This document shows positions 1 to 64,000 of a DNA stretch of 64,000 bases, in pieces. Location: contig CAVBST010000005.1 of the NCBI GenBank assembly GCA_963598325.1, positions 10,121-74,120 on the forward strand. Reading direction: 5' to 3'. Made by a program: the position numbers and the translations under genes. The stretch comes from an uncultured Prevotella sp. GTDB taxonomy: Bacteria > Actinomycetota > Coriobacteriia > Coriobacteriales > Eggerthellaceae. The notes under the pieces are model-generated. The model had not been told where the DNA came from, made no database searches, and saw only the letters and a program-made list of their open reading frames with translations. Each line of letters starts with the position of its first letter. Positions within the stretch are counted from its first letter, which is position 1.

Positions 1-238
1 ACTGGTCAACAGCGGAAAGCTGCGAGGAAAGGGACACCACTTCGTCGTCCTTCACTGCCTTGGCGAAAGATTCCATGTTGGTGTTCAGGGTTTCCATGAT
101 GGTGTTCACGGAAGACATGTACTGGCGGTTCTTGGTTTGCTCATCGGCCTGACCATTGTCGGAAACGCAACCGGCTAGAACGCCCATGCACACAACGCAA
201 AGCGCTGTTATCACGAGAAAACGTAGTTTCGCTTTCAT
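1..238 (-). CDS. Putative lipoprotein, N-terminal part only (C-terminus lies beyond the window start)
   Basis: ATG at 238 on the minus strand. Translation MKAKLRFLVITALCVVCMGVLAGCVSDN... is a signal peptide with lipobox LAGC. The frame stays open to position 1. Confidence 0.6.
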   Translation of the reverse strand, partial: MKAKLRFLVITALCVVCMGVLAGCVSDNGQADEQTKNRQYMSSVNTIMETLNTNMESFAKAVKDDEVVSLSSQLSAVDQ

Positions 239-324
239 AAGATCCTTCCCATTAAAGGAACGGCAGCGCCGGGTTGCGCTGCGCACCTTTCATTGAAAAC
301 GATATCGCCTGCCTGCGCAGCTGT

Positions 325-351
325 ATGGATTCTTCTTCCCGAAGAATCCAT
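325..351 (-). terminator. Perfect 11-bp stem hairpin downstream of the PBP gene (no U-tract)
   Basis: ATGGATTCTTC-ttccc-GAAGAATCCAT lies between the PBP stop (382) and the lipoprotein start (238). It could be an I-shaped terminator, but no T-run follows it. Confidence 0.3.
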
Positions 352-381
352 AGCCGCACTGGCAAAACGGCTGAGCAAAGG

Positions 382-2631
382 CTATGCCGCCTGGCCGCTT
401 CGCTGGCCGGAAGATCCGCCGGAGTTGCCCCCGCCAGAGCTTCCGCCGCCGCTACTGGACCCGCCGGAGCCGCCGCCGCTAGAGCCGCCGGAATCACCGC
501 CCGATCCGCTGCCGCCAGAACCGCCTCCGCCGCTAGAGCTGCCGCCGGAATCGCTAGAGCTTCCGCCGCTGCTAGAGCCGCCGGAGCTTCCGCCGCTGCC
601 TGAGCTGCTAGAAGAACTCGACGAGCTAGAAGACTTATCCGTCGTAGACGTGGTGGTGGATTCGGTGGTAGTAGCCGAAGCGGTGCTGGAGTCTACCGAG
701 TCGCCCTCGTGCTCGGGCGAGTAGCCGGTAGAGCCGCTGCCGCTGCCGAAGTCGGTGATGGTGTAGGTAAGCTTCTTTTCAGAAGTGGGGAACTGAACGA
801 TGCTCTTGCCTTTCAGCACCGTGCTCATGAACGAGCCGAACACTCCGTCGCAGGCAACGGAGGAAGGCATCTGAACCTCGTCGCGGCCACCGATCCAGAT
901 GGCGGTGGAAAGCTGCGGGGTTATGCCGCAGAACCACTTGTCGCGCCAGTTCTCGGACGTACCGGTTTTGCCAGCAACTGGCTGGCCGTTGTCGATGGAG
1001 GCGCCGCGGCCGGTGCCGCTGGTTACAACGCCCTTCATAACATCGGTGGCAGCCTGGGTCAGCGCCGTGTCGAGCACCTTTTCGCCGGTGGTGTTGGCCT
1101 GGTAGATAACGTTGCCGTTGGAATCCTTGATGGACTCAATGCAGATTGCCTCGTGCTTGGTGCCGCCGTTGGCGATGGTGGCATAGGCCTGCGCCATCTC
1201 GCGCACGGTAACCTCTTCGGAGCCAAGGGTGATGGAAGGATAGGCGTCCAGCGAGGTTTCGATGCCGCACTTCTTGGCCATTTCGACCACCTTGTCGGCG
1301 CCGATCTTGGTGCACAGCTGGGCAAAGCCGGTGTTGGAGGAAACGGCGAAGGCGCTGGCGATGGAGCGGGTGCCGTAATTGGTGCCGCCGTAGTTTTCAA
1401 CCTTCCAGCCGTCCAAGGTAACGCTGGAAGTGCAATTCAGGTTGGTTTCGGGCGAAACGCCGGCGTTCAATGCGGCAAGCAGGGTGAAGGTCTTGAACGA
1501 AGAGCCGGGCTGGCGCTTTGCCTGCGTTGCCAGGTTGTACTCGTTGCTGTCGTAATCACGGCCGCCGATGAGCGCCTTGATGTAGCCGGTGTTCGGATCC
1601 ACCGAAACCATGGCCAGCTCAAGGTTGCTGGAAAGCGTTTTCAGCTTGGCGTTGGCGGCCTTTTCGGCGGCATCCTGGATTTCCGGATCGAGCGTGGTGG
1701 TAACCACCATACCGCCCTTGAACACCTCGTCGGTGGAATAGTTCTGCAGCAGCTGCTGGCGCACGTAGCTGGTGAAGTACTTGTACTTGTACATGCCGTC
1801 GCCCGAGCTTACCGCAGAAACGTTCAGGTTAAGCTCTTCCGCCTGGGCGGCATCGTGCTGTTCCTGGGTGATAACGCCGTTGGAAAGCATGCGATCGAGC
1901 ACCAGGTTGCGGCGCTGCTTGCAGTTGTTGGGGTTGTCGATGGGGTTGTTGTAGGTAGGGCTCTGCGGGATGCCGATAAGCGTGGCGGCCTGAGCCAGAG
2001 TAAGGTCCTTGGCGTCCACGGAATAGTAGCGCTGGGCCGCAGCCTGGATGCCGTAGGCGCCTTGGCCGTAGTTGATGGTGTTCAGGTACATCTGCAGGAT
2101 GTCCTGCTTGGAGTAGATTTCCTCCAGCTTGATGGCAATGTACGCCTCGCGCACCTTGCGCTTCAGGGTGGATTCCTGCGCTTCATCAGCCAAGATGGTG
2201 TTGCGCACGAACTGCTGCGTGATGGTGGAAGCGCCTTCACGGCCGGTGTGCGTCACGTTCACCCACACCGCACGGGCAATGCCCATAAGGTCGATGCCGC
2301 TGTGCTGGTAGAAGCGCTCATCTTCCGTGGCAACGGTGCCCTTGGTAACGTAGTCGCCCATCTCGCTGAGCTCGATGGGGTCGCGATTCTCTAGGAAGAA
2401 CTCCGCCAAAAGCGTGGTGCCGTCGTTGGCGTACACCTTGGTTTTCTCGGCGTAGTTGTATGCAGAAGCATCGGTGTAATCTGGCAGGTCCTGCAGCCAT
2501 ACCGAGCACATTGCCACAGCGGCAATGCAGCACGCAACGAGCGCAGCACCTAAAACAGCAAGCAGAACGCCGGGCTTGAAGCCGGACTTACCAGGCCGGG
2601 CGTGCCTGCTCCTTCTACGACGTGTAGCCAT
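382..2631 (-). CDS. Class A penicillin-binding protein (transglycosylase/transpeptidase, PBP1A type) with a C-terminal Ser/Gly-rich tail
   Basis: N-terminal TM anchor. GT51 motifs (EDERFYQHSGID, RKVREA). Transpeptidase motifs SSFK, SSN and KTGT. About 125 aa of low-complexity S/G/T tail. Confidence 0.92.
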   Translation of the reverse strand: MATRRRRSRHARPGKSGFKPGVLLAVLGAALVACCIAAVAMCSVWLQDLPDYTDASAYNYAEKTKVYANDGTTLLAEFFLENRDPIELSEMGDYVTKGTVATEDERFYQHSGIDLMGIARAVWVNVTHTGREGASTITQQFVRNTILADEAQESTLKRKVREAYIAIKLEEIYSKQDILQMYLNTINYGQGAYGIQAAAQRYYSVDAKDLTLAQAATLIGIPQSPTYNNPIDNPNNCKQRRNLVLDRMLSNGVITQEQHDAAQAEELNLNVSAVSSGDGMYKYKYFTSYVRQQLLQNYSTDEVFKGGMVVTTTLDPEIQDAAEKAANAKLKTLSSNLELAMVSVDPNTGYIKALIGGRDYDSNEYNLATQAKRQPGSSFKTFTLLAALNAGVSPETNLNCTSSVTLDGWKVENYGGTNYGTRSIASAFAVSSNTGFAQLCTKIGADKVVEMAKKCGIETSLDAYPSITLGSEEVTVREMAQAYATIANGGTKHEAICIESIKDSNGNVIYQANTTGEKVLDTALTQAATDVMKGVVTSGTGRGASIDNGQPVAGKTGTSENWRDKWFCGITPQLSTAIWIGGRDEVQMPSSVACDGVFGSFMSTVLKGKSIVQFPTSEKKLTYTITDFGSGSGSTGYSPEHEGDSVDSSTASATTTESTTTSTTDKSSSSSSSSSSSGSGGSSGGSSSGGSSSDSGGSSSGGGGSGGSGSGGDSGGSSGGGSGGSSSGGGSSGGGNSGGSSGQRSGQAA

Positions 2632-2697
2632 TCAACCTCCCAAATACAGTTCCCGTCATTTTATCATGATGGGAACTGCGCCTAGGAAAGCGCATAA

Positions 2698-4086
2698 CTA
2701 CGCCAGCTTCTTGTCCTCTTCAAGCTTCTTGGCGCCCAGCTCTATCTGCTCGGCAACAACCGCGTTGCCGGTGCCGCCGAACGTGGTGCGGGCAGCCACG
2801 ATGGATTCCAGGTCGAGCGCTTCGGTGATGTCGGCCTCGAACAGGTCGGATGCCTGCTTGAAGTCTTCCAGGGAAAGGTCGTCCAGGTCGCAGCCGCGCT
2901 TGTCGCACAGAAGCACCAAGTGGCCCACGATCTCGTGCGCCTTGCGGAAGGGCAAGCCCTTCTTCGCCAGGTAGTCGGCCACGTCGGTGGCAGCCAGGTA
3001 GCCCTTCTTCGACTGGGCGCGCATAGCGTCGGCGTTCACCTTCATGGTGGAGATCATGCCCTCCATGCACACCAGGCAGTCGTGCAGCGTCTTGCAGGCG
3101 TCCATAACGCCTTCCTTGTCTTCCTGAAGGTCCTTGTTGTAGGCAAGGGGAAGGCTCTTCATGGTGGTGAGCAGCGCCATCAGGTCGCCCACCACGCGGC
3201 CCGACTTGCCGCGGATAAGCTCGGCGAAGTCGGGGTTCTTCTTCTGCGGCATGATGGAGGAACCGGTGGAGTACTCATCGGCCAAGGTGATGAAGCCGAA
3301 TTCCGAGGTGGACCACAGGATTATCTCCTCGGACAGGCGGGAAAGATGGATCATGGCCACCGAGCAGGCGTAATCCAGGTCAAGCAGGAAGTCGCGGTCG
3401 GAAACGGCATCGAGCGAATTGGGGATCATGTGGTCGAAGCCCAGCTCGTCGGTGGTTTTCTGGCGGTCGAGCGGGTAGGTGGTGCCGGCAAGCGCCGCGG
3501 AACCCAAGGGGTTGGCGTTGGCGGCATCGAAGGCCTGCTTCACGCGGCCGAAGTCGCGCGTGAACATCCAGAAGTAGGCCATGAAGTGGTGCGACAGCAG
3601 CACGGGCTGCGCATGCTGCATGTGGGTGTAGCCGGGAAGGATGGTGCCCATGTTGTCCTGCGCGGCCTTGATAAGGGTTGCGCGCAGGGCGTTCAGGTCG
3701 GCCATCAGGCCGCTGGCCAGCTCTTTTGCGTACAGGCGCGTGTCGGTGATCACCTGGTCGTTGCGGCTGCGGCCGGTATGCAGGCGCGCGCCGGCATCGC
3801 CGATGTTCTGGGTAAGCACCTTTTCGATGGACATATGGATGTCCTCGTCGTTGATATCGAAGGTGAAGTTGCCCTCTTCGATGGTCTTCTCGATCTGAGC
3901 CAGGCCGTCGACGATCTCCTGGGCGTCTTCATCGGAGATAACGCCCTGGGCAGCCAGCATGCGCGCATGGGCGCGGGAGCCCGCGATGTCCTCGTGGTAC
4001 ATCGCCTTGTCTACGGGAAGCGATGCGCCGAATTCCTGCGTGAACTCGCTTACGCCCTTTTCGAAACGTCCAGACCACAAAGCCAT
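2698..4086 (-). CDS. argH: Argininosuccinate lyase
   Basis: Full-length match to the ArgH family (MALWSGRFEKG..., fumarate-lyase signature GSSIMPQKKNP). Confidence 0.95.
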   Translation of the reverse strand: MALWSGRFEKGVSEFTQEFGASLPVDKAMYHEDIAGSRAHARMLAAQGVISDEDAQEIVDGLAQIEKTIEEGNFTFDINDEDIHMSIEKVLTQNIGDAGARLHTGRSRNDQVITDTRLYAKELASGLMADLNALRATLIKAAQDNMGTILPGYTHMQHAQPVLLSHHFMAYFWMFTRDFGRVKQAFDAANANPLGSAALAGTTYPLDRQKTTDELGFDHMIPNSLDAVSDRDFLLDLDYACSVAMIHLSRLSEEIILWSTSEFGFITLADEYSTGSSIMPQKKNPDFAELIRGKSGRVVGDLMALLTTMKSLPLAYNKDLQEDKEGVMDACKTLHDCLVCMEGMISTMKVNADAMRAQSKKGYLAATDVADYLAKKGLPFRKAHEIVGHLVLLCDKRGCDLDDLSLEDFKQASDLFEADITEALDLESIVAARTTFGGTGNAVVAEQIELGAKKLEEDKKLA

Positions 4087-4240
4087 TGGGAAACTCCTAT
4101 CTCATGCCAAGGCGCAACGCCCCAGCTTTTTTTCTGAAGAACAGTTTCCCATCATAACAAAACAGGACCCTCCCCTCGTAGCGAAGGAAGAGCCCTGCGA
4201 AGCAACCCGAGCGGGTAGCGCATTGCCGGACGAAAATCAG

Positions 4241-4472
4241 AAGTCCGGGCATGCGCCAGTAAACAAAGCTGCATTTCGTTTTCCAAAAGTCCGGGCATGC
4301 GCCAGTAAATCAGCGAGGCCCAAAGCTAAACCCGCATCATTGGACGAAACAGCGAGAGAATCCCTGGCGAGTGCGGGCGTGGGGAAAGCAGGCGCCAGGC
4401 GTGCTTCGCACGTCAAGCCTGCTTGGAGCCGCGCCCGCGCCGCCAGGGATTCCCGCAGCGTCATTGCGTCTC
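4241..4472. repeat. Structured intergenic repeat, family B
   Basis: 23-bp direct repeat AAGTCCGGGCATGCGCCAGTAAA at 4241-4263 and 4287-4309. Segment 4283-4472 is related to 56072-56226, sharing the head CCAAAA..GGGCATGCGCCAGTAAA.CAGCGAG.CCC and the tail GCAGCGTC.TTGCGTCTC. Confidence 0.7.
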
Positions 4473-4513
4473 ACGCGAACATTCGCTGTTCGTAGAACAG
4501 CGAAATGATAGAT

Positions 4514-5737
4514 TTATTCGCCGTCCGTCACGCCCTGTTCACGACGGTTCGTAGCCCAAACCTTGGTGGAAAGACCGTAGAGGTCGATGAAGCCCTTGGC
4601 GGCCTTGTGGTTGAAGGTGTCGGCGGCATCGTAGGTAGCCAGGCCGTAATCGTACAGGCTGAAGTCGGACTTACGACCGGTTACGGTGCAGTTGCCCTTG
4701 TAGAACTTCAGGCGCACGGTGCCGGTAACACACTGCTGGGTGGTGGCCATGAAGGCATCCACCGCATGCTTCAGCGGGCTGAACCACTGGCCGTTGTACA
4801 CCATGGTTGCCCAGTCGTGCTCCAGGTGCAGCTTGTAGCGCAGAACCTCGCGCTCCAGGCACATGTCCTCAAGGCCGCGGTGGGCAACGATGAGGGCCAG
4901 GGCGCCCGGTGCCTCGTAGCATTCGCGGCTCTTAACGCCGATCATGCGGTTCTCGATCATGTCGATGCGGCCGAAGCCGTTGTCGCCGGCGATCTGGTTC
5001 ATCTTGGCGATGATGTCCAGGTAGCTCATCTGCTGGCCGTCGATGGCAACAGGCAGGCCGCCCTTGAACTCGATCTCAACCTCGGTGGGCTGGTCGGGAG
5101 CCTTCTCGGGGTCGGTGGTCATGGTGTAGATGTCCAGCGGCGGGCGGTTCATCGGGTCTTCCAGAACACCGCACTCGATGGCGCGGCCCCACAGGTTGTC
5201 GTCGATGGAGTAGGGCTTGGACTTGGTGGTGGGAACGGTTACACCGTGAGCCTCCGCCCAGTCCATTTCCTCCTGGCGGGTGTGCATATCCCACTCGCGA
5301 ACAGGGGCGATGATCTCCAGCGAAGGGTCCAGCGCTTGGATGGAGGTCTCGAAGCGAACCTGGTCGTTGCCCTTGCCGGTGCAGCCATGGGCCACGTACT
5401 TGGCGCCGAACTTATGGGCGGTGTCTACCAGGTACTTGGAGATCAGCGGGCGGGAAAGGGCGGATACCAGCGGGTACTTGTTCTCGAAGTGGGCGTTGGC
5501 GAACAGGGCCTTGGACAGGTAGTCGGCGGCGAAGTCCTCGCGCATGTCGGCGATGATGCAGTCCATCGCGCCCGTAGCCAGTGCACGCTCCTTAACCTGC
5601 TCCAGGCCTTCGTGCTCCTGACCTACCTCGCCCACAACGGCGATAACGTCGAGGTTCTTCTCGTCCTGAAGCCACTTGATGCAGACGCTGGTGTCCAGGC
5701 CGCCCGAGTAGGCGAGTACGCATTTATCCTTTGCCAT
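4514..5737 (-). CDS. argG: Argininosuccinate synthase
   Basis: MAKDKCVLAYSGGLDTSV... is the typical ArgG N-terminus. The track ORF is over-extended by 76 codons, so the start is reset to the ATG at 5737. Confidence 0.94.
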   Translation of the reverse strand: MAKDKCVLAYSGGLDTSVCIKWLQDEKNLDVIAVVGEVGQEHEGLEQVKERALATGAMDCIIADMREDFAADYLSKALFANAHFENKYPLVSALSRPLISKYLVDTAHKFGAKYVAHGCTGKGNDQVRFETSIQALDPSLEIIAPVREWDMHTRQEEMDWAEAHGVTVPTTKSKPYSIDDNLWGRAIECGVLEDPMNRPPLDIYTMTTDPEKAPDQPTEVEIEFKGGLPVAIDGQQMSYLDIIAKMNQIAGDNGFGRIDMIENRMIGVKSRECYEAPGALALIVAHRGLEDMCLEREVLRYKLHLEHDWATMVYNGQWFSPLKHAVDAFMATTQQCVTGTVRLKFYKGNCTVTGRKSDFSLYDYGLATYDAADTFNHKAAKGFIDLYGLSTKVWATNRREQGVTDGE

Positions 5738-5825
5738 CTTCTTACCTTTCTTTTGGCATTGTTCCTCTGTTGAGCGCCCGCTTAGGGGCGAAAAGCGCGG
5801 GGAGGAAGCGCCTCCCCGACAGTTG

Positions 5826-7142
5826 TTATTCCTCGGTTGCCCCAGCGGCGCTGGCTTCGGCAAGCTCTTCGGCGCGAGCCGTTTCCTCGGAGCCTTCGGC
5901 GCCTTCGGGCTCGTCGGCAGCGCGGCCGGCCTCAAGCAGCTCGGGCAGCGCCTTGATGAGCGCATCGATCTCCGTTTCGGTGACGATGAGCGGCGGCAGG
6001 AAGCGCAGGGTGCCCTTGCTGGTGGCGTTCAGCAGGAATCCTGCCTTCAGGCCAGCGGCCACCACCTTGTTGGCATCGATGCCCTCTGCCACGTCGGCGC
6101 CGATCATCAGGCCAAGGCCGCGCACCTCGGTGATGTCGTCGAGGTTCTGCAGCTTCTCGGCGAAGTAATCGCCCATCTCGGTCACGCGATCGTCGTAGTG
6201 GCCGCGGGTGAGCGTTGCCAGGGTGGCGTGCGCCGCCGCCATAGCAAGGTTGCTGCCGCCGAAGGTGGAGCCATGGTCGCCGGGCTCGAAGGCTTCGGCC
6301 ACCTCGATGCGAGCCGCGCAGGCGCCCATCGGGAAGCCCGAGGCAATGCCCTTGGCCATGGTGATGATGTCGGGCGTGATGCCCATGTTCTGGAAGGCGA
6401 ACGGATACTCGCCGCAGCGGAAGATGCCGCTCTGCACTTCGTCCACGATAAGCAGAAGGCCGTTCTTGCGGCAGAACTGCGCCACCTCATACAGGGTGTC
6501 GGCGTCCCACGGGTACACGCCGGCTTCGCCCTGGACGGGCTCGATCATGACAGCGCACACATCGGCAAGGTTGTTGTATACCGCCTGATGAAGGGCGTTC
6601 AGGTCGTTCATGGGAACGTGCATGAAGCCGCCGGGCAGGGGCTGGAAGACTTCCTGCTTGGCGGGCTGGGCCGTGGCGGCAAGCGTTGCCAGCGTGCGGC
6701 CGTGGAAGCTGCGGTCCATGGTGATGATGGTCTGACCGCCGTTGCCCATCTTCTTGGAGTACAGGCGGGCCAGCTTGATGGCGCACTCGTTGGCCTCTGC
6801 GCCGGAATTGGCGAAGAACACCGGCCACGGGGCGCGGAAGAACTTCGGCACGCACACGTTCAGCATGTCGGAGATGAGCTTGGCAACCTCACCGCGGTTC
6901 TCGATGTAATAGTAGTTGCTTACATGGATAAGGCGGGCGGCCTGCTCCTGGATGGCGCTGACCACTGCGGGGTGGCAATGGCCCAGGCTGTCTACGCCGA
7001 TACCGGAAAGGAAGTCGAGGTAGGCGTTGCCCTCGTCGTCTTTGACTTCCATTCCCTGGCCCTCAACCAACATAACCGGTTTGCGGGCAAAGGTGTGCAT
7101 GACGTAGTGCTCGTCAAGCTTCTTTGCTTCTTCAAAACCCAT
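5826..7142 (-). CDS. argD: Acetylornithine aminotransferase (class III PLP aminotransferase) with an acidic C-terminal extension
   Basis: ArgD-like sequence throughout (LIVDEVQSG, TFGG), and the gene sits within the arg cluster. Confidence 0.9.
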   Translation of the reverse strand: MGFEEAKKLDEHYVMHTFARKPVMLVEGQGMEVKDDEGNAYLDFLSGIGVDSLGHCHPAVVSAIQEQAARLIHVSNYYYIENRGEVAKLISDMLNVCVPKFFRAPWPVFFANSGAEANECAIKLARLYSKKMGNGGQTIITMDRSFHGRTLATLAATAQPAKQEVFQPLPGGFMHVPMNDLNALHQAVYNNLADVCAVMIEPVQGEAGVYPWDADTLYEVAQFCRKNGLLLIVDEVQSGIFRCGEYPFAFQNMGITPDIITMAKGIASGFPMGACAARIEVAEAFEPGDHGSTFGGSNLAMAAAHATLATLTRGHYDDRVTEMGDYFAEKLQNLDDITEVRGLGLMIGADVAEGIDANKVVAAGLKAGFLLNATSKGTLRFLPPLIVTETEIDALIKALPELLEAGRAADEPEGAEGSEETARAEELAEASAAGATEE

Positions 7143-7244
7143 GGTGTTCCTTTCGTATTAAGACAGGCTCCGCGGTGATACCCGCGAAACCTATCCGTTG
7201 ATTCTAACTATTTTGCGGTGAGCATGCACCCGGCGTGCGCGTTT

Positions 7245-8189
7245 CTACAGGTTCTCGCTCAAACGGGAGGCAAGGATGCCCAGCGGGCGCATCTCGTCCT
7301 TGGAGAACTCAGCATCGTCGTCGTAGATCAGGGTGCCGGCACCGCTCGAGGTGAGCAGCTCCACCAGGATGGAATGGGGCTTGGTGCCGTTGACGATATG
7401 GGCACGCGGAACGCCGCCCTCGATGGCCTCGATGCACGACTGCAGCTTCGGGATCATACCGCTGGAAACCTTGCCTTCGGCCAGCATCCGCTTGGTTTCG
7501 CTTACCGTCATCTGCGAGATGAGCGACCCCTTGTCCGAGAAGTCCTCGTAGTAGCCGTCCACGTCGGTGAGGAAGATGATCTTGTGCGCGCCGATGGCGG
7601 AGGCAACCGCGCAGGCCGCCACATCGGCGTTGATGTTGAAGGAGCCGTCATCGGTGCCCTTGCCCACCGAGGCGATGATGGGCACGTAGTCGGCAGCGAT
7701 GAGCGCGTTGATGTACGAGGGGTTAACCTCCACCACCTTGCCCACGCGGCCCAAGTCGGGGCTGGCCTGCTCGGCGATGATGGTGCCGGCATCGGTGCCG
7801 TTCACGCCCACGGCCAGGTTGCCGTGCTCGTTCATGGCAAGCACCAGCTCTTCGTTCACCTTGCCCACCAGCGTCATCTTCACCACGTCCATGGCTTCGT
7901 CGGTGGTAACCCGCTGGCCGTTCTTGAACTCAACGTCGATGCCGAACTTTTCCATGTTCTCGGTGATGGCAGCGCCGCCGCCGTGCACGATGACGGGATT
8001 CACGCCCATGATCTTCAGCATGACGATGTCGCTCATCACGGCGTTGCGCAGCTTCGGGTCTACCATGGCGGCGCCGCCGTACTTGATAAGGATGGTTTTG
8101 CCGGTGGCGTTCTTGATCCAGGGGAACGCCTCGATCAGCACCTCTGCGGTGTGGGTAGAGGTTATTTTGCGGTCTCTTGCGTATTTCAT
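7245..8189 (-). CDS. argB: Acetylglutamate kinase
   Basis: AAK family (IKYGGAAM, VIVHGGG). Start set to the ATG at 8189, which overlaps the argJ stop as ATGA. Confidence 0.92.
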   Translation of the reverse strand: MKYARDRKITSTHTAEVLIEAFPWIKNATGKTILIKYGGAAMVDPKLRNAVMSDIVMLKIMGVNPVIVHGGGAAITENMEKFGIDVEFKNGQRVTTDEAMDVVKMTLVGKVNEELVLAMNEHGNLAVGVNGTDAGTIIAEQASPDLGRVGKVVEVNPSYINALIAADYVPIIASVGKGTDDGSFNINADVAACAVASAIGAHKIIFLTDVDGYYEDFSDKGSLISQMTVSETKRMLAEGKVSSGMIPKLQSCIEAIEGGVPRAHIVNGTKPHSILVELLTSSGAGTLIYDDDAEFSKDEMRPLGILASRLSENL

Positions 8190-9442
8190 GAGCGGTAATC
8201 TCCATTGATCGAAACGTATTCGTGTGAAAAGTCGCAGGTCCACATCGTGGTTGCGCAAGTGCCGGCGCCCAAGTTGGCATCGATGACGATCTCGGGCTGC
8301 TCGAAGCGGCGAAGCGCCTCATCCTCGTCGAAGGGAACGGGCAGGCCGGCTCGCAGCACCGGCATCCCCATGATGTCGATGTCCACGTTTTCCTGCTGGA
8401 AAGCAGCGCCGGAGCGGCCCAAGGCGCCGGCGATGCGGCCCCAGTTGGCATCGTGGCCGGTGATGGCGGTTTTCACCAGAGGCGAGTTCGCCACCGTGCG
8501 CGCCGCGGCATCGGCATCGGCATCGGTTGCAGCGCCGCTCACGTTCACGGTTACCAGGCGCGTGGCGCCCTCGCCGTCTTCGGCCATGGCGCGGGCAAGC
8601 GTGCGCGTCACCTGGTTCAACGCCGCGCAGAACTCCTGGTAGGCAACCGAGCCTTCGGCCATGAACGGGGCTCCTGCCGGCGCGGCCTTGCCGGAAGCGA
8701 ACAGCACGCAGGTGTCGTTGGTGGAGGTATCGCCGTCCACCGTTACCTTGTTGAAGCTCTGGTTCGCCGCAGCGGTAAGCGCCTTGTGCAGAAGCGGTGC
8801 GGGAACCGGCGCATCGGCTGTGAGCACCGAGATCATGGTTGCCATGTTCGGCATGATCATGCCCGAGCCCTTCGCCATGCCGCCAACCGTGAACGTGCAA
8901 CCCGCGTAGTCGGGGTCGGCGGAAACGTAGGTTACCGCGGCTTCCTTCGGGTGCGTGTCGGTGGTCATGATGGCCTGGGCGGCGCTGGCACCGGTGGTTT
9001 CGCCGAGCTTCGCATGCAGCGCGGGCACCCCGGTGGTAAACGGCGCCGTATCCAGGTTCTGCCCGATAACGCCGGTGGAAGCCACCAGCACGTCTTCGGG
9101 CACGCAGCCCACCACGTCGGCGACGATGCCGGCAGTGCGGCGCGCGGCTTCCAGGCCCACCGACCCGGTTGCGGCGTTGGCGATGCCGGAATTGATTACC
9201 ATGGCACGCGCAAAGCCGTAGCCCACGCCGTCCAAGTGCTCGCGGCAAACGGTGACGGGCGCTGCACAGAAAACATTCTGCGTGAACACGCCGGCAACAG
9301 GGCAAAGCTCGTCGGCCTCGACCAGCGCCATGTCAAGGCGATTGGGGTCGGCGCGGAAACCGGCATGCATGCCGCCGGCGCGGAAACCCAAGGCGGACGT
9401 GACGCCGCCGTTTTCAACGGTGGTCAGGTTCGCTGTATTCAT
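8186..9442 (-). CDS. argJ: Bifunctional ornithine acetyltransferase / N-acetylglutamate synthase
   Basis: ArgJ family, including the autoprocessing region (PNMATMISVLTADA). Start set to the ATG at 9442 after an AGGAG RBS. Confidence 0.92.
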   Translation of the reverse strand: MNTANLTTVENGGVTSALGFRAGGMHAGFRADPNRLDMALVEADELCPVAGVFTQNVFCAAPVTVCREHLDGVGYGFARAMVINSGIANAATGSVGLEAARRTAGIVADVVGCVPEDVLVASTGVIGQNLDTAPFTTGVPALHAKLGETTGASAAQAIMTTDTHPKEAAVTYVSADPDYAGCTFTVGGMAKGSGMIMPNMATMISVLTADAPVPAPLLHKALTAAANQSFNKVTVDGDTSTNDTCVLFASGKAAPAGAPFMAEGSVAYQEFCAALNQVTRTLARAMAEDGEGATRLVTVNVSGAATDADADAAARTVANSPLVKTAITGHDANWGRIAGALGRSGAAFQQENVDIDIMGMPVLRAGLPVPFDEDEALRRFEQPEIVIDANLGAGTCATTMWTCDFSHEYVSINGDYRS

Positions 9443-9455
9443 ATTTGATCTACTC

Positions 9456-10511
9456 CTAAGAGGGATTGGCAACAGGGGAAAGCGCCTGGTCTTCGGGAAG
9501 ACCGCAGACGATGTTCGCGCACTGAACCGCCTGGCCTGCCGCGCCCTTCACGATGTTGTCGATGGCGCAGGTGGCGATAACCGAACCGGTGGTGGCGTTG
9601 TAGGCGACGCCCACATGAGCGCGGTTCGTTCCCACTACCGAAGAGGTTTTGGGCTGCTGACCCAAGGGCAGCACGGTAACGAACGGCGAATTCGCGTAGG
9701 CGTCGCAGTATCGTCGATGAATCGACTCGGCCGTGGCGCTGCGTCGCGCCTCGGCAGAGAGCTGCATGGTTACCGTGGAAAGCAGGCCGCGCGTTGCAGG
9801 GGCCAAGTGGGGCGTGAACACCAAACGGCCCGGGATGCCCAGGATCTGCTCGATTTCAGGGGTGTGCCTGTGGTTGGTAACGCCGTAAGCCTCGAAGTTC
9901 TCGTTCGCGGAAACGTAGTGGGTGCGTGCAGTTGCGCTGCGGCCAGCACCAGAAACGCCGGAAATGGCATCGGCAACCACTACGCCTTCGGAAAGCTCGA
10001 TGGCAGGAGCGGCGGCAAGAGAGGTGGCCGTTGGGTAGCAGCCCGCACAGGCAACCAGCACGGATTCGCCGTTCGCGTGGCGCGCGGCGGCATCGTTGAG
10101 CTGGGCGCGGTTCAGTTCGGGCTGGCCGAAAGCAGCCTTCGCCAGAAGCTCGGGGCTGGTGTGCTCTACCTTGTACCACTTCTCGTAGGTTTCCTGGCTG
10201 CGCAGGCGATAGTCGGCAGAGAGGTCTACCACGGTAACGCCCGATTCAAGCAGGCCAGGAGCCGATTTCATGGCAACCGTATGGGGCGTTGCCAAGAACA
10301 CCACGTCGCAATCGAACAGCGCTGGGTTGTCGTGCCGGGAAAACACCAGGTCGGTAATGCCCGTGAAAGCCGGGTACACCTGGGAAAGGGCCACGCCTTC
10401 GTCTGAATTGGAGGTGATGACGGAAAGCTCGAATGAAGGATGTCGCAGCAAGATGCGTACCAGTTCTGCTCCCGCATACCCGGCTGCGCCTACGATACCC
10501 GCCTTCAACAT
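9456..10511 (-). CDS. argC: N-acetyl-gamma-glutamyl-phosphate reductase
   Basis: ArgC family with an N-terminal Rossmann motif (GIVGAAGYAGAEL). First gene of the arg cluster. Confidence 0.92.
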   Translation of the reverse strand: MLKAGIVGAAGYAGAELVRILLRHPSFELSVITSNSDEGVALSQVYPAFTGITDLVFSRHDNPALFDCDVVFLATPHTVAMKSAPGLLESGVTVVDLSADYRLRSQETYEKWYKVEHTSPELLAKAAFGQPELNRAQLNDAAARHANGESVLVACAGCYPTATSLAAAPAIELSEGVVVADAISGVSGAGRSATARTHYVSANENFEAYGVTNHRHTPEIEQILGIPGRLVFTPHLAPATRGLLSTVTMQLSAEARRSATAESIHRRYCDAYANSPFVTVLPLGQQPKTSSVVGTNRAHVGVAYNATTGSVIATCAIDNIVKGAAGQAVQCANIVCGLPEDQALSPVANPS

Positions 10512-10751
10512 CTGCTGAGCCTTCTTCCGTCTAATCGCCCAACGCGGAGCCCCGCGCGGGTTCTTTTAATGAGTGTTCCTGTTCTACAGGTTTTCTTAGG
10601 GTACTCCATTTCGCCTGATTGTTTAACCCGTATCCACGCATTCAACAAGTGCGATGGGCCAAACGCGTCAGACAGAACCCGCAGGCATCCGTCCGCGGCG
10701 GGCAGGAAACCGCACACCCATCCGCGCCAAGGGGCTTTCGTTCAACGCGTT

Positions 10752-10918
10752 CCGTCCGCGCCGCGGGCTGGGGCACCAGCCCTTCGGGGGTTCCCGCTAC
10801 CCTGCTCGCTTCGCTCGTGCGGTCGCTGCTTCATGCATTAGAAGTTGGTTCGCTTCGCGAACCGTTCAGGATGTGATTTCAGAGAACCCCTCAGGGCGAT
10901 GCCCCAGCCCACGTCGCT
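10752..10918. repeat. Structured intergenic repeat, family A, copy 1
   Basis: 167 bp that by eye are nearly identical to 20115-20281, in the same orientation. Contains the hairpin GGTTCGC-ttc-GCGAACC. Weaker similarity continues for about 40 bp further. Confidence 0.85.
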
Positions 10919-11222
10919 ACTCGGCCATGTCTCGGCAGCGCCGGGCGGGGTCTGCGCGGCGAGGAGCCCTTCCGGAGCGCGGCTTCCGAGCGCTCGCCTT
11001 CAAAGGCGGCGCCCCCGGTACTTGATCGTGGATCTCGGGATGCAGCGAACCATGCGTCAAGCCATTTTTCCGCGCCGCCCCTTCACGAGCGTTCGGAAGC
11101 CGAAACAAGCGCAGGGGGCGCCGAGGCGAGTAGGCACCGACCGGAGCGGATAGGTTGAGCTAGGCATAACGGCACCGGGCCAGCTCATTCCGGCGGCCCT
11201 TTCGCCTGCCGGGAATTCCGCC

Positions 11223-12158
11223 TTATTTGTTCACGTATTCGCGGATGTAGCGCTCGATGCCCGTGACGCAGGCCACCAGCGTTTCGTTTACCGGCGTGGG
11301 CACGCCGTACTTCTTGCCCTGCGCAACCACCGCGCCGTTGATAACGCCCACCTCGGTGGGGCGGTGCTTTTCCAGGCTCTGCAGGATGGAGGGCTTGAAG
11401 CTCTTCGGCAGGCCGGCGCGGGCCAGCTCCAGCGTGTCCATGGGGTTTTCGTAGGTAAGCTTCACGCCGGCTGCATGGGCAACCTCGATACCTTCCTGAA
11501 CAGCGGCAACAGCGGTTGCCACCAGCTTTTCCTCTTCGTACATGTCGCCGTAGGGCAAGTGCGTGATGCCGCATACGGCACCCGTGGCAACGTTCACCAA
11601 CAGCTTGTCCCAGATAACGCCCATGATGTTGTCGGAAACGATGCAGTGCATGCCCGCATCGTCGAAGGCCTTGCCGATGGCACGCGTACGGTCGGTCACG
11701 CTGCCGTCCAACTCGCCGATGAAGGTGTCCTTGCCGGGAATGGTCGCCTGCACGCGGCCCGGCTCAAGCAGCATGCCGCCGATATAGGTCTTGCCGCCGA
11801 TAACATGCTCGGCACCCACGCATTCGCACAGCACATCCTCAGCACCCAGCCCGTTCTGCAGGGACATCACCGTGGTGCCGGGGCCCACAAGTTCCTTGCC
11901 TTCTTCCATGGTCTGTGCGGTATCGAATGCCTTGCACAGCACGATAACCAAGTCGCACACGCCAATCCCCTCAGGCGTGGTATGGCAGATTGGATGTACC
12001 GTCTGGTCACCCGTGGGCGTAACCATAACCAGCCCGTTCTTGTTCACCGCATCCATGTGGGGTGCACGCCCCACGAAATGAACCTCGTTGCCCGCCTTGG
12101 CAAGCGCGCCGCCGATGGTGCTGCCCAGCGAACCGGTTCCCAAAATGCATACCTTCAT
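11223..12158 (-). CDS. 2-dehydropantoate 2-reductase family (ApbA/PanE-like) oxidoreductase
   Basis: N-terminal GxGxxG (ILGTGSLGS) and the C-terminal KPR signature region (KPSILQSLEKHRPTEV). Confidence 0.8.
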   Translation of the reverse strand: MKVCILGTGSLGSTIGGALAKAGNEVHFVGRAPHMDAVNKNGLVMVTPTGDQTVHPICHTTPEGIGVCDLVIVLCKAFDTAQTMEEGKELVGPGTTVMSLQNGLGAEDVLCECVGAEHVIGGKTYIGGMLLEPGRVQATIPGKDTFIGELDGSVTDRTRAIGKAFDDAGMHCIVSDNIMGVIWDKLLVNVATGAVCGITHLPYGDMYEEEKLVATAVAAVQEGIEVAHAAGVKLTYENPMDTLELARAGLPKSFKPSILQSLEKHRPTEVGVINGAVVAQGKKYGVPTPVNETLVACVTGIERYIREYVNK

Positions 12159-12237
12159 GGTGCTCCCTCCTTGCCCCGGCCTATCGGGGCGCGCCCGACC
12201 CGCAAAAAACGCTTGCTCAGCCGGGAAACCTGCCCGA

Positions 12238-12585
12238 TTACTCCCGGGCGTTTACTTCGATCACGATTCCGCAAGGCACCACGAACCAGTTCCTGGGCTT
12301 GCCTTCGGCCTGCTGCACCCCTTCTGCGGCATACACCTTCGCAAGCAGTGCCTCGACATCGTCTGCAACCAGGCCGATATGCGTCATATCACCCTGGTAA
12401 GGGCCTGCACCCTGATCGTCACGCTGCAGCTGGATGCCGCCTACCCACGCCTGGGCAAGCGGTTCTTGCCCATCGGCCGGATCGGTAAGCGTCACTTCCA
12501 TCCCCATTACATCGGTGAAGAACGCAAGCGCTTCGTCGAAGTTGCGCACCTTCACCGCCACATGATCTACCTGCGGTGTTCCCAT
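12238..12585 (-). CDS. VOC / glyoxalase-bleomycin resistance family protein
   Basis: 115 aa. VDHVAVKVRNFDEALAFFTDVMGMEV is a typical VOC fold start. Confidence 0.75.
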   Translation of the reverse strand: MGTPQVDHVAVKVRNFDEALAFFTDVMGMEVTLTDPADGQEPLAQAWVGGIQLQRDDQGAGPYQGDMTHIGLVADDVEALLAKVYAAEGVQQAEGKPRNWFVVPCGIVIEVNARE

Positions 12586-12699
12586 TTTCGATCCCCTTCT
12601 ACACTATCGGCCGCATCGGCCTTGCTCCCCACTGAACCGACGCCACAGGCTCTTCACAGGCCCCGCCCGTATGGCCTCTGCCACGCCAGTTCTTCTTCG

Positions 12700-13131
12700 C
12701 TATTGTTCCACTTCGAAGAACTTCAAGATATGCGTGGCAACGCACACCACCGTGCCGTCTTGGTTGGTAACCACCACATCGGCAAACGTTTTCATGGCAT
12801 CCTGGTCCACTTCCTTAACAGTGTACGTGGCGGTAAGCGTATCGCCGAAATACACGGGTGCCGTGAAGCGCAAATGGTCGTAGCCATAGGAAGCGCTCGG
12901 GATGGGCGAGGCGTACTTTTGCTGAATAAGCGTGGAAGCCGTGCTGCCAAAGGCGAAGGTGAGCACCCCGTGCACGATGCGCGTGCCGTACTTGGTGGTT
13001 TTCATGAACGCCTCGTTCAGGTGCATCTGGCTGAAATCGCCCGTGATGCCCGCAAACTGGTACACATCCGATTCGCTCACCGTTTTGGTGAAGGTGCAGC
13101 TGTTGCCAACTTCCAAAGGCAGCTTCGTCAT
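12700..13131 (-). CDS. MaoC-like (R)-hydratase / hotdog-fold dehydratase
   Basis: Hotdog motif (FAGITGDFSQMHLNE...HGVLT). Start reset to the ATG at 13131, which is preceded by GGGGAGAGGGAA. Confidence 0.8.
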   Translation of the reverse strand: MTKLPLEVGNSCTFTKTVSESDVYQFAGITGDFSQMHLNEAFMKTTKYGTRIVHGVLTFAFGSTASTLIQQKYASPIPSASYGYDHLRFTAPVYFGDTLTATYTVKEVDQDAMKTFADVVVTNQDGTVVCVATHILKFFEVEQ

Positions 13132-13355
13132 TTCCCTCTCCCCTTTCATGCGGCTGCGCCGCGGTTGTTCCCCTTCGGGGCCTTCGCCCCGCAAATCAAA
13201 GGTATCCCAAGATCTTTCTGGCGTCTGCCGCAAAGAATCGATGGGAGATGGGCTAATATATGAAGCAGATTCATGGTTTTCCGTGCAATACGTTCATCGG
13301 ACGAAGCACCTGATGAACGGGGCATTCGATGCGGGGAACCTGCAAGGAGGGGGCT

Positions 13356-14285
13356 ATGAACCTTGCGCAGCTAACCTATTTCTGCCATTTGGCCAAAACC
13401 GAGCATTACACGCGCTCGGCCGAGAGCCTGCATGTTTCGCAGTCCGCCCTTTCGCACTCCATTTCCTCGCTGGAACGCGAGCTGGGCTGCTCGCTGTTTC
13501 GCAAGGTGGGCCGCAACGTACAGCTCACCGATGATGGCAGGGTGTTCTTCGGATACGTTTCGGAAGGGCTTGCCAGCATCGACCGCGGCGTGGCCGAGAT
13601 AGACCGCCGCCACGGCAGCCTTTCCGGTTCCATCAACGTGGGGGCAATAGCCACGGTGCGCTCCCATTACCTGCCCGCCGCCATGCAGCAGTTCCGCAGC
13701 GCCTTCGGCAACAGAACCGAGTTCCATGTGCTGCAGGGCGAAACGGCGCCGCTGAACGAAAAGCTCGAGCAGGGCATCTGCGACCTGGTGCTGGCGGGGC
13801 CGGTTCACAAACCGGGAATAGCCTGCACCACCCTGTTCTACCAGCGGCTGGTGGTTGCCGTGCATCGCGAGCACCCGCTTGCCGCGCTGAGCAGCGTGCG
13901 CTACGAGAACCTGGTGGGGCATACGGTTATCACCTACCGCCGCGGCATCACCTGCGGCGAAGTGCTGGAAGCCTTCCTGCAGAACACCAACGCGCCGCTG
14001 GCCAAACTCAGGCTGGTGCGCAACTACGAAGACGAGGTTATCCTGGGCGCGCTGGCCGTTCACGAATCAAGCGTGGCGCTTACCATGCTCACGTCGAACC
14101 TGCCGCCCGACCCGGATATGGTTATCTTGCCGCTCGATGTTCCCGGGGCGAAGGAGTTCTACCCTATCTCGCTCACGCGGCGCGAAGGGGCAAGCCCCAA
14201 CCCGGCAACCCAGGCGTTCATCGACTTCCTGCTTGCGTTCAAGGCGCCAGCCTACGAGCGCAGCGACTTCGCCGACAGCGATTAG
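13356..14285 (+). CDS. LysR-family transcriptional regulator
   Basis: MNLAQLTYFCHLAKTEHYTRSAESLHVSQSALSHSISSLERELG is a Lys[17 protein letters not shown]. Divergent from the MaoC operon. Confidence 0.9.
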   Translation: MNLAQLTYFCHLAKTEHYTRSAESLHVSQSALSHSISSLERELGCSLFRKVGRNVQLTDDGRVFFGYVSEGLASIDRGVAEIDRRHGSLSGSINVGAIATVRSHYLPAAMQQFRSAFGNRTEFHVLQGETAPLNEKLEQGICDLVLAGPVHKPGIACTTLFYQRLVVAVHREHPLAALSSVRYENLVGHTVITYRRGITCGEVLEAFLQNTNAPLAKLRLVRNYEDEVILGALAVHESSVALTMLTSNLPPDPDMVILPLDVPGAKEFYPISLTRREGASPNPATQAFIDFLLAFKAPAYERSDFADSD

Positions 14286-14415
14286 GGGCCGCCACCGCAC
14301 AAGCCCGCGCGCCACTGCGCACAGGGCATCGCGGGGCTCGCGCGATCAAACCGCCAATGCCGCCGCTGCCCGCCGACCAACCAACCGTCACGATCCAATC
14401 AAAGGGGAGATTGCC

Positions 14416-15360
14416 GTGAACCTTTCACAGCTGTACTACTTCAGGAAGCTTGCCCAAGTGGGCTACTTCAACCGCGCCGCAAAAGAGCTGTTCATCACGC
14501 AGCCGGCGCTTTCCACTTCCATTTCCAGCTTGGAAAAGGAGCTGGGCGTAACGCTGTTCGAGCGCAGCAAGAACGGCGTGCACCTTACCGAAGACGGCGA
14601 GGAGTTCAACCGCCACATCGCCGTGGCCTTATCCGAGGTGGACCGCGCCGTAACCGCCATGACCGACCGCGCCGAGCACAAGAGCACCGTGCGCATTGCC
14701 ACCACCGAATCGGTGCAGCGCAACCAGCTGCCCCAGCTCTTGAACGCCTTCCGCCAGGCCTACGATGCGCCGGTGGAGTTCGACATCGCGGTTACCAACA
14801 CGCAGGAATCGCTTACCGGCCTGCGCGAGCGCGCCTTCGACGTGGCGTTCTGCACCTACGTGCCCGATCTGCCCGACATGGAAACCGTGCAGTTCACCAC
14901 GCAGAATATCGTTGCCGCCATGAACCTGGGCAACCCCCTGGCCTGCAAGGACGAGGTATCGCTTGAAGATTTGAGCGCGCACCAAGAGAACCTTATCTCG
15001 TACAACCAGGCTAGCTCGCAGTTCACGTTCCGCATCTTCGACGGGCTTCTTTCCGACCACGGCCTTTCGTTCAGGCAACGCTTCTCGAACGAGATCGGCG
15101 CCATGTCGCTGCTGCTTTCCGACGAGCGCTCCATCGCCTTGATGCTCGACGTGGTGGAAGACATCCCCTTCCCGGGCACGAAAACGCTGCCCATCAAGGA
15201 ATTCGAGGGGAAGTTCCACCTGGTGTCGATGACCTACCGCAAAACAGCGGCGCTCGACCAAACCACACGCGCCTTCGTTCGCTTCGCCTGCGAGCAGTTG
15301 GGCGACCGCGACTTCGGCGTGCCCATCGAGGAAACCTACCTGAAGGGGCAAGTGGGCTAA
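14416..15360 (+). CDS. LysR-family transcriptional regulator (second, tandem copy)
   Basis: GTG start after AAAGGGGAG. VNLSQLYYFRKLAQVGYFNRAAKELFITQPALSTSISSLEKELG. The track ORF is over-extended at its N-terminus. Confidence 0.88.
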   Translation: MNLSQLYYFRKLAQVGYFNRAAKELFITQPALSTSISSLEKELGVTLFERSKNGVHLTEDGEEFNRHIAVALSEVDRAVTAMTDRAEHKSTVRIATTESVQRNQLPQLLNAFRQAYDAPVEFDIAVTNTQESLTGLRERAFDVAFCTYVPDLPDMETVQFTTQNIVAAMNLGNPLACKDEVSLEDLSAHQENLISYNQASSQFTFRIFDGLLSDHGLSFRQRFSNEIGAMSLLLSDERSIALMLDVVEDIPFPGTKTLPIKEFEGKFHLVSMTYRKTAALDQTTRAFVRFACEQLGDRDFGVPIEETYLKGQVG

Positions 15361-15506
15361 GGCCGGGTGATGCCGATCGGGGCCACCTGTACCGCGCATT
15401 CGCGGCGAGGGCAAGAGCCGAGCGCGCCGCCGATAAGGGCAACAAGGCTTGAACCCGCCCGCATGCCGCCGCGCGCGGACAGGATCGGCGAAACCGGCTC
15501 TGCTTC

Positions 15507-16136
15507 CTAGGCTAGGGTACGCCCATCAAGCACCAGCAGAACCACCAGCAGCAGGGTAATCCCCACCGCGATGGCCAAGGTGGCCACCCGGTTCTTCGTG
15601 CTTTTCTGGATGCAGAACGTCATCACGAAAACGGACGCGAAGCACACCAATGCGCTGATCAGATGGAACGGCGGGGTCTGAACCGCCTTCATGGTGTACG
15701 ACACGCCCAAGACAAGCTGAAGCGTGCAGCCCAGGCCCAAAACGATGGGGCCAAGCGCATTCTGCTTCTGGATGAAGTAGGCAACGAAGCCGCCGGGCAG
15801 GGTAAACAGCGTTGCCGGCCCCCAGATGGTGGAATAGTAATACCAGGCCATATCGACGCCAAGGTGGCCGCACAACACCTCCACAGCATAGACGAGCGGC
15901 TGGCTAACAAGGAAGAACACGAAGGTCTTCAGCGCCGATTCCCAGCCCTTCTTGCAGTTGCTGGCAATGATGAAGGCGAAGATGACCCACCATTCGTAGC
16001 TGATGGCGATGTCCCTGAACGAGGTGCCCTCGGTTGCAGGGATAGACCCCAGGATGCCGGTGACCAAGCCTGCGCCGATGGCGAACAGGATTACCCCAGG
16101 CCAGCCCATCTTAAGGCCGCCGAACAGTTTACTCAT
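15507..16136 (-). CDS. Multi-pass integral membrane protein, unknown function
   Basis: About 6 hydrophobic helices and no recognisable motif. Start chosen at the ATG at 16136 after AAAGGA. Confidence 0.55.
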   Translation of the reverse strand: MSKLFGGLKMGWPGVILFAIGAGLVTGILGSIPATEGTSFRDIAISYEWWVIFAFIIASNCKKGWESALKTFVFFLVSQPLVYAVEVLCGHLGVDMAWYYYSTIWGPATLFTLPGGFVAYFIQKQNALGPIVLGLGCTLQLVLGVSYTMKAVQTPPFHLISALVCFASVFVMTFCIQKSTKNRVATLAIAVGITLLLVVLLVLDGRTLA

Positions 16137-16217
16137 GCAAGATCCTTTCATCGCGCAGCTGCACCGTGCGCAACGCGTTTTCTTCCGTTTACTCGCCTGC
16201 CAACAGGCCTTGCCAAC

Positions 16218-18134
16218 CTACGCCTGCAGCTGGCCAACTTCGTCTATCCATGCCCGAGCGCAGGCATCCGACGGCATGCGCAAATCGCCACGAGGAGAAA
16301 CCGCAACGCTGCCCACCTTCGGGCCGTCGGGCAGGCAGGAGCGCTTGAACTGCTGGGCGAAGAAACGCCAGTAGAACGTACGCAGCCACTTCAGGATAGT
16401 GGCATCGTCGTAGCGCCCGGCGAAGGCGATCTTCGCCATTCGGTATATCTTCGCAGGCGGGAAGCCCTGGCGAAGCATCTGATACAGGAAGAAATCGTGT
16501 AGCTCGTAGGGGCCAACCAGGTCTTCCGTTTTCTGCGAGATGGCGCCGTCTTCTGGCGGAAGCAACTCGGGGCTTACCGGCGTGTCCAGCACATCGGCCA
16601 GCACCGCCGAAAGCCCTGCGTCGTTGCATGTATCGGCATAATGGCGCACCAAGTGGCGCACCAGCGTTTTGGGAACGGAAGCGTTAACCGCGTACATGGA
16701 CATGTGGTCGCCGTTGTAGGTAGCCCAACCAAGCGCTAGCTCGGAAAGGTCACCCGTGCCGATGACCAGGCCGTTTACCTGATTCGCCACGTCCATCAAT
16801 ATCTGCGTGCGCTCGCGCGCCTGGCTGTTCTCGTAGGTAACATCGTGCACGTTTGCATCGTGGCCGATGTCAGAGAAATGCTGCGTTACCGCCGGGCCGA
16901 TGGGAACCTCGCGCAGCGTTGCCCCCAGCGAGCGGATCATGGCCAAGGCGTTGTTGTACGTGCGGTCGGTAGTGCCGAAGCCCGGCATGGTTATGGCAAC
17001 GATGCCCGTGCGCGGCAGGCCCAGCATGTCGAACGCGCGGGCGGTTACCAGCAGCGCCAAGGTGGAGTCCAAGCCGCCGGAAATGCCCACAACCGCAGAT
17101 TGCGCATGGGTATGGGCAAGGCGCTTCTTCAGGCCCAATGCCTGGATGGAAAGGATCTCTTCGCAACGGTGCGCCAACTGGGAAGGGTCGGCGGGAACGA
17201 ACGGATCGGCGTCGATGCGGCGCGTGATGGGAGCTTCCTCCCTGCTCAGGGCAAACGGGACGGTGCGGTATCCCTGCGTATCGGCTGCGGGAAACGTGCT
17301 CATACGGCGGCGCTCGGCGGCAAGGCGTGCAACGTCTACCTGCGTCACATTCACCTCGTTGGCAAAGGTGCGCGATTCGGCAAGCACCGTGCCGTTTTCA
17401 GCGATAAGGTTCTGGCCGCCGAACACCAAGTCGGTGGTGGATTCGCCTTCGCCTGCCGTGGCGTACAGGTACGCGCACACCAACCGCGCCGACTGGCCGG
17501 AAACCAAGCTGCGGCGGTAGCTGCTCTTCCCCACCATCTCATCGCTGGCGGAAAGGTTGCACAGCACCGTGGCGCCCGCAAGCGCATGGCGCGTGCTGGG
17601 CGGGTTGGGAACCCACAGGTCTTCGCAGATCTCGGCGGCAACAACCAGGTCGGGCATGCTCTCGCAGGCAAACAGCAAGTCGGTTCCCACCGGGACTTCT
17701 TCGCCACCGAAAACCTTGCAGCCCATATCGCCAGCGCCAGCCGTGAAGTGGCGCGTTTCGTAGAACTCGTTGTAAGCGGGCAGGTTCACCTTAGGGACGA
17801 AGCCCAGCACGTTGCCATGGGAAAGCGCAGCGGCAACGTTCAAAAGCTTGCCCGCGTGGCGCAGCGGCAGCCCAACGAAGATAAGCGCATCCACCGCAGC
17901 CGTTTCAGCGGCAATCTGCGCAAGGGCTTCCTGTGCCTCATCGAGCAGCTTCGCCTGCCAGAACAGGTCGCTGCAGGTGTAGGCGGTAATGCACAGCTCG
18001 GGCAGAACCATGACCTTGGCGTGGGCCGCTTCCATCTTGCGGATGCAGGCAACGATCTCCTGCGCGTTTGCCTTGCAGTCGGCAACCGTCACCTGCGGGG
18101 TGGCGGTTGCCACCGTTACGAATCCGTCCCTCAT
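16218..18134 (-). CDS. nadE: Glutamine-dependent NAD+ synthetase (CN-hydrolase domain plus NAD synthetase domain)
   Basis: N-terminal nitrilase-like domain and the P-loop SGGLDSTLALLV. Start at the ATG at 18134 after AAGGAG. Confidence 0.9.
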   Translation of the reverse strand: MRDGFVTVATATPQVTVADCKANAQEIVACIRKMEAAHAKVMVLPELCITAYTCSDLFWQAKLLDEAQEALAQIAAETAAVDALIFVGLPLRHAGKLLNVAAALSHGNVLGFVPKVNLPAYNEFYETRHFTAGAGDMGCKVFGGEEVPVGTDLLFACESMPDLVVAAEICEDLWVPNPPSTRHALAGATVLCNLSASDEMVGKSSYRRSLVSGQSARLVCAYLYATAGEGESTTDLVFGGQNLIAENGTVLAESRTFANEVNVTQVDVARLAAERRRMSTFPAADTQGYRTVPFALSREEAPITRRIDADPFVPADPSQLAHRCEEILSIQALGLKKRLAHTHAQSAVVGISGGLDSTLALLVTARAFDMLGLPRTGIVAITMPGFGTTDRTYNNALAMIRSLGATLREVPIGPAVTQHFSDIGHDANVHDVTYENSQARERTQILMDVANQVNGLVIGTGDLSELALGWATYNGDHMSMYAVNASVPKTLVRHLVRHYADTCNDAGLSAVLADVLDTPVSPELLPPEDGAISQKTEDLVGPYELHDFFLYQMLRQGFPPAKIYRMAKIAFAGRYDDATILKWLRTFYWRFFAQQFKRSCLPDGPKVGSVAVSPRGDLRMPSDACARAWIDEVGQLQA

Positions 18135-18216
18135 GCCCGCTCCTTGCGCTCGCAAAATCGTTTCTCCCGATTATATGACAGCACCGCCCGCAGGCTGGTC
18201 CAAGCGTCCCCGTACG

Positions 18217-18248
18217 CAAAAACAGCCGAGGGCAGTTGCCCCCGGCTG
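18217..18248 (-). terminator. Rho-independent terminator after the nitroreductase gene
   Basis: Minus-strand CAGCCGGGGGC-aact-GCCCTCGGCTG followed by TTTTTG. Confidence 0.6.
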
Positions 18249-18284
18249 CTGCAAGAATCTCCGTTCTCTAGCGCGGCTTATCCC

Positions 18285-18869
18285 TTAGCGGATCTCGTAG
18301 CGACCGGGCTTCTTCTTGATGGGACGCGCTTCCATAGCCGGGTATCCCAGCACAATGGCGCCGATAAGCTTGCCCCGCTCCGGCGCAAAGTGGCTGCGCA
18401 GCGCATTGCCGGAGCGTACCACCGCTTCCACCCAACACGAGCCGATGCCCTTGTCGTAGGCAGCAAGTACCATGTTCTCCATGGCGGCCGAAACACTCTC
18501 TACGCAGCTGGGCAGAATATCGTCAGAGTAGTCGGGTTTGTTCAGAAACGCCAAGATGATGGTGGAAGCACCGCCCATGGCGCTCATGAACTCCATGGTT
18601 TCCTCTACCACTTCCGGGTGCCCCTTAAAGCGCGCCTCCAGCTCCTTGCGATGCGAAAACGCCGTGGTGCCCATCTCCGAGAACAAGTAGGCCAAATCTT
18701 CCTTCTTGGTAAGCGCCACGAAATACCAAGGCTGCAGGTTCTGCCCCGAAGGCGCGCACAATCCCGCCTGGATGATGTCTTCCAGGTCGTTGCGATCAAC
18801 GGGTTTGTCAGTGAACTTCCTTATGCTGCGCCTGTTCTGGATTACGTCGATGAATTCCATTTCCCTCAT
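18285..18869 (-). CDS. Nitroreductase family protein
   Basis: FIDVIQNRRSIRKFTDKPV and the overall 194-aa NfnB/NfsA-like fold signature. Confidence 0.85.
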   Translation of the reverse strand: MREMEFIDVIQNRRSIRKFTDKPVDRNDLEDIIQAGLCAPSGQNLQPWYFVALTKKEDLAYLFSEMGTTAFSHRKELEARFKGHPEVVEETMEFMSAMGGASTIILAFLNKPDYSDDILPSCVESVSAAMENMVLAAYDKGIGSCWVEAVVRSGNALRSHFAPERGKLIGAIVLGYPAMEARPIKKKPGRYEIR

Positions 18870-19068
18870 TCCTTTCTGCGCTTTTGCGCCCCCATAGAAA
18901 TCCCTCTTTTATCACAACCGCACAGGCCATCCCGCAGGCCCGAACGGATCGGATTCGCGAAGAAAAACGCGGCCGATTCAGCTTCCGCGATCTGCCTAAT
19001 GCCCAGCAACAACCATCCTGGCCCGCCCATCAAACCGCACGGGCATTGAGCATTGCCGCGCCACAGCG

Positions 19069-19962
19069 CTACAGCAAGAAGCGCTGCACTTCTTCCAGCA
19101 TCTGCGCCGGCGCCTCTTCCGGGATGAAATGGCCGCACGGCAGGCTGCGCCCCTGAACGTCCTCGCAGAAATGGTTCCAGCAGGCCAGCGGGTCGAAGAA
19201 CTTTTCCACCAGCCCATTCGCGCCCCAAAGCACCAACGTAGGCGCCGCGATGGTATTGCCCGCCTTCAAGTCGGCGGCATCCAAGAACCTATCGATGCTT
19301 TCGCCGGCACGGTATTCCTCGCAGATAGCATGGATGCACTCCACGTTGTAATGGCGCAGGTATTCCTCGTACACCTCGGGCGGAAACGCCTCGGCCGATG
19401 TGTCGTTCTCGGAATTGTAGCGGCCGATGTGCAAGGCATTGCGGAAGTACATCTTGCGGCTGGAAAGGATAAGGTCTTCCGGGAACGGCTCGTCTTGGGT
19501 AAGCAAGTACCAGTGGTACAGCGCCTTGGCGAATTCCGCCGTGCTAAGCGCGTACATATCGTAGGTGGAAACGATGTCGAGCAGAACCAGCTTGCTTACG
19601 CATTCGGGGTGGTCGAGCGCCAAGCGGTAGCCAACACGCGCTCCCCTGTCGTGCCCCATAACGCTGAACTTACTGAAGCCCAATTCAGCCATCACCTTGA
19701 TGCAGTCGAGCGCCATGGTTCGTTTTGAGTAGGTGCTATGGTCGGGCAGACCGGCAGGCTTGCCGCTGTCGCCGTATCCGCGCAGGTCGCACAGCACAAC
19801 GGTGAAGCTGTGGGCTAAATCGCCCGCAACCTTGTGCCACATCAGATACGTTTCCGGATGACCATGCAGCAGAAGAAGAGGCGCACCGTTGCCCATAACC
19901 ACCGTATGGATGGGCACGCCGCCTTCGCCTTCGATGAAGCGATGTGTTGCCGTCTCGAACAT
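19069..19962 (-). CDS. Alpha/beta hydrolase (haloacetate dehalogenase / epoxide hydrolase-like)
   Basis: LLLLHGHPETYLMWHKV...RGYGDS and the nucleophile elbow GHDRG. Confidence 0.8.
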   Translation of the reverse strand: MFETATHRFIEGEGGVPIHTVVMGNGAPLLLLHGHPETYLMWHKVAGDLAHSFTVVLCDLRGYGDSGKPAGLPDHSTYSKRTMALDCIKVMAELGFSKFSVMGHDRGARVGYRLALDHPECVSKLVLLDIVSTYDMYALSTAEFAKALYHWYLLTQDEPFPEDLILSSRKMYFRNALHIGRYNSENDTSAEAFPPEVYEEYLRHYNVECIHAICEEYRAGESIDRFLDAADLKAGNTIAAPTLVLWGANGLVEKFFDPLACWNHFCEDVQGRSLPCGHFIPEEAPAQMLEEVQRFLL

Positions 19963-20114
19963 AGGGACCCCCTATCCCTCATTCGCCTGAACAGGAGCGG
20001 GCAAACCCCATCTGCCCGCGCACCTGCCTACACCCGAAGTATACTCCCCGAAAACGGGCAAGGTGCAGAAAAGCACTCTCTCAACCTAGCGCCCATGCGC
20101 ACCGGAATAGCCCA

Positions 20115-20281
20115 CCGTCCGCGCCGCGGGCTGGGGCATCATCCCTTCGGGGATTCCCGCTACCCTGCTCGCTTCGCTCGTGCGGTCGCTGCTTCATGCA
20201 TTAGAAGTTGGTTCGCTTCGCGAACCGTTCAGGAAGTGCTATCAGAGAACCCCTCAGGGCGATGCCCCAACCCACGTCGCT
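20115..20281. repeat. Structured intergenic repeat, family A, copy 2
   Basis: See 10752-10918. Same orientation. Lies immediately upstream of the small ORF at 20408. Confidence 0.85.
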
Positions 20282-20407
20282 GCGTTTCCGAAGCTGCGGC
20301 GCCGGACAGGGCCTGCGTGGCGGTTTGGTAGAATCGTTGTCTGGCTCGGCGGCATAAGTCCCATGCGTGGGCGCGCCCTCAATCTTCAAGAGAGAGGGGG
20401 TGAGATT

Positions 20408-20539
20408 ATGTCGGACGTAGAAATTGCGGTCTTGGGGCTCGCTTCGGCGGTGCTCGTATTCCTGGCTGCGGTGCTCACGTTCCTGCCTGCGCTGGGTGAT
20501 GCCCTTAGGCGATATAAAAAGAAACGCCGCAAGCGTTAA
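20408..20539 (+). CDS. 43-aa small membrane protein with a polybasic tail (type I toxin / Hol-Tox-like)
   Basis: RBS GAGAGGGGGTGAG, then ATG. MSDVEIAVLGLASAVLVFLAAVLTFLPALGDALRRYKKKRRKR has one TM helix and a KKKRRKR tail. Its own terminator overlaps the stop codon. Confidence 0.5.
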   Translation: MSDVEIAVLGLASAVLVFLAAVLTFLPALGDALRRYKKKRRKR

Positions 20540-20553
20540 CTTGCGGCTTTCTT
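20526..20553 (+). terminator. Rho-independent terminator of the small ORF
   Basis: GCCGCAAG-cgttaa-CTTGCGGC followed by TTTCTT. Confidence 0.7.
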
Positions 20554-20649
20554 AAGCCAACGGACGCGCCCACATCGGACCATGGGCTGCCGTCGGGTCA
20601 CAGTATACAACGTTTTCATTTTCGCTGTAGTTTGATTTGTAGCGAACAC

Positions 20650-21210
20650 TCAGCTCCAGCGCTCGAAGGGCGGGTACTCCCATCCGAAGCGATCAAAGAT
20701 CTTGCCGATGATCTGATCTTCCATGTCGTCGATGCTCTTCGGGTGGTGGTAGTACGTCATCATCGGCGGCATAAGCGTCACATTCGGGATAGCCGCCAGC
20801 TGGCTTAGGTTGCGAAGGTGTATGGCGTTCATGGGCGTCTCACGAGCAACCAGCACCAAGGGGCGTTGCTCCTTCAGCGTTACGTCGGCAGCGCGCAACA
20901 GCAGGTTGTCGCTGTATCCCGTTGCGATGCCGGCCACCGTCTTCATGCTGCAGGGAACAACCACCATGCCTACGGTCTTGAACGTTCCGCTGGCGATGGA
21001 TTCCCCCAGCGAAGCGTTGTCGTGCACGAAATCTGCCATGCGCAGCGTTTCTTCGAAAAGCTCGGGCTCCTCGTAGCCTGCGGTAAGGCGGCCGCCCTCG
21101 GTTACCACCGCATGAACCTCGCACGAGGTGAATTCTTTCACTTGGCGGATGAAGCGGCACGCCAGATGAGTGCCGCTTGCGCCGCTTATGCCAACAACCA
21201 GGCGTTCCAT
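20650..21210 (-). CDS. ubiX: Flavin prenyltransferase UbiX (prFMN synthase)
   Basis: MERLVVGISGASG... is the UbiX/Pad1 family. Lies immediately downstream of the UbiD-family gene. Confidence 0.92.
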   Translation of the reverse strand: MERLVVGISGASGTHLACRFIRQVKEFTSCEVHAVVTEGGRLTAGYEEPELFEETLRMADFVHDNASLGESIASGTFKTVGMVVVPCSMKTVAGIATGYSDNLLLRAADVTLKEQRPLVLVARETPMNAIHLRNLSQLAAIPNVTLMPPMMTYYHHPKSIDDMEDQIIGKIFDRFGWEYPPFERWS

Positions 21211-21214
21211 GCGC

Positions 21215-22693
21215 TTAGGCCTCGAAGTCGGGAAGCCAGTGCTTCGGGTCCACGTCCATGATCTTGCAGCGATGGAAGCGGTCCTTCAGATCGTAGGGAA
21301 CCGTGCAGTCGTAGATGGTCTTGCACGCAATGCCGTGGTCGCGGATGCTGTTGGAATAATCCGGGTCGTTCGACGGGTCCAGCGGATGGCAGCGCACCCC
21401 GGGAATGGTGATGATATCCTGGTCGCCCTGAAGACGGGTGTTCATGGCCCACATCACGTCGCTGATGTCGAACGGATCCACATCTTCATCTACCAGGAAA
21501 ACGTTCTTCAGCTCGCTGAACGCCGAGAAGGCAAGCAGGGCCATCTGGCGCTGGCGGCCCTCATCGGAAGGCATGCTCTTCTTCACCTGCATAACGGCCA
21601 TGTACTTGCCGCCGCCCGGGGAAGCGCAGTACACGTTCAGCAGGCGGCCGGGCATGGCCTTTTCCACCATCTGGATAATGCTGGCCTCGGTGGGGATGCC
21701 CGCCATGCTCACATGTTCCTCCGAGGGGCCGATGCAAGTTTGCATGATGGGGTTCTTGCGCGTGGTAACCGCCTTCACCTTGATGATAGGAAGCGACGGG
21801 TTGGCAGGGCCGGTGTAGCCGGGGAATTCGGGCATGGCCTTGCCGGTGCCGGTGTTCATGTCTTCCGCCACGCGCTTGCCGGGAAGTATCTCGCCTTCGA
21901 TAACGTATTCGGCGTTGGCAATGCAGCGCTCATTCACGGTAAGGCACTTGGCCATCTTCACGCCCTGGCCGCGCAACGCGCCGGCAACGTTGAGCTCGTC
22001 GTAGCCCATAGGGGTCGTGGGCGGCTCGAAGCAGGTGGCCAGCTCGATGGCAGGGTCTACGCCGATGCTGATGGAGATGGGCAGCGGCTGCCCCATGGCC
22101 TCGGCCTTTTCGTAGAACGCGCCGATGTGGCGCGCGCCGGGCACCATGTAGATGGAAATCTCATCGGGGCCCTGCAGGCACATACGGTGGATGGTGATGT
22201 CAGAAACGTGCGTTTCGGGGTCGGAAGCATAGCACATGCCCAGCGTGATGTACGGGCCAGCATCTTCCGGCGTGTTGGTGGGTGCGGGCACCAGCTTGCG
22301 AATGTCGAAGCCCTCTTCAGTGGCATAGTGAACCACTTCCTGGCAAAGCGCCTGTTCAGCAGGTACTTCCACCGGCGGGATGGGGTTCAGCACCGCATCG
22401 TTGAGCAGAAAGCCCAACCGACGCGGGTCGGCATCGAGCAGCTTCGCCACACGCGAACGGCTTGCCAGAAGGCCGATTGCCACGCGGGCATCGGGGTGCC
22501 CCTTCACGTTGTTGAAGATCATCGCCGGGCCTTCTTTGGTAGGACGCGGCACCGTTCCGCCGGCGCCCACATGGCGGTACACGCCGCACAGCTCGGCGGC
22601 AGGGTCTACCTCCACATCGGTCTCTACCAACTGCCCGGGAATGCCCCGCAGAAACTCAAGGGCGCTGCGAAGGTCGTCAACGTTGTTGCCCAT
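21215..22693 (-). CDS. UbiD-family (prFMN-dependent) reversible decarboxylase, substrate unknown
   Basis: 492 aa with UbiD-family similarity throughout. Paired with ubiX. Confidence 0.88.
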   Translation of the reverse strand: MGNNVDDLRSALEFLRGIPGQLVETDVEVDPAAELCGVYRHVGAGGTVPRPTKEGPAMIFNNVKGHPDARVAIGLLASRSRVAKLLDADPRRLGFLLNDAVLNPIPPVEVPAEQALCQEVVHYATEEGFDIRKLVPAPTNTPEDAGPYITLGMCYASDPETHVSDITIHRMCLQGPDEISIYMVPGARHIGAFYEKAEAMGQPLPISISIGVDPAIELATCFEPPTTPMGYDELNVAGALRGQGVKMAKCLTVNERCIANAEYVIEGEILPGKRVAEDMNTGTGKAMPEFPGYTGPANPSLPIIKVKAVTTRKNPIMQTCIGPSEEHVSMAGIPTEASIIQMVEKAMPGRLLNVYCASPGGGKYMAVMQVKKSMPSDEGRQRQMALLAFSAFSELKNVFLVDEDVDPFDISDVMWAMNTRLQGDQDIITIPGVRCHPLDPSNDPDYSNSIRDHGIACKTIYDCTVPYDLKDRFHRCKIMDVDPKHWLPDFEA

Positions 22694-22759
22694 GGAAACT
22701 CCTATCGCTTTCGTTATTTGCCTCTGAATTCGGAGCCGCGCTTGGAAGGCCCCTTTCTT

Positions 22760-22777
22760 AGAACGTGTTCAATTATA
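22760..22777 (-). promoter_or_regulatory. Putative -10 box (TATAAT, 22772-22777) abutting the palindrome-family site AGAACGTGTTCA (22760-22771) upstream of ubiD
   Basis: The minus strand reads TATAATTGAACACGTTCT, about 70 nt upstream of the ubiD ATG. Confidence 0.4.
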
Positions 22778-23043
22778 CGAGAGCAAGCCTGCGAATGCGC
22801 CCAGCTCTTATTCTGATTGGGCAACCTTATGTTGCCTTTTGCGAATGAGGGGGCAAGGGCGCCTGCCCAGCCACCGAGCAACCCGAACTCGCCCCTACCC
22901 ACCCGACACCTTGCCGCCAACGCAATCAACGCCGCAACATACGCCGATCTGCCTACCGTCTTACCGCCTATCCACCCGTCGCAGCACAAACCTTGCCGCC
23001 AGCCGGCACCTGCCGCACCCACAGCGCCCACGCCCCCCCGAAA

Positions 23044-23077
23044 CGAAAAAGGGACCGGAGCGTGCACTCCGGTCCCC
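23044..23077 (-). terminator. Rho-independent terminator after the permease gene
   Basis: Minus-strand GGGACCGGAG-tgcacg-CTCCGGTCCC followed by TTTTTCGTTT. Confidence 0.8.
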
Positions 23078-23148
23078 CTTCATCCAAAGCATCTCACTTC
23101 GGAATGGGACGTATGTCCTGTTTGCTCTGCCTTCAGGCTAGCTCAGGG

Positions 23149-24594
23149 TTAGTCCTGAAGCTTGCCTGCCTTTGCAGCTTCCAGGCGAGCATGGAGAGCT
23201 TCAAGCTGACGCTCCGTCTCCTCATCCTCGATGCGCTGGAGCTCCTTGTTGTAGGCGTAGTCCTCGCGGATCTTCTCGTTGTCGGAGATGAGCAGGTAGA
23301 GGACGATTGCGGCCAGGAAGCCGACGCCGCCGCCGCGGGCTACGATGAAGCCTGCGATCATGCCTGTCATGCCCTTATCAAGATCGTCGCGGACAAGGCC
23401 GAATGCGATCTGAGCGCACAGCCAGCCCTGAATGAGGAGCACGACCACGAGGAGTGCTGCAGATGCTGCCAGGGATGCCTCGTACAGAGGATAAACGAAC
23501 AGGCCAATTACGGTGAAGATCAGGTTGGTACCAGAACCATCGTAGATGGAGTCCATGCCCTGACGGCCGGACTGCTTATAGCGAGCATAGGTTGCTACGC
23601 AGTAAGGAGCGGACAGAGGACCAGCAAGTGCCGGGTAAGGTGCGAAGATGGAAAGCAGTGCATTACGGATACCGCAGATGACGTTGGTACGGTTCGGGTC
23701 GAACTCGATGTACTCGTCGTCACGGGCGGCCTGCAGACCAAGCTGCTGAACCGTTACGAAGTCGCCGTAGGCGATAACCCATGCAACGATTGCGTAGGGG
23801 AATGCCTGAACCCAAACGGTGGGGTCGGAAGCGAAACCGATGAAGATCGGCGAAACGGTGGTGAAGAGCAACATGAAGTCGGGAACCTTGATGATTTCGC
23901 CGGACCACTCGAAGTTGAACTCACCAGCAGCACCGCCAGCAACCAGCAGGGCGATAACAGCCCACAGGAAGCTGTAGTTACCGAGGATGGCAACGAAACG
24001 GTTGGTGTCCATGTACTTGCGTACGCGCTTGGAGAACATGAGCAGGAACACAACCACCAGGCCGCAGAGGCAACCAACGGTGACGGTGTCTACTGCGCCG
24101 CCCTCCTTCAGGCGAACGGCTACGGCGTTGACGCCAGCGCCCATAACGATACCTGCCTTGATAGCGGGAGGTACCATCGTGTTGAGCTTCTTAGACAAGC
24201 CTGTTGCACCCAAGATTATGAACAAGAGCGCTAACTCAAGCTGGATACACGTTAGCATCTGCAATCGCGCCACGCCTGGATCCAAGGATTCCAGGAACAC
24301 AACGATGATTGCCATTGCAGGCGTAATCCAACCGCAGATGGAAGGCTCGCCGAGCAGCCAGTTAAGGGTGTACATACCCGTTTCGAATACAACCAGTGCC
24401 CATGCCACTGCAGGATCAAGACCCAGGGTGGTGATAAGAACAGCCAGAGCGCCGTACGAAGTACAAGCGTTCATCAGGCCGGTTACGACCTCTGGCGGCG
24501 AGATCTTGAAGTGGATGAACGGCAGACGGATACGGAATAGGCCAATTTTCCAACATGGCTGAATTCCACCGAATTCACGCTTAAGCATAGCCAT
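23149..24594 (-). CDS. Multi-pass permease of uncertain family (possibly NCS2/BenE-like) with a C-terminal coiled-coil tail
   Basis: More than 10 predicted TM helices. RBS GGAGAGAGGGG. The C-terminus EDYAYNKELQRIEDEETERQLEALHARLEAAKAGKLQD is charged and helical. The family call comes from sequence feel only. Confidence 0.6.
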   Translation of the reverse strand: MAMLKREFGGIQPCWKIGLFRIRLPFIHFKISPPEVVTGLMNACTSYGALAVLITTLGLDPAVAWALVVFETGMYTLNWLLGEPSICGWITPAMAIIVVFLESLDPGVARLQMLTCIQLELALLFIILGATGLSKKLNTMVPPAIKAGIVMGAGVNAVAVRLKEGGAVDTVTVGCLCGLVVVFLLMFSKRVRKYMDTNRFVAILGNYSFLWAVIALLVAGGAAGEFNFEWSGEIIKVPDFMLLFTTVSPIFIGFASDPTVWVQAFPYAIVAWVIAYGDFVTVQQLGLQAARDDEYIEFDPNRTNVICGIRNALLSIFAPYPALAGPLSAPYCVATYARYKQSGRQGMDSIYDGSGTNLIFTVIGLFVYPLYEASLAASAALLVVVLLIQGWLCAQIAFGLVRDDLDKGMTGMIAGFIVARGGGVGFLAAIVLYLLISDNEKIREDYAYNKELQRIEDEETERQLEALHARLEAAKAGKLQD

Positions 24595-24918
24595 TGCTTA
24601 GCCCCTCTCTCCTCTTGCGCATTCCTGCGCAAAAATAAAATCGACCATCTTACTCCTCCTTCTTTTGATTGCATCGGGTTCGCACGTGCACGCTTGCTTT
24701 CCCGGTGCCTTCAATAGATTCAAGAAAACGTTGGAAGATTTCTGCTTCACTTGGCTGTTGGATCGCTTTCGCGAACAAAGGCAAAGCCAAACCTAAATCC
24801 CCAAGGTTTCCCTTCGTCATTTGAAGATGGTCCCTACTATGAACCGCCGCGCTGCAGCCCGATCCCCCGATGGGCAACGCACAGCGCTTAAGTCCACGAC
24901 CGATTATTCTCCAATGGG

Positions 24919-24951
24919 TGAACATGTTCTAATTCACTTTGAACATGTTTT
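24919..24951. promoter_or_regulatory. Two adjacent palindrome-family sites, TGAACATGTTCT and TGAACATGTTTT
   Basis: Sites at 24919-24930 and 24940-24951, with centres 21 bp apart, in a 750-bp AT-richer divergent intergenic region. Confidence 0.4.
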
Positions 24952-25174
24952 AGATAGTTTGCATGAATATGATTCACGATGCCTATGTGAAACTTATAGT
25001 CCTATAGCCGCGATTGATACATTCGGCCGTTTTCAGCATTCGACCGCCTTGAAATGCGGCGTTACCTTCCCGTCAATTTCCCCAGCTTATCGTTCCTATA
25101 GTCAAATCAAATAGAACCGGCTTCGTTATTAGGTTTCAGGATCGTTGCAGTTGAAGCCGCTTGCTGGTTTTCGC

Positions 25175-25204
25175 TTGACTAAAACACGTTCAATCCCGTA
25201 CCTT
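25175..25204 (+). promoter_or_regulatory. Putative promoter of ArsB/NhaD paralog 1 with a palindrome-family site in the spacer
   Basis: TTGACT (25175-25180), then an 18-nt spacer containing AAAACACGTTCA (25181-25192), then TACCTT. Confidence 0.3.
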
Positions 25205-25345
25205 CATCCACGGATCTTTTTTTGGAGTCGGTACGCCAGAGTGGGGCGTTGCCTGTTCAGGCAATGGACGTGTGTTACCCGGGACTCTGTGCTTCAAGAC
25301 GAGAAACCGCATCTGTTCCCTTTTAAGAGAAAGGAGCACTACGGA

Positions 25346-26632
25346 ATGATCGCCTTAACCACCGCTCAGATCATCTCGATCGTCATCTTCGTCGTCGTGA
25401 TGGCCTTCATCATTTCCGAGAAAGTGCATCGCACCACGGCTGCCCTCGCCGGCGCAGTCGCCCTTATCCTTACCGGCGTTGTGTCGTTCGACACCGGCGT
25501 CGGGCACATCGACTTCGGCACACTCGGCGTGCTGGTTGGCATGATGATATTCGTGGCCGTTGTGAAGAACTCCGGCATATTCGAGTACCTGGCCATCCGC
25601 GCCGCGAAGATAGCGAAGGGCAATCCCTGGCTTATCATGGTGCTGTTCGTGCTGATCACCGCCGTGCTTTCGGCGTTCTTGGACAACGTGACCACGGTTC
25701 TGCTCATCGGCCCGGTAACCTACACCGTGTGCAAGATGCTGGAAGTGAATCCCATCCCGTTCTTCCTTACCGAGATCATCGCCTCGAACGTAGGCGGCAC
25801 GGCAACGCTTATCGGCGACCCGCCGAACATCATGATCGGCTCCGCTACCGGCCTCACCTTCTTCGACTTCCTGGCCAACGACGGCCCGGCGGTGCTCATC
25901 ATCCTTATCGTCTCCATCGCCATCTTCTACGTGATGTACGGGCGCAACATGGGTGCTTCGCAGGAAAAGCGCGACCACATCATGGCCATGCATGCGCATG
26001 AGGCCATCAAGGACCAGGGGCTGTTCAAGAAGAGCGTCGTGATGATCTTCCTGGTTGCCCTTGCCTTCGTAGTCCACGGCGCGCTGCACATCGAGCCCAG
26101 CGTGGTTGCCCTGGCAGCAGCGGCCATCATGCTCATCATCGGCCGCGCCGATGTGGAGCACACGCTGATGGACGTCGAATGGGCAACCATCGGCTTCTTC
26201 GCCGGCCTGTTCGTGGTTGTTGGCGGTCTGGCCGAAACCGGCGTCATCGAGATGATGGCCTACGCGCTTATCGATGCCACCGGCGGCAACCTGATGGTTA
26301 CCATCATCGTGCTGGTGTGGGCTTCGGCAATCATCTCGTCCTTCCTGGACAACATCCCGCTGGTTGCCACGCTCATCCCCATCATCACCACGATGGAATC
26401 CACCGGCATGGACGTTATGCCCCTGTGGTGGGCCGTTTCGCTGGGCGCCTGCATCGGCGGCATCGGCACGCTTATCGGCGCTTCCGCCAACGTGGTTCTG
26501 GCAAGCATCTCGGGCAAGTACGGCCACCCCATCACCTTCATGGAGTACACCAAGGTCGGCTTCCCGCTGATGATCCTGTTCACCGCCATCAGCTGCGTGT
26601 ACCTGGTACTGCGCTTCTGCATCCTGGTTTAG
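25346..26632 (+). CDS. ArsB/NhaD-superfamily (YbiR/SLC13-like) anion permease, paralog 1
   Basis: RBS AAAGGAG. MIALTTAQIISIVIFVVVMAFIISEKVHRTTAAL..., FLDNVTTVLL and GGTATLIGDPPNIMIG. Confidence 0.85.
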   Translation: MIALTTAQIISIVIFVVVMAFIISEKVHRTTAALAGAVALILTGVVSFDTGVGHIDFGTLGVLVGMMIFVAVVKNSGIFEYLAIRAAKIAKGNPWLIMVLFVLITAVLSAFLDNVTTVLLIGPVTYTVCKMLEVNPIPFFLTEIIASNVGGTATLIGDPPNIMIGSATGLTFFDFLANDGPAVLIILIVSIAIFYVMYGRNMGASQEKRDHIMAMHAHEAIKDQGLFKKSVVMIFLVALAFVVHGALHIEPSVVALAAAAIMLIIGRADVEHTLMDVEWATIGFFAGLFVVVGGLAETGVIEMMAYALIDATGGNLMVTIIVLVWASAIISSFLDNIPLVATLIPIITTMESTGMDVMPLWWAVSLGACIGGIGTLIGASANVVLASISGKYGHPITFMEYTKVGFPLMILFTAISCVYLVLRFCILV

Positions 26633-26786
26633 CCTGAAGCGAACATACTCACCTTGGAAAAGGCCCACGTTTCGAGCCCTGCCCTGCCCCCCGTGCAAAC
26701 GGAAGCAGCAGCCGCCCGGAACGCGGGCCTTTCCTTCTGCCTATAAATGCGAGAAGAAACCGAAATGGATCGCGGCCGATTAACCG

Positions 26787-26826
26787 TGAACGCGTTATTG
26801 ACGCTCATTTGCCCGAAACGTATCTT
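26787..26826 (+). promoter_or_regulatory. Putative sigma70-like promoter of ArsB/NhaD paralog 2, preceded by and overlapping a palindrome-family site
   Basis: TGAACGCGTTAT (26787-26798), TTGACG (26798-26803), a 17-nt spacer, then TATCTT (26821-26826). Confidence 0.45.
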
Positions 26827-26961
26827 TTCTTACAGGGGAATTCGACGCCGCAGCGAAGGCTAATGGCCTTCTTTTTGTATAGCGTCGGGAAAGAGGGGGT
26901 AAACTCCCTACAGAGGCAAACCCCAGGTGCAGGGCATCTGGGAACGGAAGGAGTGGTGTGT

Positions 26962-28248
26962 ATGCCTGAATTCACTACACCGCAGATCATTTCCATCGTG
27001 ATCTTCATCGTGGTGTTCGCGCTTATCATCTCGGAGAAAATCCATCGCACAACCGCCGCGCTTGCGGGCGCCGTCGTGCTCATCCTTACCGGCATCGTAT
27101 CGTTCGATAAGGGTATGGAGCACATCGACTTCGGCACGCTTGGCGTTCTGGTGGGCATGATGATCTTCGTGGCCGTGGTTAAGCAATCGGGCATCTTCGA
27201 GTACATAGCCATACGAGCGGCGAAGATAGCGAAGGGCAACCCATGGGCAATCATGGTGCTGTTGCTGCTGATCACCGCCGTGCTTTCCGCGTTCTTGGAC
27301 AACGTGACCACCGTTTTGCTTATCGGCCCGGTAACCTTCACGGTGTGCAAGATGCTGGAGATGAGCCCTGTGCCGTTCTTCATCGTGGAGATCATGGCAT
27401 CGAACATCGGCGGCACCGCAACGCTTATCGGCGACCCGCCGAACATCATGATCGGCTCTGCCGCCAACCTCACGTTCTTGGACTTCCTGGTGTACAACGG
27501 CCCGGCGGTGCTCGTTATCACCGTTGCCGCCATCGCCATGTTCTATGTGCTGTACGGCCGCAACATGAACGCCTCGCCCGAAAAGCAGGCGCACATCATG
27601 GAAATGCACGCCCATGAGGCCATCCAGAATCAGAGCCTGTTCAAGAAGAGCGTGGTGATGATCATCCTGGTTGCCGTGGCGTTCGTCACCCACAGCATGT
27701 TCAACGTAACCCCGAGCACCGTGGCGCTTACCGCTGCTGCCGTGATGCTTATCATCAGCGCGGCCGACATCGAGAAGATCCTGCTCGATGTTGAATGGGC
27801 AACCATCGGCTTCTTCGCCGGCCTGTTCATCGTAGTCGGCGGCCTTTCCGAAACCGGCGTTATCAACATGCTTGCCAACGCACTTATCGACGTCACCGGC
27901 GGCAATGTGCTGATTACCATCATCGTGCTGTGCTGGGCTTCGGCGCTTATCTCGTCGTTCCTGGACAACATCCCCATGGTGGCAACGCTCATCCCCATCC
28001 TCCTTGCCATGGAGCAGACGGGCATCGACGTTATGCCGTACTGGTGGGCAATTTCGCTGGGCGCCTGCATCGGCGGCATCGGCACGCTGATCGGCGCATC
28101 CGCCAACGTGGTACTGTCGGGTATGTCGGGCCGCTACGGTTACCCCATCACCTTCATGGAGTACACCAAGATCGGCTTCCCGATGATGCTCGTGTTCACC
28201 GCCATCAGCTGCGCATGGCTTATCATACGCTTCGTGGTGCTGGCGTAA
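26962..28248 (+). CDS. ArsB/NhaD-superfamily anion permease, paralog 2 (tandem duplicate)
   Basis: RBS GGAAGGAG. Collinear with paralog 1 over its full length, with roughly three quarters of residues identical by eye. Confidence 0.85.
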   Translation: MPEFTTPQIISIVIFIVVFALIISEKIHRTTAALAGAVVLILTGIVSFDKGMEHIDFGTLGVLVGMMIFVAVVKQSGIFEYIAIRAAKIAKGNPWAIMVLLLLITAVLSAFLDNVTTVLLIGPVTFTVCKMLEMSPVPFFIVEIMASNIGGTATLIGDPPNIMIGSAANLTFLDFLVYNGPAVLVITVAAIAMFYVLYGRNMNASPEKQAHIMEMHAHEAIQNQSLFKKSVVMIILVAVAFVTHSMFNVTPSTVALTAAAVMLIISAADIEKILLDVEWATIGFFAGLFIVVGGLSETGVINMLANALIDVTGGNVLITIIVLCWASALISSFLDNIPMVATLIPILLAMEQTGIDVMPYWWAISLGACIGGIGTLIGASANVVLSGMSGRYGYPITFMEYTKIGFPMMLVFTAISCAWLIIRFVVLA

Positions 28249-28339
28249 CGCAGGCCATCCTGCGCATACGGCGCTTTCAAACTGGCACGGCTTGCTAGCC
28301 AGAAAGCCCGTTGAAAGCATGACACGCTGCTACGTAAAA

Positions 28340-28368
28340 GAACCCCGTTTCCGAACGGGGTTCTTTTT
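28340..28368 (+). terminator. Rho-independent terminator after paralog 2
   Basis: GAACCCCGTT-tccg-AACGGGGTTC followed by TTTTT, with an A-tract upstream (bidirectional look). Confidence 0.8.
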
Positions 28369-28508
28369 ATGTGCGCTGTTAGCAGGTACACTAACCTGCA
28401 GCATTTGAATTGGATTCGACACGGTAATCGGGCAGCCCTGCAGCGCGTCGAAACCAAAGCGCCAGCAAACGAAGGCGCATCTTCCTGAAACGAAGAAAGG
28501 AACCCCAC

Positions 28509-28937
28509 ATGAGCAATGAAGGCAAGCGCGTACGAGCTCACTACACCGGCACGTTCGACGACGGCACGGTGTTCGACTCTTCCGTCGAGCGCGGCGAGCC
28601 CTTGGAGTTCGTATGCATGGCCGGCCAGATGATCCCCGGCTTCGACAACGCTGTGAAGGACATGGCAGTTGGCGAAAAGAAGAAGGTTCACCTGCCCGCT
28701 TCCGAGGCTTACGGCGAGCATGACGAGGAACTGGTGCAAACAGTTCCCACCGCCAACGTTCCCGGCGCAGAAGACCTGCCGGTTGGCCAGCGCGTGTACC
28801 TTCAGGGCCCCGGCGGCCAGCCCCTGCCCGCTTTGGTGGTAGAGGTTACCGACGAAAACGTAACCTTCGACCTGAACCACGAAATGGCCGGCAAAGACCT
28901 GAACTTCGAGATCGAGCTCGTCGAGGTCCTGGGCTAA
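28509..28937 (+). CDS. FKBP-type peptidyl-prolyl cis-trans isomerase (SlyD-like, no His-rich tail)
   Basis: VRAHYTGTFDDGTVFDSS...GQMIPGFDNAV... Confidence 0.88.
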   Translation: MSNEGKRVRAHYTGTFDDGTVFDSSVERGEPLEFVCMAGQMIPGFDNAVKDMAVGEKKKVHLPASEAYGEHDEELVQTVPTANVPGAEDLPVGQRVYLQGPGGQPLPALVVEVTDENVTFDLNHEMAGKDLNFEIELVEVLG

Positions 28938-28971
28938 ACAACCGCCCATCTGCATACGCCAAAACCAAGGA

Positions 28972-29007
28972 GGAGGGGGCTTGCTTAGGTAAGCCCCCTC
29001 CTTTTTT
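28972..29007 (+). terminator. Rho-independent terminator after the FKBP gene
   Basis: GGAGGGGGC-ttgcttaggtaa-GCCCCCTCC followed by TTTTTT. Confidence 0.8.
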
Positions 29008-29066
29008 GAAACCGCCAACGCGCCGTCATTGTGTTGGCCTTATTGCACCCGCATATACCACTTTTA

Positions 29067-29324
29067 TCAGGCAATCCGTTCCTGCCTTAGCCTATCGGCG
29101 ATCCAGGTTTTTATCACTGCCTGACGGTTGATGGCCAGCGACTCCGCGGCAACGTCAAGCCCCTCTATCATCCATTCGGGAAAGTCGACATTCACCCTAC
29201 GGATAGCGGTGTTCGATCGGCAAACCTTGGCCTTATCGAGGTCAAGATAAGCCATTATGTCCTCTTTTCCTTCGTCGAAGAGCTTGTCGAACTCCTCAAC
29301 GCTGATCTTCTTTTTTTCGGTCAT
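29067..29324 (-). CDS. brnA: BrnA-family antitoxin (ribbon-helix-helix)
   Basis: EEFDKLFDEGKEDIMAYLDL...VNVDFPEWMIEGLD...AVIKTWIADRL. RBS GAGGAGG before the ATG at 29324. Overlaps the end of brnT. Confidence 0.85.
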   Translation of the reverse strand: MTEKKKISVEEFDKLFDEGKEDIMAYLDLDKAKVCRSNTAIRRVNVDFPEWMIEGLDVAAESLAINRQAVIKTWIADRLRQERIA

Positions 29325-29574
29325 AGTAAGCCTCCTCTTTTTCACGAGACCTTCTTACGGAAATGATCCTTATGTTCCCTTTTCGCTCGGTAACTACAGC
29401 GGTCCAGTGCTTTTCCCTTATCAGCCCAAACACCGCAAGCCGCTCTTCACCATGCCCATTCCCCAATGGGGCAACGATGTAAGTTCCTTCCCAAAGCTCT
29501 TGGGCTTCATCGAAATCAATCCCATGCTTGGCTTTGTTTATTGCGCTCTTATTTGGATCGTATTCAAACCCCAT
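29296..29574 (-). CDS. brnT: BrnT-family toxin (DUF497 ribonuclease)
   Basis: FEYDPNKSAINKAKHGIDFDEA...IRIISVRRSREKE. RBS GAGGAG. Confidence 0.85.
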   Translation of the reverse strand: MGFEYDPNKSAINKAKHGIDFDEAQELWEGTYIVAPLGNGHGEERLAVFGLIREKHWTAVVTERKGNIRIISVRRSREKEEAYYDRKKEDQR

Positions 29575-29581
29575 TCCTACT

Positions 29582-29644
29582 CCTCAATATATTATTACAA
29601 CCACATAGGTATGTGTTATATACCTACGAAATGATATATTGAGG
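29582..29644. promoter_or_regulatory. Nested inverted repeats upstream of brnT (candidate TA operator)
   Basis: CCTCAATATAT (29582-29592) pairs with ATATATTGAGG (29634-29644). An inner AGGTAT/ATACCT pair lies between them. Confidence 0.4.
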
Positions 29645-29781
29645 TTAAATAAGACATTTCGCATTTGTTTGTACTATTATTCGCAATGCCTTCCCAGACC
29701 CTTCCCTCCTGGTTCGCAGTTTTCTGCTACAGCAGTTGGATAATCAATTTTTGGCTTGCTTCGGGCGCCAACCAAAGCAAA

Positions 29782-29819
29782 TAAAAACGGAGACCTGCAG
29801 CATGGCTGCGGGTCTCCGT
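29782..29819 (-). terminator. Rho-independent terminator after the aldolase gene
   Basis: Minus-strand ACGGAGACC-(15-nt loop)-GGTCTCCGT followed by TTTTTATTT. Confidence 0.7.
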
Positions 29820-29850
29820 TTGATTTCGGGTTCTTCTGCTGAAGAAGGCT

Positions 29851-30789
29851 TTAGAGGGAGAATTCCTTTTCGCCCTTGAATACGGCCTCGGCGTCTTCAA
29901 CGCTCCAGTCGCCCAAGGTGATGGCGGAAATGGCGTTGGTAAGGCGGATAGCCTCTTCGGTGGAACGCATGTGGATGTTACGGCCGGTTGCGTTGCCGCA
30001 TGCGCCGCCGATATGGATCTGGTCGTGCAGCTGGGTAAGGAACACGTTGGCATCGGCCTTGGAGCCGCCTGCGCATACCAGGCCCGTGCGACCGGAAGCC
30101 TTGGATGCAATGGCAAGGCCCTGAGCGGAGGTCTGACCCTCTACCTCGTGCGGGGGGTTGACCTTAACGAAGTCGGCACCCAGGCACAGGGCAACGCCAG
30201 CAGCGCCAGCGATAAGCTCGGGATCCTTTTCGTCGGTAACAGCCTTGCCGCGAGGATAGATCCACAGAACAACCAGCAGGCCGGCAGCATGAGCCTCGGC
30301 GATGAGCTCGCCAGCTTCAGCCATCATGGTGGATTCATACTCGGAGCCCAGGTAGATGGTGTAGCCAAGGCCAACGATGTTCACGCCAGCTTCGCGCATG
30401 GCAAGAACAGCCTCAAGCTCGTGGAGCTGAGGGCTGTAAGGATCGTCCTGCGAGCCCTTAACCAGGTTGGTCTTGGAGTTCATCTTCACCAGGTAGTTGA
30501 TTTCCGGATAGTCGGGGGCATACTGGGCAACCAGACCGCGCTGACCAGCCAGAACGCCGATGGTGCCCTTGGAACCGATCTCGAAAAGATGCTCGGGCTC
30601 GGCGTCGGAGATATCGATGCCCTCGCCGTAGAAGTCCTTGTTCAGGTGCTCGATCTTCTGGTCGCAAGCGAAAAGCATCAGGCGACCGGTGCCGCGGGTT
30701 GCCTTCATGTAGTTCTCAATGTAGGTCTCACGAGCCTCAGGCATAACGTCAGCAGGGACCTTAACCTGATCACGGGTGATAGTGGGCAT
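29851..30789 (-). CDS. Class I (DhnA/FbaB-type) fructose-bisphosphate aldolase family protein
   Basis: RBS AAGGAGGA before the ATG at 30789. DeoC/LacD-fold family similarity (RLMLFACDQKIEH, ADFVKV). Confidence 0.8.
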   Translation of the reverse strand: MPTITRDQVKVPADVMPEARETYIENYMKATRGTGRLMLFACDQKIEHLNKDFYGEGIDISDAEPEHLFEIGSKGTIGVLAGQRGLVAQYAPDYPEINYLVKMNSKTNLVKGSQDDPYSPQLHELEAVLAMREAGVNIVGLGYTIYLGSEYESTMMAEAGELIAEAHAAGLLVVLWIYPRGKAVTDEKDPELIAGAAGVALCLGADFVKVNPPHEVEGQTSAQGLAIASKASGRTGLVCAGGSKADANVFLTQLHDQIHIGGACGNATGRNIHMRSTEEAIRLTNAISAITLGDWSVEDAEAVFKGEKEFSL

Positions 30790-30983
30790 ATTGTTCCTCC
30801 TTAAAGGCATGGATACACACAGTGGCTTTCATTATATCGTGTTGGGCGCAGCTTTGCCGATACTGCTTTTCCCTTCGCGGATTCTTGTGCCGCGGCGACA
30901 AGGTAAACGCAACAGTTGCGCCAAGTTTGGCAACTAACGGATTCTTTGCCATGGCAACCTGCCTGCAACGGGGCGGGCGGGGG

Positions 30984-31769
30984 CTAGAACCATTCGTGCC
31001 TGCCGCACACGTATAGCTGCTCGAACTCGCTTTGGGTCTTGGTAAGGTACACAATGCCTTCGATGATGGCGATTATCCACACCACACCCGCCACAAGCCC
31101 AAACGTGAACAGGCCGCCCACCAGGCTCAACGCCAGCATGATGAACCCTTGGGTGTTGTAGCCCAAATAGAACTTGTGCACGCCGAAGCCGCCCAAGAAG
31201 ATGGCAAGCAATCCGGCAGCCACATGGTCGCGCGAAGAAAGCGGCGCGGCATAGTGCGGCTGCATCGGGGGCTGCCGGTACGCGCCCTGCGCTGAGCAGG
31301 GCGAAGACTGGGCGTAGGAGCCTTGGGTCGAACCGGGCGCTTGCTGGGCGTGGACACCCTCACCCTGGGCCGAGCCAGGCGTTTGCTGGACGTAGGCCTG
31401 CTGAGCCTGACCGGGAGCCACCTGCTGGTAGGCAGCTTGCGCGGACGACCCTTGGGGCTGGTTGGGCAACGGCTGCTGGCCGGGCGCCTGGGCAGAAACT
31501 CCCTGCACCGAACCCGCCGGCGGCTGGCAGGGTGCCTGCCCATAAGCCGGGCTGCCCGCTCCCGCTGCCGCAGCCTGCGCTTCCGCCAGCCTTTGCTCGG
31601 CGGCAAACAAGGCCTCTCGTGCTGCCTGCAGGTCCCGCTCAGCGGCGCAAATCGCCGCATCGCGGGCGCTTTCGGCGGTCGCTTGCGAAACGGCAGATTG
31701 GCCCGCGCCTTCTTGGGGCGCCGTGCTGCCCGCAGGCGGGATAGGAGGCTGATTAGGCGTTGCGGTCAT
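30984..31769 (-). CDS. TM2-domain membrane protein with a long Q/A/P-rich N-terminal region
   Basis: C-terminal LAIFLGGFGVHKFYLGY... is a TM2 domain. ATG at 31769 after AAGGAG. Confidence 0.8.
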   Translation of the reverse strand: MTATPNQPPIPPAGSTAPQEGAGQSAVSQATAESARDAAICAAERDLQAAREALFAAEQRLAEAQAAAAGAGSPAYGQAPCQPPAGSVQGVSAQAPGQQPLPNQPQGSSAQAAYQQVAPGQAQQAYVQQTPGSAQGEGVHAQQAPGSTQGSYAQSSPCSAQGAYRQPPMQPHYAAPLSSRDHVAAGLLAIFLGGFGVHKFYLGYNTQGFIMLALSLVGGLFTFGLVAGVVWIIAIIEGIVYLTKTQSEFEQLYVCGRHEWF

Positions 31770-32547
31770 GCTCACGCTCCTTGGCTAGGCGCTTACGCTC
31801 TTCATCCATATGGTGGTAGGTTTTCTGCGCGCTGAAGAAGCCCATGATGCGCTCGCGGAAAACGATTCCCAGCACCATGAGCACCGCCGCCACGCCGAAG
31901 ATGATAAGGCTGGTTGTTATGTCGCCTTCCGCCAAGCCGGCGGCAGCGTAGGTGGAAATGATCACGCCAGGGATGCGCGCTACCGTAGTGATGAGCAAGA
32001 ACGTTCGCATGCGCATAGAGGTAAGCGGCACCAGATAGGTGAACACGTCCTTCGGCATGCCGGGAATCACGAACAGGATGAACACGATGAGGTTCAGCTT
32101 GCCCGAGCGCTCGAACTCGTAGAACTTCACCATGTGCTCTTCGCTTACCATGGACCGCACAAACGGCGCGCCCAAGCTGTGCACCAGCTTGTAGATGATG
32201 GCGCTTGAAACAACGCAGCCCAGCAAGATGATGAGCGACCCGAAGAACGGCCCGTACAGCATGCCCGCCGCAACCTGTACCACTTCGCCGGGGATGAACG
32301 CAACGATTATCTGCAGCAGCTGAAGCCCCAGCAAGATGAACACCCCGAAGGGCCCCTTGCTCTGGATGCTCTCTATGACCTTGTTGACGCCGTCTTCCTC
32401 GAACAGCAGCGAAAGGCTGGGCCACAGCGCCGCCACGATAACACACACGATGGCGATGAACGCCACCAAGCCCCCCAGCTTGATGAGGTCGGCCTTCTTT
32501 ATGCTACGGCCGAAAACGGAAACGGTCTGCTGCTCCGATTCGCTCAT
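31753..32547 (-). CDS. TVP38/TMEM64 (DedA-related) family membrane protein
   Basis: VAFIPGEVVQVAAGMLYGPFFG motif. The start overlaps the upstream stop as ATGA. Confidence 0.85.
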   Translation of the reverse strand: MSESEQQTVSVFGRSIKKADLIKLGGLVAFIAIVCVIVAALWPSLSLLFEEDGVNKVIESIQSKGPFGVFILLGLQLLQIIVAFIPGEVVQVAAGMLYGPFFGSLIILLGCVVSSAIIYKLVHSLGAPFVRSMVSEEHMVKFYEFERSGKLNLIVFILFVIPGMPKDVFTYLVPLTSMRMRTFLLITTVARIPGVIISTYAAAGLAEGDITTSLIIFGVAAVLMVLGIVFRERIMGFFSAQKTYHHMDEERKRLAKEREHDRNA

Positions 32548-33449
32548 TTGCCCTCCTCTTCGCCGCCATGCGCCGCCTTGCGGTATTCCTCTTTGAAACT
32601 GGAGAACATGCCCTTGGTTTTGGACAGCTGAACGCCCAGCTTGAAGGCGCCTTCGTTCACTGCTTCGCCTGCCTTATGGGCGGCCTTGTCGGCGGCATCG
32701 TTGGCCTTCTGTGCCACTTCGGCAGCAACGGGCTTCGCCTTCTGGGCAACGTTGGAAGCCTTGTTCGCCGCCACCGCGCTGGCCGCACCGGCCTTCTGCG
32801 CCAAGCCGCCTTCGGTGCCCACTTCCAGCGCCTCGGGCGCAACGATGATGGCGCCGCGCAGGAAGTCTTCGCCTTCCTCGTTGTTCAGCTTGTCGCCCAC
32901 GCCAAGCTTGAAGCCCTTGATAAGCCCCACCGGGAGCTCCGCGTATCCCAGCAGCACATCGGCCGTGGTGCCACGGTCTACCACAACCTTCTTCACCTGG
33001 CCCGATTCGGTTTCGAACAGGACATCGCCCACGAAGCCGCAGCGCTTTTCTTCTTGCGTCATAAGGGGCATGCCCTGCCACATGATGCATTCGTCCCAGT
33101 TAACGCCCAAGCGCTTGCAGGCGGCTTTGCCGGTAGCGGCCTTGGTAAGCGTGATGAACAGCTTGCCGTCTTCCACGTCGAAGCTGTCCAGCGCCACGAA
33201 CAGGTCGGAGCGATGCGCCATAAGGGCGATGTCGGGGCGCTTCACCGTGAAGCCCACAACCTTGCGGGCGTGGGGGTGGAACACGAAGCGATGCACCTTG
33301 CCGATGCGCTTGTGCGGGACGCCCTTCTTGTCCAGCTCGTACACGGGAACGCCGCGCAGGCTGCTTGTTAGGTATTCGCTCTTCTTCAACGGGTCTCCTT
33401 CGGGCTTGCCCCAAGCATAAGAAACGGCGACCATCGGCCGCCGCCCCAT
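32544..33449 (-). CDS. PRC-barrel-like domain protein with a C-terminal A/K/E-rich amphipathic region
   Basis: Two barrel-like segments (GKVHRFVFHP...VVGFTV and GFVGDVLFETESGQVKKVVV). The tail is AAEVAQKANDAADKAAHKAGEAV. The start codon is uncertain (33449 or 33434). Confidence 0.55.
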   Translation of the reverse strand: MGRRPMVAVSYAWGKPEGDPLKKSEYLTSSLRGVPVYELDKKGVPHKRIGKVHRFVFHPHARKVVGFTVKRPDIALMAHRSDLFVALDSFDVEDGKLFITLTKAATGKAACKRLGVNWDECIMWQGMPLMTQEEKRCGFVGDVLFETESGQVKKVVVDRGTTADVLLGYAELPVGLIKGFKLGVGDKLNNEEGEDFLRGAIIVAPEALEVGTEGGLAQKAGAASAVAANKASNVAQKAKPVAAEVAQKANDAADKAAHKAGEAVNEGAFKLGVQLSKTKGMFSSFKEEYRKAAHGGEEEGK

Positions 33450-33532
33450 CGGCCCTTAACGAGCCGTGCGTCCAGTTCCCACGATATTGCTTATTGCTAC
33501 GGGGAACCGAACCGTTATCAAATCGTTTGGCC

Positions 33533-34129
33533 TTATTCTGCAGGCTTTTCTTCCGCAGGCTGGGCGGGGGCAACGTGTGCGCCCTCTACCTCGGGCTCGG
33601 CAGAATCAGCGGGCTTCACCTTGGCAGATACGGCAGAAGCGGCACCGGCAGCGGCTTCCTTTACCGCACCGGCGGCTTCGGTGGCAGCGGTCTTTGCGCC
33701 AGCAGCAGCGTCTACCACGGCGGGGATCTTGTCTACCGCGGCATCGCGGGCAGCCTCTGCGTTCTTGGCCACCTGGGATGCAATGCGCTCACGGGCGGCT
33801 TCGATCTTCTGACGCAGCTCGTCGCCATTGGCGTCGAACGACTTCACAGATTCGGGGGTGAGCTTCTGGGCGCGCTGCACAACGGCCTTGCGGGCTTCCG
33901 CGCCGTTGTCTACCACCGTGTTGATTACCTTGGTGGAAGTGGAAGCTGCTGCCTCCACGAGCTGCTTGCCCTTTTCCTGAACCTGAGCAGGGCAAGAGAA
34001 ATTGCCGCCCTTCTCGTTGATAACCTCGCCCAGAAGCGCGCGGTTCTCGGAACCGGAGCGGGGCGAAAGGAGCAGACCGGCAACAGCGCCTACTGCGCCG
34101 CCTACAATGAACGTTGCGAACTTGCCCAT
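33533..34129 (-). CDS. YtxH-domain (general-stress, LEA-like) protein
   Basis: MGKFATFIVGGAVGAVAGLLLSPRSGSENR is the YtxH signature. Start reset to the ATG at 34129. Confidence 0.8.
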   Translation of the reverse strand: MGKFATFIVGGAVGAVAGLLLSPRSGSENRALLGEVINEKGGNFSCPAQVQEKGKQLVEAAASTSTKVINTVVDNGAEARKAVVQRAQKLTPESVKSFDANGDELRQKIEAARERIASQVAKNAEAARDAAVDKIPAVVDAAAGAKTAATEAAGAVKEAAAGAASAVSAKVKPADSAEPEVEGAHVAPAQPAEEKPAE

Positions 34130-34338
34130 GATGAACACCTTCCCCAAAAAATTGTTGTATATCTTGCCATTATAAGGGCGCAGCCAGCTGCGCAAGCCGC
34201 AAAACTGCTCGCAGTTGATTCTTGTTAACAAGGCGAAAGATAGCGAAAAGGTCTATTTCGTCGGTATTTGCCGCTTATACGCCCATCGCGCTAGGGCGTG
34301 GGCTCGAATTACAATGTACTAACAAGGAGGAGATCGGT

Positions 34339-35550
34339 ATGGGTGCTCATGGACAGGCTAATTTTAGCGAGGCGGTGCTTCGCGGGGGTGATGCGGGCTA
34401 TCAGGCAGAGGCCGACCGCATCGCAAAAGCCTATGGCTTCGACTTCGTGGGCATAGGGCTTTCCCCATTCGTTGGCGCACCCATGAAATGGGTTTACTTC
34501 AGCGGGGCAACCAGCCAACGCGTTACCCGCATCTTGCTTTCACCCGGCCATGGCATCGGGGGCATCGTGCTGAAAAGCGGCCAGCCCATGATGCTCACCG
34601 ACATCGACAAAGACCTTGGGCAGAACGAATATTCCAGCTACCCTATCGTGTTTGCCGAAGACCTGCGCAGCTTCTGCGCGCTGCCCTTGAAGCAAGGCAG
34701 CAACACCGTTGGCGTCCTCATCCTTGCCCATCGGACATCCGGCCGAGAGCATGCGCACGCTTACCTCCGCTGCGCGAACGACTTGCAGGGGAAGTTCCTC
34801 GATGCCGAGGTGCTGGAGCAGAGCCTTGTTGAATTCGCCAAACCCAAGGCAGACGGAAGGGAAGATTCGGGATTCGTCCCCCTTCGCCAAACCGAGCTTT
34901 CCAAGGTAGTGCTTGCCCAGGAAGACGAACGGAAGCGGCTTTCGCGCGAATTGCATGACGGCATGGCGCAGGACCTGCTTACCGTAACCCTCCTGCTGCA
35001 CATGGCGCAGGAACGCATCGATGATGCAGACGCGAACGACTTCATCGAGCAGGCGCTTTCCCGCATCGAGTCGCTTCAGACCGACATCCACAATCTGTCA
35101 ACCGAGCTCAGGCCTTCCACCTTGGACAACTTCGGCCTCATCCCCGCACTGAAATCCCAGGCTGCCGTTCTGGAAAAGACCTACGGCGCAAGCATCGTGT
35201 TCACGGGCCAACAAAGCATCGACCGCTTCGATCCGGCCGTGGAAACCCAGGTTTACCGCATCTGCCAAGAGGCTATACTCAATTCCTGCAAATACTCCAA
35301 GGCAGACAGGGTCGAGGTTTCCTTCGCCGCAAGCGTTGGATGGCTGAACGTCTCGATATCCGACGAAGGCATTGGCTTCAACACCGAAGCGCCCGTTGTG
35401 CAGGGAAGCGGCTGTGGCCTTTCGGGAATGCGCGAACGGGCGCGCCTGATCGGAGCCGACCTGCAGATAAGCTCCAGCAACCGGGGATCCACCATAAGCC
35501 TGGTGGCCCCCATGAGGGAAGAAACGAAGAGGGAGGAACCTCCAAGATGA
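34339..35550 (+). CDS. Soluble sensor histidine kinase: N-terminal GAF-like domain plus HisKA_3 plus HATPase (NarL-partner type)
   Basis: RBS AAGGAGGAG. No TM helices. H-box EDERKRLSRELHDGMAQDL. N/G boxes (ILNSCKYSKA, DEGIGF). Confidence 0.85.
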   Translation: MGAHGQANFSEAVLRGGDAGYQAEADRIAKAYGFDFVGIGLSPFVGAPMKWVYFSGATSQRVTRILLSPGHGIGGIVLKSGQPMMLTDIDKDLGQNEYSSYPIVFAEDLRSFCALPLKQGSNTVGVLILAHRTSGREHAHAYLRCANDLQGKFLDAEVLEQSLVEFAKPKADGREDSGFVPLRQTELSKVVLAQEDERKRLSRELHDGMAQDLLTVTLLLHMAQERIDDADANDFIEQALSRIESLQTDIHNLSTELRPSTLDNFGLIPALKSQAAVLEKTYGASIVFTGQQSIDRFDPAVETQVYRICQEAILNSCKYSKADRVEVSFAASVGWLNVSISDEGIGFNTEAPVVQGSGCGLSGMRERARLIGADLQISSSNRGSTISLVAPMREETKREEPPR

Positions 35551-36191
35551 TCACCGTTGTCCTTGCCGACGATCATGAGATGGTGCGCTTTGGCTTCAAG
35601 ATGATCTTGGACAAAGACCCGGACATCCAAGTTGTCGGCGAAGCAGCAGATGGGACGCAGGCATACGCCGTTTGCGCGGCACGCAAGCCCGACATCCTCC
35701 TGCTCGACCTCTCCATGCCCCCTGCGCAAAGCGGCCTGGTTGCCTGCGAGAAAATAGTGCGCGACCTTCCCGGTACCAAGGTGATCATCCTCACCATGTT
35801 CGCCGAGCCAGAGTACCTGTACCACACCATGAACAAGGGAGCGAAGGGCTACCTGCTGAAAAGCGCATCGCCGGCGGAGCTGCTGCGGGCAATCCATATG
35901 GTGCAGGAAGGCGATAGCTATATTCACCCCAAGATGGCAGCGGCGCTGGCGAAATTCGTGGCAGAAGGTGGCAAAGAAGCCGAATCAAACTTAGAGCAGC
36001 TCACCCCACGCGAAATGGAGGTGCTGATCCTCCTTGCCCGCGGGTTCACCAATCGCGAGATCTCCGAGCGCATCTTCCTTTCCGTGAAAACCGTAGAAGC
36101 ACATCGCTCGAAGGTATACAGCAAGCTGAACCTGAAGAACCGCGCCGAGCTGGTCGAGTTCGCCCTGCGCCACAAGCTGTTGGAACTGTAG
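35547..36191 (+). CDS. NarL/FixJ-family response regulator (REC plus LuxR HTH)
   Basis: MITVVLADDHEMVR...LLLDLSMP. C-terminal LTPREMEVLILLARGFTNREISERIFLSVKTVEAHR. ATGA overlap with the kinase stop. Confidence 0.92.
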   Translation: MITVVLADDHEMVRFGFKMILDKDPDIQVVGEAADGTQAYAVCAARKPDILLLDLSMPPAQSGLVACEKIVRDLPGTKVIILTMFAEPEYLYHTMNKGAKGYLLKSASPAELLRAIHMVQEGDSYIHPKMAAALAKFVAEGGKEAESNLEQLTPREMEVLILLARGFTNREISERIFLSVKTVEAHRSKVYSKLNLKNRAELVEFALRHKLLEL

Positions 36192-36229
36192 GCTGGCAGA
36201 GCCCAGGCCAAACGGAACGCTCGGCGAGC

Positions 36230-37177
36230 CTATTTCTTCCCGGGGGCGGAAACCTCCATGCCCAATGCGCCAGCCGGGCAGGCATCGATGCACTTGCCGC
36301 ATACCATGCAATCGCCCGCGCAAACCCTTGACTGCTCGCCTTCAAGGGCGGGGTCCAAGATCTCGGGAGCCGCAATGCAGGCCTTCTTGCAGTTTCCGCA
36401 TTTGATGCAGGCATCATGATCGATGCGCACCTTCACCAGGCCAACCTTGCCCAGCAGCTCGTAGAAGCCGCCGAGCGGGCACAGCGAGCGGCACCATACC
36501 CGATGCCCCCAGAACACATCCACCAGAACAATGGCAAGCAAGGTTATCCCGCCAACGGCGCTTCCGAATACCAGGCCCTTGTTGATGAAGCTGATCGGGT
36601 TCACCACCTCGTAAACAGGAATGCTCACCAGAAGGGAAAGCACCAGCACTGCGGCGGCAACACCTATCTTCGTATGGCGCGGCAGCTTCTGCTCGGGGAG
36701 CTGGCGTTTCGGGCATACCTTCTTCCGCCATGCGTCCACTGCCTCTAAAAGCAGGTTCACCGGGCAAACCCAACCGCAGAAAGCCCTGCCACGTACTATG
36801 CCGAACACCAGCAGCGGGACCAATGCCGCCAGAAGCCAGGCGGGGTCGAACGCCTTAGACGCGGCAACCGTCTGAAGGAACACGAATGGGTCCATAAGGG
36901 TAATCGGGCCTATCTGCGAAGAAGAAAGCGTTCCCGACCAGGCGAATTGTGCCGGTGTGGCAACCGATTCCGTAACCGGGTCGCCCTGCAGGTCGGTTCC
37001 CATAATCGCCCAACCCGACGCAACAACGGGCACCAGGAAGAACAGCAGCACGAGCACCTGCACGCAATGGCGGGCGATGCCCCACTTATGGCGGCCTTTC
37101 TTCACCGGCGAAGGCTGCGCTTGCGGCGAACCGGCGGAGCAACCGCGCCCCTTATCCGTTTTGGAGTCGTCCAACAT
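36230..37177 (-). CDS. napH: NapH-like membrane quinol dehydrogenase ferredoxin subunit
   Basis: TM helices, CGWVCP and WCRSLCPLGG motifs, and two C-terminal 4Fe-4S motifs (CIKCGNCKKAC, CMVCGKCIDACP). Confidence 0.85.
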   Translation of the reverse strand: MLDDSKTDKGRGCSAGSPQAQPSPVKKGRHKWGIARHCVQVLVLLFFLVPVVASGWAIMGTDLQGDPVTESVATPAQFAWSGTLSSSQIGPITLMDPFVFLQTVAASKAFDPAWLLAALVPLLVFGIVRGRAFCGWVCPVNLLLEAVDAWRKKVCPKRQLPEQKLPRHTKIGVAAAVLVLSLLVSIPVYEVVNPISFINKGLVFGSAVGGITLLAIVLVDVFWGHRVWCRSLCPLGGFYELLGKVGLVKVRIDHDACIKCGNCKKACIAAPEILDPALEGEQSRVCAGDCMVCGKCIDACPAGALGMEVSAPGKK

Positions 37178-37189
37178 GGAAATCCCGCC

Positions 37190-37462
37190 TTAGCGCAAGC
37201 TCGGATCGTCTTCGAAATTGACGTAGATAAGGTTCACGCTCAAAACCCCTGGCACATCCTGGAACTTCGCAGCTGCATCGGCCGAGGAATCCACTGTTTC
37301 CGACTCAAGGGTCACCACCAGCTTCGACTCGACAACCTCGTGCACCTCAACACCCTCCATGGTGGAAAGGGCCTGGGCAACCTTGGTCGTGGAATCGGAA
37401 ACGGTATTCACCACCAAGCTCGAGATAACCACGCTACTCACCGGCCTTTCGTTGCTGCACAT
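37190..37462 (-). CDS. napD: NapD-like Tat proofreading chaperone
   Basis: 90 aa, with the SSLVV...GVEVHEV...KLVVTLE...GVLSVNLIY pattern of NapD. The start codon is uncertain. Confidence 0.75.
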   Translation of the reverse strand: MCSNERPVSSVVISSLVVNTVSDSTTKVAQALSTMEGVEVHEVVESKLVVTLESETVDSSADAAAKFQDVPGVLSVNLIYVNFEDDPSLR

Positions 37463-37793
37463 GGCAGCTGCCGCACAGGGAATGCGCTGCGTCTATCTTG
37501 TGCGACTGCCTGTTCTCGCCCACATAATGGTTGTCGGGCATCTTACCGGCCTTTTTCAGGAACGGGTCGGCCTCGCTGCTCGAACCATGGCAGCCGTAGC
37601 AGCCTTCCGCACCCAAGCTCTCATAACGGCCCTCGTGGGCAACGGAGAGCATGGGCGCAGCGCCTTCGGGCGTATTGAAGGTCTCGGACGGCGAGGTGAT
37701 GGCGTTCGTGGAATAGCACCCGCCCAGGGCGCATGCAGAAAGCATGAGCCCCGAGACGGCTGCCACAATGACGATGTTCCGCTTCATCTTCAT
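37434..37793 (-). CDS. napB: Dihaem cytochrome c, NapB-like, predicted lipoprotein
   Basis: ATG at 37793 after AGGAGG. Signal with LSAC/LGGC lipobox. Two CXXCH motifs (CYGCH, CGSCH). Confidence 0.8.
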   Translation of the reverse strand: MKMKRNIVIVAAVSGLMLSACALGGCYSTNAITSPSETFNTPEGAAPMLSVAHEGRYESLGAEGCYGCHGSSSEADPFLKKAGKMPDNHYVGENRQSHKIDAAHSLCGSCHVQQRKAGE

Positions 37794-37805
37794 GGCTCGC
37801 ACCTC

Positions 37806-40394
37806 CTAGACCTTTTCGATGCGAACGGCGGTTTTCTTGTAGTCGGGCTCCTTCGAAAGAGGGCAATAGACCTCTTGCTGGGCAAGGTTGACCAGGGTCT
37901 CCTCGGCGAAGAACGGTATATAGCACATATGATGGGTCGGCTGCGTTCGTCCTGCACTGGAAACCGTGCACTCAAACGAGCCCCAGCGGCTGGTAACCCT
38001 CACGCGGTCGCCGTCCTTCACGCCGATCTCGTCCATGTCCTGGGCGCAAAGGTCCATCAGGGCCTCGGGCAGGGCGTTGTCGAGCTCGGGCACGCGACGC
38101 GTCATGCTGCCCGTATGCCAATGCTCCAGCAGACGGCCGGTAACCATGTAGAACGGGTACTCGCTATCGCGGATCTCGGCAGGAGGCTCATAAGGATGGA
38201 AGGTCACGCAGGGTTTGTGGTCGGCGGTCTTGTAGAACGAGATGCCATCGGTCTTGTCGGTTTCACCCCACTTCTGAACGTTCCAGGTGTCGTAGCCGTC
38301 TTCCTGCTTCCCGGCACCGTTGAAGCGCCACTTTGTGGCGTACCATTTGCCGTCGATCTGCTGGGTAGGCCACGTAAGGCCATGCTGGGTGATGTACTCG
38401 TCGTACGGCGCCAGGCGCTTGGCGGTAAGCTTGAGCGGGCTCCACCCTTCCTTCTTGTCCAGGTTGTCGTGGATGCGCAGCACGCGCTCGCTGGAATAGC
38501 TGTTCTCGGCCGGGTCGGGGTTCGAGAAGGTACGGTACTCGTTCCAGATCTCGCGGCATACATCCCGTTGATTGTCGTACTTGAAGTCGCCCGCATCCTT
38601 GTCGTACCACTTGCCGAACAGGGTATCGAAGGCGTCGTTGTCGCCGATCTTCTCGCCGTCGAGCACGCGCTTGGCGATCTCCATCAGCATCCACAGGTCC
38701 CAACGGGCGTCACCCGGAGGATCGCAGGCCTTCTCGAACACGGCCGTGCGGCGCTCGCCGTTGCCGAACATGCCCTCGCGCTCGATCCACATGGCTGCGG
38801 GAAGCACAACATCGGCGTACGCCGTGGAAAGCGTTGGGTACACCTCGGAAACCACGATGAAGGTATCGAAGATCCCCGTATGCTCGCCGTCCCTGCCAAG
38901 GAAGCGGTTGAGGTCGGTCATGGATTGGGCCCAGTTGTTGTGGGCGGTCCAGATGAAGTCCATGTTCCCGTTCGACATCTCGCGGAATATCTTGGTGGTG
39001 TGATACCCCGGAGTGGAAATGTCCTCGAGCCAGTTCTCGGGCAGATCCCAAACCGCTTCGGTGTAGCGGCGGTGCTGGGCATTGGCAACAACCAGATCGG
39101 CCGGCAAGCGATGGCTGAACGTGCCCACCTCGCGAGCGGTGCCGCACGCAGAGGGCTGGCCGGTAAGGGAGAAGGGCCCGTTGCCCGGCTTGGCGATCTT
39201 GCCGGACAGCAGATGGCAGTTGTAGAAGTTCTGGTTAACCCACGTTCCACGGTTATGCTGGTTCGCGCCCATGGTCCACAGGCTCATGATCTTGCAATTC
39301 GGATCGGCGAATGCCTCGTAGAGCAGCTGCAGGTCTTCCACGGAAACCCCGGAAAGCTGGCTTACGTACTCATAGGTGTAGGGTTCCACAAGCTTGCGGA
39401 ATTCCTCAAGGTCGATCACGGTAACCTTTTCGGCGCTCTTGCCCTTGTCCGATTTGTCGTACGAGTCGCGGTTCGCGAAATCGTTGTTGCCGATGTCTTC
39501 CTGGCCGTGCTTGAAGCACACATGGTCCTTCACGAAGTCCTTGTCGTAGGTCTCGTTTTCAAGCAGGTAGCGGCAGATGCAGTTGGTGATGGCCAGATCG
39601 GTGTTGGGTTCGAAAACCATCACCTTGTCGGCCAGCGCGCTGGTGCGATTCCTTACGGTGGTTAGGTCGTAGTGCTTCACGCCGTCTTGCTGCTTGCGCG
39701 CGGTGATGCGGCTGAACAGCATGGGATGGGCTTCGGCCATGTTGGCGCCCCAGGTAATGAACAGATCGGCATAGTCGATGTCGGCATAGCAGCCGGCAGG
39801 CTCGTCGGTGCCGAAGGTGTTCATGAACGCCACAACCGCAGATGCCATGCACAGGCGGGCATTCGGGTCGATGTTGTTGGAGCGCAGGCCCGCCTTCCAG
39901 AACTTGGACGTGGCATAGCCCTCCAAGATGGGCTGCTGCCCCGAGCCCCAGAACGCCAAGCGGCTCTTGTCCTTCTTCCAGGTTTCCCGCATCTTGCTTG
40001 CAACCAGGTCAAGCGCCTCGTCCCACTCGGCTTCGCGGTACACCTTCCGATCGTTCGACCCCTTGGTGGATTTATCCAGGCGGATAAGCGGCTTGGTAAG
40101 ACGGTCGTTGCCCTTCAGGATCTTGGCCAGGTAGTAGCCCTTCACGCAGTTCAGGCCACGGCTGGAATCGTTGTTCGGGTCGCCGGTGATGCTGATGATC
40201 TTGCCGTTCTGGCTCTCAATCAGAACGCCGCAGCCGCAGCCGCAGAAGCGGCATACGCCAACCGTGGTGGTTACGCTGTTCTTGTCGATAGACTGGTTCG
40301 CCTTGGGGGCACAGCCAGCAAGCGAACCCGAGACAGCAGCACTGGCCGCAGCGATGGCAACCAGCTTGATGAAATCTCGCCTTGAGTACTCCAT
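37806..40394 (-). CDS. napA: Periplasmic-type nitrate reductase catalytic subunit NapA (Mo-bisPGD), Tat signal plus lipobox
   Basis: MEYSRRDFIK...SLAGC. The 4Fe-4S motif CRFCGCGCG. NapA-specific blocks (RGLNCVKGYY, SNNIDPNARLCMASAV). RBS AAGGAGGAG. Confidence 0.92.
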   Translation of the reverse strand: MEYSRRDFIKLVAIAAASAAVSGSLAGCAPKANQSIDKNSVTTTVGVCRFCGCGCGVLIESQNGKIISITGDPNNDSSRGLNCVKGYYLAKILKGNDRLTKPLIRLDKSTKGSNDRKVYREAEWDEALDLVASKMRETWKKDKSRLAFWGSGQQPILEGYATSKFWKAGLRSNNIDPNARLCMASAVVAFMNTFGTDEPAGCYADIDYADLFITWGANMAEAHPMLFSRITARKQQDGVKHYDLTTVRNRTSALADKVMVFEPNTDLAITNCICRYLLENETYDKDFVKDHVCFKHGQEDIGNNDFANRDSYDKSDKGKSAEKVTVIDLEEFRKLVEPYTYEYVSQLSGVSVEDLQLLYEAFADPNCKIMSLWTMGANQHNRGTWVNQNFYNCHLLSGKIAKPGNGPFSLTGQPSACGTAREVGTFSHRLPADLVVANAQHRRYTEAVWDLPENWLEDISTPGYHTTKIFREMSNGNMDFIWTAHNNWAQSMTDLNRFLGRDGEHTGIFDTFIVVSEVYPTLSTAYADVVLPAAMWIEREGMFGNGERRTAVFEKACDPPGDARWDLWMLMEIAKRVLDGEKIGDNDAFDTLFGKWYDKDAGDFKYDNQRDVCREIWNEYRTFSNPDPAENSYSSERVLRIHDNLDKKEGWSPLKLTAKRLAPYDEYITQHGLTWPTQQIDGKWYATKWRFNGAGKQEDGYDTWNVQKWGETDKTDGISFYKTADHKPCVTFHPYEPPAEIRDSEYPFYMVTGRLLEHWHTGSMTRRVPELDNALPEALMDLCAQDMDEIGVKDGDRVRVTSRWGSFECTVSSAGRTQPTHHMCYIPFFAEETLVNLAQQEVYCPLSKEPDYKKTAVRIEKV

Positions 40395-40434
40395 GATCTC
40401 CTCCTTGAACCTCGTCGCATGCAAGCGGCGCGGG

Positions 40435-41040
40435 CTACTTCCCCTTCTTCTCTTGGGCGGCGATGCTCACAACCTTCATCGCAACCTTCGGATCGCGCAC
40501 TACGCATCTCTGAACGCATAGCCCGCATCCGGTGCATTTTTCCTTGTTCACGGTAGGGATGAACTTCGTATGGATGGAATCGTTCTCCATTGCCTGGAAC
40601 TCGATGGTGATGGCCTCGTCGATAAGCGGGCACACGCGATAGCACACTTCACAGCGCATCCCCTGATAGGCGATGCAGGTGTTCTCGTTGATCTTCGCGT
40701 ACCCCATGTTCACATCGTGCTTTTCGGACACATCGCGAAGCGCCCCTGTTGGGCACGCTGCCACACAGGGAAAATCGGCGCAAAGGCGGCAGGCGCGGTT
40801 CTCCACATCGAGCGTCGGCGTGCCGGCGGCGGCGCCCTGCGTCAAATCCGCAGGATAGATGGCCTTATGGGGGCACGCTTCGATGCATTTCCCGCATTTT
40901 ATGCAGCGGGACATGAAATCCGATTCGCCTTGGGAACCAGGCGGCCGCAAAAGGGAAGACTTGCCCGTTGCGGCAGAGTAAACCCCTTCAGCCACCACAG
41001 CAGCAGCGGCCACGCCGGCAATGACGTTGCCAAACCCCAT
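40435..41040 (-). CDS. napG: NapG-like poly-ferredoxin (4x 4Fe-4S)
   Basis: CIKCGKCIEACP, CRLCADFPCVAACP, CEVCYRVCP and CTGCGLCVQRC. Has an N-terminal hydrophobic helix but no twin-arginine motif. Confidence 0.8.
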   Translation of the reverse strand: MGFGNVIAGVAAAAVVAEGVYSAATGKSSLLRPPGSQGESDFMSRCIKCGKCIEACPHKAIYPADLTQGAAAGTPTLDVENRACRLCADFPCVAACPTGALRDVSEKHDVNMGYAKINENTCIAYQGMRCEVCYRVCPLIDEAITIEFQAMENDSIHTKFIPTVNKEKCTGCGLCVQRCVVRDPKVAMKVVSIAAQEKKGK

Positions 41041-41074
41041 CGTTCCTCCTCATAGCTCCGAGCGCGCTTGTCCT

Positions 41075-41086
41075 TGAACGCGTTCA
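41075..41086. promoter_or_regulatory. Perfect 12-bp palindrome TGAACGCGTTCA, 35 nt upstream of the napG start
   Basis: The sequence is self-complementary. It sits in the 127-bp ccmD-napG gap, downstream of a GATAAT hexamer (minus strand, 41104-41099). Confidence 0.5.
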
Positions 41087-41167
41087 GTCCCTACAAGGAT
41101 TATCGCACGTGAGAAGGCCAGGTGGGGCATCTTCGCCCGCCCAATACCGAAAGCAGCGGGTAAACCC

Positions 41168-41365
41168 CTACCCCAAGCGCTGCGTGCCTTCCCGCTCCTT
41201 ACGTTCCTCTTCAAGGACGTCGAGGCGGCGGGCCAAGTTGGATTGACGCCGGAACTGAACCAAAAGCCAAACCAGAAGGGCAGCAAGCACCAAGGCATAA
41301 GCCGCTATCAAGTAAGGAGCAGAGGGAATTACCGTGCTGTAGATCTCTTCTAGGATCGGGTTCAT
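41168..41365 (-). CDS. ccmD: CcmD-like small haem-export protein
   Basis: 65 aa with one TM helix (YLIAAYALVLAALLVWLLV) and a charged tail. The position directly after ccmC supports the call. Confidence 0.7.
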   Translation of the reverse strand: MNPILEEIYSTVIPSAPYLIAAYALVLAALLVWLLVQFRRQSNLARRLDVLEEERKEREGTQRLG

Positions 41366-41367
41366 GA

Positions 41368-42129
41368 TCAGGCCCTCTCTTTCTCTTCAAGAGCACAGGT
41401 GCGCTCGGCAAGGCGCGCATTGCGGAAGCATATGCGGTACATGGCAAACGCCAACGCCAGCATGCCTGCACAGCAGACAGCTACCGTAAACGCCATATCG
41501 GGAGCAAGCCCGCCCTCGCGGAACACCACCGGGTGCAGGCTAGACGGAAGGATGCGCGTAACGGCGAAGGTTATGGGAACATCGGCGAAGGCAACAAGGC
41601 CCAAAACCGCGCTGAACGCCGCACTTCGCTCCGGATCGTCAACGGCGTTGCGCAAGACGAAGTAGCCAAGGATAACCAGAACAAGCACCAAATAGGTGGT
41701 AAGGCGAGGCTCCCACGTCCACCACACGCCCCATTCGAAGCGCGTCCACATCTCGCCGGTGAACATAACTGCAAGGGCAAACACCAGCGATATCTCCATG
41801 CAGCATTTTGCGCAGGTGTCGAAACGCTGGTTGCGCGTAGCAAGGAACCGGATGCAGTAGTAGGCCATGAAGGCCAGGCCCGCCATAGAGGCAAGCGCGG
41901 CCGGCATATGGAAATAGAAGATCTTCTGCGAAAGCAGCAGCTTCGAGGAAACCATGCTGCCGCCTATGAGCTCGGCCCCATCTACGCGGGCACCGCTCAC
42001 CGGCGAGGCGTACAAAAACGCCAGCAAGAACCCGCCTAAAAGCCCTATCGCAGCAACTGCGAGGGCAAGCGGAACCAGCTTGTCGGGCCACTGGCCGATC
42101 TCAGGCAAGGGCCTTTTTCTTTTGCTCAA
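41368..42129 (-). CDS. ccmC: Haem exporter / haem-handling protein CcmC
   Basis: WWD motif WGVWWTWEPRLT. TTG start at 42129 after AAGGAGG. The track ORF is over-extended into ccmB. Confidence 0.88.
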   Translation of the reverse strand: MSKRKRPLPEIGQWPDKLVPLALAVAAIGLLGGFLLAFLYASPVSGARVDGAELIGGSMVSSKLLLSQKIFYFHMPAALASMAGLAFMAYYCIRFLATRNQRFDTCAKCCMEISLVFALAVMFTGEMWTRFEWGVWWTWEPRLTTYLVLVLVILGYFVLRNAVDDPERSAAFSAVLGLVAFADVPITFAVTRILPSSLHPVVFREGGLAPDMAFTVAVCCAGMLALAFAMYRICFRNARLAERTCALEEKERA

Positions 42130-42139
42130 AACAGCCTCC

Positions 42140-42862
42140 TTACGCTGAGACCACGAAATCGTAGAGCACCCATGAGAGCAGCCCCATAACCACATCGTAC
42201 ACACCGATGATCGCCACCGAGGGGACGAAGACAGAAGAAAAGCCATCGCCCCCAACAAGGCACGCCGAAGTGGCGCATACGCAAGCGTAGAGCAGGGGGA
42301 ACAGCAGAGGAACGGCGAGCACTGCCAACATGACGTCCCGCCCGCGCGTGCTTGTTGTGACGGTTGCCAGCAAGGTGCCAACCGCAGCCATCCCCAACGT
42401 GCCCAAGGCCAAAGGAGCCAGGGCAAATTGCACGGTTTCGCCAAGCTGCTGGCCCTCCAGGAAGAAGAAGACGAACACCGGCGTCACTAGCAGTTCGACT
42501 ATTGCCAAGAACAGGAAGTTCGATGTTGCCTTCGCCAAGAACACCACAGACCGGTCGATGGGGGCGATAAGGATGGCATCGAGGCAATCGTTTTCCCTCT
42601 CGTAGGCAAACGACCTGTTCAACCCAATAAGGGAGGTAAACACGATGAGCACCCAAAGAAGCCCAGAGGCCACGCCGCGGACGTCTTCGCCCAAAGAAAC
42701 CTGCGAAAGGGCAACTCCGTAGACGATCAGGACCAGCACCGCATACAGCACCATGGAGCTGAGCATGTCGAACGTGTGGAACTCGCGCTCTACGTCCTTG
42801 CGAAGAAGGGCGCGGTATTGGGAGAGCATCGAAGGCGATCCGCCTGTGCGAGCACCCATCAC
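42140..42862 (-). CDS. ccmB: Haem exporter membrane protein CcmB
   Basis: Six-TM CcmB-like protein. The start overlaps the ccmA stop. Confidence 0.85.
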   Translation of the reverse strand: MMGARTGGSPSMLSQYRALLRKDVEREFHTFDMLSSMVLYAVLVLIVYGVALSQVSLGEDVRGVASGLLWVLIVFTSLIGLNRSFAYERENDCLDAILIAPIDRSVVFLAKATSNFLFLAIVELLVTPVFVFFFLEGQQLGETVQFALAPLALGTLGMAAVGTLLATVTTSTRGRDVMLAVLAVPLLFPLLYACVCATSACLVGGDGFSSVFVPSVAIIGVYDVVMGLLSWVLYDFVVSA

Positions 42863-43572
42863 GCACCTCTCCTTCCAACGGATTCGCGATAGACCTGCTC
42901 GAAGCTGCGGCCCGCCATTTCATCGCGGCCGCAGAAGAGCTTCACCTTCCCCTTTGCCAAAACAAGCAAGTGGGTGCAGAGTCCATACCCCTTCGCAAGG
43001 TCGTGGCTCACCATCACGATGGTGCGCCCCTTGCGCTCCCGTGCCAAGATACCGTCCAGATCATCGGCGGCGTAAGGGTCAAGGCCGGAATACGGCTCGT
43101 CGAGCAAGAGGATCGCCGGATCGTTGACCAAGGCGCGTGCGATTGAGAGGCGCTGGGTCATCCCACGCGAATAGGATGAAACCACATCGAAGCGGCGATG
43201 GTAGAGTCCCACATCCCTGAGCAGCTTTTCCGCGCGGACATCTGCATCCCCCACCCCGTAAAGCCGTGCGAAGAGCTTCAGGTTCTCGTAAGCCGTAAGC
43301 TCGGGGTACAGAAGCGGGCTGTGAGACACGAGCCCGATAAGCGCCCTTACCTGCTCGGGGCGCTCGAGCGCATCTACCCCTTGCAACGCAACCTTGCCTT
43401 CGGTTGGCCGGGCAAGGGTGGCCATCAGACGAAGAAGCGTGGTCTTCCCTGCGCCATTGGGGCCGAAAACGCAGACGAAGGCCCCTTCGGGCACCGACAG
43501 GCTGACATCGGCCAGGGCCGAACGGGTGCCGAAGCGCTTCGACACTCCCTGCAATTCCAGGGCAACTCCCAT
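42859..43572 (-). CDS. ccmA: Haem exporter ATP-binding protein CcmA
   Basis: Walker A GPNGAGKT, ABC signature YSRGMTQRLS, Walker B LLLDEP. Confidence 0.88.
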   Translation of the reverse strand: MGVALELQGVSKRFGTRSALADVSLSVPEGAFVCVFGPNGAGKTTLLRLMATLARPTEGKVALQGVDALERPEQVRALIGLVSHSPLLYPELTAYENLKLFARLYGVGDADVRAEKLLRDVGLYHRRFDVVSSYSRGMTQRLSIARALVNDPAILLLDEPYSGLDPYAADDLDGILARERKGRTIVMVSHDLAKGYGLCTHLLVLAKGKVKLFCGRDEMAGRSFEQVYRESVGRRGA

Positions 43573-43573
43573 A

Positions 43574-45685
43574 TCAAGCAGCCTCCTTGGCTCGAGCCGG
43601 CCCGCGCTTCAGCTTCCCTACGAAAGCCAAAGCCATTCCGCAGCTCAACAGGGCAAAGCCAGCCCAAACCACGCTGATAAGGGGGTTGATCCGCACGTCC
43701 AGGGAAAGGTAACCCGTTTTGGCGTTCACGCCCTTGTACACCACAAACAAGTCCTCGGTCGGGAACCCGAGCACGCTTGCATTGAGCTTCTGCTGCTGGG
43801 TGCTTGCCACCAGCTGGACAGACGGGCTTGCCGTTCCAACCTGACTGCCATCATGCAAGACGTTGAAGTCTACCTGGTACATAACGTCCGAGCTTTCCAG
43901 CTGGGTTACCGACTGGCCCTGGTAGGCGAGCTCGTAGCCGCCGATGCTGAATGTTCCGTTAGCGGAATCGGTCGCAGAATCATATTCCAAATACCCCGCA
44001 TTCTCGGTTACGTACATCGAGGAGCCGATAAGGCCCACGAGCATAAGCCCCATTGCCGCATGGCACAAAAACCCACCTATGGGGGCCGCGGTTGCCGCAT
44101 GGCTTTTTATGGAGCGGCCGATCATGCAAACCGCATTCGCCATAAGCACGCTGGCCACGGCAAACCCCACAACTGCCAAGCCGTTGTAGTACCACGATGG
44201 CCCCATTTCCAGCAGCGCTTCGGCATTGCTCCCGCCGGCAGCCACCGTTGCATCATACGCAGGCAGAAGAACCTGAGCGAAGTACAGCATCAGCACCGCG
44301 AAAACCACCGCAGCAACAGCTGCAGGCAGCCGCAGCTTGCGCAGGAGCTTCTTCTTGTCGGTCTTCGCCCATCCAAGCATCGGGCCTATCGCGATAAGCA
44401 GCAAGTACCCTATGCCCAACGGCCGGGCTATCGCATTGAAGGTTCCCGTGCTCACCGATTGCCCGCCGAACGGCAAGAACGCCGGAAGCGCCGAGGATAT
44501 TGTCATATAGCAGAGCAAGCATGAGGCCAGCAGCACGAAAACGCAGTTGATGTAGAACGCAACGTCTTTGGTGAGCATGCTTTCCGCATCCGCCCGCTCT
44601 TTTGGTGCGAAGGTTTTGCGGCGCAAAGCCAAGCCGATAGCCGCCGAGCCGACGGAAAGCACCATAAGCACAAGGAAGAACACCAGCGAAACCGCATCAC
44701 CCTCGAAGGCATGTACCGACTGCACCAAGCCGGAGCGGCTGATGAATGTTCCCACGATAACGAAGCAGAACGTCAAAGCGGCGCACATGATGGCCCAACC
44801 CTTGAACATGCCGCGCTGCCGGTACACCGTGAAGCTATGCACAAGGGCGATGCACATGAGCCAGGGCAGCAGGCTTGCGTTCTCGACAGGGTCCCAGCCC
44901 CAGTAGCCGCCCCACCCCAGGCAAACATAGGCCCATACGGCGCCAAGGCCGATACCGATCGTCAGGAACAGCCACGCGAATTGGGCATACGGAGAGCAGC
45001 GCTTCACCCATTGCTCGCTGGCATCGTTGCATACGAGGGCCGCGATGGCGTAAGCGAAAGGAACAGTAAGGCCGGCATAGCCCAAAAACAACGTGGGGGG
45101 ATGCACCGCCATTGCCCAGTGTTCAAGCAGGGAGTTCATCCCCAAAACGCTGCCGGCCGAAGTAACCTGCATAGTTGCGTAGTCGAAGTACTTCTCGTCG
45201 GTGGCCGTGAAGGGCATATTGTCTTCGCTGAACAGCAGCACCCCAACGAAGAGCGCCAGCACAAAGGCCATCACCATCAACGCAACGCTGTCCAGGCGCT
45301 TAGGGCTGTTTGCCTCTTTGCGGGAAACCAGCACGGCGAACATCCCGATAAGCCATGCCCAAAATAGCAGCGATCCTTCGCGGCCAGACCATAAACCACT
45401 AAGTCGGTACATCCAGCTCAGGCTGCTGGTGTTGTCTGAGCGGTTGTCCAGCACGTATTGAATCGTGCAATCGCCCGCCATGAACGCGAAAACCAGCACG
45501 GCGCACGATACGGTAAGCCCTGCAAAGCAGACGATGCTTGCCGTGCGCCCCGCCCAATCCAGGGCTTCCGCTGTGTCGGCGTTGCCCTTCGCGGCCATTC
45601 TTGCGCCGAATCCAAGGCATACCACGCAAAGCACGCAGCCGAAGAACGCCAAAAGCAACCCGACAAGCCCAATCAAGGAAAGCAT
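43574..45685 (-). CDS. ccmF: Cytochrome c haem lyase / haem-handling protein CcmF
   Basis: 703 aa, multi-TM, with the WWD motif WGGYWGWDPVENASLLPW. Confidence 0.92.
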   Translation of the reverse strand: MLSLIGLVGLLLAFFGCVLCVVCLGFGARMAAKGNADTAEALDWAGRTASIVCFAGLTVSCAVLVFAFMAGDCTIQYVLDNRSDNTSSLSWMYRLSGLWSGREGSLLFWAWLIGMFAVLVSRKEANSPKRLDSVALMVMAFVLALFVGVLLFSEDNMPFTATDEKYFDYATMQVTSAGSVLGMNSLLEHWAMAVHPPTLFLGYAGLTVPFAYAIAALVCNDASEQWVKRCSPYAQFAWLFLTIGIGLGAVWAYVCLGWGGYWGWDPVENASLLPWLMCIALVHSFTVYRQRGMFKGWAIMCAALTFCFVIVGTFISRSGLVQSVHAFEGDAVSLVFFLVLMVLSVGSAAIGLALRRKTFAPKERADAESMLTKDVAFYINCVFVLLASCLLCYMTISSALPAFLPFGGQSVSTGTFNAIARPLGIGYLLLIAIGPMLGWAKTDKKKLLRKLRLPAAVAAVVFAVLMLYFAQVLLPAYDATVAAGGSNAEALLEMGPSWYYNGLAVVGFAVASVLMANAVCMIGRSIKSHAATAAPIGGFLCHAAMGLMLVGLIGSSMYVTENAGYLEYDSATDSANGTFSIGGYELAYQGQSVTQLESSDVMYQVDFNVLHDGSQVGTASPSVQLVASTQQQKLNASVLGFPTEDLFVVYKGVNAKTGYLSLDVRINPLISVVWAGFALLSCGMALAFVGKLKRGPARAKEAA

Positions 45686-45686
45686 A

Positions 45687-46382
45687 CTATTCCCTCACCG
45701 CCACGCTTGTTGCGTTGAACACGCCGTTGCCGTCTAAGGCTCCCTGAATAACCAATTTGGTACTCGGGGTATCCTGGCCTTGCGAAATGGCGCCTTCGTA
45801 GTGAACGGGAACATGAACATCAGCCTCGGCTGCGTCATTCAACGTGAACCGTATCGGCTCTTCTACGGTGCCGATACCCGAATCGGCAAGAACGCCTTCG
45901 AGCTTTACCGTCTTGCCGATCATCGACTCCCCATATCCCAGCAAGGCGGATACCGAAAGGGCATCGGAAGCATTTTCATATTTCGATGGGCACTTGGTAA
46001 CCAATTCCGTGGCAACTAAGGTTCCGTCATCCGAGATTCTGCCAGTGCATATTGCCGAAATGCCATTGCCGAACGTTGATGAAACGCCCTTATCGTAGGA
46101 AACGCGAACGGTCGGGGCCTTTCCGGAAGCCGCATCAGCAGATGCCGCGCCCTCGTCGCACAACGAGAAGGTCAAAACCCCTTGTTCATCAATTTCGTAC
46201 GAGTTGTCAACAACCGTTCCCGATACCTCTACCTTCTGGCCGGCAAAGCCCCCTTCGGCGCAGTCGGCCACCGAAACCGCTTTGGCCGCAGTGCTTCCCC
46301 CGATCACGGCAAACGCTATCAAGACGGCGATGACGATCAAGCCCGCAACAACCACAAGACGGCGTTTCATCTTTGCGTTCAT
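45687..46382 (-). CDS. ccmE: Haem chaperone CcmE variant: TM anchor, an OB domain ending in CPSKY (CxxxY), and a second CcmE-like OB domain
   Basis: Aligns to CcmE (GQKVEVSGTVV..LTFSL.D..VRVSYDKG..ICTGRISDDGTLVATELVTKCPSKYE). Residues ~141-231 repeat the same pattern without a haem-binding motif. Confidence 0.8.
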   Translation of the reverse strand: MNAKMKRRLVVVAGLIVIAVLIAFAVIGGSTAAKAVSVADCAEGGFAGQKVEVSGTVVDNSYEIDEQGVLTFSLCDEGAASADAASGKAPTVRVSYDKGVSSTFGNGISAICTGRISDDGTLVATELVTKCPSKYENASDALSVSALLGYGESMIGKTVKLEGVLADSGIGTVEEPIRFTLNDAAEADVHVPVHYEGAISQGQDTPSTKLVIQGALDGNGVFNATSVAVRE

Positions 46383-46484
46383 AGTTCCAATCTCCTACAC
46401 AATACGAGCCCCCAACAAGGTCTATGCCAGTTAGGGGCCCGCACCAGAGCTTCAACTCATCTTATCCCGAATCAGAGACCCAGC

Positions 46485-47237
46485 TTACTGTTTCTCGTTG
46501 TCATACGATCCGTAAATGGTACCCAACTCGGAGGCTTCCTGTGCAGAAAGCCATCCGTCGGGGATATCTGCATACGAATCATCGTGGCAGGACGTGCAGA
46601 CAAGAACCGATGCTCTATGGGACTTATGGCAATCAGTGCAGGTGTACTGGAAATGATGCCAAGAATGGGGGTTTCGGGTTAGGTTCGAGGTTGCCTGAGT
46701 CAGATCCGACTTACTCATGTTGTGGCAGCTCTCGTTCAGGCAGAATTCGGTGTTGTCGTCGTAGTTCTCGTACGCAGTTAGGTTGTCCAGATTTCTCTCG
46801 CTCAATGGAGCCGTGTATCTGCCGGTCATGAAGTTAACGCCCTCGGTGGCCTGCTCTTTAAGCGTAGGTTTGTGGCAGTCCAAGCACGTCACATCACCGT
46901 AGGCCCTATGAGTGGCAGCCATCATGGCGCTGGCGTCTTTAACCTCGTTGCCCCATTTGTCTACCGATGCCTTACCGGGCTCAGATTCGTAGGTAGGAAC
47001 ATAGCCATCCATCGAGGCATGGCAGATTGCGCCGCAGAAACTCGGGGATTCGTGCCAAACCATCATTCCCGCGCCAGCAGCAACGAATACCACCAAGCAG
47101 ACCGAAAGGGTGATGTGCCACCTCTTGAAACGGCCGACCTTCTTCTGGCCCCATGAATGAAGTTTCCCGGGCTTCTTCTCCTCTTGAGCCGGAGAATCGC
47201 TGGAGACGACCTCTTCAGATTGCTTTTCGTCATCCAT
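46485..47237 (-). CDS. Membrane-anchored multihaem cytochrome c (NapC/NrfH-like position and topology)
   Basis: One N-terminal TM helix. Haem motifs CGAICH (CX3CH), CLDCH, CLNESCH (CX4CH), CTDCH and [16 protein letters not shown]. Confidence 0.8.
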   Translation of the reverse strand: MDDEKQSEEVVSSDSPAQEEKKPGKLHSWGQKKVGRFKRWHITLSVCLVVFVAAGAGMMVWHESPSFCGAICHASMDGYVPTYESEPGKASVDKWGNEVKDASAMMAATHRAYGDVTCLDCHKPTLKEQATEGVNFMTGRYTAPLSERNLDNLTAYENYDDNTEFCLNESCHNMSKSDLTQATSNLTRNPHSWHHFQYTCTDCHKSHRASVLVCTSCHDDSYADIPDGWLSAQEASELGTIYGSYDNEKQ

Positions 47238-47303
47238 CGTGAATCCCTCCTTACCCTCCTTAAGAAGCTACGCGCAGTCGAACCCCTCTGGTGCGCGCTT
47301 CTA

Positions 47304-47321
47304 ATTATAGTAACGTGTTCA
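47304..47321 (-). promoter_or_regulatory. Putative -10 box TATAAT (47304-47309) immediately preceded by the palindrome-family site (47310-47321), upstream of the cytochrome/ccm operon
   Basis: The minus strand reads GTGAACACGTTAC-TATAAT, about 70 nt upstream of the ATG at 47237. Confidence 0.45.
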
Positions 47322-47374
47322 CGATTCAATGATAAGCGCAGCCGCGCATACCTAGGGCAAAACCCTACACTTAT

Positions 47375-47402
47375 AAGCCCGTTCTACGAACGGGCTTTTT
47401 TC
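47375..47402 (+). terminator. Strong plus-strand intrinsic terminator with no plus-strand gene upstream
   Basis: AAGCCCGTTC-tac-GAACGGGCTT followed by TTTTT on the plus strand. The flanking genes are both on the minus strand. Confidence 0.6.
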
Positions 47403-47898
47403 ATACGAAACGCTATGACGCTGCGCGTGGCTCTGACGGCACATCTGACCTTCAATCAGTCGGCGCGGCCCGAAGGCCAGCGCCTTCCTCTTTCAGGCCA
47501 GCTGCACTCGTCAGAGCCACGCTCGCTGATTTACTACGCCAACCTAGGACCTTTAATAGAGCTTTTCCAAATCCCAGGACCCCTCTGCGCCAACCTAGGA
47601 CTTTGGATTCGACTCCCCCATACCTAAGCATGTTGGGAGCCAAACGCATTAAATGCAAGCAGAGGAACCTCTTATTCGTACTCAGACGAACCGATGAGGT
47701 GGAATTCAGTTAAGAGAACGTGCCAGTGGCGGGTATTTAGGAATTCGCTCAAGCGAGCTTTTGGGAGCAAGGGTCGGCTGCTCAGAACGCAATGACAAGC
47801 CCGGGTTTCACTCCAGAGCAACAATTAAATCACCCGCCCTGCAACGAAGAGGGATAGAAGAACCGACCGTCTCGTGTTGGGCACATGGGTCTGGACAC

Positions 47899-47930
47899 AG
47901 AAAGAGCCCGCCGGGGCGGGCTCTTTGGGT
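47899..47930 (-). terminator. Terminator after atpC
   Basis: GC-rich hairpin AGAGCCCGCC..GGCGGGCTCT flanked by an A-rich and a T-rich run. Confidence 0.65.
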
Positions 47931-47978
47931 TCTGATACGGATCAGGAAACAGAACTTAAAGGTAATCGTGGATGATCC

Positions 47979-48407
47979 TTATACGTACTGGTCTTCCTTT
48001 TCCTTGGCAGCAAGCTGAACCTTACACCAGCGCAGCTTACGCGTCAGAAGCGAACGGGAGATGATGCTTTCCTCAGGGAGGTTGGCCAACTTCTCCTCGA
48101 TCTCGGGGATAGCCTTGTTGAGCTTATCAACGTTGATGCGCTTGATCTGGCGCGTCTTGTCGCAAGTAACGATGACGCGGTCCTTCAGCACCTGGACATA
48201 ACCACCCATGATGGCAGCGGAAAGCGTTTCGCCACCATCCTGCTGGGTGCGAGCCCAGATGACGCCGTCGCGAAGGGCGCATACGAAGGGCTCATGGTTC
48301 TCCATGATGCCCAACTCGCCTTCCGTGCCCGGCACCATGACGTTATAAAGCTCGCCAGAGAAGAGAACTTTGTCCTTTGCTACAACGTCACACCTGATCA
48401 CCGACAT
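47979..48407 (-). CDS. atpC: F1 ATP synthase epsilon subunit
   Basis: Family similarity, and last position in the atp operon. Confidence 0.9.
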   Translation of the reverse strand: MSVIRCDVVAKDKVLFSGELYNVMVPGTEGELGIMENHEPFVCALRDGVIWARTQQDGGETLSAAIMGGYVQVLKDRVIVTCDKTRQIKRINVDKLNKAIPEIEEKLANLPEESIISRSLLTRKLRWCKVQLAAKEKEDQYV

Positions 48408-48410
48408 GGC

Positions 48411-49856
<1,446 letters not shown>

Positions 49857-50777
49857 TTAGTCCTCCAAAGCTGCGGCGCCGCCGACGATCTCGTTGATCT
49901 CGGTCGTGATGGCGCCTTGACGTACACGGTTGTAGACACGGTTGAGGGTTTCAATCATGTCGTTGGCATTGTCCGTCGCGTTCTTCATTGCGTTGCGACG
50001 AGCAGCCTGCTCGGCTGCTGCCGAGTCGATGAGCATGTAGAAGTAATGACCCGCCACATACTCGGGAAGAAAGTGATCCAGAACCTCGGTCTCGTTGGGC
50101 TCGTACTCGATGGCACCGGAAATCTCCAGGTCATCGGGCGTTGCCTCAGTGATACCGCCGCCCTTGCTGAAAACCTCGCCCTTGGGAAGGAAGGCCTTCG
50201 GGTCTACGGGCAGAAGCGGCTGCTGGATCAGAACCTGCTCACCAGCGTTCTTCGCGTGGTTGTAAAGCACAACCACCTCGTCGATGTCGCCGTTGAGGTA
50301 ATGCTCGATCGAGTAATCGGCCAGGGCATTGGATTCCTCAACACGCGGGTCGGCAGACAGGTCGCGGAAAGCCAGAACGGTATCGATCTTGCGGTACTTG
50401 AAGTAGCTGATGGCCTTCTTGCCGCAAGCAGCAACGATAACTTCCTGACCCTTTTCCTTACGTTCCTTCATGATCTTCTCAGCACGACGGAGCACGCTGG
50501 AGTTGAAGCCGCCAGCAAGACCACGGTCGGATGCGACGACGACGAGAAGAACCTTCTTCACCTCGTCATGCGGCGTGGTCAGCGGAACATGGGTACCGCC
50601 CATGCGCGCGATGTTGGCAAGCATCTCCTTAACAGCCTCACCATAGGGCGTAGCTGCCTCGACACGCTGGGTGCTGTGTCGGATCTTGGCAGCTGCAACC
50701 ATTTCCATGGTGTGCGTGATCTGCTTCGTCGACTCGACGGACTTGATTCGCCTTTCGATATCGTGAAGGTTCGGCAT
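49857..50777 (-). CDS. atpG: F1 ATP synthase gamma subunit
   Basis: IKSVESTKQITHTMEMVAAAK N-terminus and ITTEINEIVGGA C-terminus. Confidence 0.95.
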   Translation of the reverse strand: MPNLHDIERRIKSVESTKQITHTMEMVAAAKIRHSTQRVEAATPYGEAVKEMLANIARMGGTHVPLTTPHDEVKKVLLVVVASDRGLAGGFNSSVLRRAEKIMKERKEKGQEVIVAACGKKAISYFKYRKIDTVLAFRDLSADPRVEESNALADYSIEHYLNGDIDEVVVLYNHAKNAGEQVLIQQPLLPVDPKAFLPKGEVFSKGGGITEATPDDLEISGAIEYEPNETEVLDHFLPEYVAGHYFYMLIDSAAAEQAARRNAMKNATDNANDMIETLNRVYNRVRQGAITTEINEIVGGAAALED

Positions 50778-50788
50778 ACTTACCTACC

Positions 50789-52354
50789 TTACGCGATGAA
50801 CTGGAGCTTGAACTGCTCGATGAGCGTGCTCAGCTCGGATTCGACATCGTCGGTGAACTTCTTTGCGTCTGCGAGCTTGTCCATTACGCCGTTGCCGGAG
50901 TGATGCAGGTAGTCGAGCATCTCGCTGCGGAAGCGAACAACGCTCTTAGCCGGAACATCATCCAGGTAGCCATGGGCACCAGCCCAGATGGCGGTTGCCA
51001 TGTCCTCGACGGACATAGGAGCGTAACGACCCTGCTTCAGGATCTCGGTCATGACAGCGCCACGGGTGAGCTGCTGCTGGGTTGCCTTGTCCAGGTCGGA
51101 ACCGAACTGGGTGAAGGCTGCGAGCTCGCGGTAGGCTGCCAGGTCGAGGCGGAGCGTACCGGCTACGGACTTCATGGACTTCACCTGAGCGGAGCCGCCA
51201 ACGCGGGATACGGAGATACCAACGTTGACTGCAGGGCGCTGACCCTGATAGAAGAGGTCGGTGGTGAGGTAGATCTGACCGTCGGTAATGGAGATAACGT
51301 TGGTAGGAATGAACGCACCAACGTCGCCAGCCTGGGTCTCGATGATCGGCAGAGCCGTCATGGAACCTGCACCGTTCTCGTCGGAGAGCTTACATGCGCG
51401 CTCCAGCAAGCGGGAATGCAGGTAGAAGATGTCGCCCGGGTAAGCCTCGCGTCCGGGAGGACGATGCAGGGTCAGGGACATCTGACGGTAGGCAACAGCC
51501 TGCTTGGACAGGTCGTCGTATACCGCAAGGACGTGACCGCCAGGGTTCTCGGCGTTGGCGGGCTTGCCGTCTTCGCCGTTGAACATGAAGTACTCGCCCA
51601 TTGCAGCGCCGACCATAGGAGCCATGTACTGCAGCGGAGCAGGATCGGAAGCCGTAGCGGCAACAACAATGGTGTAGTCCATCGCGCCGAAACGCTCGAG
51701 GGTTTCAACGATGCCGGAAACGGTAGAAGCCTTCTGGCCGATTGCGACGTAGACGCAGACCATGCCCTTGCCCTTTTGGTTGATAATGGCATCAACGGCA
51801 ATAGAGGTCTTACCGGTCTGACGGTCGCCGATGATCAGCTCACGCTGACCACGGCCGATCGGGATCATCGAGTCGATAGCGAGGATACCGGTCTGCATAG
51901 GCTCCTCGACGGGCTGACGCTCGTGAACGCCAGGTGCCTTGAACTCAACGGGGCGGAACGCGTCCGTCTCGATGGGGCCCTTGCCGTCGATAGGCTGGCC
52001 GAGCACGTTAACAACGCGGCCGAGCATTGCCTTGCCAACAGGTACTTCCAGAATCTTGCCAGTGGTACGTACCTGGTCGTTCTCCTTGATTGCAGTGATG
52101 TCACCAAGGAGTACGGCGCCGACTTCCTCTTCCTCGAGGTTCTGCACCAAACCGGAAACGATACGTCCGTCGGAAGCGATGAACTCAAGGAGCTCACCGG
52201 ACATCGCACCCTTAAGGCCGTCGATACGGGCAATACCGTCGCCGATCTGCACAACCGTGCCGGTCTCGCGAGACTCTACGGACGTGTTGATGGCGTCGAG
52301 CTGCTTGCGCAGTGCCGCGTCGATAGACTGTGCGGTGATTTCAGTCACTAGCAT
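50789..52354 (-). CDS. atpA: F1 ATP synthase alpha subunit
   Basis: GDRQTGKT Walker A, and conserved alpha-subunit sequence. Confidence 0.97.
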
Positions 52355-52920
52355 TCACCTCCATCTTTCTTCTTAAGAGCGATACGAGCCTTGTCGAATT
52401 GGGAGCGAACGCTCGCATCGACGTATCGGCTGCCACAGCTCATGATAATGCCGCCCTGGATGGAAGGGTCGATGTGCTCTACGAGCACGCAGTCGCGACC
52501 CAGGTCGGAAACGGCTTTTTCGGTAATTACGGTTCGCAGGTTGTCATCAAGTTCAACAACCGTCGTCACATCAACAACGTTGAAGTTAAGCTTTTCCACG
52601 ATCTGCTCTTCATAGCGAGCGACCACGCGACGGAACAGGTTCGCGTCGCAACGGGAAGCCATAACCTCAAGAAGCTCAACGACCACCGGGTGATAGCCAT
52701 CGAATACGTTGCCGGCAAGCGCGCTGCGCTGCTCGGCCGTGTAAGCCTCGTTGTCCAACGAGAGACGTAGATCGATATTGGTTGCCATGTACCCGAGGAT
52801 CTGCTGCATCTGGTTGCGAACCTCGACGACAGCGTCACGACCGCCGGTGGCGTTTGCGCCATCGATGGCGGCGTTGGCGTAGGCTGCAATCGTTTCATTG
52901 ATGACAAGACGATTAGCCAT
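52348..52920 (-). CDS. atpH: F1 ATP synthase delta subunit (OSCP)
   Basis: Operon position and an OSCP-like C-terminus ([18 protein letters not shown]). Confidence 0.88.
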
Positions 52921-53509
52921 TTAGACTACCTGCCTCTTTCACGTAGCGCTCGATGAGCTTACGATGCTCGTCGTCGCTGAAATCCTCGCCAATCAGGCGA
53001 GAAGCAACTGCGATAGAAGTGTCGGCCATGGAAGCCTGAAGCTCCTTGATGGCGTTTTCCTTCTCCTGCTCGATGGCTGCGCGGGCCTTGTCGATGATCG
53101 CATCCGCCTCTGCCTGGGCCTTTGCGGTGATCTCCTTCTCAAGAGCGTCACCGGAAAGCTTGGCATTGTTGAGGATCTGCTGAGCCTGGGCCTTTGCGCC
53201 CTCGAGCTGCTCACGGTACTCAGCCAGCAGTCGTTCGCTTTCCTGTCGTGCCTCCTCGGACTTCTCCAGGGAGTTCTTAATGGTTTCCTCACGCTTGTTC
53301 AGCATGCCCTCGAACAGGGGCCAACCGAACTTGGCAAGGACGATCCACAAGATGATGAAGGCGACGAGCATGGGAATGAATTCTTCCATCTGAGGAAGAA
53401 TAGCGCTGATGCCAGCGCTCTCGTCAGCGAACGCGCATACCGGGAATGCCGCAGAAGCTGCAGCAAAGGCGATCATGCCACTTGCACAGTTACGTACGTG
53501 TGCGTTCAA
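52913..53509 (-). CDS. atpF: Fo ATP synthase b subunit (with about 35 extra N-terminal residues if the start at 53509 is used)
   Basis: EFIPMLVAFIILWIVLAKFGWP followed by a long charged helix. The start is uncertain. Confidence 0.88.
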   Translation of the reverse strand: MNAHVRNCASGMIAFAAASAAFPVCAFADESAGISAILPQMEEFIPMLVAFIILWIVLAKFGWPLFEGMLNKREETIKNSLEKSEEARQESERLLAEYREQLEGAKAQAQQILNNAKLSGDALEKEITAKAQAEADAIIDKARAAIEQEKENAIKELQASMADTSIAVASRLIGEDFSDDEHRKLIERYVKEAGSLNG

Positions 53510-53568
53510 TTCGCGTGCCTCCTTCTCTTCTTTCGGTTTCTTCGTTAGTTACTTGGTTTCGCGAAGTT

Positions 53569-53787
53569 CTAACCGATGAAGAAAAGAACCAGGCCGAGCA
53601 GTGCAAGTGCCTCAGACATTGCAGCGCCGATGAAGAAGTAGCCCATGAGCTGACCCTTCATCTCAGGCTGACGAGCAGCGGACACGCACAGGCCGTAGGT
53701 AGCAACGCCGATACCGATGCCAGGGCCGATTGCTGCGAGGCCATAGCCAACGACCTTCAACGCAGCGATTGCGAGAGTGAGTTCCAC
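53569..53787 (-). CDS. atpE: Fo ATP synthase c subunit
   Basis: 72-aa hairpin proteolipid with GPGIGIG and a conserved carboxylate (AMSEALAL). Confidence 0.93.
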   Translation of the reverse strand: MELTLAIAALKVVGYGLAAIGPGIGIGVATYGLCVSAARQPEMKGQLMGYFFIGAAMSEALALLGLVLFFIG

Positions 53788-53940
53788 GATTACCTCCTTT
53801 AGTTGGACAAGGGCCTTTCCCTCGTCCTAGTTACTAAGTTCAGCTGAAGTTTTCCGTACCAGCTGTAGTACCAAAGTGTTTCGGCGGCCGCCGGGCCGCC
53901 AGCGCAAGAAGCGCGGATCCGATTTCTTCCTACCCCTGCA

Positions 53941-54729
53941 TCAGTGAGGATGGATGGCCATGCCGATGTAAGAGGAAGAAAGAATGGTGAACACGTATGC
54001 CTGCAAGAACGCAACCAGCGTTTCGAGGGCGTACATGAAGAACAGCAGGAAGAACCATGCGATGGCAGGCAGGCCTGCAACGATGTCCATCTGGAAGATG
54101 GCGGTCTGCAGGAAGATGGTGGTTGCCAGGGAGAACACGGCAAGAACCATATGGCCGGCCAGCATGTTGCCGTAAAGTCGAACGGCGAGCGTAAGAACGC
54201 GGATGACCATGGAGAAGAACTCCAGGAACCAGATTACCGGGGCAATGGGGCCGGGCACGCCAGAGGGGCACAGCGCCTTGAAGTAATGGAAGAAGCCGAG
54301 CTCCTTCAAACCCCAGAAGTTGAAGTAAACGAACGAGATAACGGCGAGCGCCCACGTGATGGAGATGGTGCCCATTGCCGCCTTAGCACCCGGGATAAGG
54401 CCGATGATGTTGGCGGTAAGGATGAAGAAGAACAGCGTTGCCAGGAAGGGAACGTGCTTCTTGAAGCCTTCGCCGATAACGTCGGCGCCGACGCTTTCGG
54501 AAATGAAGTTGTAGCCGTACTCGAAGATGTGCGGGAACTTGCTGTGAGGCACAAGCGTGAGCTTGCGGCCGGCGATAAGAACAAGAGCCGCTACCAGGAC
54601 GAGCGCAATCGCCATGTACAGGACGTACTGGGATACATGCCAACCCGCGATGGAAAAGACCGTTGCCGAGTCGAACTGCGACGAGAGATGCTGCGCCTCC
54701 TCGACGAACTGTGAAAGTGCTTCACCCAT
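53941..54729 (-). CDS. atpB: Fo ATP synthase a subunit
   Basis: Conserved R in LAVRLYGNMLAGH. Confidence 0.93.
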   Translation of the reverse strand: MGEALSQFVEEAQHLSSQFDSATVFSIAGWHVSQYVLYMAIALVLVAALVLIAGRKLTLVPHSKFPHIFEYGYNFISESVGADVIGEGFKKHVPFLATLFFFILTANIIGLIPGAKAAMGTISITWALAVISFVYFNFWGLKELGFFHYFKALCPSGVPGPIAPVIWFLEFFSMVIRVLTLAVRLYGNMLAGHMVLAVFSLATTIFLQTAIFQMDIVAGLPAIAWFFLLFFMYALETLVAFLQAYVFTILSSSYIGMAIHPH

Positions 54730-54753
54730 CTAGATTCCTTACCTTTCCGATAC

Positions 54754-55050
54754 TTACTTGTTCTTGCGCTTGGCAAGGACGTTTTTGTAAACGACATATG
54801 CGGACGTGGACACGATTAGGGCCACGATTTCAGCCACACCGAAGGGAAGGACGACTTCGCGGTTGGTTACCGCGCAGACGATAAGGGCAACAGCCACGAT
54901 GATGAGCGAGACGAACGTGCCCGCCAAACCATACAAGCCTGTGCCCATCGCCGAAAGAGATGCCGAACGCCGTGATAAACGCAGGGAGATGAACAATGGG
55001 AGGAACCCTACGATCCCAGCCACGATTCCTGCCGCCACGGGTACGAGCAT
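54754..55050 (-). CDS. Small membrane protein in the AtpI position (ATP synthase protein I-like)
   Basis: 98 aa with about 3 TM helices. ATG at 55050 after AAAGGA. First gene of the atp operon. The track ORF is over-extended. Confidence 0.6.
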   Translation of the reverse strand: MLVPVAAGIVAGIVGFLPLFISLRLSRRSASLSAMGTGLYGLAGTFVSLIIVAVALIVCAVTNREVVLPFGVAEIVALIVSTSAYVVYKNVLAKRKNK

Positions 55051-55206
55051 CTTGTCCTTTCTTCCGAATGCGGGCGCCGGCGACGCCCTTTTCGACTCCA
55101 AGTAGCATATATGCTTGCCCTTGGGGGCGAAGAGAGCTTCCGACAACGTGCATATTAATTGGGCGAGTGGCAATTGCTCACAAACCCAGATGAACACAAT
55201 ACCGTA

Positions 55207-55305
55207 GTAACGCGTTCGGGTGAACCTATAATCGGTTTACATACGGTCAATATGTATTATTTGTCCTATATTAAATGATTGTTTCGAACTTCTTAAACAC
55301 GTTCG
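55207..55305. promoter_or_regulatory. Two palindrome-family sites upstream of the atp operon
   Basis: GTAACGCGTTCG (55207-55218) and TAAACACGTTCG (55294-55305), within the 294-bp region upstream of the atpI-like gene. Confidence 0.35.
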
Positions 55306-55344
55306 TTAATTCCAACACCACAAGTGTGGAACAGCAGATGGTCA

Positions 55345-55812
55345 TTATTCGGGATTTTGACCATCAAAGATGCGGATCTTGATTCCCGACTCGTTCAGGA
55401 GCTCCATTGCCAGCTCGTCGGGGTACGGGTTGCGGTAGATGATCTCGCTGATGCCGGCGTTGATGAGCATCTTGGCGCACACCACACAGGGCTGGGTGGT
55501 GATGTAGATGCTGCTTCCCTCGATATCGATGCCGTAGCGCGCAGCCTGCAGGATGGCGTTCTGCTCCGCATGCAGGCCGCGGCATATCTCGTGGCGCTGC
55601 CCGGAGGGCACGCCGAGCTTTTCCCGCAGGCAGCCGGTTACGTTGCAGTGGCGAAGGCCGGTGGGCACGCCGTTGTAGCCCGTGGCCAGGATGCGCTTCT
55701 CCTTCACGATGATGGCGCCCACCGCGCGGCGCAGGCAGGTGGTGCGCGTAGCCACCTCATCGGCAAGCTTCATGAAGTACTCGTCCCAGCTGGGGCGTTC
55801 GTATTCGGCCAT
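55345..55812 (-). CDS. dCMP deaminase (ComEB-type zinc deaminase)
   Basis: HAEQNAI and [14 protein letters not shown] motifs. Start reset to the ATG at 55812. Confidence 0.9.
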
Positions 55813-56033
55813 CGCTTGCTTCCTTTCGTCGCGGGGCGCCTGGTTCGGGCTGCGCCTTGTTCGAAACGGGCGATGAAACAACAGCGCCCGCTGCCGAACA
55901 GTGTATTGCATTCCCGCCAACCCTGCCGAGCGCAAACCCAACCAACCCGCAAACGGAGCTCGTGGGCTGAGCACGGAAACGGCTAGAAGCCCGTTGCCGC
56001 CTTTGCGGTCGGGAAATGTAGGTTTGCCTAGAC

Positions 56034-56061
56034 GCAAGAAAGCCGCAGGGAACTGCGGCTT
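56034..56061 (-). terminator. Rho-independent terminator downstream of glyA and the family B repeat
   Basis: Minus-strand AAGCCGCAG-ttcc-CTGCGGCTT followed by TCTTGCG. Confidence 0.6.
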
Positions 56062-56071
56062 TCGAAGAATT

Positions 56072-56226
56072 CCAAAATGCGGGGCATGCGCCAGTAAAAC
56101 AGCGAGACCCAGCCCGGTGCCCCAGATTCGTGGGATTTCGCGAGCGTAGCGTACTTCGCTACGTGAGTTCGCGAAATCGCGCGAAGATGGGGTGCCCGGC
56201 TGGGCCGCAGCGTCGTTGCGTCTCTA
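56072..56226. repeat. Structured intergenic repeat, family B, copy in the glyA 3' region
   Basis: Shares its head (CCAAAATGCGGGGCATGCGCCAGTAAAACAGCGAGACCC) and tail (GCAGCGTCGTTGCGTCTC) with 4283-4472. The interior forms a long imperfect hairpin. Confidence 0.7.
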
Positions 56227-57474
56227 AAGTTCAGGATAAAGAGGATGTTTCGCAATAAGTCCCTTTACCTCTTCGGCGATTGCGGCCAGGCGCTCCTCGT
56301 TTTCGGCGTTGAACACGGCAGCGGCGATGAGCTGACCGATGCGCTTGAACTCTTCCGCATCGAAGCCGCGGGTGGTGCCGGCGGCGGTGCCCACGCGGAT
56401 GCCGCTGGTTACAAAGGGCGAGCGGGTTTCGTTGGGGATGGTGTTCTTGTTCACGGTAAGGCCCACGCGCTCGAGCAGCTTCTCGGCTTCCTTACCGGTG
56501 ATATCGGCAGGGGTAAGGTCAACCAGCACCAGGTGGTTGTCGGTGCCGCCGGAAACCAGGCGCAGGCCGCCTTCCACCATGCCCTCGCCCATGGCAGCGC
56601 AGTTGGTGATGACGTTCTGGATGTAGGTCTTGAACTCGGGCTTCAGCGCCTCACCGAAGGCAACGGCCTTGGCAGCGATGATGTGCATGAGCGGGCCGCC
56701 CTGGGTGCCGGGGAACACGGCGCTGTTGATCTTCTTGGCAATAGCCTCGTCGTTGGTGAGGATGAAACCGCCGCGCGGGCCGCGAAGGGTCTTGTGGCTG
56801 GTGGAGGTTACCACGTGCGCATAAGGCACCGGGCTGGGATGCAGGCCCGCTGCGACCAAGCCCGCGATATGGGCCATGTCGATCATCAGGTATGCGCCCA
56901 CCTTGTCGGCGATCTCGCGCATGCGCTTGAAATCGATGACGCGGGGATAGGCGGAGGCACCGCCCACGATGAGCTTCGGCTTCACCTCGAGGGCCACGCG
57001 CTCCATCTCGTCGTAGTCGATGAGCTCGGTTTCGGGGTTAACGCCGTAAGGCACGATGTTGTAGTTCTTGCCCGAGAAGTTAACCGGGGAACCATGGGTA
57101 AGATGGCCGCCGTGGTCGAGAGAAAGGCCAAGAACGGTATCGCCCAGGTTGATGAGCGCCTGGTAGGCTGCCAGGTTCGCATTGGCGCCGGAATGGGGCT
57201 GCACGTTGGCGAACTTGCAGCCGAACAGCTTGCAGGCGCGCTCGATGGCCAAATCTTCCACGATGTCGACCTTCTCGCAGCCGCCGTAGTAGCGCTTGCC
57301 GGAGTAGCCTTCGGCGTACTTGTTGGTGAGCACCGTGCCCATTGCCTGCATAACCGCAGGTGAAGCAATATTCTCTGATGCGATGAGCTCGATGGTTGAG
57401 CGCTGACGGGAAAGTTCCTGCCCGATTGCGTCTGCTACTTGGGGATCTTCTGCTGCAATATAGTCGAGAGACAT
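56224..57474 (-). CDS. glyA: Serine hydroxymethyltransferase
   Basis: [17 protein letters not shown]...ELIASENI...[14 protein letters not shown]. Start reset to the ATG at 57474 after AAGGAG. Confidence 0.96.
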
Positions 57475-57611
57475 ATGCCGCGCTCCTTTCATATACGATC
57501 CATCGCGTTTTACGATGCCCAACAGGGTAGCACACCCCCACCCCACACGCCGCGCTGAGCTTCCCGGCGGCGCCATGCGCCAGCAAAGGGCATTCGAGAG
57601 TCTCACCTGCC

Positions 57612-57645
57612 GAAACAAAGAACGGGCGCCGCATTTGCGGCGCCC
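57612..57645 (-). terminator. Rho-independent terminator after rpiB
   Basis: Minus-strand GGGCGCCGC-aaat-GCGGCGCCC followed by GTTCTTTGTTTC. Confidence 0.75.
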
Positions 57646-57850
57646 GGCTGGAATACAGGCATCTATCGAATTAACGCAGGCGAAACCGAGCAGGGCATCT
57701 ATCCCACACAGGCTCGAAGGCAAGAAGGCCCAAGGCATGCGGCCCAGGGCAACCGACAAACCGGCCCCAAGGACGCAACCGAAAGGCAGGCCACCGAAGC
57801 TCCCACAGGCGCCCTAACGTAAGGCCCCAGCGCAAAGCGGGCCGTATGCC

Positions 57851-58285
57851 CTAGTCAAGCGCGTTGATCTTCTCTACACGGCCCGCGTGGCGGCCGCCGG
57901 CAAACTCGGTGGTAAGGAACGCATCCAGGATGCGCTCGTTGTCTTCAAGGGAAACGAAGCGCCCGGACAAGGTAATGACGTTGGCATCGTTGTGCTCGCG
58001 GCACAGCACGGCGAAGTCGCGGCGCACCACATTGGCAGCGCGGATGCCCTCGAGCTTGCCCGCTGCCATGGCCATGCCGATGCCCGTTCCGCACACCAGA
58101 ACGCCCCGCTCGGCTTCACCCGATTGCACGTCCTTGCCAACCAGGGCAGCGAAATCGGGGTAGTCCACGCGCGAATCGCTTTCGGGGCCGCGATCCAACA
58201 CCTCGTGCCCTTCGCGCTTCAAATACGCAACAAGGTCCTGCTTCTGCTCGAATCCGGCATGGTCCGATGCGATAGAGATCTTCAT
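57851..58285 (-). CDS. rpiB: Ribose-5-phosphate isomerase B (RpiB/LacAB family)
   Basis: MKISIASDHAGFEQKQDLVAYL...VCGTGIGMAMAA. ATG read directly at 58285. Confidence 0.92.
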   Translation of the reverse strand: MKISIASDHAGFEQKQDLVAYLKREGHEVLDRGPESDSRVDYPDFAALVGKDVQSGEAERGVLVCGTGIGMAMAAGKLEGIRAANVVRRDFAVLCREHNDANVITLSGRFVSLEDNERILDAFLTTEFAGGRHAGRVEKINALD

Positions 58286-58428
58286 GGCGCCTCTCCCTTT
58301 CCCGTTTGCGCACCCATGTGGCAAGGATGCTGCCGCACCCTGTTTCAATTCGAGCTGATTGTACTCGATGAGTGTTTCAGGGAAAGGGCTAAGACGTAAC
58401 GAAACGGCGCGTATCAGTAAGCGGTGCC

Positions 58429-59922
58429 TTACGAAGAGCGAGTGCGATCAACGCATTCGTGCCACTTCGCCATCATGCCGGCGCGGGCCTTTGCTTCGAG
58501 CTTCGGCTGGAAGGAGCGCTCGATGGCGCGAAGCGCTGAGAGCTGTTCGGTGCCCTCCCAGAACCCCGAGGAAAGGCCGGCAAGGTAGGCAGCGCCGAGC
58601 GCCGTGCTCTCCACGCATTCGGGGCGCTCGATAACCGCATTTACCACATCGGCGCAGCACTGCAGCATGAAATCGTTCTTGCAGGCGCCGCCATCCACCG
58701 CCAGGGTGGAAACCTGGACACCGGAATCGCGCGACATGCCCTCCAAGATGTCCTGTATCTGGAACGCCTGCGCTTCCAGGCACGCCCGCACCACATGGGC
58801 ACGCGTTGCCCCACGGGTAAGCCCGTAGATGGCGCCGCGCGCCTGCGCATCCCAATACGGGGCGCCCAAACCGGTGAACGCCGGAACCACCACAACGCCG
58901 GCGGAATCGGGAACGCTTTGGGCCAGGGAATCGGTTTCCGCCGGGCTGGCGATGATGCCCAGGCCGTCCTTGAGCCACTGGATAAGGGCTCCCGCCATGA
59001 ACACGCTGCCCTCGAGCGCGTACTCCAAGCCCTGATGGCCCGGCGCAGAGGCGGCCACCGTGGAAACCAGGCCATGGTTCGAGCTGCAGGCGCGCCCGCC
59101 CGTGTGCATAAGCAGGAAGCAGCCGGTGCCGAACGTGGCCTTCGCCTGACCCGGCTCAAAGCAGCACTGCGCGAACAGGGCCGACTGCTGGTCGCCCGCA
59201 ACGCCGCAGATGGGAATGGAGCCGGCAATGACCGGATGGTCCATGAGCCCGAACGAGCCGGACGAGGGGCGCACCTCGGGCAGCATGGCCATGGGCACGT
59301 CGAACAGCTCGCACAGCCAAGGGTCCCAAGCCCCTTCATGGATGTTGAAGAGCATGGTGCGGCTGGCGTTGGTGGGGTCTGTGGCGTGGACCTTCCCCCG
59401 GGTCAGGTTCCACACCAGCCACGAATCAACCGTACCGAACGCCAATTCGCCCGCTTCGGCGCGCGCCCGCGCACCGGGGACCTTGTCCAAGATCCAGGCG
59501 ATCTTGCTGGCGGAGTAATAAGCATCGGGAATAAGGCCCGTGCGACGCGTTACCTCGTGCGCCGTGAACGCATCGGCGCAGCGTGCTTCCACGATCTCGG
59601 TGGTGCGGCGGCACTGCCACACGATGGCGTTGTACACGGGCTCGCCGGTGGCACGGTCCCACACCACCGTGGTCTCGCGCTGGTTGGTTATGCCCACCGC
59701 TTCCACCTGATCGGCGGAAACGCCCGTGGAAACAAGCAGTTCGGCAAGCACCTTCAGCTGGCTGGAAAGTATGTCCTTGGGCGAATGCTCAACCCAGCCG
59801 GGCTGGGGGAACAGCTGGGGGAAAGCGCTCTGCGACATGCCGCAGATACGCCCTTCGCGGTTCACCAGCACCGCGCGGGAAGAGGTGGTTCCCTGGTCGA
59901 GCGCGATAACGTAGCCGCCCAC
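58429..59922 (-). CDS. glpK: Glycerol kinase
   Basis: GTG at 59922 after GGAAGGGGAG. YVIALDQGTTSSRAVL... matches GlpK across its full length. The upstream 334 codons of the track ORF are an artefact overlapping the hydrolase gene. Confidence 0.93.
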   Translation of the reverse strand: MGGYVIALDQGTTSSRAVLVNREGRICGMSQSAFPQLFPQPGWVEHSPKDILSSQLKVLAELLVSTGVSADQVEAVGITNQRETTVVWDRATGEPVYNAIVWQCRRTTEIVEARCADAFTAHEVTRRTGLIPDAYYSASKIAWILDKVPGARARAEAGELAFGTVDSWLVWNLTRGKVHATDPTNASRTMLFNIHEGAWDPWLCELFDVPMAMLPEVRPSSGSFGLMDHPVIAGSIPICGVAGDQQSALFAQCCFEPGQAKATFGTGCFLLMHTGGRACSSNHGLVSTVAASAPGHQGLEYALEGSVFMAGALIQWLKDGLGIIASPAETDSLAQSVPDSAGVVVVPAFTGLGAPYWDAQARGAIYGLTRGATRAHVVRACLEAQAFQIQDILEGMSRDSGVQVSTLAVDGGACKNDFMLQCCADVVNAVIERPECVESTALGAAYLAGLSSGFWEGTEQLSALRAIERSFQPKLEAKARAGMMAKWHECVDRTRSS

Positions 59923-59924
59923 GG

Positions 59925-60986
59925 CTACTCCCCTTCCTTTGGCTCGGCGCCGGGCTCGGCGCCGGGCTCGGCATCCACGCCGTAAATCTGCTCCATCTGG
60001 GCCTTCGACCGGGCAACCTCGCCGAGCACCATGCGCTCGGTGAACCATTCCTCCACATCGGCGTAGACCAGCGAGCGCTGGGGCTCGTTCAGTATCTCGT
60101 GGCGCATGTGCGGGTAGATGACCACCTGCACGTCTTCTGCGCCTTGGCTGCGGTACAGATCGGCAGCGGCCTGCACGCCCTTGCCGCAAGAGCCCACCGG
60201 GTCTTCGGCGCCGGCGATGAACAGCAGGGGAAGCGAATCGGGCACGGCAGCCGCGCTCTTCTTGCTTGCCACCTCCTGCGTAAGGTCGGTCAACGTGGCG
60301 TACCCGCCCACCGAGAACATCTGGCCCGAAAGCGGGTCGGCCTCGTAGGCGTCTACCACGCCAGGGTCGGTGCATATCCAGTCGTTTGCGGTACGCGCAT
60401 CCTTGATGGACGAGGAAAACGCCCCAACTACCAGGGAATCTACGGCTTTGGAACGGTATTCCTCCCCGCGCAACGTTCCGATAAGGCGCGAAAGGGTGCG
60501 CCCCGCCATCGAAACCGCGCGCGGCTGATTCCCCGTGCCGCACAAGACGGCACCGGCAAGGCCTTCGGGGCTGCGCGACATGCTGGCGCGCGCCACGAAA
60601 CTGCCCATGGAATGCCCGAACAAAAACAGAGGCAACGTGCCGTCTTCGTGCACGAAGGCAAGCGCCGCTTTGCGCACGCGCAGCACGTCTTCCAGAAGGA
60701 CTTCCTTGCCGTTGCGCAGAGGCAGATGGCCCAGCTCGTCGGGCGAACCAACGCTCTTGCCGTGGCCCACATGGTCGTGGCCGAACACCACATAGCCGAG
60801 CCCGGCCAAGAAGCGCGCGAACGAATCGTAGCGCTCGATATGCTCGGCCATGCCATGGACAAGCTGCACCACGCCGCGCCTGCTGTACACCGGGTCGGGC
60901 AGCCACAGCAGAACGCGCAGCCACGACTTCCCATCAGAGGAAAGCGTGGAGCTCTCTTGCCGAAGCGGGTAAACGTTGCGTTCCAT
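59925..60986 (-). CDS. Alpha/beta hydrolase (monoacylglycerol lipase / lysophospholipase-like)
   Basis: HGMAEH...GHSMGS nucleophile elbow. Lies immediately upstream of glpK. Confidence 0.8.
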   Translation of the reverse strand: MERNVYPLRQESSTLSSDGKSWLRVLLWLPDPVYSRRGVVQLVHGMAEHIERYDSFARFLAGLGYVVFGHDHVGHGKSVGSPDELGHLPLRNGKEVLLEDVLRVRKAALAFVHEDGTLPLFLFGHSMGSFVARASMSRSPEGLAGAVLCGTGNQPRAVSMAGRTLSRLIGTLRGEEYRSKAVDSLVVGAFSSSIKDARTANDWICTDPGVVDAYEADPLSGQMFSVGGYATLTDLTQEVASKKSAAAVPDSLPLLFIAGAEDPVGSCGKGVQAAADLYRSQGAEDVQVVIYPHMRHEILNEPQRSLVYADVEEWFTERMVLGEVARSKAQMEQIYGVDAEPGAEPGAEPKEGE

Positions 60987-60995
60987 TGCCCGCCC

Positions 60996-61607
60996 CTAGG
61001 AAAGAGCGCGGATATCGGAGATGGTGATGGCACCCTCCCTCATGAGCACCGGATGGTCGCCCGAGGCGCAATCGACGATGGTAGAGGCGATGCCGCTCTT
61101 CTCTTCCTCGTCGGAGACGGCGGCACCGACCGCCGCAAAGATGGACGGGTCTATCTCGTCGAACGCGATGGTGTTCTTCTGCCCCGAAAGGTTGGCCGAG
61201 GTGGTGGCGATGGGGCAGCCCAACTGGGCAATAAGGTTGTGCGCGGTAGGGTTCGCCGGCATGCGCAGGCCGATGGTGCCCTCTTCGGAGCGGAATGCCT
61301 CGGGCACCTGGTCGCTCGCCTTGACGATGATGGTAAGCGGCCCGGGCCAGAACGTGCGCGCCAGGGCAAAGGCGAAGTCGGGAACCACCTTGCCGTACTT
61401 GGAAAGGTCCTCGATGCTGCCCACCAACCAGGCGATGGGCTTGGAAGGGTCGCGGTGCTTGATGGCGAAAAGCTGCTCGGGGCTTGGCGCATGCATAACG
61501 GAAACGCCCAAGCCGAACAGGGTATCGGTGGGGAAAACAACAGGCTGGCCGTGCTTGAGCGCAGCCAAAGCCTCTGATGAGGTTTGCGGGATCTGAGACA
61601 TGTGCAT
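60996..61607 (-). CDS. L-threonylcarbamoyladenylate synthase (TsaC/YwlC/Sua5 family)
   Basis: VVFPTDTLFGLG, TSANLSG and GASTIVD-like motifs. Confidence 0.88.
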   Translation of the reverse strand: MHMSQIPQTSSEALAALKHGQPVVFPTDTLFGLGVSVMHAPSPEQLFAIKHRDPSKPIAWLVGSIEDLSKYGKVVPDFAFALARTFWPGPLTIIVKASDQVPEAFRSEEGTIGLRMPANPTAHNLIAQLGCPIATTSANLSGQKNTIAFDEIDPSIFAAVGAAVSDEEEKSGIASTIVDCASGDHPVLMREGAITISDIRALS

Positions 61608-61763
61608 CAGCTTTCGTGTTTAGGGTGCGTTGATCGCGGGCCTTACGGCGCACGCGATGCCAGGCAGAGTCACAGTTGCTTTATCATACCGCGCCTTGCC
61701 GCGGCCAAAGGGCTGAAACGCCATTCATAACGGCAATCAGCCCATTCGTTACCTTTGAAGGCG

Positions 61764-63503
61764 CTACTGCTGGTAGCGCTGGGCAACCTTCTGAGCAACA
61801 CGCAGGCCATCGCATGCGGCCGACATGATGCCGCCGGCAAACCCCGGCCCCTCCCCGCAGGGGAACACCCCGCTGCCTTGAACCGCTTCCAGGTCGCTTG
61901 AAGCGGCAAGAAACCGTGCCTGCAGGTCTTTCCCGCGGCAGATGCGCACCGGCGACGAGCTGCGCGTCTCGGGAGCCGTCATAAGGGCATCAGGGTTGTC
62001 GAAGCCCTTCAGCTTGCGCCCTAGCAGCGGCAATGCGCTGGCAAGCGATTCGCTCACGAAGCCCGGAAGGCACTCGGCAATGGGCGCCTGCACCACGCCA
62101 CGGCCGTAAGTGGGCTGAACCTGCCCGCCCGAAGACGGCGCAGCGGCCTGGGGCGCCTCGCCCGAATGGTAAGCCGCACAGCCGGCCGAGCCTGCCGCCC
62201 TGGCGCCTTCCTGCCGCGTAAGGAAATCGCCCACCCGCTGGGCAGGCGCCTGATAGGGCTTGCCGCCGTAGTTAAGCGATAGGCGATAGGCCGCTTGCTC
62301 GATAGAGCGTTGCAGTTCCACGCCGGCAAGCACGTCGCTGCCGCCGAAATCGGAGGGATCGACATTCACCAGCACGGCGGAATTGGCGTTCTTGCCGGCA
62401 CGCGCATAGCGGCTCATCCCGTTGGTGACGACGCCGGCTTCCTCGCTTGCCGCCGCAACCACTTCGCCACCTGGGCACATGCAGAAGGTGTACACACTGC
62501 GCTTGTTGGGCAGGTGCACGGCAAGCTTGTACTCGGCGGCGCCGAGCGCGGGATGTCTGGCCGCCTTGCCCCACTGCGATTCGTTGACAAGCGCCTGCGG
62601 GTGCTCGATGCGCACGCCCACGGAAAAGGGCTTCTGCTCCATGGCGAATCCCTCGTTGCGGCACAGCTCGAACACATCGCGCGCCGAATGGCCGCAGGCC
62701 AGTATCAGGCTTTCGGCCTCTACCTGGCAGATCTGGCCGGTTTCGACGTTTTCCAAGCCCACCGCGGCCAGCTTGCCACCGCAGAAGCCCCAACCGCTAA
62801 GGCGCGTGCCGAAGCGAACCTCCCCGCCAAGCTCCACAATCTCACGGCGCATGGCGCTCACGATGCCGGGCAGGTTGTCGCTTCCCAGGTGAGGGTGCGA
62901 CTCCACCAGGATGCTCTCCGGCGCGCCGGCGTCCACAAACCAGCGCAGCACATGCTTGGCCATGGGGTTCTTGATGTTGGTGGTGAGCTTCCCGTCGGAA
63001 AACGTGCCTGCCCCGCCTTCGCCGAACTGGATGTTCGAGCAAGGGTTCAGCTGACCCGTTTCCTCGAAATGGGCAATGTCACGCGCGCGGCGATCGACGT
63101 CGAAGCCGCGTTCCACCACCAAGGGACGCAAGCCGCATCGCGCCAGGTAAAGCGCCGCGAACAACCCCGCCGGGCCCAAACCAACCACAACAATGCGCGC
63201 CTTGCCAGGCGTGCAGGGCGGGCATTCAAGCGGTTCGTAGGGCTTCGATTCCCTGACGTTCAACCCCTTGGGGGGCTTCTTCAGCAGGCGCTCCTCTTCG
63301 CCGCGAGGCAGCGCAACCCGCAAGGTGGCAGTAAAGTGGACGTTGCCCTTCTTGCGGGCATCGACGCTTCGCTTCGTTACCCGAACCTCGTCTATGGCAC
63401 CGGACGCAACGCCCAACGCCCGGGCTGCTTCTTTCTTGAGCAGGGCAGCGTTGCCCGGCAGAGCGGTATCGAGCGAAAGGGAAACCCCGGAAATATCTAG
63501 CAT
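61764..63503 (-). CDS. FAD-dependent oxidoreductase (COG2509-like, NAD(FAD)-utilising dehydrogenase)
   Basis: Dinucleotide fold IVVVGLGPAGLFAALYLA. 579 aa. The function is not defined by sequence alone. Confidence 0.7.
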   Translation of the reverse strand: MLDISGVSLSLDTALPGNAALLKKEAARALGVASGAIDEVRVTKRSVDARKKGNVHFTATLRVALPRGEEERLLKKPPKGLNVRESKPYEPLECPPCTPGKARIVVVGLGPAGLFAALYLARCGLRPLVVERGFDVDRRARDIAHFEETGQLNPCSNIQFGEGGAGTFSDGKLTTNIKNPMAKHVLRWFVDAGAPESILVESHPHLGSDNLPGIVSAMRREIVELGGEVRFGTRLSGWGFCGGKLAAVGLENVETGQICQVEAESLILACGHSARDVFELCRNEGFAMEQKPFSVGVRIEHPQALVNESQWGKAARHPALGAAEYKLAVHLPNKRSVYTFCMCPGGEVVAAASEEAGVVTNGMSRYARAGKNANSAVLVNVDPSDFGGSDVLAGVELQRSIEQAAYRLSLNYGGKPYQAPAQRVGDFLTRQEGARAAGSAGCAAYHSGEAPQAAAPSSGGQVQPTYGRGVVQAPIAECLPGFVSESLASALPLLGRKLKGFDNPDALMTAPETRSSSPVRICRGKDLQARFLAASSDLEAVQGSGVFPCGEGPGFAGGIMSAACDGLRVAQKVAQRYQQ

Positions 63504-64000
63504 CGTTTTCCTTCCGCGAAGAACCGTGCCATGTCATAGCCTGCAAGCATGCCGCTTGACCAGGCCCAATGAAGGTTGTAGCCGCCGCAGGGGCCATCGA
63601 CGTCCAGGGCTTCGCCAAGCACGTAGAAGCCGGGAGCGCAAGCGCACTCCATGGTGGCAGGGTGCACGGCGCTTACGGGAACACCGCCGCGATGCACCTG
63701 GCATTGGCGCTCATCGGCAATGCCTTCTACGGTGCAGAAGAAGCACTTCAGCGTTTCAGCCAGCAGGCGAATGCCTTCTTCGCCCGCAGCACCGGCCGGG
63801 TTTACCCCCGCCGCCGCGCATACCGCTTCGGCCAGTTCCGGCAGCAGGAAGCCTCGAAACAGCGCCAGGCTGCCTTCGCCGGCAGACTGCTGCGCCCTTC
63901 GGCCAAGCAGCGCTTCGACGTCTTCGACAGACAACCCGGGAAGGAAGTCGAGGCACAGCTTCGCGCCTGCTGCCGCTCTGCGCGAAGCGTTGAACACCAC
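63497..64000 (-). CDS. HI0933/BaiN-like flavoprotein, C-terminal part only (N-terminus lies beyond the window end)
   Basis: C-terminal GGYNLHWAWSSGMLAG signature of the family. The frame is open to the window edge. Confidence 0.65.
   Translation of the reverse strand: MVFNASRRAAAGAKLCLDFLPGLSVEDVEALLGRRAQQSAGEGSLALFRGFLLPELAEAVCAAAGVNPAGAAGEEGIRLLAETLKCFFCTVEGIADERQCQVHRGGVPVSAVHPATMECACAPGFYVLGEALDVDGPCGGYNLHWAWSSGMLAGYDMARFFAEGKRC

What the first reader, a model, noticed from the sequence alone, without database searches (positions are those of the whole stretch)
36230..47237. Self-contained 11-kb respiratory module: membrane multihaem cytochrome, ccmEFABCD and napGABDH, in an apparently actinobacterial (monoderm) context
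Twelve co-directional genes with tiny or overlapping junctions encode four things together. These are a NapA-type Mo enzyme with its dihaem NapB and chaperone NapD, the NapGH quinol-oxidising pair, a NapC/NrfH-like membrane cytochrome, and a complete System I haem-delivery set (CcmA, B, C, D, E, F). By established knowledge, Gram-positive bacteria normally mature c-type cytochromes with System II (ResBC/CcsBA), and Nap is classically a diderm periplasmic enzyme. Here the maturation genes lie between the cytochrome and the reductase genes. That arrangement suggests a dedicated and possibly laterally acquired package. No ccmG, ccmH or ccmI is present in the window. The order E-F-A-B-C-D matches what I recall for the minimal Desulfovibrio-type Ccm system.
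Basis: partly seen in the sequence, partly recalled or inferred. Interest (0 to 1): 0.65.

Follow-up and report, generated by a model that had tools for sequence, protein, structure and literature searches.

The report
Nitrate reductase plus cytochrome-maturation gene cluster
A small-genome gut actinobacterium (family Eggerthellaceae) keeps the genes for an outward-facing nitrate reductase next to the genes that attach haem to its only two c-type cytochromes; each part is ordinary inherited equipment of this bacterial group, and only their joining into one cluster is special to this lineage.

Summary
Twelve intact, co-directional minus-strand genes at 36230-47237 encode a Cgr1-family membrane cytochrome c, CcmE-F-A-B-C-D and NapG-A-B-D-H.

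The host is an Eggerthellaceae (Coriobacteriia) bacterium. Its 1.86-Mb genome has no ResB/CcsA, CcmH, CcmG or CcdA.

The "imported package" reading is not supported:
- The Ccm set is the known cysteine-type variant "System I*" (CcmE motif CPSKY).
- CcmF occurs in 118 of 251 genomes sampled from the order and 181 of 401 from the phylum. ResB was found in none of the order sample.
- CcmF and NapA trees, base composition and dN/dS (0.02-0.14) all fit native, selected genes.

The cluster joins two units that sit apart in most relatives checked, including E. lenta: ccmEFABCD and napGABDH with a convergent nitrate-sensor kinase and regulator. Its lead cytochrome belongs to the nap-linked, not the ccm-linked, paralogue group.

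Features I found in no held paper:
- a two-OB-domain CcmE
- Tat-lipoprotein NapA and lipoprotein NapB
- NapG without twin arginines
- Ccm clients limited to this cluster's two cytochromes
- no ALAD gene (probable haem auxotrophy)

An earlier report in this scan described the same System I* operon in another Eggerthellaceae genome. Interest is moderate.

The parts
46485..47237 (-). Cgr1-family membrane-anchored cytochrome c (250 aa). It has an N-terminal TM helix and five haem sites: CGAICH, CLDCH, CLNESCH, CTDCH and CTSCH. It belongs to the nap-linked paralogue group.
   Evidence: NCBIfam NF051471 Cgr1 scores 288.7 bits (cut-off 340). PF14537 scores 36.5 bits, and PF03264 NapC/NirT only 12.5 bits. 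The best PDB match is the tetrahaem domain of Shewanella flavocytochrome c3. In the tree it groups with the nap-linked copies of g48 and G259 at 100/99 support.
45687..46382 (-). ccmE*, the haem chaperone (231 aa). It has a TM anchor, a first OB domain ending in C131-P-S-K-Y135, and a second OB domain with no haem-binding motif.
   Evidence: Pfam CcmE hits twice, at 53.5 and 32.8 bits. CPSKY is invariant in 31 relatives. The AF2 model (pLDDT 78) shows two barrels, and the top Foldseek hit is E. coli CcmE 8CE8_E. The motif aligns with D. vulgaris CcmE 2KCT at TKCP.
43574..45685 (-). ccmF, the haem lyase (703 aa). No CcmH partner is encoded.
   Evidence: TIGR00353 scores 292.7 bits. The alignment to T. 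thermophilus CcmF 6ZMQ shows conserved His residues at aligned positions; I identify the WWD motif (WGGYWGWDPVEN) and the ligand roles from memory.
42859..43572 (-). ccmA, the ABC ATPase.
   Evidence: TIGR01189 ccmA scores 118.4 bits (cut-off 131.6), with generic ABC hits. Its position in ccmEFABCD is conserved.
42140..42862 (-). ccmB, the ABC membrane subunit. Its GTG start overlaps the ccmA stop by 4 nt.
   Evidence: PF03379 CcmB scores 82.2 bits.
41368..42129 (-). ccmC (253 aa). It has a TTG start 5 nt after AAGGAGG.
   Evidence: TIGR01191 scores 96.5 bits. The sequence was read. The alignment to E. coli CcmC 7F02 shows FYFHMPAA, WGVWWTWEPRLT and SLHP.
41168..41365 (-). ccmD candidate (65 aa, a single hydrophobic helix).
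   Evidence: PF04995 scores 19.6 bits, E 0.001, below the 25.6 cut-off. A gene at this position after ccmC is conserved in every relative checked.
41075..41086 (.). Perfect dyad TGAACGCGTTCA in the 127-nt ccmD-napG gap, 35 nt before the napG ATG. It is a probable operator, and perhaps an internal promoter region, for napGABDH.
   Evidence: The sequence was read. The dyad is conserved in L017, L042 and L019. No factor is assigned: the Rex DNA-binding domain was not found in the genome.
40435..41040 (-). napG, a four-cluster ferredoxin (201 aa). Its N-terminus lacks a twin-arginine motif.
   Evidence: NF007012 NapG scores 203 bits (cut-off 269). N-termini in relatives were compared.
37806..40424 (-). 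napA, the Mo-bisMGD/[4Fe-4S] catalytic subunit. It carries a Tat motif SRRDFIK followed by the lipobox LAGC. The likely start is the ATG at 40394.
   Evidence: NF010055 scores 877.7 bits (cut-off 904), aligned 1-830/830. PDB matches are C. necator NapA 681 bits, E. coli 665 and D. desulfuricans 459. Cys192 aligns with residue C143 of E. coli NapA (2NYA), which I recall as the Mo ligand, and the four Fe-S cysteines are present.
37434..37802 (-). napB, a dihaem cytochrome c (CYGCH, CGSCH) with a lipoprotein signal (LSAC/LGGC).
   Evidence: PF03892 scores 21.9 bits (cut-off 25.1). The lipobox is conserved in relatives.
37190..37462 (-). napD, the NapA Tat-signal chaperone. It overlaps napB by 29 nt.
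   Evidence: PF03927 scores 70.6 bits.
36230..37177 (-). napH, the membrane Fe-S quinol dehydrogenase subunit.
   Evidence: NF007013 scores 212.1 bits (cut-off 234) and TIGR02163 scores 205.6 bits.
35547..36191 (+). NarL/LuxR-type response regulator, convergent with napH. It accompanies nap in every relative checked.
   Evidence: It matches NarL-type equivalogs, e.g. NF007935 at 138.9 bits. Synteny was shown.
34222..35550 (+). Histidine kinase with an N-terminal NreA-like GAF domain, HisKA_3 and HATPase domains. It is a probable cytoplasmic nitrate sensor.
   Evidence: NF038250 nitrate_NreA scores 93.8 bits over residues 59-173 (cut-off 175). Pfam finds GAF, HisKA_3 and HATPase_c.

Best explanation
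The stretch is the complete extracytoplasmic nitrate-respiration equipment of a small-genome Eggerthellaceae bacterium. It was built by placing two family-typical units in tandem.

Unit 1, ccmEFABCD, is a cysteine-type System I* machine:
- CcmABCD loads haem onto Cys131 of membrane-anchored CcmE on the outer face of the membrane.
- CcmF alone, without CcmH, CcmG or CcdA, transfers the haem to apocytochromes.
- Its only clients in this genome are the five-haem Cgr1-family cytochrome at the head of the cluster and dihaem NapB.

Unit 2, napGABDH, makes the reductase:
- NapA is exported by Tat with help from NapD and tethered by a lipid anchor. This is the monoderm substitute for a periplasm.
- NapB, also a lipoprotein, feeds NapA.
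- Electrons come from menaquinol through the membrane cytochrome (a functional NapC equivalent) and/or NapGH.
- Nitrate is reduced to nitrite outside the membrane.
- No second multihaem enzyme such as NrfA exists, so nitrite is probably the end product of this chain.

Expression is probably set by the adjacent NreA-type GAF kinase and NarL-type regulator, and by an unassigned dyad operator before napG.

Shown here: gene content, motifs, signals, distribution, phylogeny, purifying selection, and genome-wide absence of alternatives.

Inferred: haem chemistry, the electron path, topology, regulation and operon structure.
For: - Gene identities and motifs.
- Genome-wide absences in a 96.5%-complete assembly: only two PF01578 proteins (CcmF and CcmC), no ResB, no CcmH, no CcdA, no CcmG.
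- Only two multi-CXXCH ORFs exist in the genome, and both lie in the cluster.
- TatC is present.
- The Tat-plus-lipobox of NapA and the lipobox of NapB are conserved across the order.
- The units sit apart in E. lenta and four other Eggerthellaceae genomes. There, cgr1-like-ccmEFABCD and napGABDH+RR lie hundreds of kb apart on the same replicon.
- The window's layout is kept in all carriers of the genus examined: L017, L019, L020, L021, L024 and G011.
- CcmF is present in 118/251 genomes of the order and 181/401 of the phylum. ResB is absent from the 150 order genomes searched; the one hit lies inside a CcmF.
- In the trees, the genus CcmF clade (100*) sits inside the Eggerthellaceae/f8 crown, and Coriobacteriia are monophyletic (100*). 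NapA of the genus is nested in the family-dominated clade, sister to G259.
- Composition is native: GC 58.6% against a genome mean of 59.5%, and tetranucleotide distance is smaller than in 86% of genome windows.
- The 84% nucleotide identity to G225 equals the background beyond the atp operon.
- dN/dS is 0.02-0.14.
- E. lenta is a nitrate reducer (PMC3035228).
- System I* lacking CcmH/CcmG works when expressed in E. coli, and CcmABCEF appears sufficient in Methanosarcina (PMC3601427, PMC9084895).
Against:
- NapA, NapG, NapH, NapB, CcmA, CcmD and Cgr1 all score below NCBI's or Pfam's curated cut-offs, although the alignments are full-length.
- NapG lacks a twin-arginine signal, so the classical outward-facing NapGH model may not apply.
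- The genome shows no ALAD/HemB. The system therefore needs scavenged haem, or that gene is unassembled.
- The MenA-like hit is below cut-off.
- The cytochrome could serve partners other than Nap.
- Most species of the genus lack the cluster, so a re-acquisition from a related lineage cannot be excluded.
Confidence: 0.8

Rival explanations
1. The whole cluster was brought into this genus's subclade as one unit by transfer from another Coriobacteriales lineage. On this view it acts as a portable nitrate-respiration cassette and is not a retained ancestral trait.
For: - Only 4 of 33 other species of the genus carry CcmF or NapA.
- Carriers are the window's closest kin: AtpD 98.5-99.8% identical, against 86-96% in five non-carriers checked.
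- nap genes do cross family lines. NapA of f8/g48 is 88% identical and forms a 100* clade with the genus, while AtpD is only 76-78% identical.
- The lead cytochrome is of the nap-linked type shared with g48 and G259.
- Non-carriers have unrelated DNA downstream of atpC.
- nap and ccm are linked in three different arrangements, in g1, g21 and g48.
Against: - CcmF of the genus does not group with g48 and sits within the family crown.
- Composition and nucleotide divergence equal the genome background.
- All carriers have the cluster at the same site after the atp operon, and their ccm genes are deeply diverged (CcmF down to 68%). This points to long residence.
- Loss in a genome-reduced genus is an equally simple account.
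Confidence: 0.25
2. The package came from a diderm donor such as a Desulfovibrio-type sulfate reducer. On this view it is foreign to actinobacteria.
For: - The CcmE motif CPSKY and the lack of CcmH/CcmG are shared with Desulfovibrio System I* (PMC3601427).
- Nap is classically periplasmic.
Against: - The same ccmEFABC(D) order with a CPSKY CcmE is found in both orders of Coriobacteriia and in other actinobacterial classes. Coriobacteriia CcmF is monophyletic.
- NapA is closer to NapAB-type enzymes (681 bits) than to D. desulfuricans NapA (459 bits).
- Composition is native.
- NapA and NapB carry monoderm-type lipoprotein signals that are conserved across the order.
- An ancient inter-phylum transfer at the root of the class cannot be judged, because no named outgroups from outside the phylum were available.
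Confidence: 0.03
3. The lead cytochrome is not part of the Nap electron path. It would be a general quinol-oxidising hub or a Ccm-associated protein, as in other Eggerthellaceae where a Cgr1-like gene heads the ccm operon, with NapGH alone feeding NapB and NapA.
For: - A Cgr1-like gene directly precedes ccmE in E. lenta, C. curtum and four other family genomes that have nap elsewhere.
- Eggerthella-type napGABDH clusters have no linked cytochrome.
- The NapC/NirT HMM is not met.
- Koppel et al. propose that Cgr1 donates electrons to a flavoprotein reductase (PMC5953540).
Against: - The window's copy groups with the nap-linked paralogues of g48 and G259 (100/99*). In those genomes the gene directly precedes napG and napB is missing. 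G259 holds a separate ccm-linked copy.
- The genome encodes no other c-type cytochrome partner.
Confidence: 0.2
4. The Mo enzyme reduces a substrate other than nitrate. The family is rich in Mo-enzyme genes (34 pfam01568 genes in E. lenta per PMC3306737).
For: NapA scores just below both equivalog cut-offs (877.7 against 904; 836.6 against 930.55).
Against: - The alignment to NapA models is end to end.
- The top PDB hits are all NapA.
- The Mo-ligand Cys context NIDPNARxCMASAVV is conserved.
- NapB, NapD, NapG and NapH are all present.
- An NreA-type nitrate-sensor domain lies in the adjacent kinase.
- E. lenta, which has the orthologous cluster, reduces nitrate (PMC3035228).
Confidence: 0.05

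Closest known systems
System I* (variant Ccm) of Desulfovibrio and archaea (Allen et al. 2006; Goddard et al. 2010; reviewed in PMC3601427; M. acetivorans CcmABCEF, PMC9084895)
   Same: - CcmE has Cys in place of the haem-binding His, within the majority motif CPSKY.
- There is no CcmH and no CcmG.
- CcmF and CcmC show the WWD motif and conserved His residues.
- CcmD is present, as in Desulfovibrio and unlike archaea.
   Different: - The host is a Gram-positive-type actinobacterium. The review lists delta-proteobacteria, chloroflexi and firmicutes.
- CcmE carries a second OB domain. This is specific to the class Coriobacteriia; other actinobacterial classes have a 127-137 aa single-domain form.
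- No CcmI or CcdA was found.
- The clients are reduced to two proteins.
- The genome lacks ALAD.
Proteobacterial Nap systems (E. coli napFDAGHBC, W. succinogenes napAGHBFLD; NapAB structures 3ML1, 2NYA, 1OGY)
   Same: - NapA is of the NapAB type, with the Mo-ligand Cys and an N-terminal [4Fe-4S] site.
- It has a Tat signal.
- The NapD chaperone, dihaem NapB and NapG/NapH Fe-S proteins are all present.
   Different: - There is no periplasm. NapA is a Tat lipoprotein and NapB a lipoprotein.
- NapG has no twin-arginine motif.
- There is no NapC and no NapF. A Cgr1-type c3-like membrane cytochrome stands where NapC would be.
- The regulator is a GAF (NreA-like) kinase/NarL pair rather than NarXL/QP or FNR sites.
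Cgr1 of Eggerthella lenta (cardiac glycoside reductase operon; PMC5953540) and its core-genome paralogues
   Same: - It is of similar size, 250 aa against a 204-position Cgr1 model.
- It has an N-terminal anchor and a Cytochrom_c3_2 domain.
- The same five-site pattern (CX3CH, CX2CH, CX4CH, CX2CH, CX2CH) is seen in the Cgr1-like genes of relatives.
- The Cgr1 HMM scores 288.7 bits.
   Different: - The score is below the equivalog cut-off of 340.
- It is linked to nap and ccm, not to a flavoprotein reductase.
- It belongs to a separate nap-linked clade.
Nap in Gram-positive Desulfitobacterium hafniense (napDFBAG; PMC3306737)
   Same: A Nap-type enzyme in a monoderm that lacks Nar.
   Different: - The gene set and order differ.
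- The window's cluster has no NapF; napH is not among the five genes listed for D. hafniense.
- Whether D. hafniense uses System I or II was not examined here.
ccmEFABCD operon in another Eggerthellaceae genome, reported earlier in this scan (e1-4103862)
   Same: The same six-gene System I* operon with a duplicated CcmE domain.
   Different: Here it is fused with a nap-type cytochrome upstream and napGABDH downstream, and it serves only those proteins.

Membership tests
System I* (cysteine-type Ccm) | CcmE with Cys replacing the haem-binding His in a C-x3-Y motif | tested here: met
   C131-P-S-K-Y135 is present. It aligns to the TKCP of D. vulgaris CcmE 2KCT and is invariant in 31 relatives.
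System I* (cysteine-type Ccm) | CcmA, B, C, (D), E and F are present, with the catalytic WWD and His motifs in CcmC and CcmF | tested here: met
   HMM hits. Alignments to 6ZMQ and 7F02 show the WWD and His motifs. CcmD and CcmA score below their curated cut-offs.
System I* (cysteine-type Ccm) | No CcmH or CcmG in the genome. This is typical but not obligatory: about one third of such bacteria have CcmH (PMC3601427). | tested here: met
   PF03918 gave no hit. The best TIGR00385 hit is 28.8 bits on a 107-aa thioredoxin, against a cut-off of 123. The genome is 96.5% complete.
System I* (cysteine-type Ccm) | Covalent haem on the CcmE Cys and production of holocytochrome c | not testable with these tools
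   This needs haem staining or mass spectrometry.
System II (ResBC/CcsBA), as the expected Gram-positive alternative | ResB/CcsB and CcsA/ResC genes | tested here: not met
   Only CcmF and CcmC carry PF01578. The only PF05140 hit is an 18.3-bit match inside CcmF. No genuine ResB was found in 150 genomes of the order.
Periplasmic-type nitrate reductase Nap | NapA with a Mo-bisMGD fold, the Mo-ligand Cys and an N-terminal 4Fe-4S motif | tested here: met
   NF010055 scores 877.7 bits over 1-830/830, just under the 904 cut-off. PDB NapA hits reach 681 bits. Cys192 aligns with E. coli C143.
Periplasmic-type nitrate reductase Nap | A Tat signal on NapA together with the NapD chaperone | tested here: met
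   The SRRDFIK motif is present. NapD PF03927 scores 70.6 bits. TatC is in the genome.
Periplasmic-type nitrate reductase Nap | Dihaem NapB | tested here: inconclusive
   It has two CXXCH motifs and the correct position and size. PF03892 scores only 21.9 bits against a 25.1 cut-off.
Periplasmic-type nitrate reductase Nap | NapGH quinol dehydrogenase with a Tat-exported NapG | tested here: inconclusive
   The NapG and NapH HMMs match at 203 and 212 bits, both below cut-off. NapG has no twin-arginine motif here or in most Eggerthellaceae.
Periplasmic-type nitrate reductase Nap | Nitrate-to-nitrite activity | not testable with these tools
   The only indirect evidence is that E. lenta, which has an orthologous cluster, reduces nitrate (PMC3035228).
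NapC/NirT/NrfH tetrahaem quinol dehydrogenases | A match to the family profile (PF03264) with a four-CXXCH layout | tested here: not met
   PF03264 scores 12.5 bits, E 0.12, against a 24.1 cut-off. The protein has five sites, two of them CX3CH and CX4CH. The resemblance is functional only.
Cgr1 family (NCBIfam NF051471) | A score over the equivalog cut-off | tested here: not met
   The score is 288.7 bits against a 340 cut-off, aligned over 5-204/204. It is a paralogue, not an equivalog.

The most novel reading that the evidence does not exclude
Coriobacteriia run a monoderm-adapted form of System I* in which the extra OB domain of CcmE takes over a job done elsewhere by CcmH/CcmI, namely docking to CcmF or holding the apocytochrome. 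In haem-auxotrophic, genome-reduced species, ccm, the nap-type cytochrome and nap have been welded into a minimal cassette. That cassette routes scavenged haem into just two cytochromes and can move between families, as nap did between this genus and g48.
Probability: 0.15. Interest if true: 0.6.

Novelty: new variant of a known kind. Interest (0 to 1): 0.4.

Why it matters
- **Textbook rule.** In the genomes sampled here, the order Coriobacteriales shows only the cysteine-type System I*, and CcmF is also frequent in other non-Actinomycetes classes of the phylum. I found no held paper that says so.
- **Practical use.** Attempts to make holo-Cgr1 of E. lenta in heterologous hosts failed, possibly because the maturation factors were incompatible (PMC5953540). 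The native ccmEFABCD described here is the obvious helper set to co-express.
- **Test bed.** This genome has seven maturation genes serving two clients in one 11-kb stretch. That makes it a compact system for three questions: how CcmF works without CcmH, what the second CcmE domain does, and how a Nap enzyme is organised on a single membrane.
- **Gut ecology.** The cluster marks which small-genome Eggerthellaceae can respire nitrate.

Tried and rejected
- **Promoter scan.** It found no sigma-70-type promoter in 35900-48100, and terminator-like hits were at chance level.
- **Rfam.** It found nothing real in the cluster or in the 740-nt spacer; the only hit was a Trp-leader match at E 0.38.
- **Rex.** The dyad before napG looks like a Rex operator core, which I recall from Streptomyces. 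No Rex DNA-binding domain is in the assembly, so that reading was dropped.
- **CcdA.** The 15.8-bit DsbD_TM hit on contig 26 is a multi-helix membrane protein, probably a transporter, without an obvious CcdA-like cysteine pair by eye. It was rejected as CcdA.
- **Empty site.** In five genus members without the cluster, the DNA downstream of atpC is unrelated to the window. No clean insertion or deletion scar can be shown.
- **High synonymous divergence.** The cluster's dS is far higher than that of atpD and looked like a sign of separate history. The identity profile shows the atp operon is the outlier (96%), while the cluster (84%) matches the background (85%).
- **Record titles.** The titles of the nearest MAGs (Succinivibrio, Melainabacteria and others) are evidently wrong and were not used for taxonomy.
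- **Desulfovibrio gene order.** Goddard et al. 2010 is not held, so the order there is unverified.
- **Elen_2528.** I could not establish whether E. lenta's core Cgr1 paralogue Elen_2528 is the ccm-linked gene.

Full report
**1. What is there**

Window 36230-47237 holds twelve intact genes, all on the minus strand.

HMM searches identify them as follows:
- a Cgr1-family cytochrome c (46485-47237)
- CcmE (45687-46382), CcmF (43574-45685), CcmA (42859-43572) and CcmB (42140-42862)
- CcmC, whose real start is the TTG at 42129 behind AAGGAGG
- a 65-aa CcmD candidate (41168-41365; Pfam CcmD 19.6 bits, below cut-off)
- NapG (40435-41040), NapA (37806-40424), NapB (37434-37802), NapD (37190-37462) and NapH (36230-37177)

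Junctions run from a 29-nt overlap to a 12-nt gap. The two exceptions are 102 nt after the cytochrome gene and 127 nt between ccmD and napG.

The flanks are:
- *Upstream:* the atp operon ends at 47979 (atpC, atpD).
- *Downstream and convergent:* a NarL-type regulator, and a kinase whose N-terminal GAF domain matches the staphylococcal nitrate sensor NreA at 93.8 bits.

**2. Host**

The window lies on contig 5 of a 1.86-Mb, 96.5%-complete assembly.

Two genomes placed in the same family by the genome tool have single contigs of 3,632,260 bp and 1,617,804 bp. These are the published sizes of E. lenta DSM 2243 and Cryptobacterium curtum. The family is therefore Eggerthellaceae, class Coriobacteriia, and these are Gram-positive bacteria (PMC3035228).

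The nearest named records include an "uncultured Cryptobacterium sp." MAG and "Eggerthellaceae bacterium DNF00809". Several other MAG titles are plainly wrong.

**3. The maturation system**

CcmE ends its first OB domain in TKC131PSKY135. The best solved match is the D. vulgaris cysteine-type CcmE, aligned at TKCP.

CcmF and CcmC keep the WWD motifs and the conserved histidines when aligned to the 6ZMQ and 7F02 structures.

Across the whole genome:
- Only CcmF and CcmC carry the PF01578 domain, so there is no CcsA/ResC.
- There is no ResB and no CcmH.
- There is no CcmG. The best hit is a 107-aa thioredoxin at 28.8 bits against a cut-off of 123.
- There is no CcdA. The one weak hit is a probable transporter-like membrane protein.

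This is the known variant System I*, whose majority motif is CPSKY (PMC3601427). The Desulfovibrio version works in E. coli without CcmH or CcmG, and in Methanosarcina CcmABCEF appears sufficient (PMC3601427, PMC9084895).

A scan of every ORF in the genome finds only two genuine multi-CXXCH proteins. One is the cytochrome, with sites CGAICH, CLDCH, CLNESCH, CTDCH and CTSCH. The other is NapB. The seven ccm genes therefore serve two proteins encoded beside them.

CcmE is unusual in having a second CcmE-type OB domain:
- Pfam hits twice, at 53.5 and 32.8 bits.
- The AF2 model (pLDDT 78) shows two barrels, and its top Foldseek hit is E. coli CcmE.
- The two-domain form (213-262 aa) is present in every Coriobacteriia CcmE extracted, from both orders.
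- Four CPSKY/CPTKY CcmEs from other actinobacterial classes are single-domain, at 127-137 aa.

**4. The reductase**

NapA aligns end to end with the NapA models at 877.7 bits, just under the 904 cut-off. It is closer to NapAB-type structures (C. necator 681 bits, E. coli 665) than to monomeric D. desulfuricans NapA at 459 bits. It keeps the Fe-S cysteines, and its Cys192 aligns with residue C143 of E. coli NapA, which I recall as the Mo ligand.

Signal sequences fit a single-membrane cell:
- NapA has SRRDFIK followed by the lipobox LAGC, so it is predicted to be a Tat lipoprotein. The Tat-plus-lipobox pattern is conserved across the order.
- NapB has a conserved lipobox.
- NapG lacks twin arginines here and in most Eggerthellaceae. 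One relative (G105) keeps SRRNFVRG plus a lipobox. The location of NapG is therefore open.

TatC is present in the genome.

**5. The cytochrome**

It is not a NapC/NirT/NrfH member by profile (PF03264 12.5 bits, E 0.12). It matches Cytochrom_c3_2 and the Cgr1 model at 288.7 bits against a 340 cut-off. Its best solved relatives are the tetrahaem domains of Shewanella flavocytochrome c3.

In E. lenta, C. curtum and four other family genomes, a Cgr1-like gene directly precedes ccmE. In G259 and in genus g48 of another family, a Cgr1-like gene directly precedes napG, and napB is absent.

A careful tree puts the window's gene with the nap-linked copies at 100/99 support. It does not group with the ccm-linked ones, and G259 has both types. 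The tree tool flags long branches for G259, so this placement carries a caveat.

The cluster is therefore a composite: a nap-type cytochrome, then ccmEFABCD, then napGABDH.

**6. Distribution and history**

*CcmF:*
- It occurs in 118 of 251 genomes sampled from the order. Eggerthellaceae have it in 32 of 47, and several other families also carry it.
- It occurs in 181 of 401 genomes sampled from the phylum, including many families outside Coriobacteriia.
- The E-F-A-B-C(-D) order recurs in the second order of the class and in other classes.
- ResB was not found in 150 genomes of the order; the single hit lies inside a CcmF.

*NapA:*
- Orthologues occur in 52 of 251 order genomes, 22 of 47 in the family.
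- Wherever checked, they sit as napGA(B)DH next to the same convergent regulator.

*Within the window's own genus:*
- Only 4 of 33 other species carry the genes.
- All carriers examined have the same layout at the same place after the atp operon. This includes G011, whose CcmF is only 68% identical.

*Trees:*
- The genus CcmF clade (100*) lies within the Eggerthellaceae/f8 crown. Coriobacteriia are monophyletic relative to other actinobacterial CcmFs.
- The genus NapA lies within a family-dominated clade, sister to G259.
- NapA of g48, from another family, is nested with the genus at 88% identity, although AtpD is only 76-78% identical. Together with the family-dominated surrounding clade, this suggests that g48, rather than the window's genus, received nap by transfer; the unrooted tree cannot fix the direction.

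*Composition and selection:*
- GC and tetranucleotide composition are native.
- Nucleotide identity to a sister species is 84% in the cluster and 85% in distal flanking DNA. The atp operon, at 96%, is the outlier.
- All twelve genes have dN/dS of 0.02-0.14.

*Recurrent linkage:* nap and ccm are linked in three different arrangements.
- g1: cytochrome-ccm-nap.
- g21: nap then ccm, shown in the two genomes fetched (G160, G098) and inferred from hit coordinates in the other four sampled.
- g48: cytochrome-nap, regulators, then ccm.

This recurrence suggests selection for keeping the enzyme next to the machinery its cytochromes need.

**7. How it most likely works**

Haem is exported and loaded on CcmE Cys131 by CcmABCD. 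It is probably scavenged, because no ALAD gene was found. ALAD is also missing from 36 of 60 family genomes sampled (59 genera), at least five of which carry CcmF.

CcmF alone then attaches haem to the cytochrome and to NapB on the outer face of the membrane.

Menaquinol is oxidised by the anchored cytochrome and/or NapGH. Electrons pass to lipoprotein NapB and then to lipid-tethered NapA, which reduces nitrate to nitrite outside the cell. No NrfA-like multihaem enzyme exists to take nitrite further.

NapD guards the NapA Tat signal in the cytoplasm.

The NreA-type kinase and NarL-type regulator probably confer nitrate control. A perfect dyad, TGAACGCGTTCA, lies 35 nt before napG and is conserved in close relatives. 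It suggests a second control point, so there may be two transcription units. Its binding protein is unknown, since no Rex domain is in the assembly.

Everything in this section beyond gene content, motifs and signals is inference.

**8. Literature and earlier scan notes**

System I* is described for archaea, delta-proteobacteria, chloroflexi and firmicutes (PMC3601427, PMC9084895). No held paper combines Eggerthella or Eggerthellaceae with ccm genes. Koppel et al. attribute their failure to obtain holo-Cgr1 to a possible incompatibility of heterologous maturation factors (PMC5953540).

An earlier follow-up in this scan reached the same reading of a ccmEFABCD operon in another Eggerthellaceae genome, including the duplicated CcmE domain. 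Other first-stage notes on this window match what I found independently. They cover the CcmE, the haem motifs, the Nap signals, the GAF kinase and the dyad.

**9. Verdict**

It is wrong in treating this as exceptional or imported.

Each unit is inherited and common in the host's relatives. Only the tandem, chimeric layout and its minimal client list are particular to this genus subclade.

The lineage-wide variant features are worth recording but are not a new kind of system:
- the two-domain CcmE*
- lipoprotein NapA and NapB
- NapG without twin arginines
- a Cgr1-type cytochrome in place of NapC

**10. Limits**

- The genome is a draft.
- Taxon names for most genomes are coded.
- No sequences from outside the phylum were available for rooting.
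- No transcript or biochemical data could be obtained.

Noticed in passing
whole genome G000; family sample: No ALAD/HemB gene was found in the assembly. It is also missing from 36 of 60 Eggerthellaceae genomes sampled (59 genera). At least five of those (e.g. G084, G180, G210, G048, G240) still carry CcmF. These look like haem auxotrophs that keep a haem-attachment machine.
   Followed up: partly
window 47895-55835 (atp operon): The atp operon is 96% identical in nucleotides to a sister species (G225) and 95% to L019. The DNA on both sides is 84-85% identical. atpD dS is 0.085, against 0.4-2.1 in the neighbouring cluster. The cause is either strong codon constraint or a recent recombination of the atp operon between species.
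   Followed up: partly
window 47238-47978: A 740-nt non-coding spacer lies between atpC and the cytochrome gene. It holds a strong plus-strand terminator-like hairpin (47375-47397), although both neighbours are on the minus strand. It also holds a TATAAT at 47304-47309 (minus strand) abutting a degenerate copy of the dyad (47310-47321). Rfam finds nothing there.
   Followed up: partly
L109 (G160:C23) and L110 (G098:C1): In genus g21 (2.7-3.0 Mb genomes) napGABDH is followed on the same strand by ccmEFABCD, with no Cgr1-like gene between. This is a second, independent nap-ccm fusion in the opposite order. It was seen directly in G160 and G098 and is inferred from coordinates in the other four sampled species.
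   Followed up: partly
L035/L050 (G117:C6) and L036 (G075:C1): In genus g48 of another family the order is a Cgr1-like gene, napG-A-D-H without napB, the same kinase/regulator pair, then a divergent ccmEFABCD. Its NapA is 88% identical to the window's, although AtpD is only 76-78%. This suggests nap moved between families within the order.
   Followed up: yes
L044 (G105:C9): This relative's NapG keeps a twin-arginine motif and a lipobox (LSRRNFVRG...ASASGC). The window and most Eggerthellaceae have lost the arginines. The ancestral NapG was probably a Tat lipoprotein.
   Followed up: no
Genome contigs records L017-L020, L024: The closest public MAGs carry organism titles from unrelated phyla: Succinivibrio, Sphaerochaetaceae, Christensenellaceae, Melainabacteria and Alloprevotella. 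Their contigs are 85-99% identical in CcmF to this Eggerthellaceae genome, so these are mislabelled records.
   Followed up: no
window 34222-35550: The kinase fuses an NreA-like GAF domain directly to a HisKA_3 kinase core, with no evident membrane segment. In staphylococci, NreA is a separate protein acting on NreB.
   Followed up: no

Follow-up and report, generated by a model that had tools for sequence, protein, structure and literature searches.

The ccmE open reading frame lies at 45687..46382 of the 64-kb window (the whole stretch of DNA that was analysed) and, like every other feature given coordinates here, is read from the minus strand. It starts with ATG, is preceded by an AGGAG ribosome-binding site that can be read directly in the sequence (46392..46396, 10 nt 5' of the ATG), and encodes a two-domain, Cys-type haem chaperone of 231 aa, followed by a stop codon. 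The stop codon is 1 nt ahead of the ATG of ccmF (43574..45685), whose 703-aa product matches Pfam Cytochrom_C_asm and CcmF_C and carries the WWD motif WGGYWGWDP. Next come ccmA, which encodes the ABC ATPase (42859..43572), ccmB (42140..42862; Pfam CcmB, 82 bits), and ccmC (41368..42129), which encodes a 253-aa protein with the WWD motif WGVWWTWEP and has a likely TTG start at 42129 after AAGGAGG. The mechanical ORF call for ccmC begins at 42444 and overlaps ccmB by approximately 300 nt. The last gene of the series encodes a ccmD-like small membrane protein of 65 aa (41168..41365). Its Pfam CcmD score of 19.6 bits is under the cut-off of 25.6, and the ORF is kept at the same position in most related loci that reach that far.

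Past the ccmD-like ORF, the same strand encodes, in order, a 4Fe-4S protein, a TAT-signal molybdopterin oxidoreductase, and a small dihaem cytochrome. Upstream of ccmE is a gene for a membrane-anchored, c3-like multihaem cytochrome (46485..47237; Pfam Cytochrom_c3_2) with five candidate haem motifs. This cytochrome is likely a client of the Ccm system, and a cytochrome gene is found upstream of ccmE in many of 80 related loci. ccmE and ccmF are adjacent in 78 of these loci, and the order ccmE-F-A-B-C-D is kept in most of them. No CcmH- or CcmG-like gene was found within the operon in the window, a crude motif scan of the 64-kb window found no ORF for a W/F-CxxC thioredoxin-like protein, and neither CcmH nor CcmG is among the Pfam-labelled neighbours at the related loci L081 and L083.

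The CcmE protein begins with a membrane anchor, predicted by AlphaFold2 secondary structure as a helix of residues 3-31 (46290..46376). A basic stretch, NAKMKRR, is ahead of the anchor helix, and its K6 and R8 are invariant among relatives. Domain 1 (D1), a CcmE-type OB barrel of residues 46-130 (45993..46247), is defined by its Pfam match, predicted strands and conservation, and includes an invariant phenylalanine, F104, and a T-F-G motif. It is followed by the putative haem-attachment motif CPSKY, Cys131 to Tyr135, part of an invariant TKCPSKY segment; the motif is given by the translation of 45978..45992 and by its invariance in relatives. The initial annotation had proposed that a cysteine here takes the place of the haem-binding histidine of CcmE, and the translation bears this out. 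An inter-domain linker of residues 136-155 (45918..45977) consists of a low-confidence segment and then a short helix (residues 144-154). Domain 2 (D2), residues 156-231 (45690..45917), is a second, degenerate CcmE-type OB barrel and lacks the attachment motif. In the predicted structure, Cys131 is the first residue past the last strand of barrel 1 and thus the start of the linker, in agreement with the proposal that the putative attachment cysteine sits between the domains. Both the translation and an alignment of relatives lack an H/CxxxY motif in the second barrel copy, again as proposed: the protein ends at the barrel, and its C-terminus (FNATSVAVRE, then the stop) falls where a second motif would begin.

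Profile searches identify both halves of the protein as CcmE. The whole 231-aa protein matches the Pfam CcmE family (PF03100) with 83 bits in two stretches. When scanned alone, residues 1-135 give 50.7 bits over residues 45-135, the region that had been singled out as the canonical CcmE domain, and residues 136-231 give 33.7 bits over profile positions 6-91 of 99. The gathering cut-off for this family is 24.6 bits, so that the single polypeptide contains two CcmE matches, each above the cut-off by itself. D1 and D2 are also similar to each other, with 97% probability and an E value of 5.7e-11 in an hhalign profile-profile comparison with 22 sequences and an E value of 7.7e-17 with 246 sequences. 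BLASTP of one half against the other detected no similarity, because the copies are too diverged; their relationship is visible only to profile methods. The solved CcmE chains 2kct, 8ce8_E, 1sr3 and 1j6q match the window protein by sequence and by fold, and by sequence they align better to D2 than to D1 (2kct, 37 bits, profile positions 149-216). Together with the predicted barrel, these matches substantiate the second CcmE barrel that had been recognized from the pattern of residues in the initial annotation.

The protein has the sequence and gene-context features of a CcmE: a single predicted N-terminal anchor that would leave the remainder of the chain outside the cytoplasm, an OB barrel, a CxxxY motif after the D1 barrel, and the company of ccmABCD and ccmF. 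The attachment motif is present for D1 and absent for D2. It also shares with System I*, the variant Ccm of Allen 2006 and Stevens 2011, the exchange of the haem-binding His for Cys, as CPSKY. System I* further lacks CcmH, and often CcmG, and its bacterial type retains CcmD. The NCBIfam CcmE equivalog models (PRK13254 and related) give at best 40.1 bits against a cut-off of 126. Scores so far under the cut-offs indicate that the two-domain protein is atypical and lies outside the curated canonical models.

Structure prediction gave two five-stranded barrels. In the AlphaFold2 model built from a 22-sequence alignment, with mean pLDDT of 85.7 over the full length and pTM of 0.48, the strands of barrel 1 are residues 50-57, 70-75, 91-96, 109-116 and 122-130, and those of barrel 2 are residues 158-165, 179-182, 190-195, 209-216 and 222-229. 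Linker residues 133-138 have pLDDT below 50 in this model and about 76 in a model built from 149 sequences. The 149-sequence model, from which the membrane helix was removed, has pLDDT of 92.1 and pTM of only 0.59. The predictions suggest two well-defined barrels whose mutual orientation, judged by pTM, is not confidently fixed. In a Foldseek search of the PDB, CcmE structures (8ce8_E, 1j6q, 1sr3, 2kct) rank first, and OB proteins of generic and tandem type rank after them.

The two-domain form is widespread, with hundreds of Coriobacteriia from the gut and the environment sharing it. A protein search found 1094 relatives. The best 120 of these are 212-261 aa long, with query coverage of at least 98% in 118 and of 87% in the remaining two; named members among them are from Berryella, Adlercreutzia, Raoultibacter, Gordonibacter and Coriobacteriia MAGs. 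When each species was represented by one genome, a relative turned up in at least 478 species genomes. In the best 80 of these genomes the match spans both domains, starting from residue 1 in 76 and from residues 27-31 in four and extending to approximately residue 230. Nearly all of the 80 are Eggerthellaceae, including Slackia, Rubneribacter, Ellagibacter, Senegalimassilia and Curtanaerobium. A search with D2 only reached a second, more distant two-domain clade (approximately 30-40% identity). It has about 100 members, and Anaerosomatales, "Actinobacteria bacterium" and Coriobacteriia MAGs are among the names they bear. The order ccmE-F-A-B-C-D is found in this clade too, including in L083, which is on a 2.5-Mb contig.

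The motif and the extension past it travel together in these proteins. CPSKY is present in 119 of the 120 relatives from the first search (the remaining one has CPIKY), and all 120 have at least 80 residues past the motif. In the second search, CPSKY is present in 111 of 117 proteins; 98 of the 111 have at least 80 residues past the motif and 12 are short, single-domain proteins. Over both searches, 218 of 237 relatives have at least 80 residues past the motif. A phmmer search with D2 alone against 1.84 billion representatives gave 38 matches, mostly two-domain CcmEs or shorter D2-bearing proteins, with four long, unrelated-looking proteins and no ordinary single-domain CcmE among them. This search found no tandem form outside Coriobacteriia and no outside donor. 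At the level of sequence comparison, these results show that D2 is a distinct CcmE subtype. Judged by the same kind of comparison, the two-domain layout is the norm in two deep clades of Coriobacteriia (Eggerthellaceae and Anaerosomatales-like) and is not rare. Eggerthellales and Anaerosomatales are separate orders within this class, and the tandem CcmE is a clean shared derived character linking Eggerthellales with the Anaerosomatales-like lineages.

Comparisons within the family indicate how the second domain might have been acquired. The nearest single-domain relatives (P0273-P0283, 128-146 aa) align along D1, share KCPSKY, and end 5-15 residues later. Since these CPSKY relatives align to D1 and stop just past the motif, D2 is an ancient C-terminal add-on. 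D2 of one clade matches D2 of the other with 78-93 bits, versus 39-50 bits for matches of D2 to any D1 or single-domain CcmE. That the best matches are between D2s across clades indicates that D2 was gained once, before the two clades split. The distances of D2 to D1 (39-50 bits) and to single-domain CcmEs (47-49 bits) are about equal. By profile scores, the comparison of D1 with single-domain CcmEs is the strongest (165), followed by D2 with single-domain CcmEs (121), and the comparison of D1 with D2 is the weakest (93). D2 could have come from an old internal duplication or from fusion of a second ccmE copy, and the comparisons fit either.

D2 has been maintained by selection. Between the window protein and that of locus L001 (81% amino acid identity), dN/dS is 0.06 for D1, 0.025 for the motif and linker, and 0.11 for D2, values that are rough because dS is greater than 1. 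Amino acid identity for the same pair is 86% in D1 and 72% in D2, and the two halves of ccmE do not differ in GC or GC3. By these comparisons of sequence, D2 is under purifying selection and clearly constrained.

In an alignment of 149 sequences, the invariant residues are G55, V57, S61, F72, F104, G114, T129, C131, P132, K134, Y135 and G214. A141 and L147 in the linker and G163, R178, A224 and V227 in D2 are nearly invariant. Column entropy is 1.87 for D2 versus 1.60 for D1, so overall conservation is close. F104 aligns column for column with F103 of E. coli CcmE in the stretch VSYEGILPDLFREG; we take F103 to be one of the hydrophobic haem-platform residues of the E. coli protein. D2 has a signature, G-A-L-P-x-G-[M/V/I]-x-D-G, that parallels the canonical G-x-L-P-D-x-F-x-E-G, and the D2 column equivalent to the platform Phe is Met, Val or Ile in 123 of the 149 sequences. 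The window protein has Asp at this position, which falls within SQGQDTPS, a loop specific to its lineage. Across both clades in the 149 sequences, D2 has no conserved His, Met, Cys or Tyr, and no conserved axial ligand was found in it. We also considered Cys112 as a partner of Cys131 and rejected it. Cys112 is present only in the Eggerthellaceae clade (63 of 149 sequences) and is replaced elsewhere by Val, Leu or Ile, which fits a buried core position.

Ccm systems with a cysteine-type CcmE have been described before. The CcmE of System I* has Cys where other CcmEs have the haem-binding His, most commonly within CPSKY, and many of these systems have no CcmH; they were described from deltaproteobacteria, Chloroflexi, Firmicutes and archaea (PMC3601427). 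The occurrence of CxxxY CcmEs in Desulfovibrio and archaea, which the initial annotation had stated, agrees with this literature (PMC3601427, PMC9084895). The D. desulfuricans operon yields holocytochromes in E. coli, where it works with a single-domain CcmE and without CcmH or CcmG, and its Cys-CcmE binds haem covalently (PMC3601427). Haem binding by M. acetivorans CcmE is abolished by C120A and by C120H, and D. desulfuricans CcmE with C127H has no haem bound (PMC9084895). For the Cys-CcmE of D. vulgaris, in contrast, non-covalent binding of ferric haem by way of Cys127 was reported (PMC3884852), and the type of bond in Cys-CcmEs is thus debated. Tyr134 is the iron ligand in E. coli holo-CcmE, and apo-CcmE barrels have no recognizable haem pocket of their own, according to a review (PMC3884852).

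Based on these results, we think it likely that the window protein is the working CcmE of a ccmEFABCD System I* operon in a Coriobacteriia (Eggerthellaceae-like) bacterium. By analogy with Cys127 of D. desulfuricans and Cys120 of M. acetivorans, we infer that haem would be bound covalently at Cys131. In the cycle that we propose, CcmC, with CcmD, would present haem in its WWD site, Cys131 would become covalently linked to a vinyl group of the haem, and the presumed axial ligand of the iron would be Tyr135. CcmAB would then free holo-CcmE, and CcmF would pass the haem to the CXXCH motifs of client proteins, for example the neighbouring c3-like and dihaem cytochromes. These cytochromes might in turn serve the adjacent molybdopterin reductase. 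Because Cys131 lies between barrel 1 and barrel 2, the attachment site would be an internal, inter-domain loop and not a free C-terminal tail.

For D2, our preferred reading, which we hold tentatively, is that it may fold back over the Cys-bound haem and cap its exposed face while the haem is carried from CcmC to CcmF. In most members D2 keeps a hydrophobic residue, Met, Val or Ile, at the position of the haem-platform Phe. However, D2 has no His, Met, Cys or Tyr conserved across both clades, the window protein has Asp at the platform-equivalent position, and AlphaFold gives no confident, fixed packing of D1 on D2 (pTM of 0.48 and 0.59). The lack of a conserved haem-ligand residue fits D2 as a docking or handover module for the extracytoplasmic part of CcmC or CcmF or for the unfolded apocytochrome, with D1 carrying the haem and D2 partly replacing CcmH/CcmI. 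We rank this role next after capping and regard it as somewhat unlikely. OB folds commonly bind peptides and oligomers, a flexible linker would suit such a two-handed mechanism, and no CcmH/CcmG-like gene was found in the operon, in the window (crude scan) or among the neighbours at L081 and L083. On the other hand, the single-domain CcmE of D. desulfuricans suffices without CcmH or CcmG, so that a replacement is not strictly needed (PMC3601427), and the conserved residues of D2 are mostly structural glycines plus R178. A preponderance of glycines among its invariant positions could instead mean that D2 is largely a passive spacer or stabilizer, serving folding or reach through the envelope and not itself involved in haem chemistry. 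In favour of this reading, constraint is weaker on D2 than on D1 (dN/dS of 0.11 versus 0.06; identity of 72% versus 86%), and no fixed interface is predicted. We nevertheless consider it unlikely: D2 has kept its full length in both deep clades and in hundreds of species, none of the complete genes encodes a truncated form, and the conservation of its columns is near that of D1 (entropy of 1.87 versus 1.60).

Two further readings seem to us much less probable. D2 might be a second, non-covalent haem site, a relay or reservoir that would give the protein two haems. It keeps the CcmE barrel signature and, in most members, a hydrophobic platform position, and it is the domain to which the CcmE chains of known structure align more strongly. 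Still, D2 lacks an H/CxxxY motif and any conserved His, Met, Cys or Tyr, it does not retain the platform Phe and has Asp there in the window protein, and even the apo-CcmE barrels have no recognizable haem pocket of their own (PMC3884852); we find a second site improbable. The initial annotation had itself raised the concern that the two-domain ORF could be an artefact, with two genes fused by a frameshift or assembly error, or that its C-terminal half could belong to an unrelated family. We found nothing in favour of this beyond the blindness of BLASTP, used alone, to the similarity of the halves. The same continuous ORF is present in at least 478 species genomes, and independent assemblies supply more than 200 non-redundant proteins of this form, so hundreds of genomes share the fusion. 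By itself, the C-terminal half passes the Pfam cut-off for CcmE, and the equal GC and GC3 of the halves and the purifying selection on D2 also argue against an artefact. We therefore regard this explanation as refuted.

Returning to the capping role that we prefer, an extended form of it would be that the two barrels close like a clamshell on the haem at Cys131, making the protein a self-capping chaperone that arose once in the ancestor of Coriobacteriia. We consider this form unlikely as stated. If it were true, it would perhaps be an adaptation to cytochrome c maturation on the outer face of the membrane in cells with no outer membrane enclosing a periplasm. What enters the WWD sites in CcmC and CcmF would then be an internal hairpin, formed by the attachment loop, and not a free tail.

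The tandem layout is a new architectural variation on a well-understood chaperone. It is ancient and class-wide, and its sequences are already in databases. No description of a tandem CcmE, or of the Ccm system of Coriobacteriia or Actinobacteria, was found in the searchable literature, a scope that leaves most subscription journals outside it; the papers on CcmE found there treat it as a single barrel with a tail. The initial annotation had named no earlier case of a duplicated form, and this agrees with the literature that could be searched. The form itself, however, is common in Coriobacteriia and appears in databases under the names "CcmE" or "CcmE domain-containing protein".

The position of the attachment site matters for models of haem delivery. 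In System I models built on E. coli CcmE, the haem-binding residue is found where a free and flexible C-terminal tail begins. The tandem family holds that residue between two folded domains, an arrangement that is stable across a whole bacterial class, and general models of how CcmE offers haem to CcmC and CcmF must allow for an inter-domain attachment site. Eggerthellaceae are gut bacteria, and drugs and compounds from the diet are among the targets of their respiratory reductases and multihaem cytochromes. Efforts to produce the E. lenta cytochrome Cgr1 heterologously were unsuccessful, and an incompatibility of the factors for cytochrome c maturation was the cause that the authors suspected (PMC5953540). 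The two-domain CcmE may matter for the expression of Eggerthellaceae cytochromes.

Several known systems share parts of the arrangement in the window. The CcmE of Desulfovibrio desulfuricans and D. vulgaris (PDB 2KCT) has the same N-terminal anchor, OB barrel and TKCP cysteine motif (2KCT ends in LMTKCPL), and neither operon carries ccmH or ccmG; the Desulfovibrio operon has CcmD, where the window has a ccmD-like ORF. Its gene order is presumably ccmEFABCD, the same as in the window. However, Desulfovibrio CcmE is a single domain that ends shortly past the motif, whereas the window protein runs approximately 95 residues further, and Desulfovibrio is a deltaproteobacterium, whereas the window is from a Gram-positive-type actinobacterium. 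Methanosarcina acetivorans also has a Cys-type CxxxY CcmE in a streamlined Ccm system without CcmH/I, but its CcmE has a single domain and archaeal systems lack CcmD; the window has a CcmD-like gene and a tandem barrel. CcmE of E. coli and Shewanella (His130; 1SR3, 1J6Q, 8CE8 chain E) resembles the window protein in its fold, its anchor, the Tyr at +4 and the platform Phe. It differs in having His, in carrying the attachment site on a free, flexible C-terminal tail, and in working with CcmG/H. Outside the CcmE family, the SSB proteins of Thermus and Deinococcus (PDB 2FXQ, 1SE8) likewise have two OB folds per chain and were aligned over approximately 226-239 columns in the fold search. In contrast to the window protein, they bind DNA; they have no sequence relationship to it and superpose with an rmsd of 18-19 Å, so the analogy is architectural only. 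The closest single-domain relatives of the window protein are the single-domain CPSKY CcmEs, which correspond to its first barrel and motif.

The genes that follow ccm in the window place the operon within a respiratory reductase module. Beyond ccmD in the downstream direction, the same strand encodes a 4Fe-4S protein, an 872-aa molybdopterin oxidoreductase with a TAT signal, and a small dihaem cytochrome that is lipoprotein-like (37434-41040, minus strand). Directly upstream of ccmE lies a gene for a membrane-anchored class III/c3-like cytochrome (46485-47237, minus strand). Judged from sequence motifs, this protein has five candidate haem sites, three of them CXXCH (residues 118, 200 and 214). 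The other two, CX3CH (residue 68) and CX4CH (residue 166), depart from the standard spacing. An F-type ATP synthase gene cluster that encodes the epsilon, beta, gamma and alpha subunits, among others (47979-54729, minus strand), is found just upstream of the cytochrome/ccm block.

Within the operon, the mechanically called ccmC open reading frame (41368-42444, minus strand) is too long, sharing about 300 nt with ccmB. The true start is likely the TTG at 42129, which directly follows AAGGAGG and gives a product of 253 aa. The WWD motif of CcmC reads WGVWWTWEP.

The arrangement of the reductase module in the window recurs in two related loci, L001 and L003, whereas in other loci the 4Fe-4S and molybdopterin oxidoreductase genes are upstream of ccmE. 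Between L001 (15345-18575) and the window (37806-41040), the 4Fe-4S and molybdopterin oxidoreductase proteins are 99% and 97% identical, but identity falls to 81-90% for the adjoining Ccm proteins. Such unequal divergence suggests that the reductase genes were exchanged recently.

L001 and three further loci, L017, L066 and L074, carry an Eggerthellaceae-type two-domain ccmE followed by more ccm genes in matching order. The contigs bear the labels Christensenellaceae, Methanomethylophilaceae archaeon, Eubacteriales and Bacteroidaceae, and are probably mis-binned.

Some relatives of CcmE are unusual. In three metagenomic proteins, P0127, P0123 and P0150, domain-2 sequence follows an unrelated N-terminus: an XRE-type HTH, an unknown region, or, where domain 1 would be, a membrane helix with a repeat-like domain. 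These could be chimeric assemblies or genuine domain shuffling. A two-domain relative, P0133, has the motif TKCPEKQ, without the tyrosine that is invariant in the other members.

In the second-clade genome (locus L083, 15461-20570), ccmD is followed by an extra gene of the Cytochrom_C_asm family (286 aa), after which come hemA, hemC and hemD, genes of haem biosynthesis.
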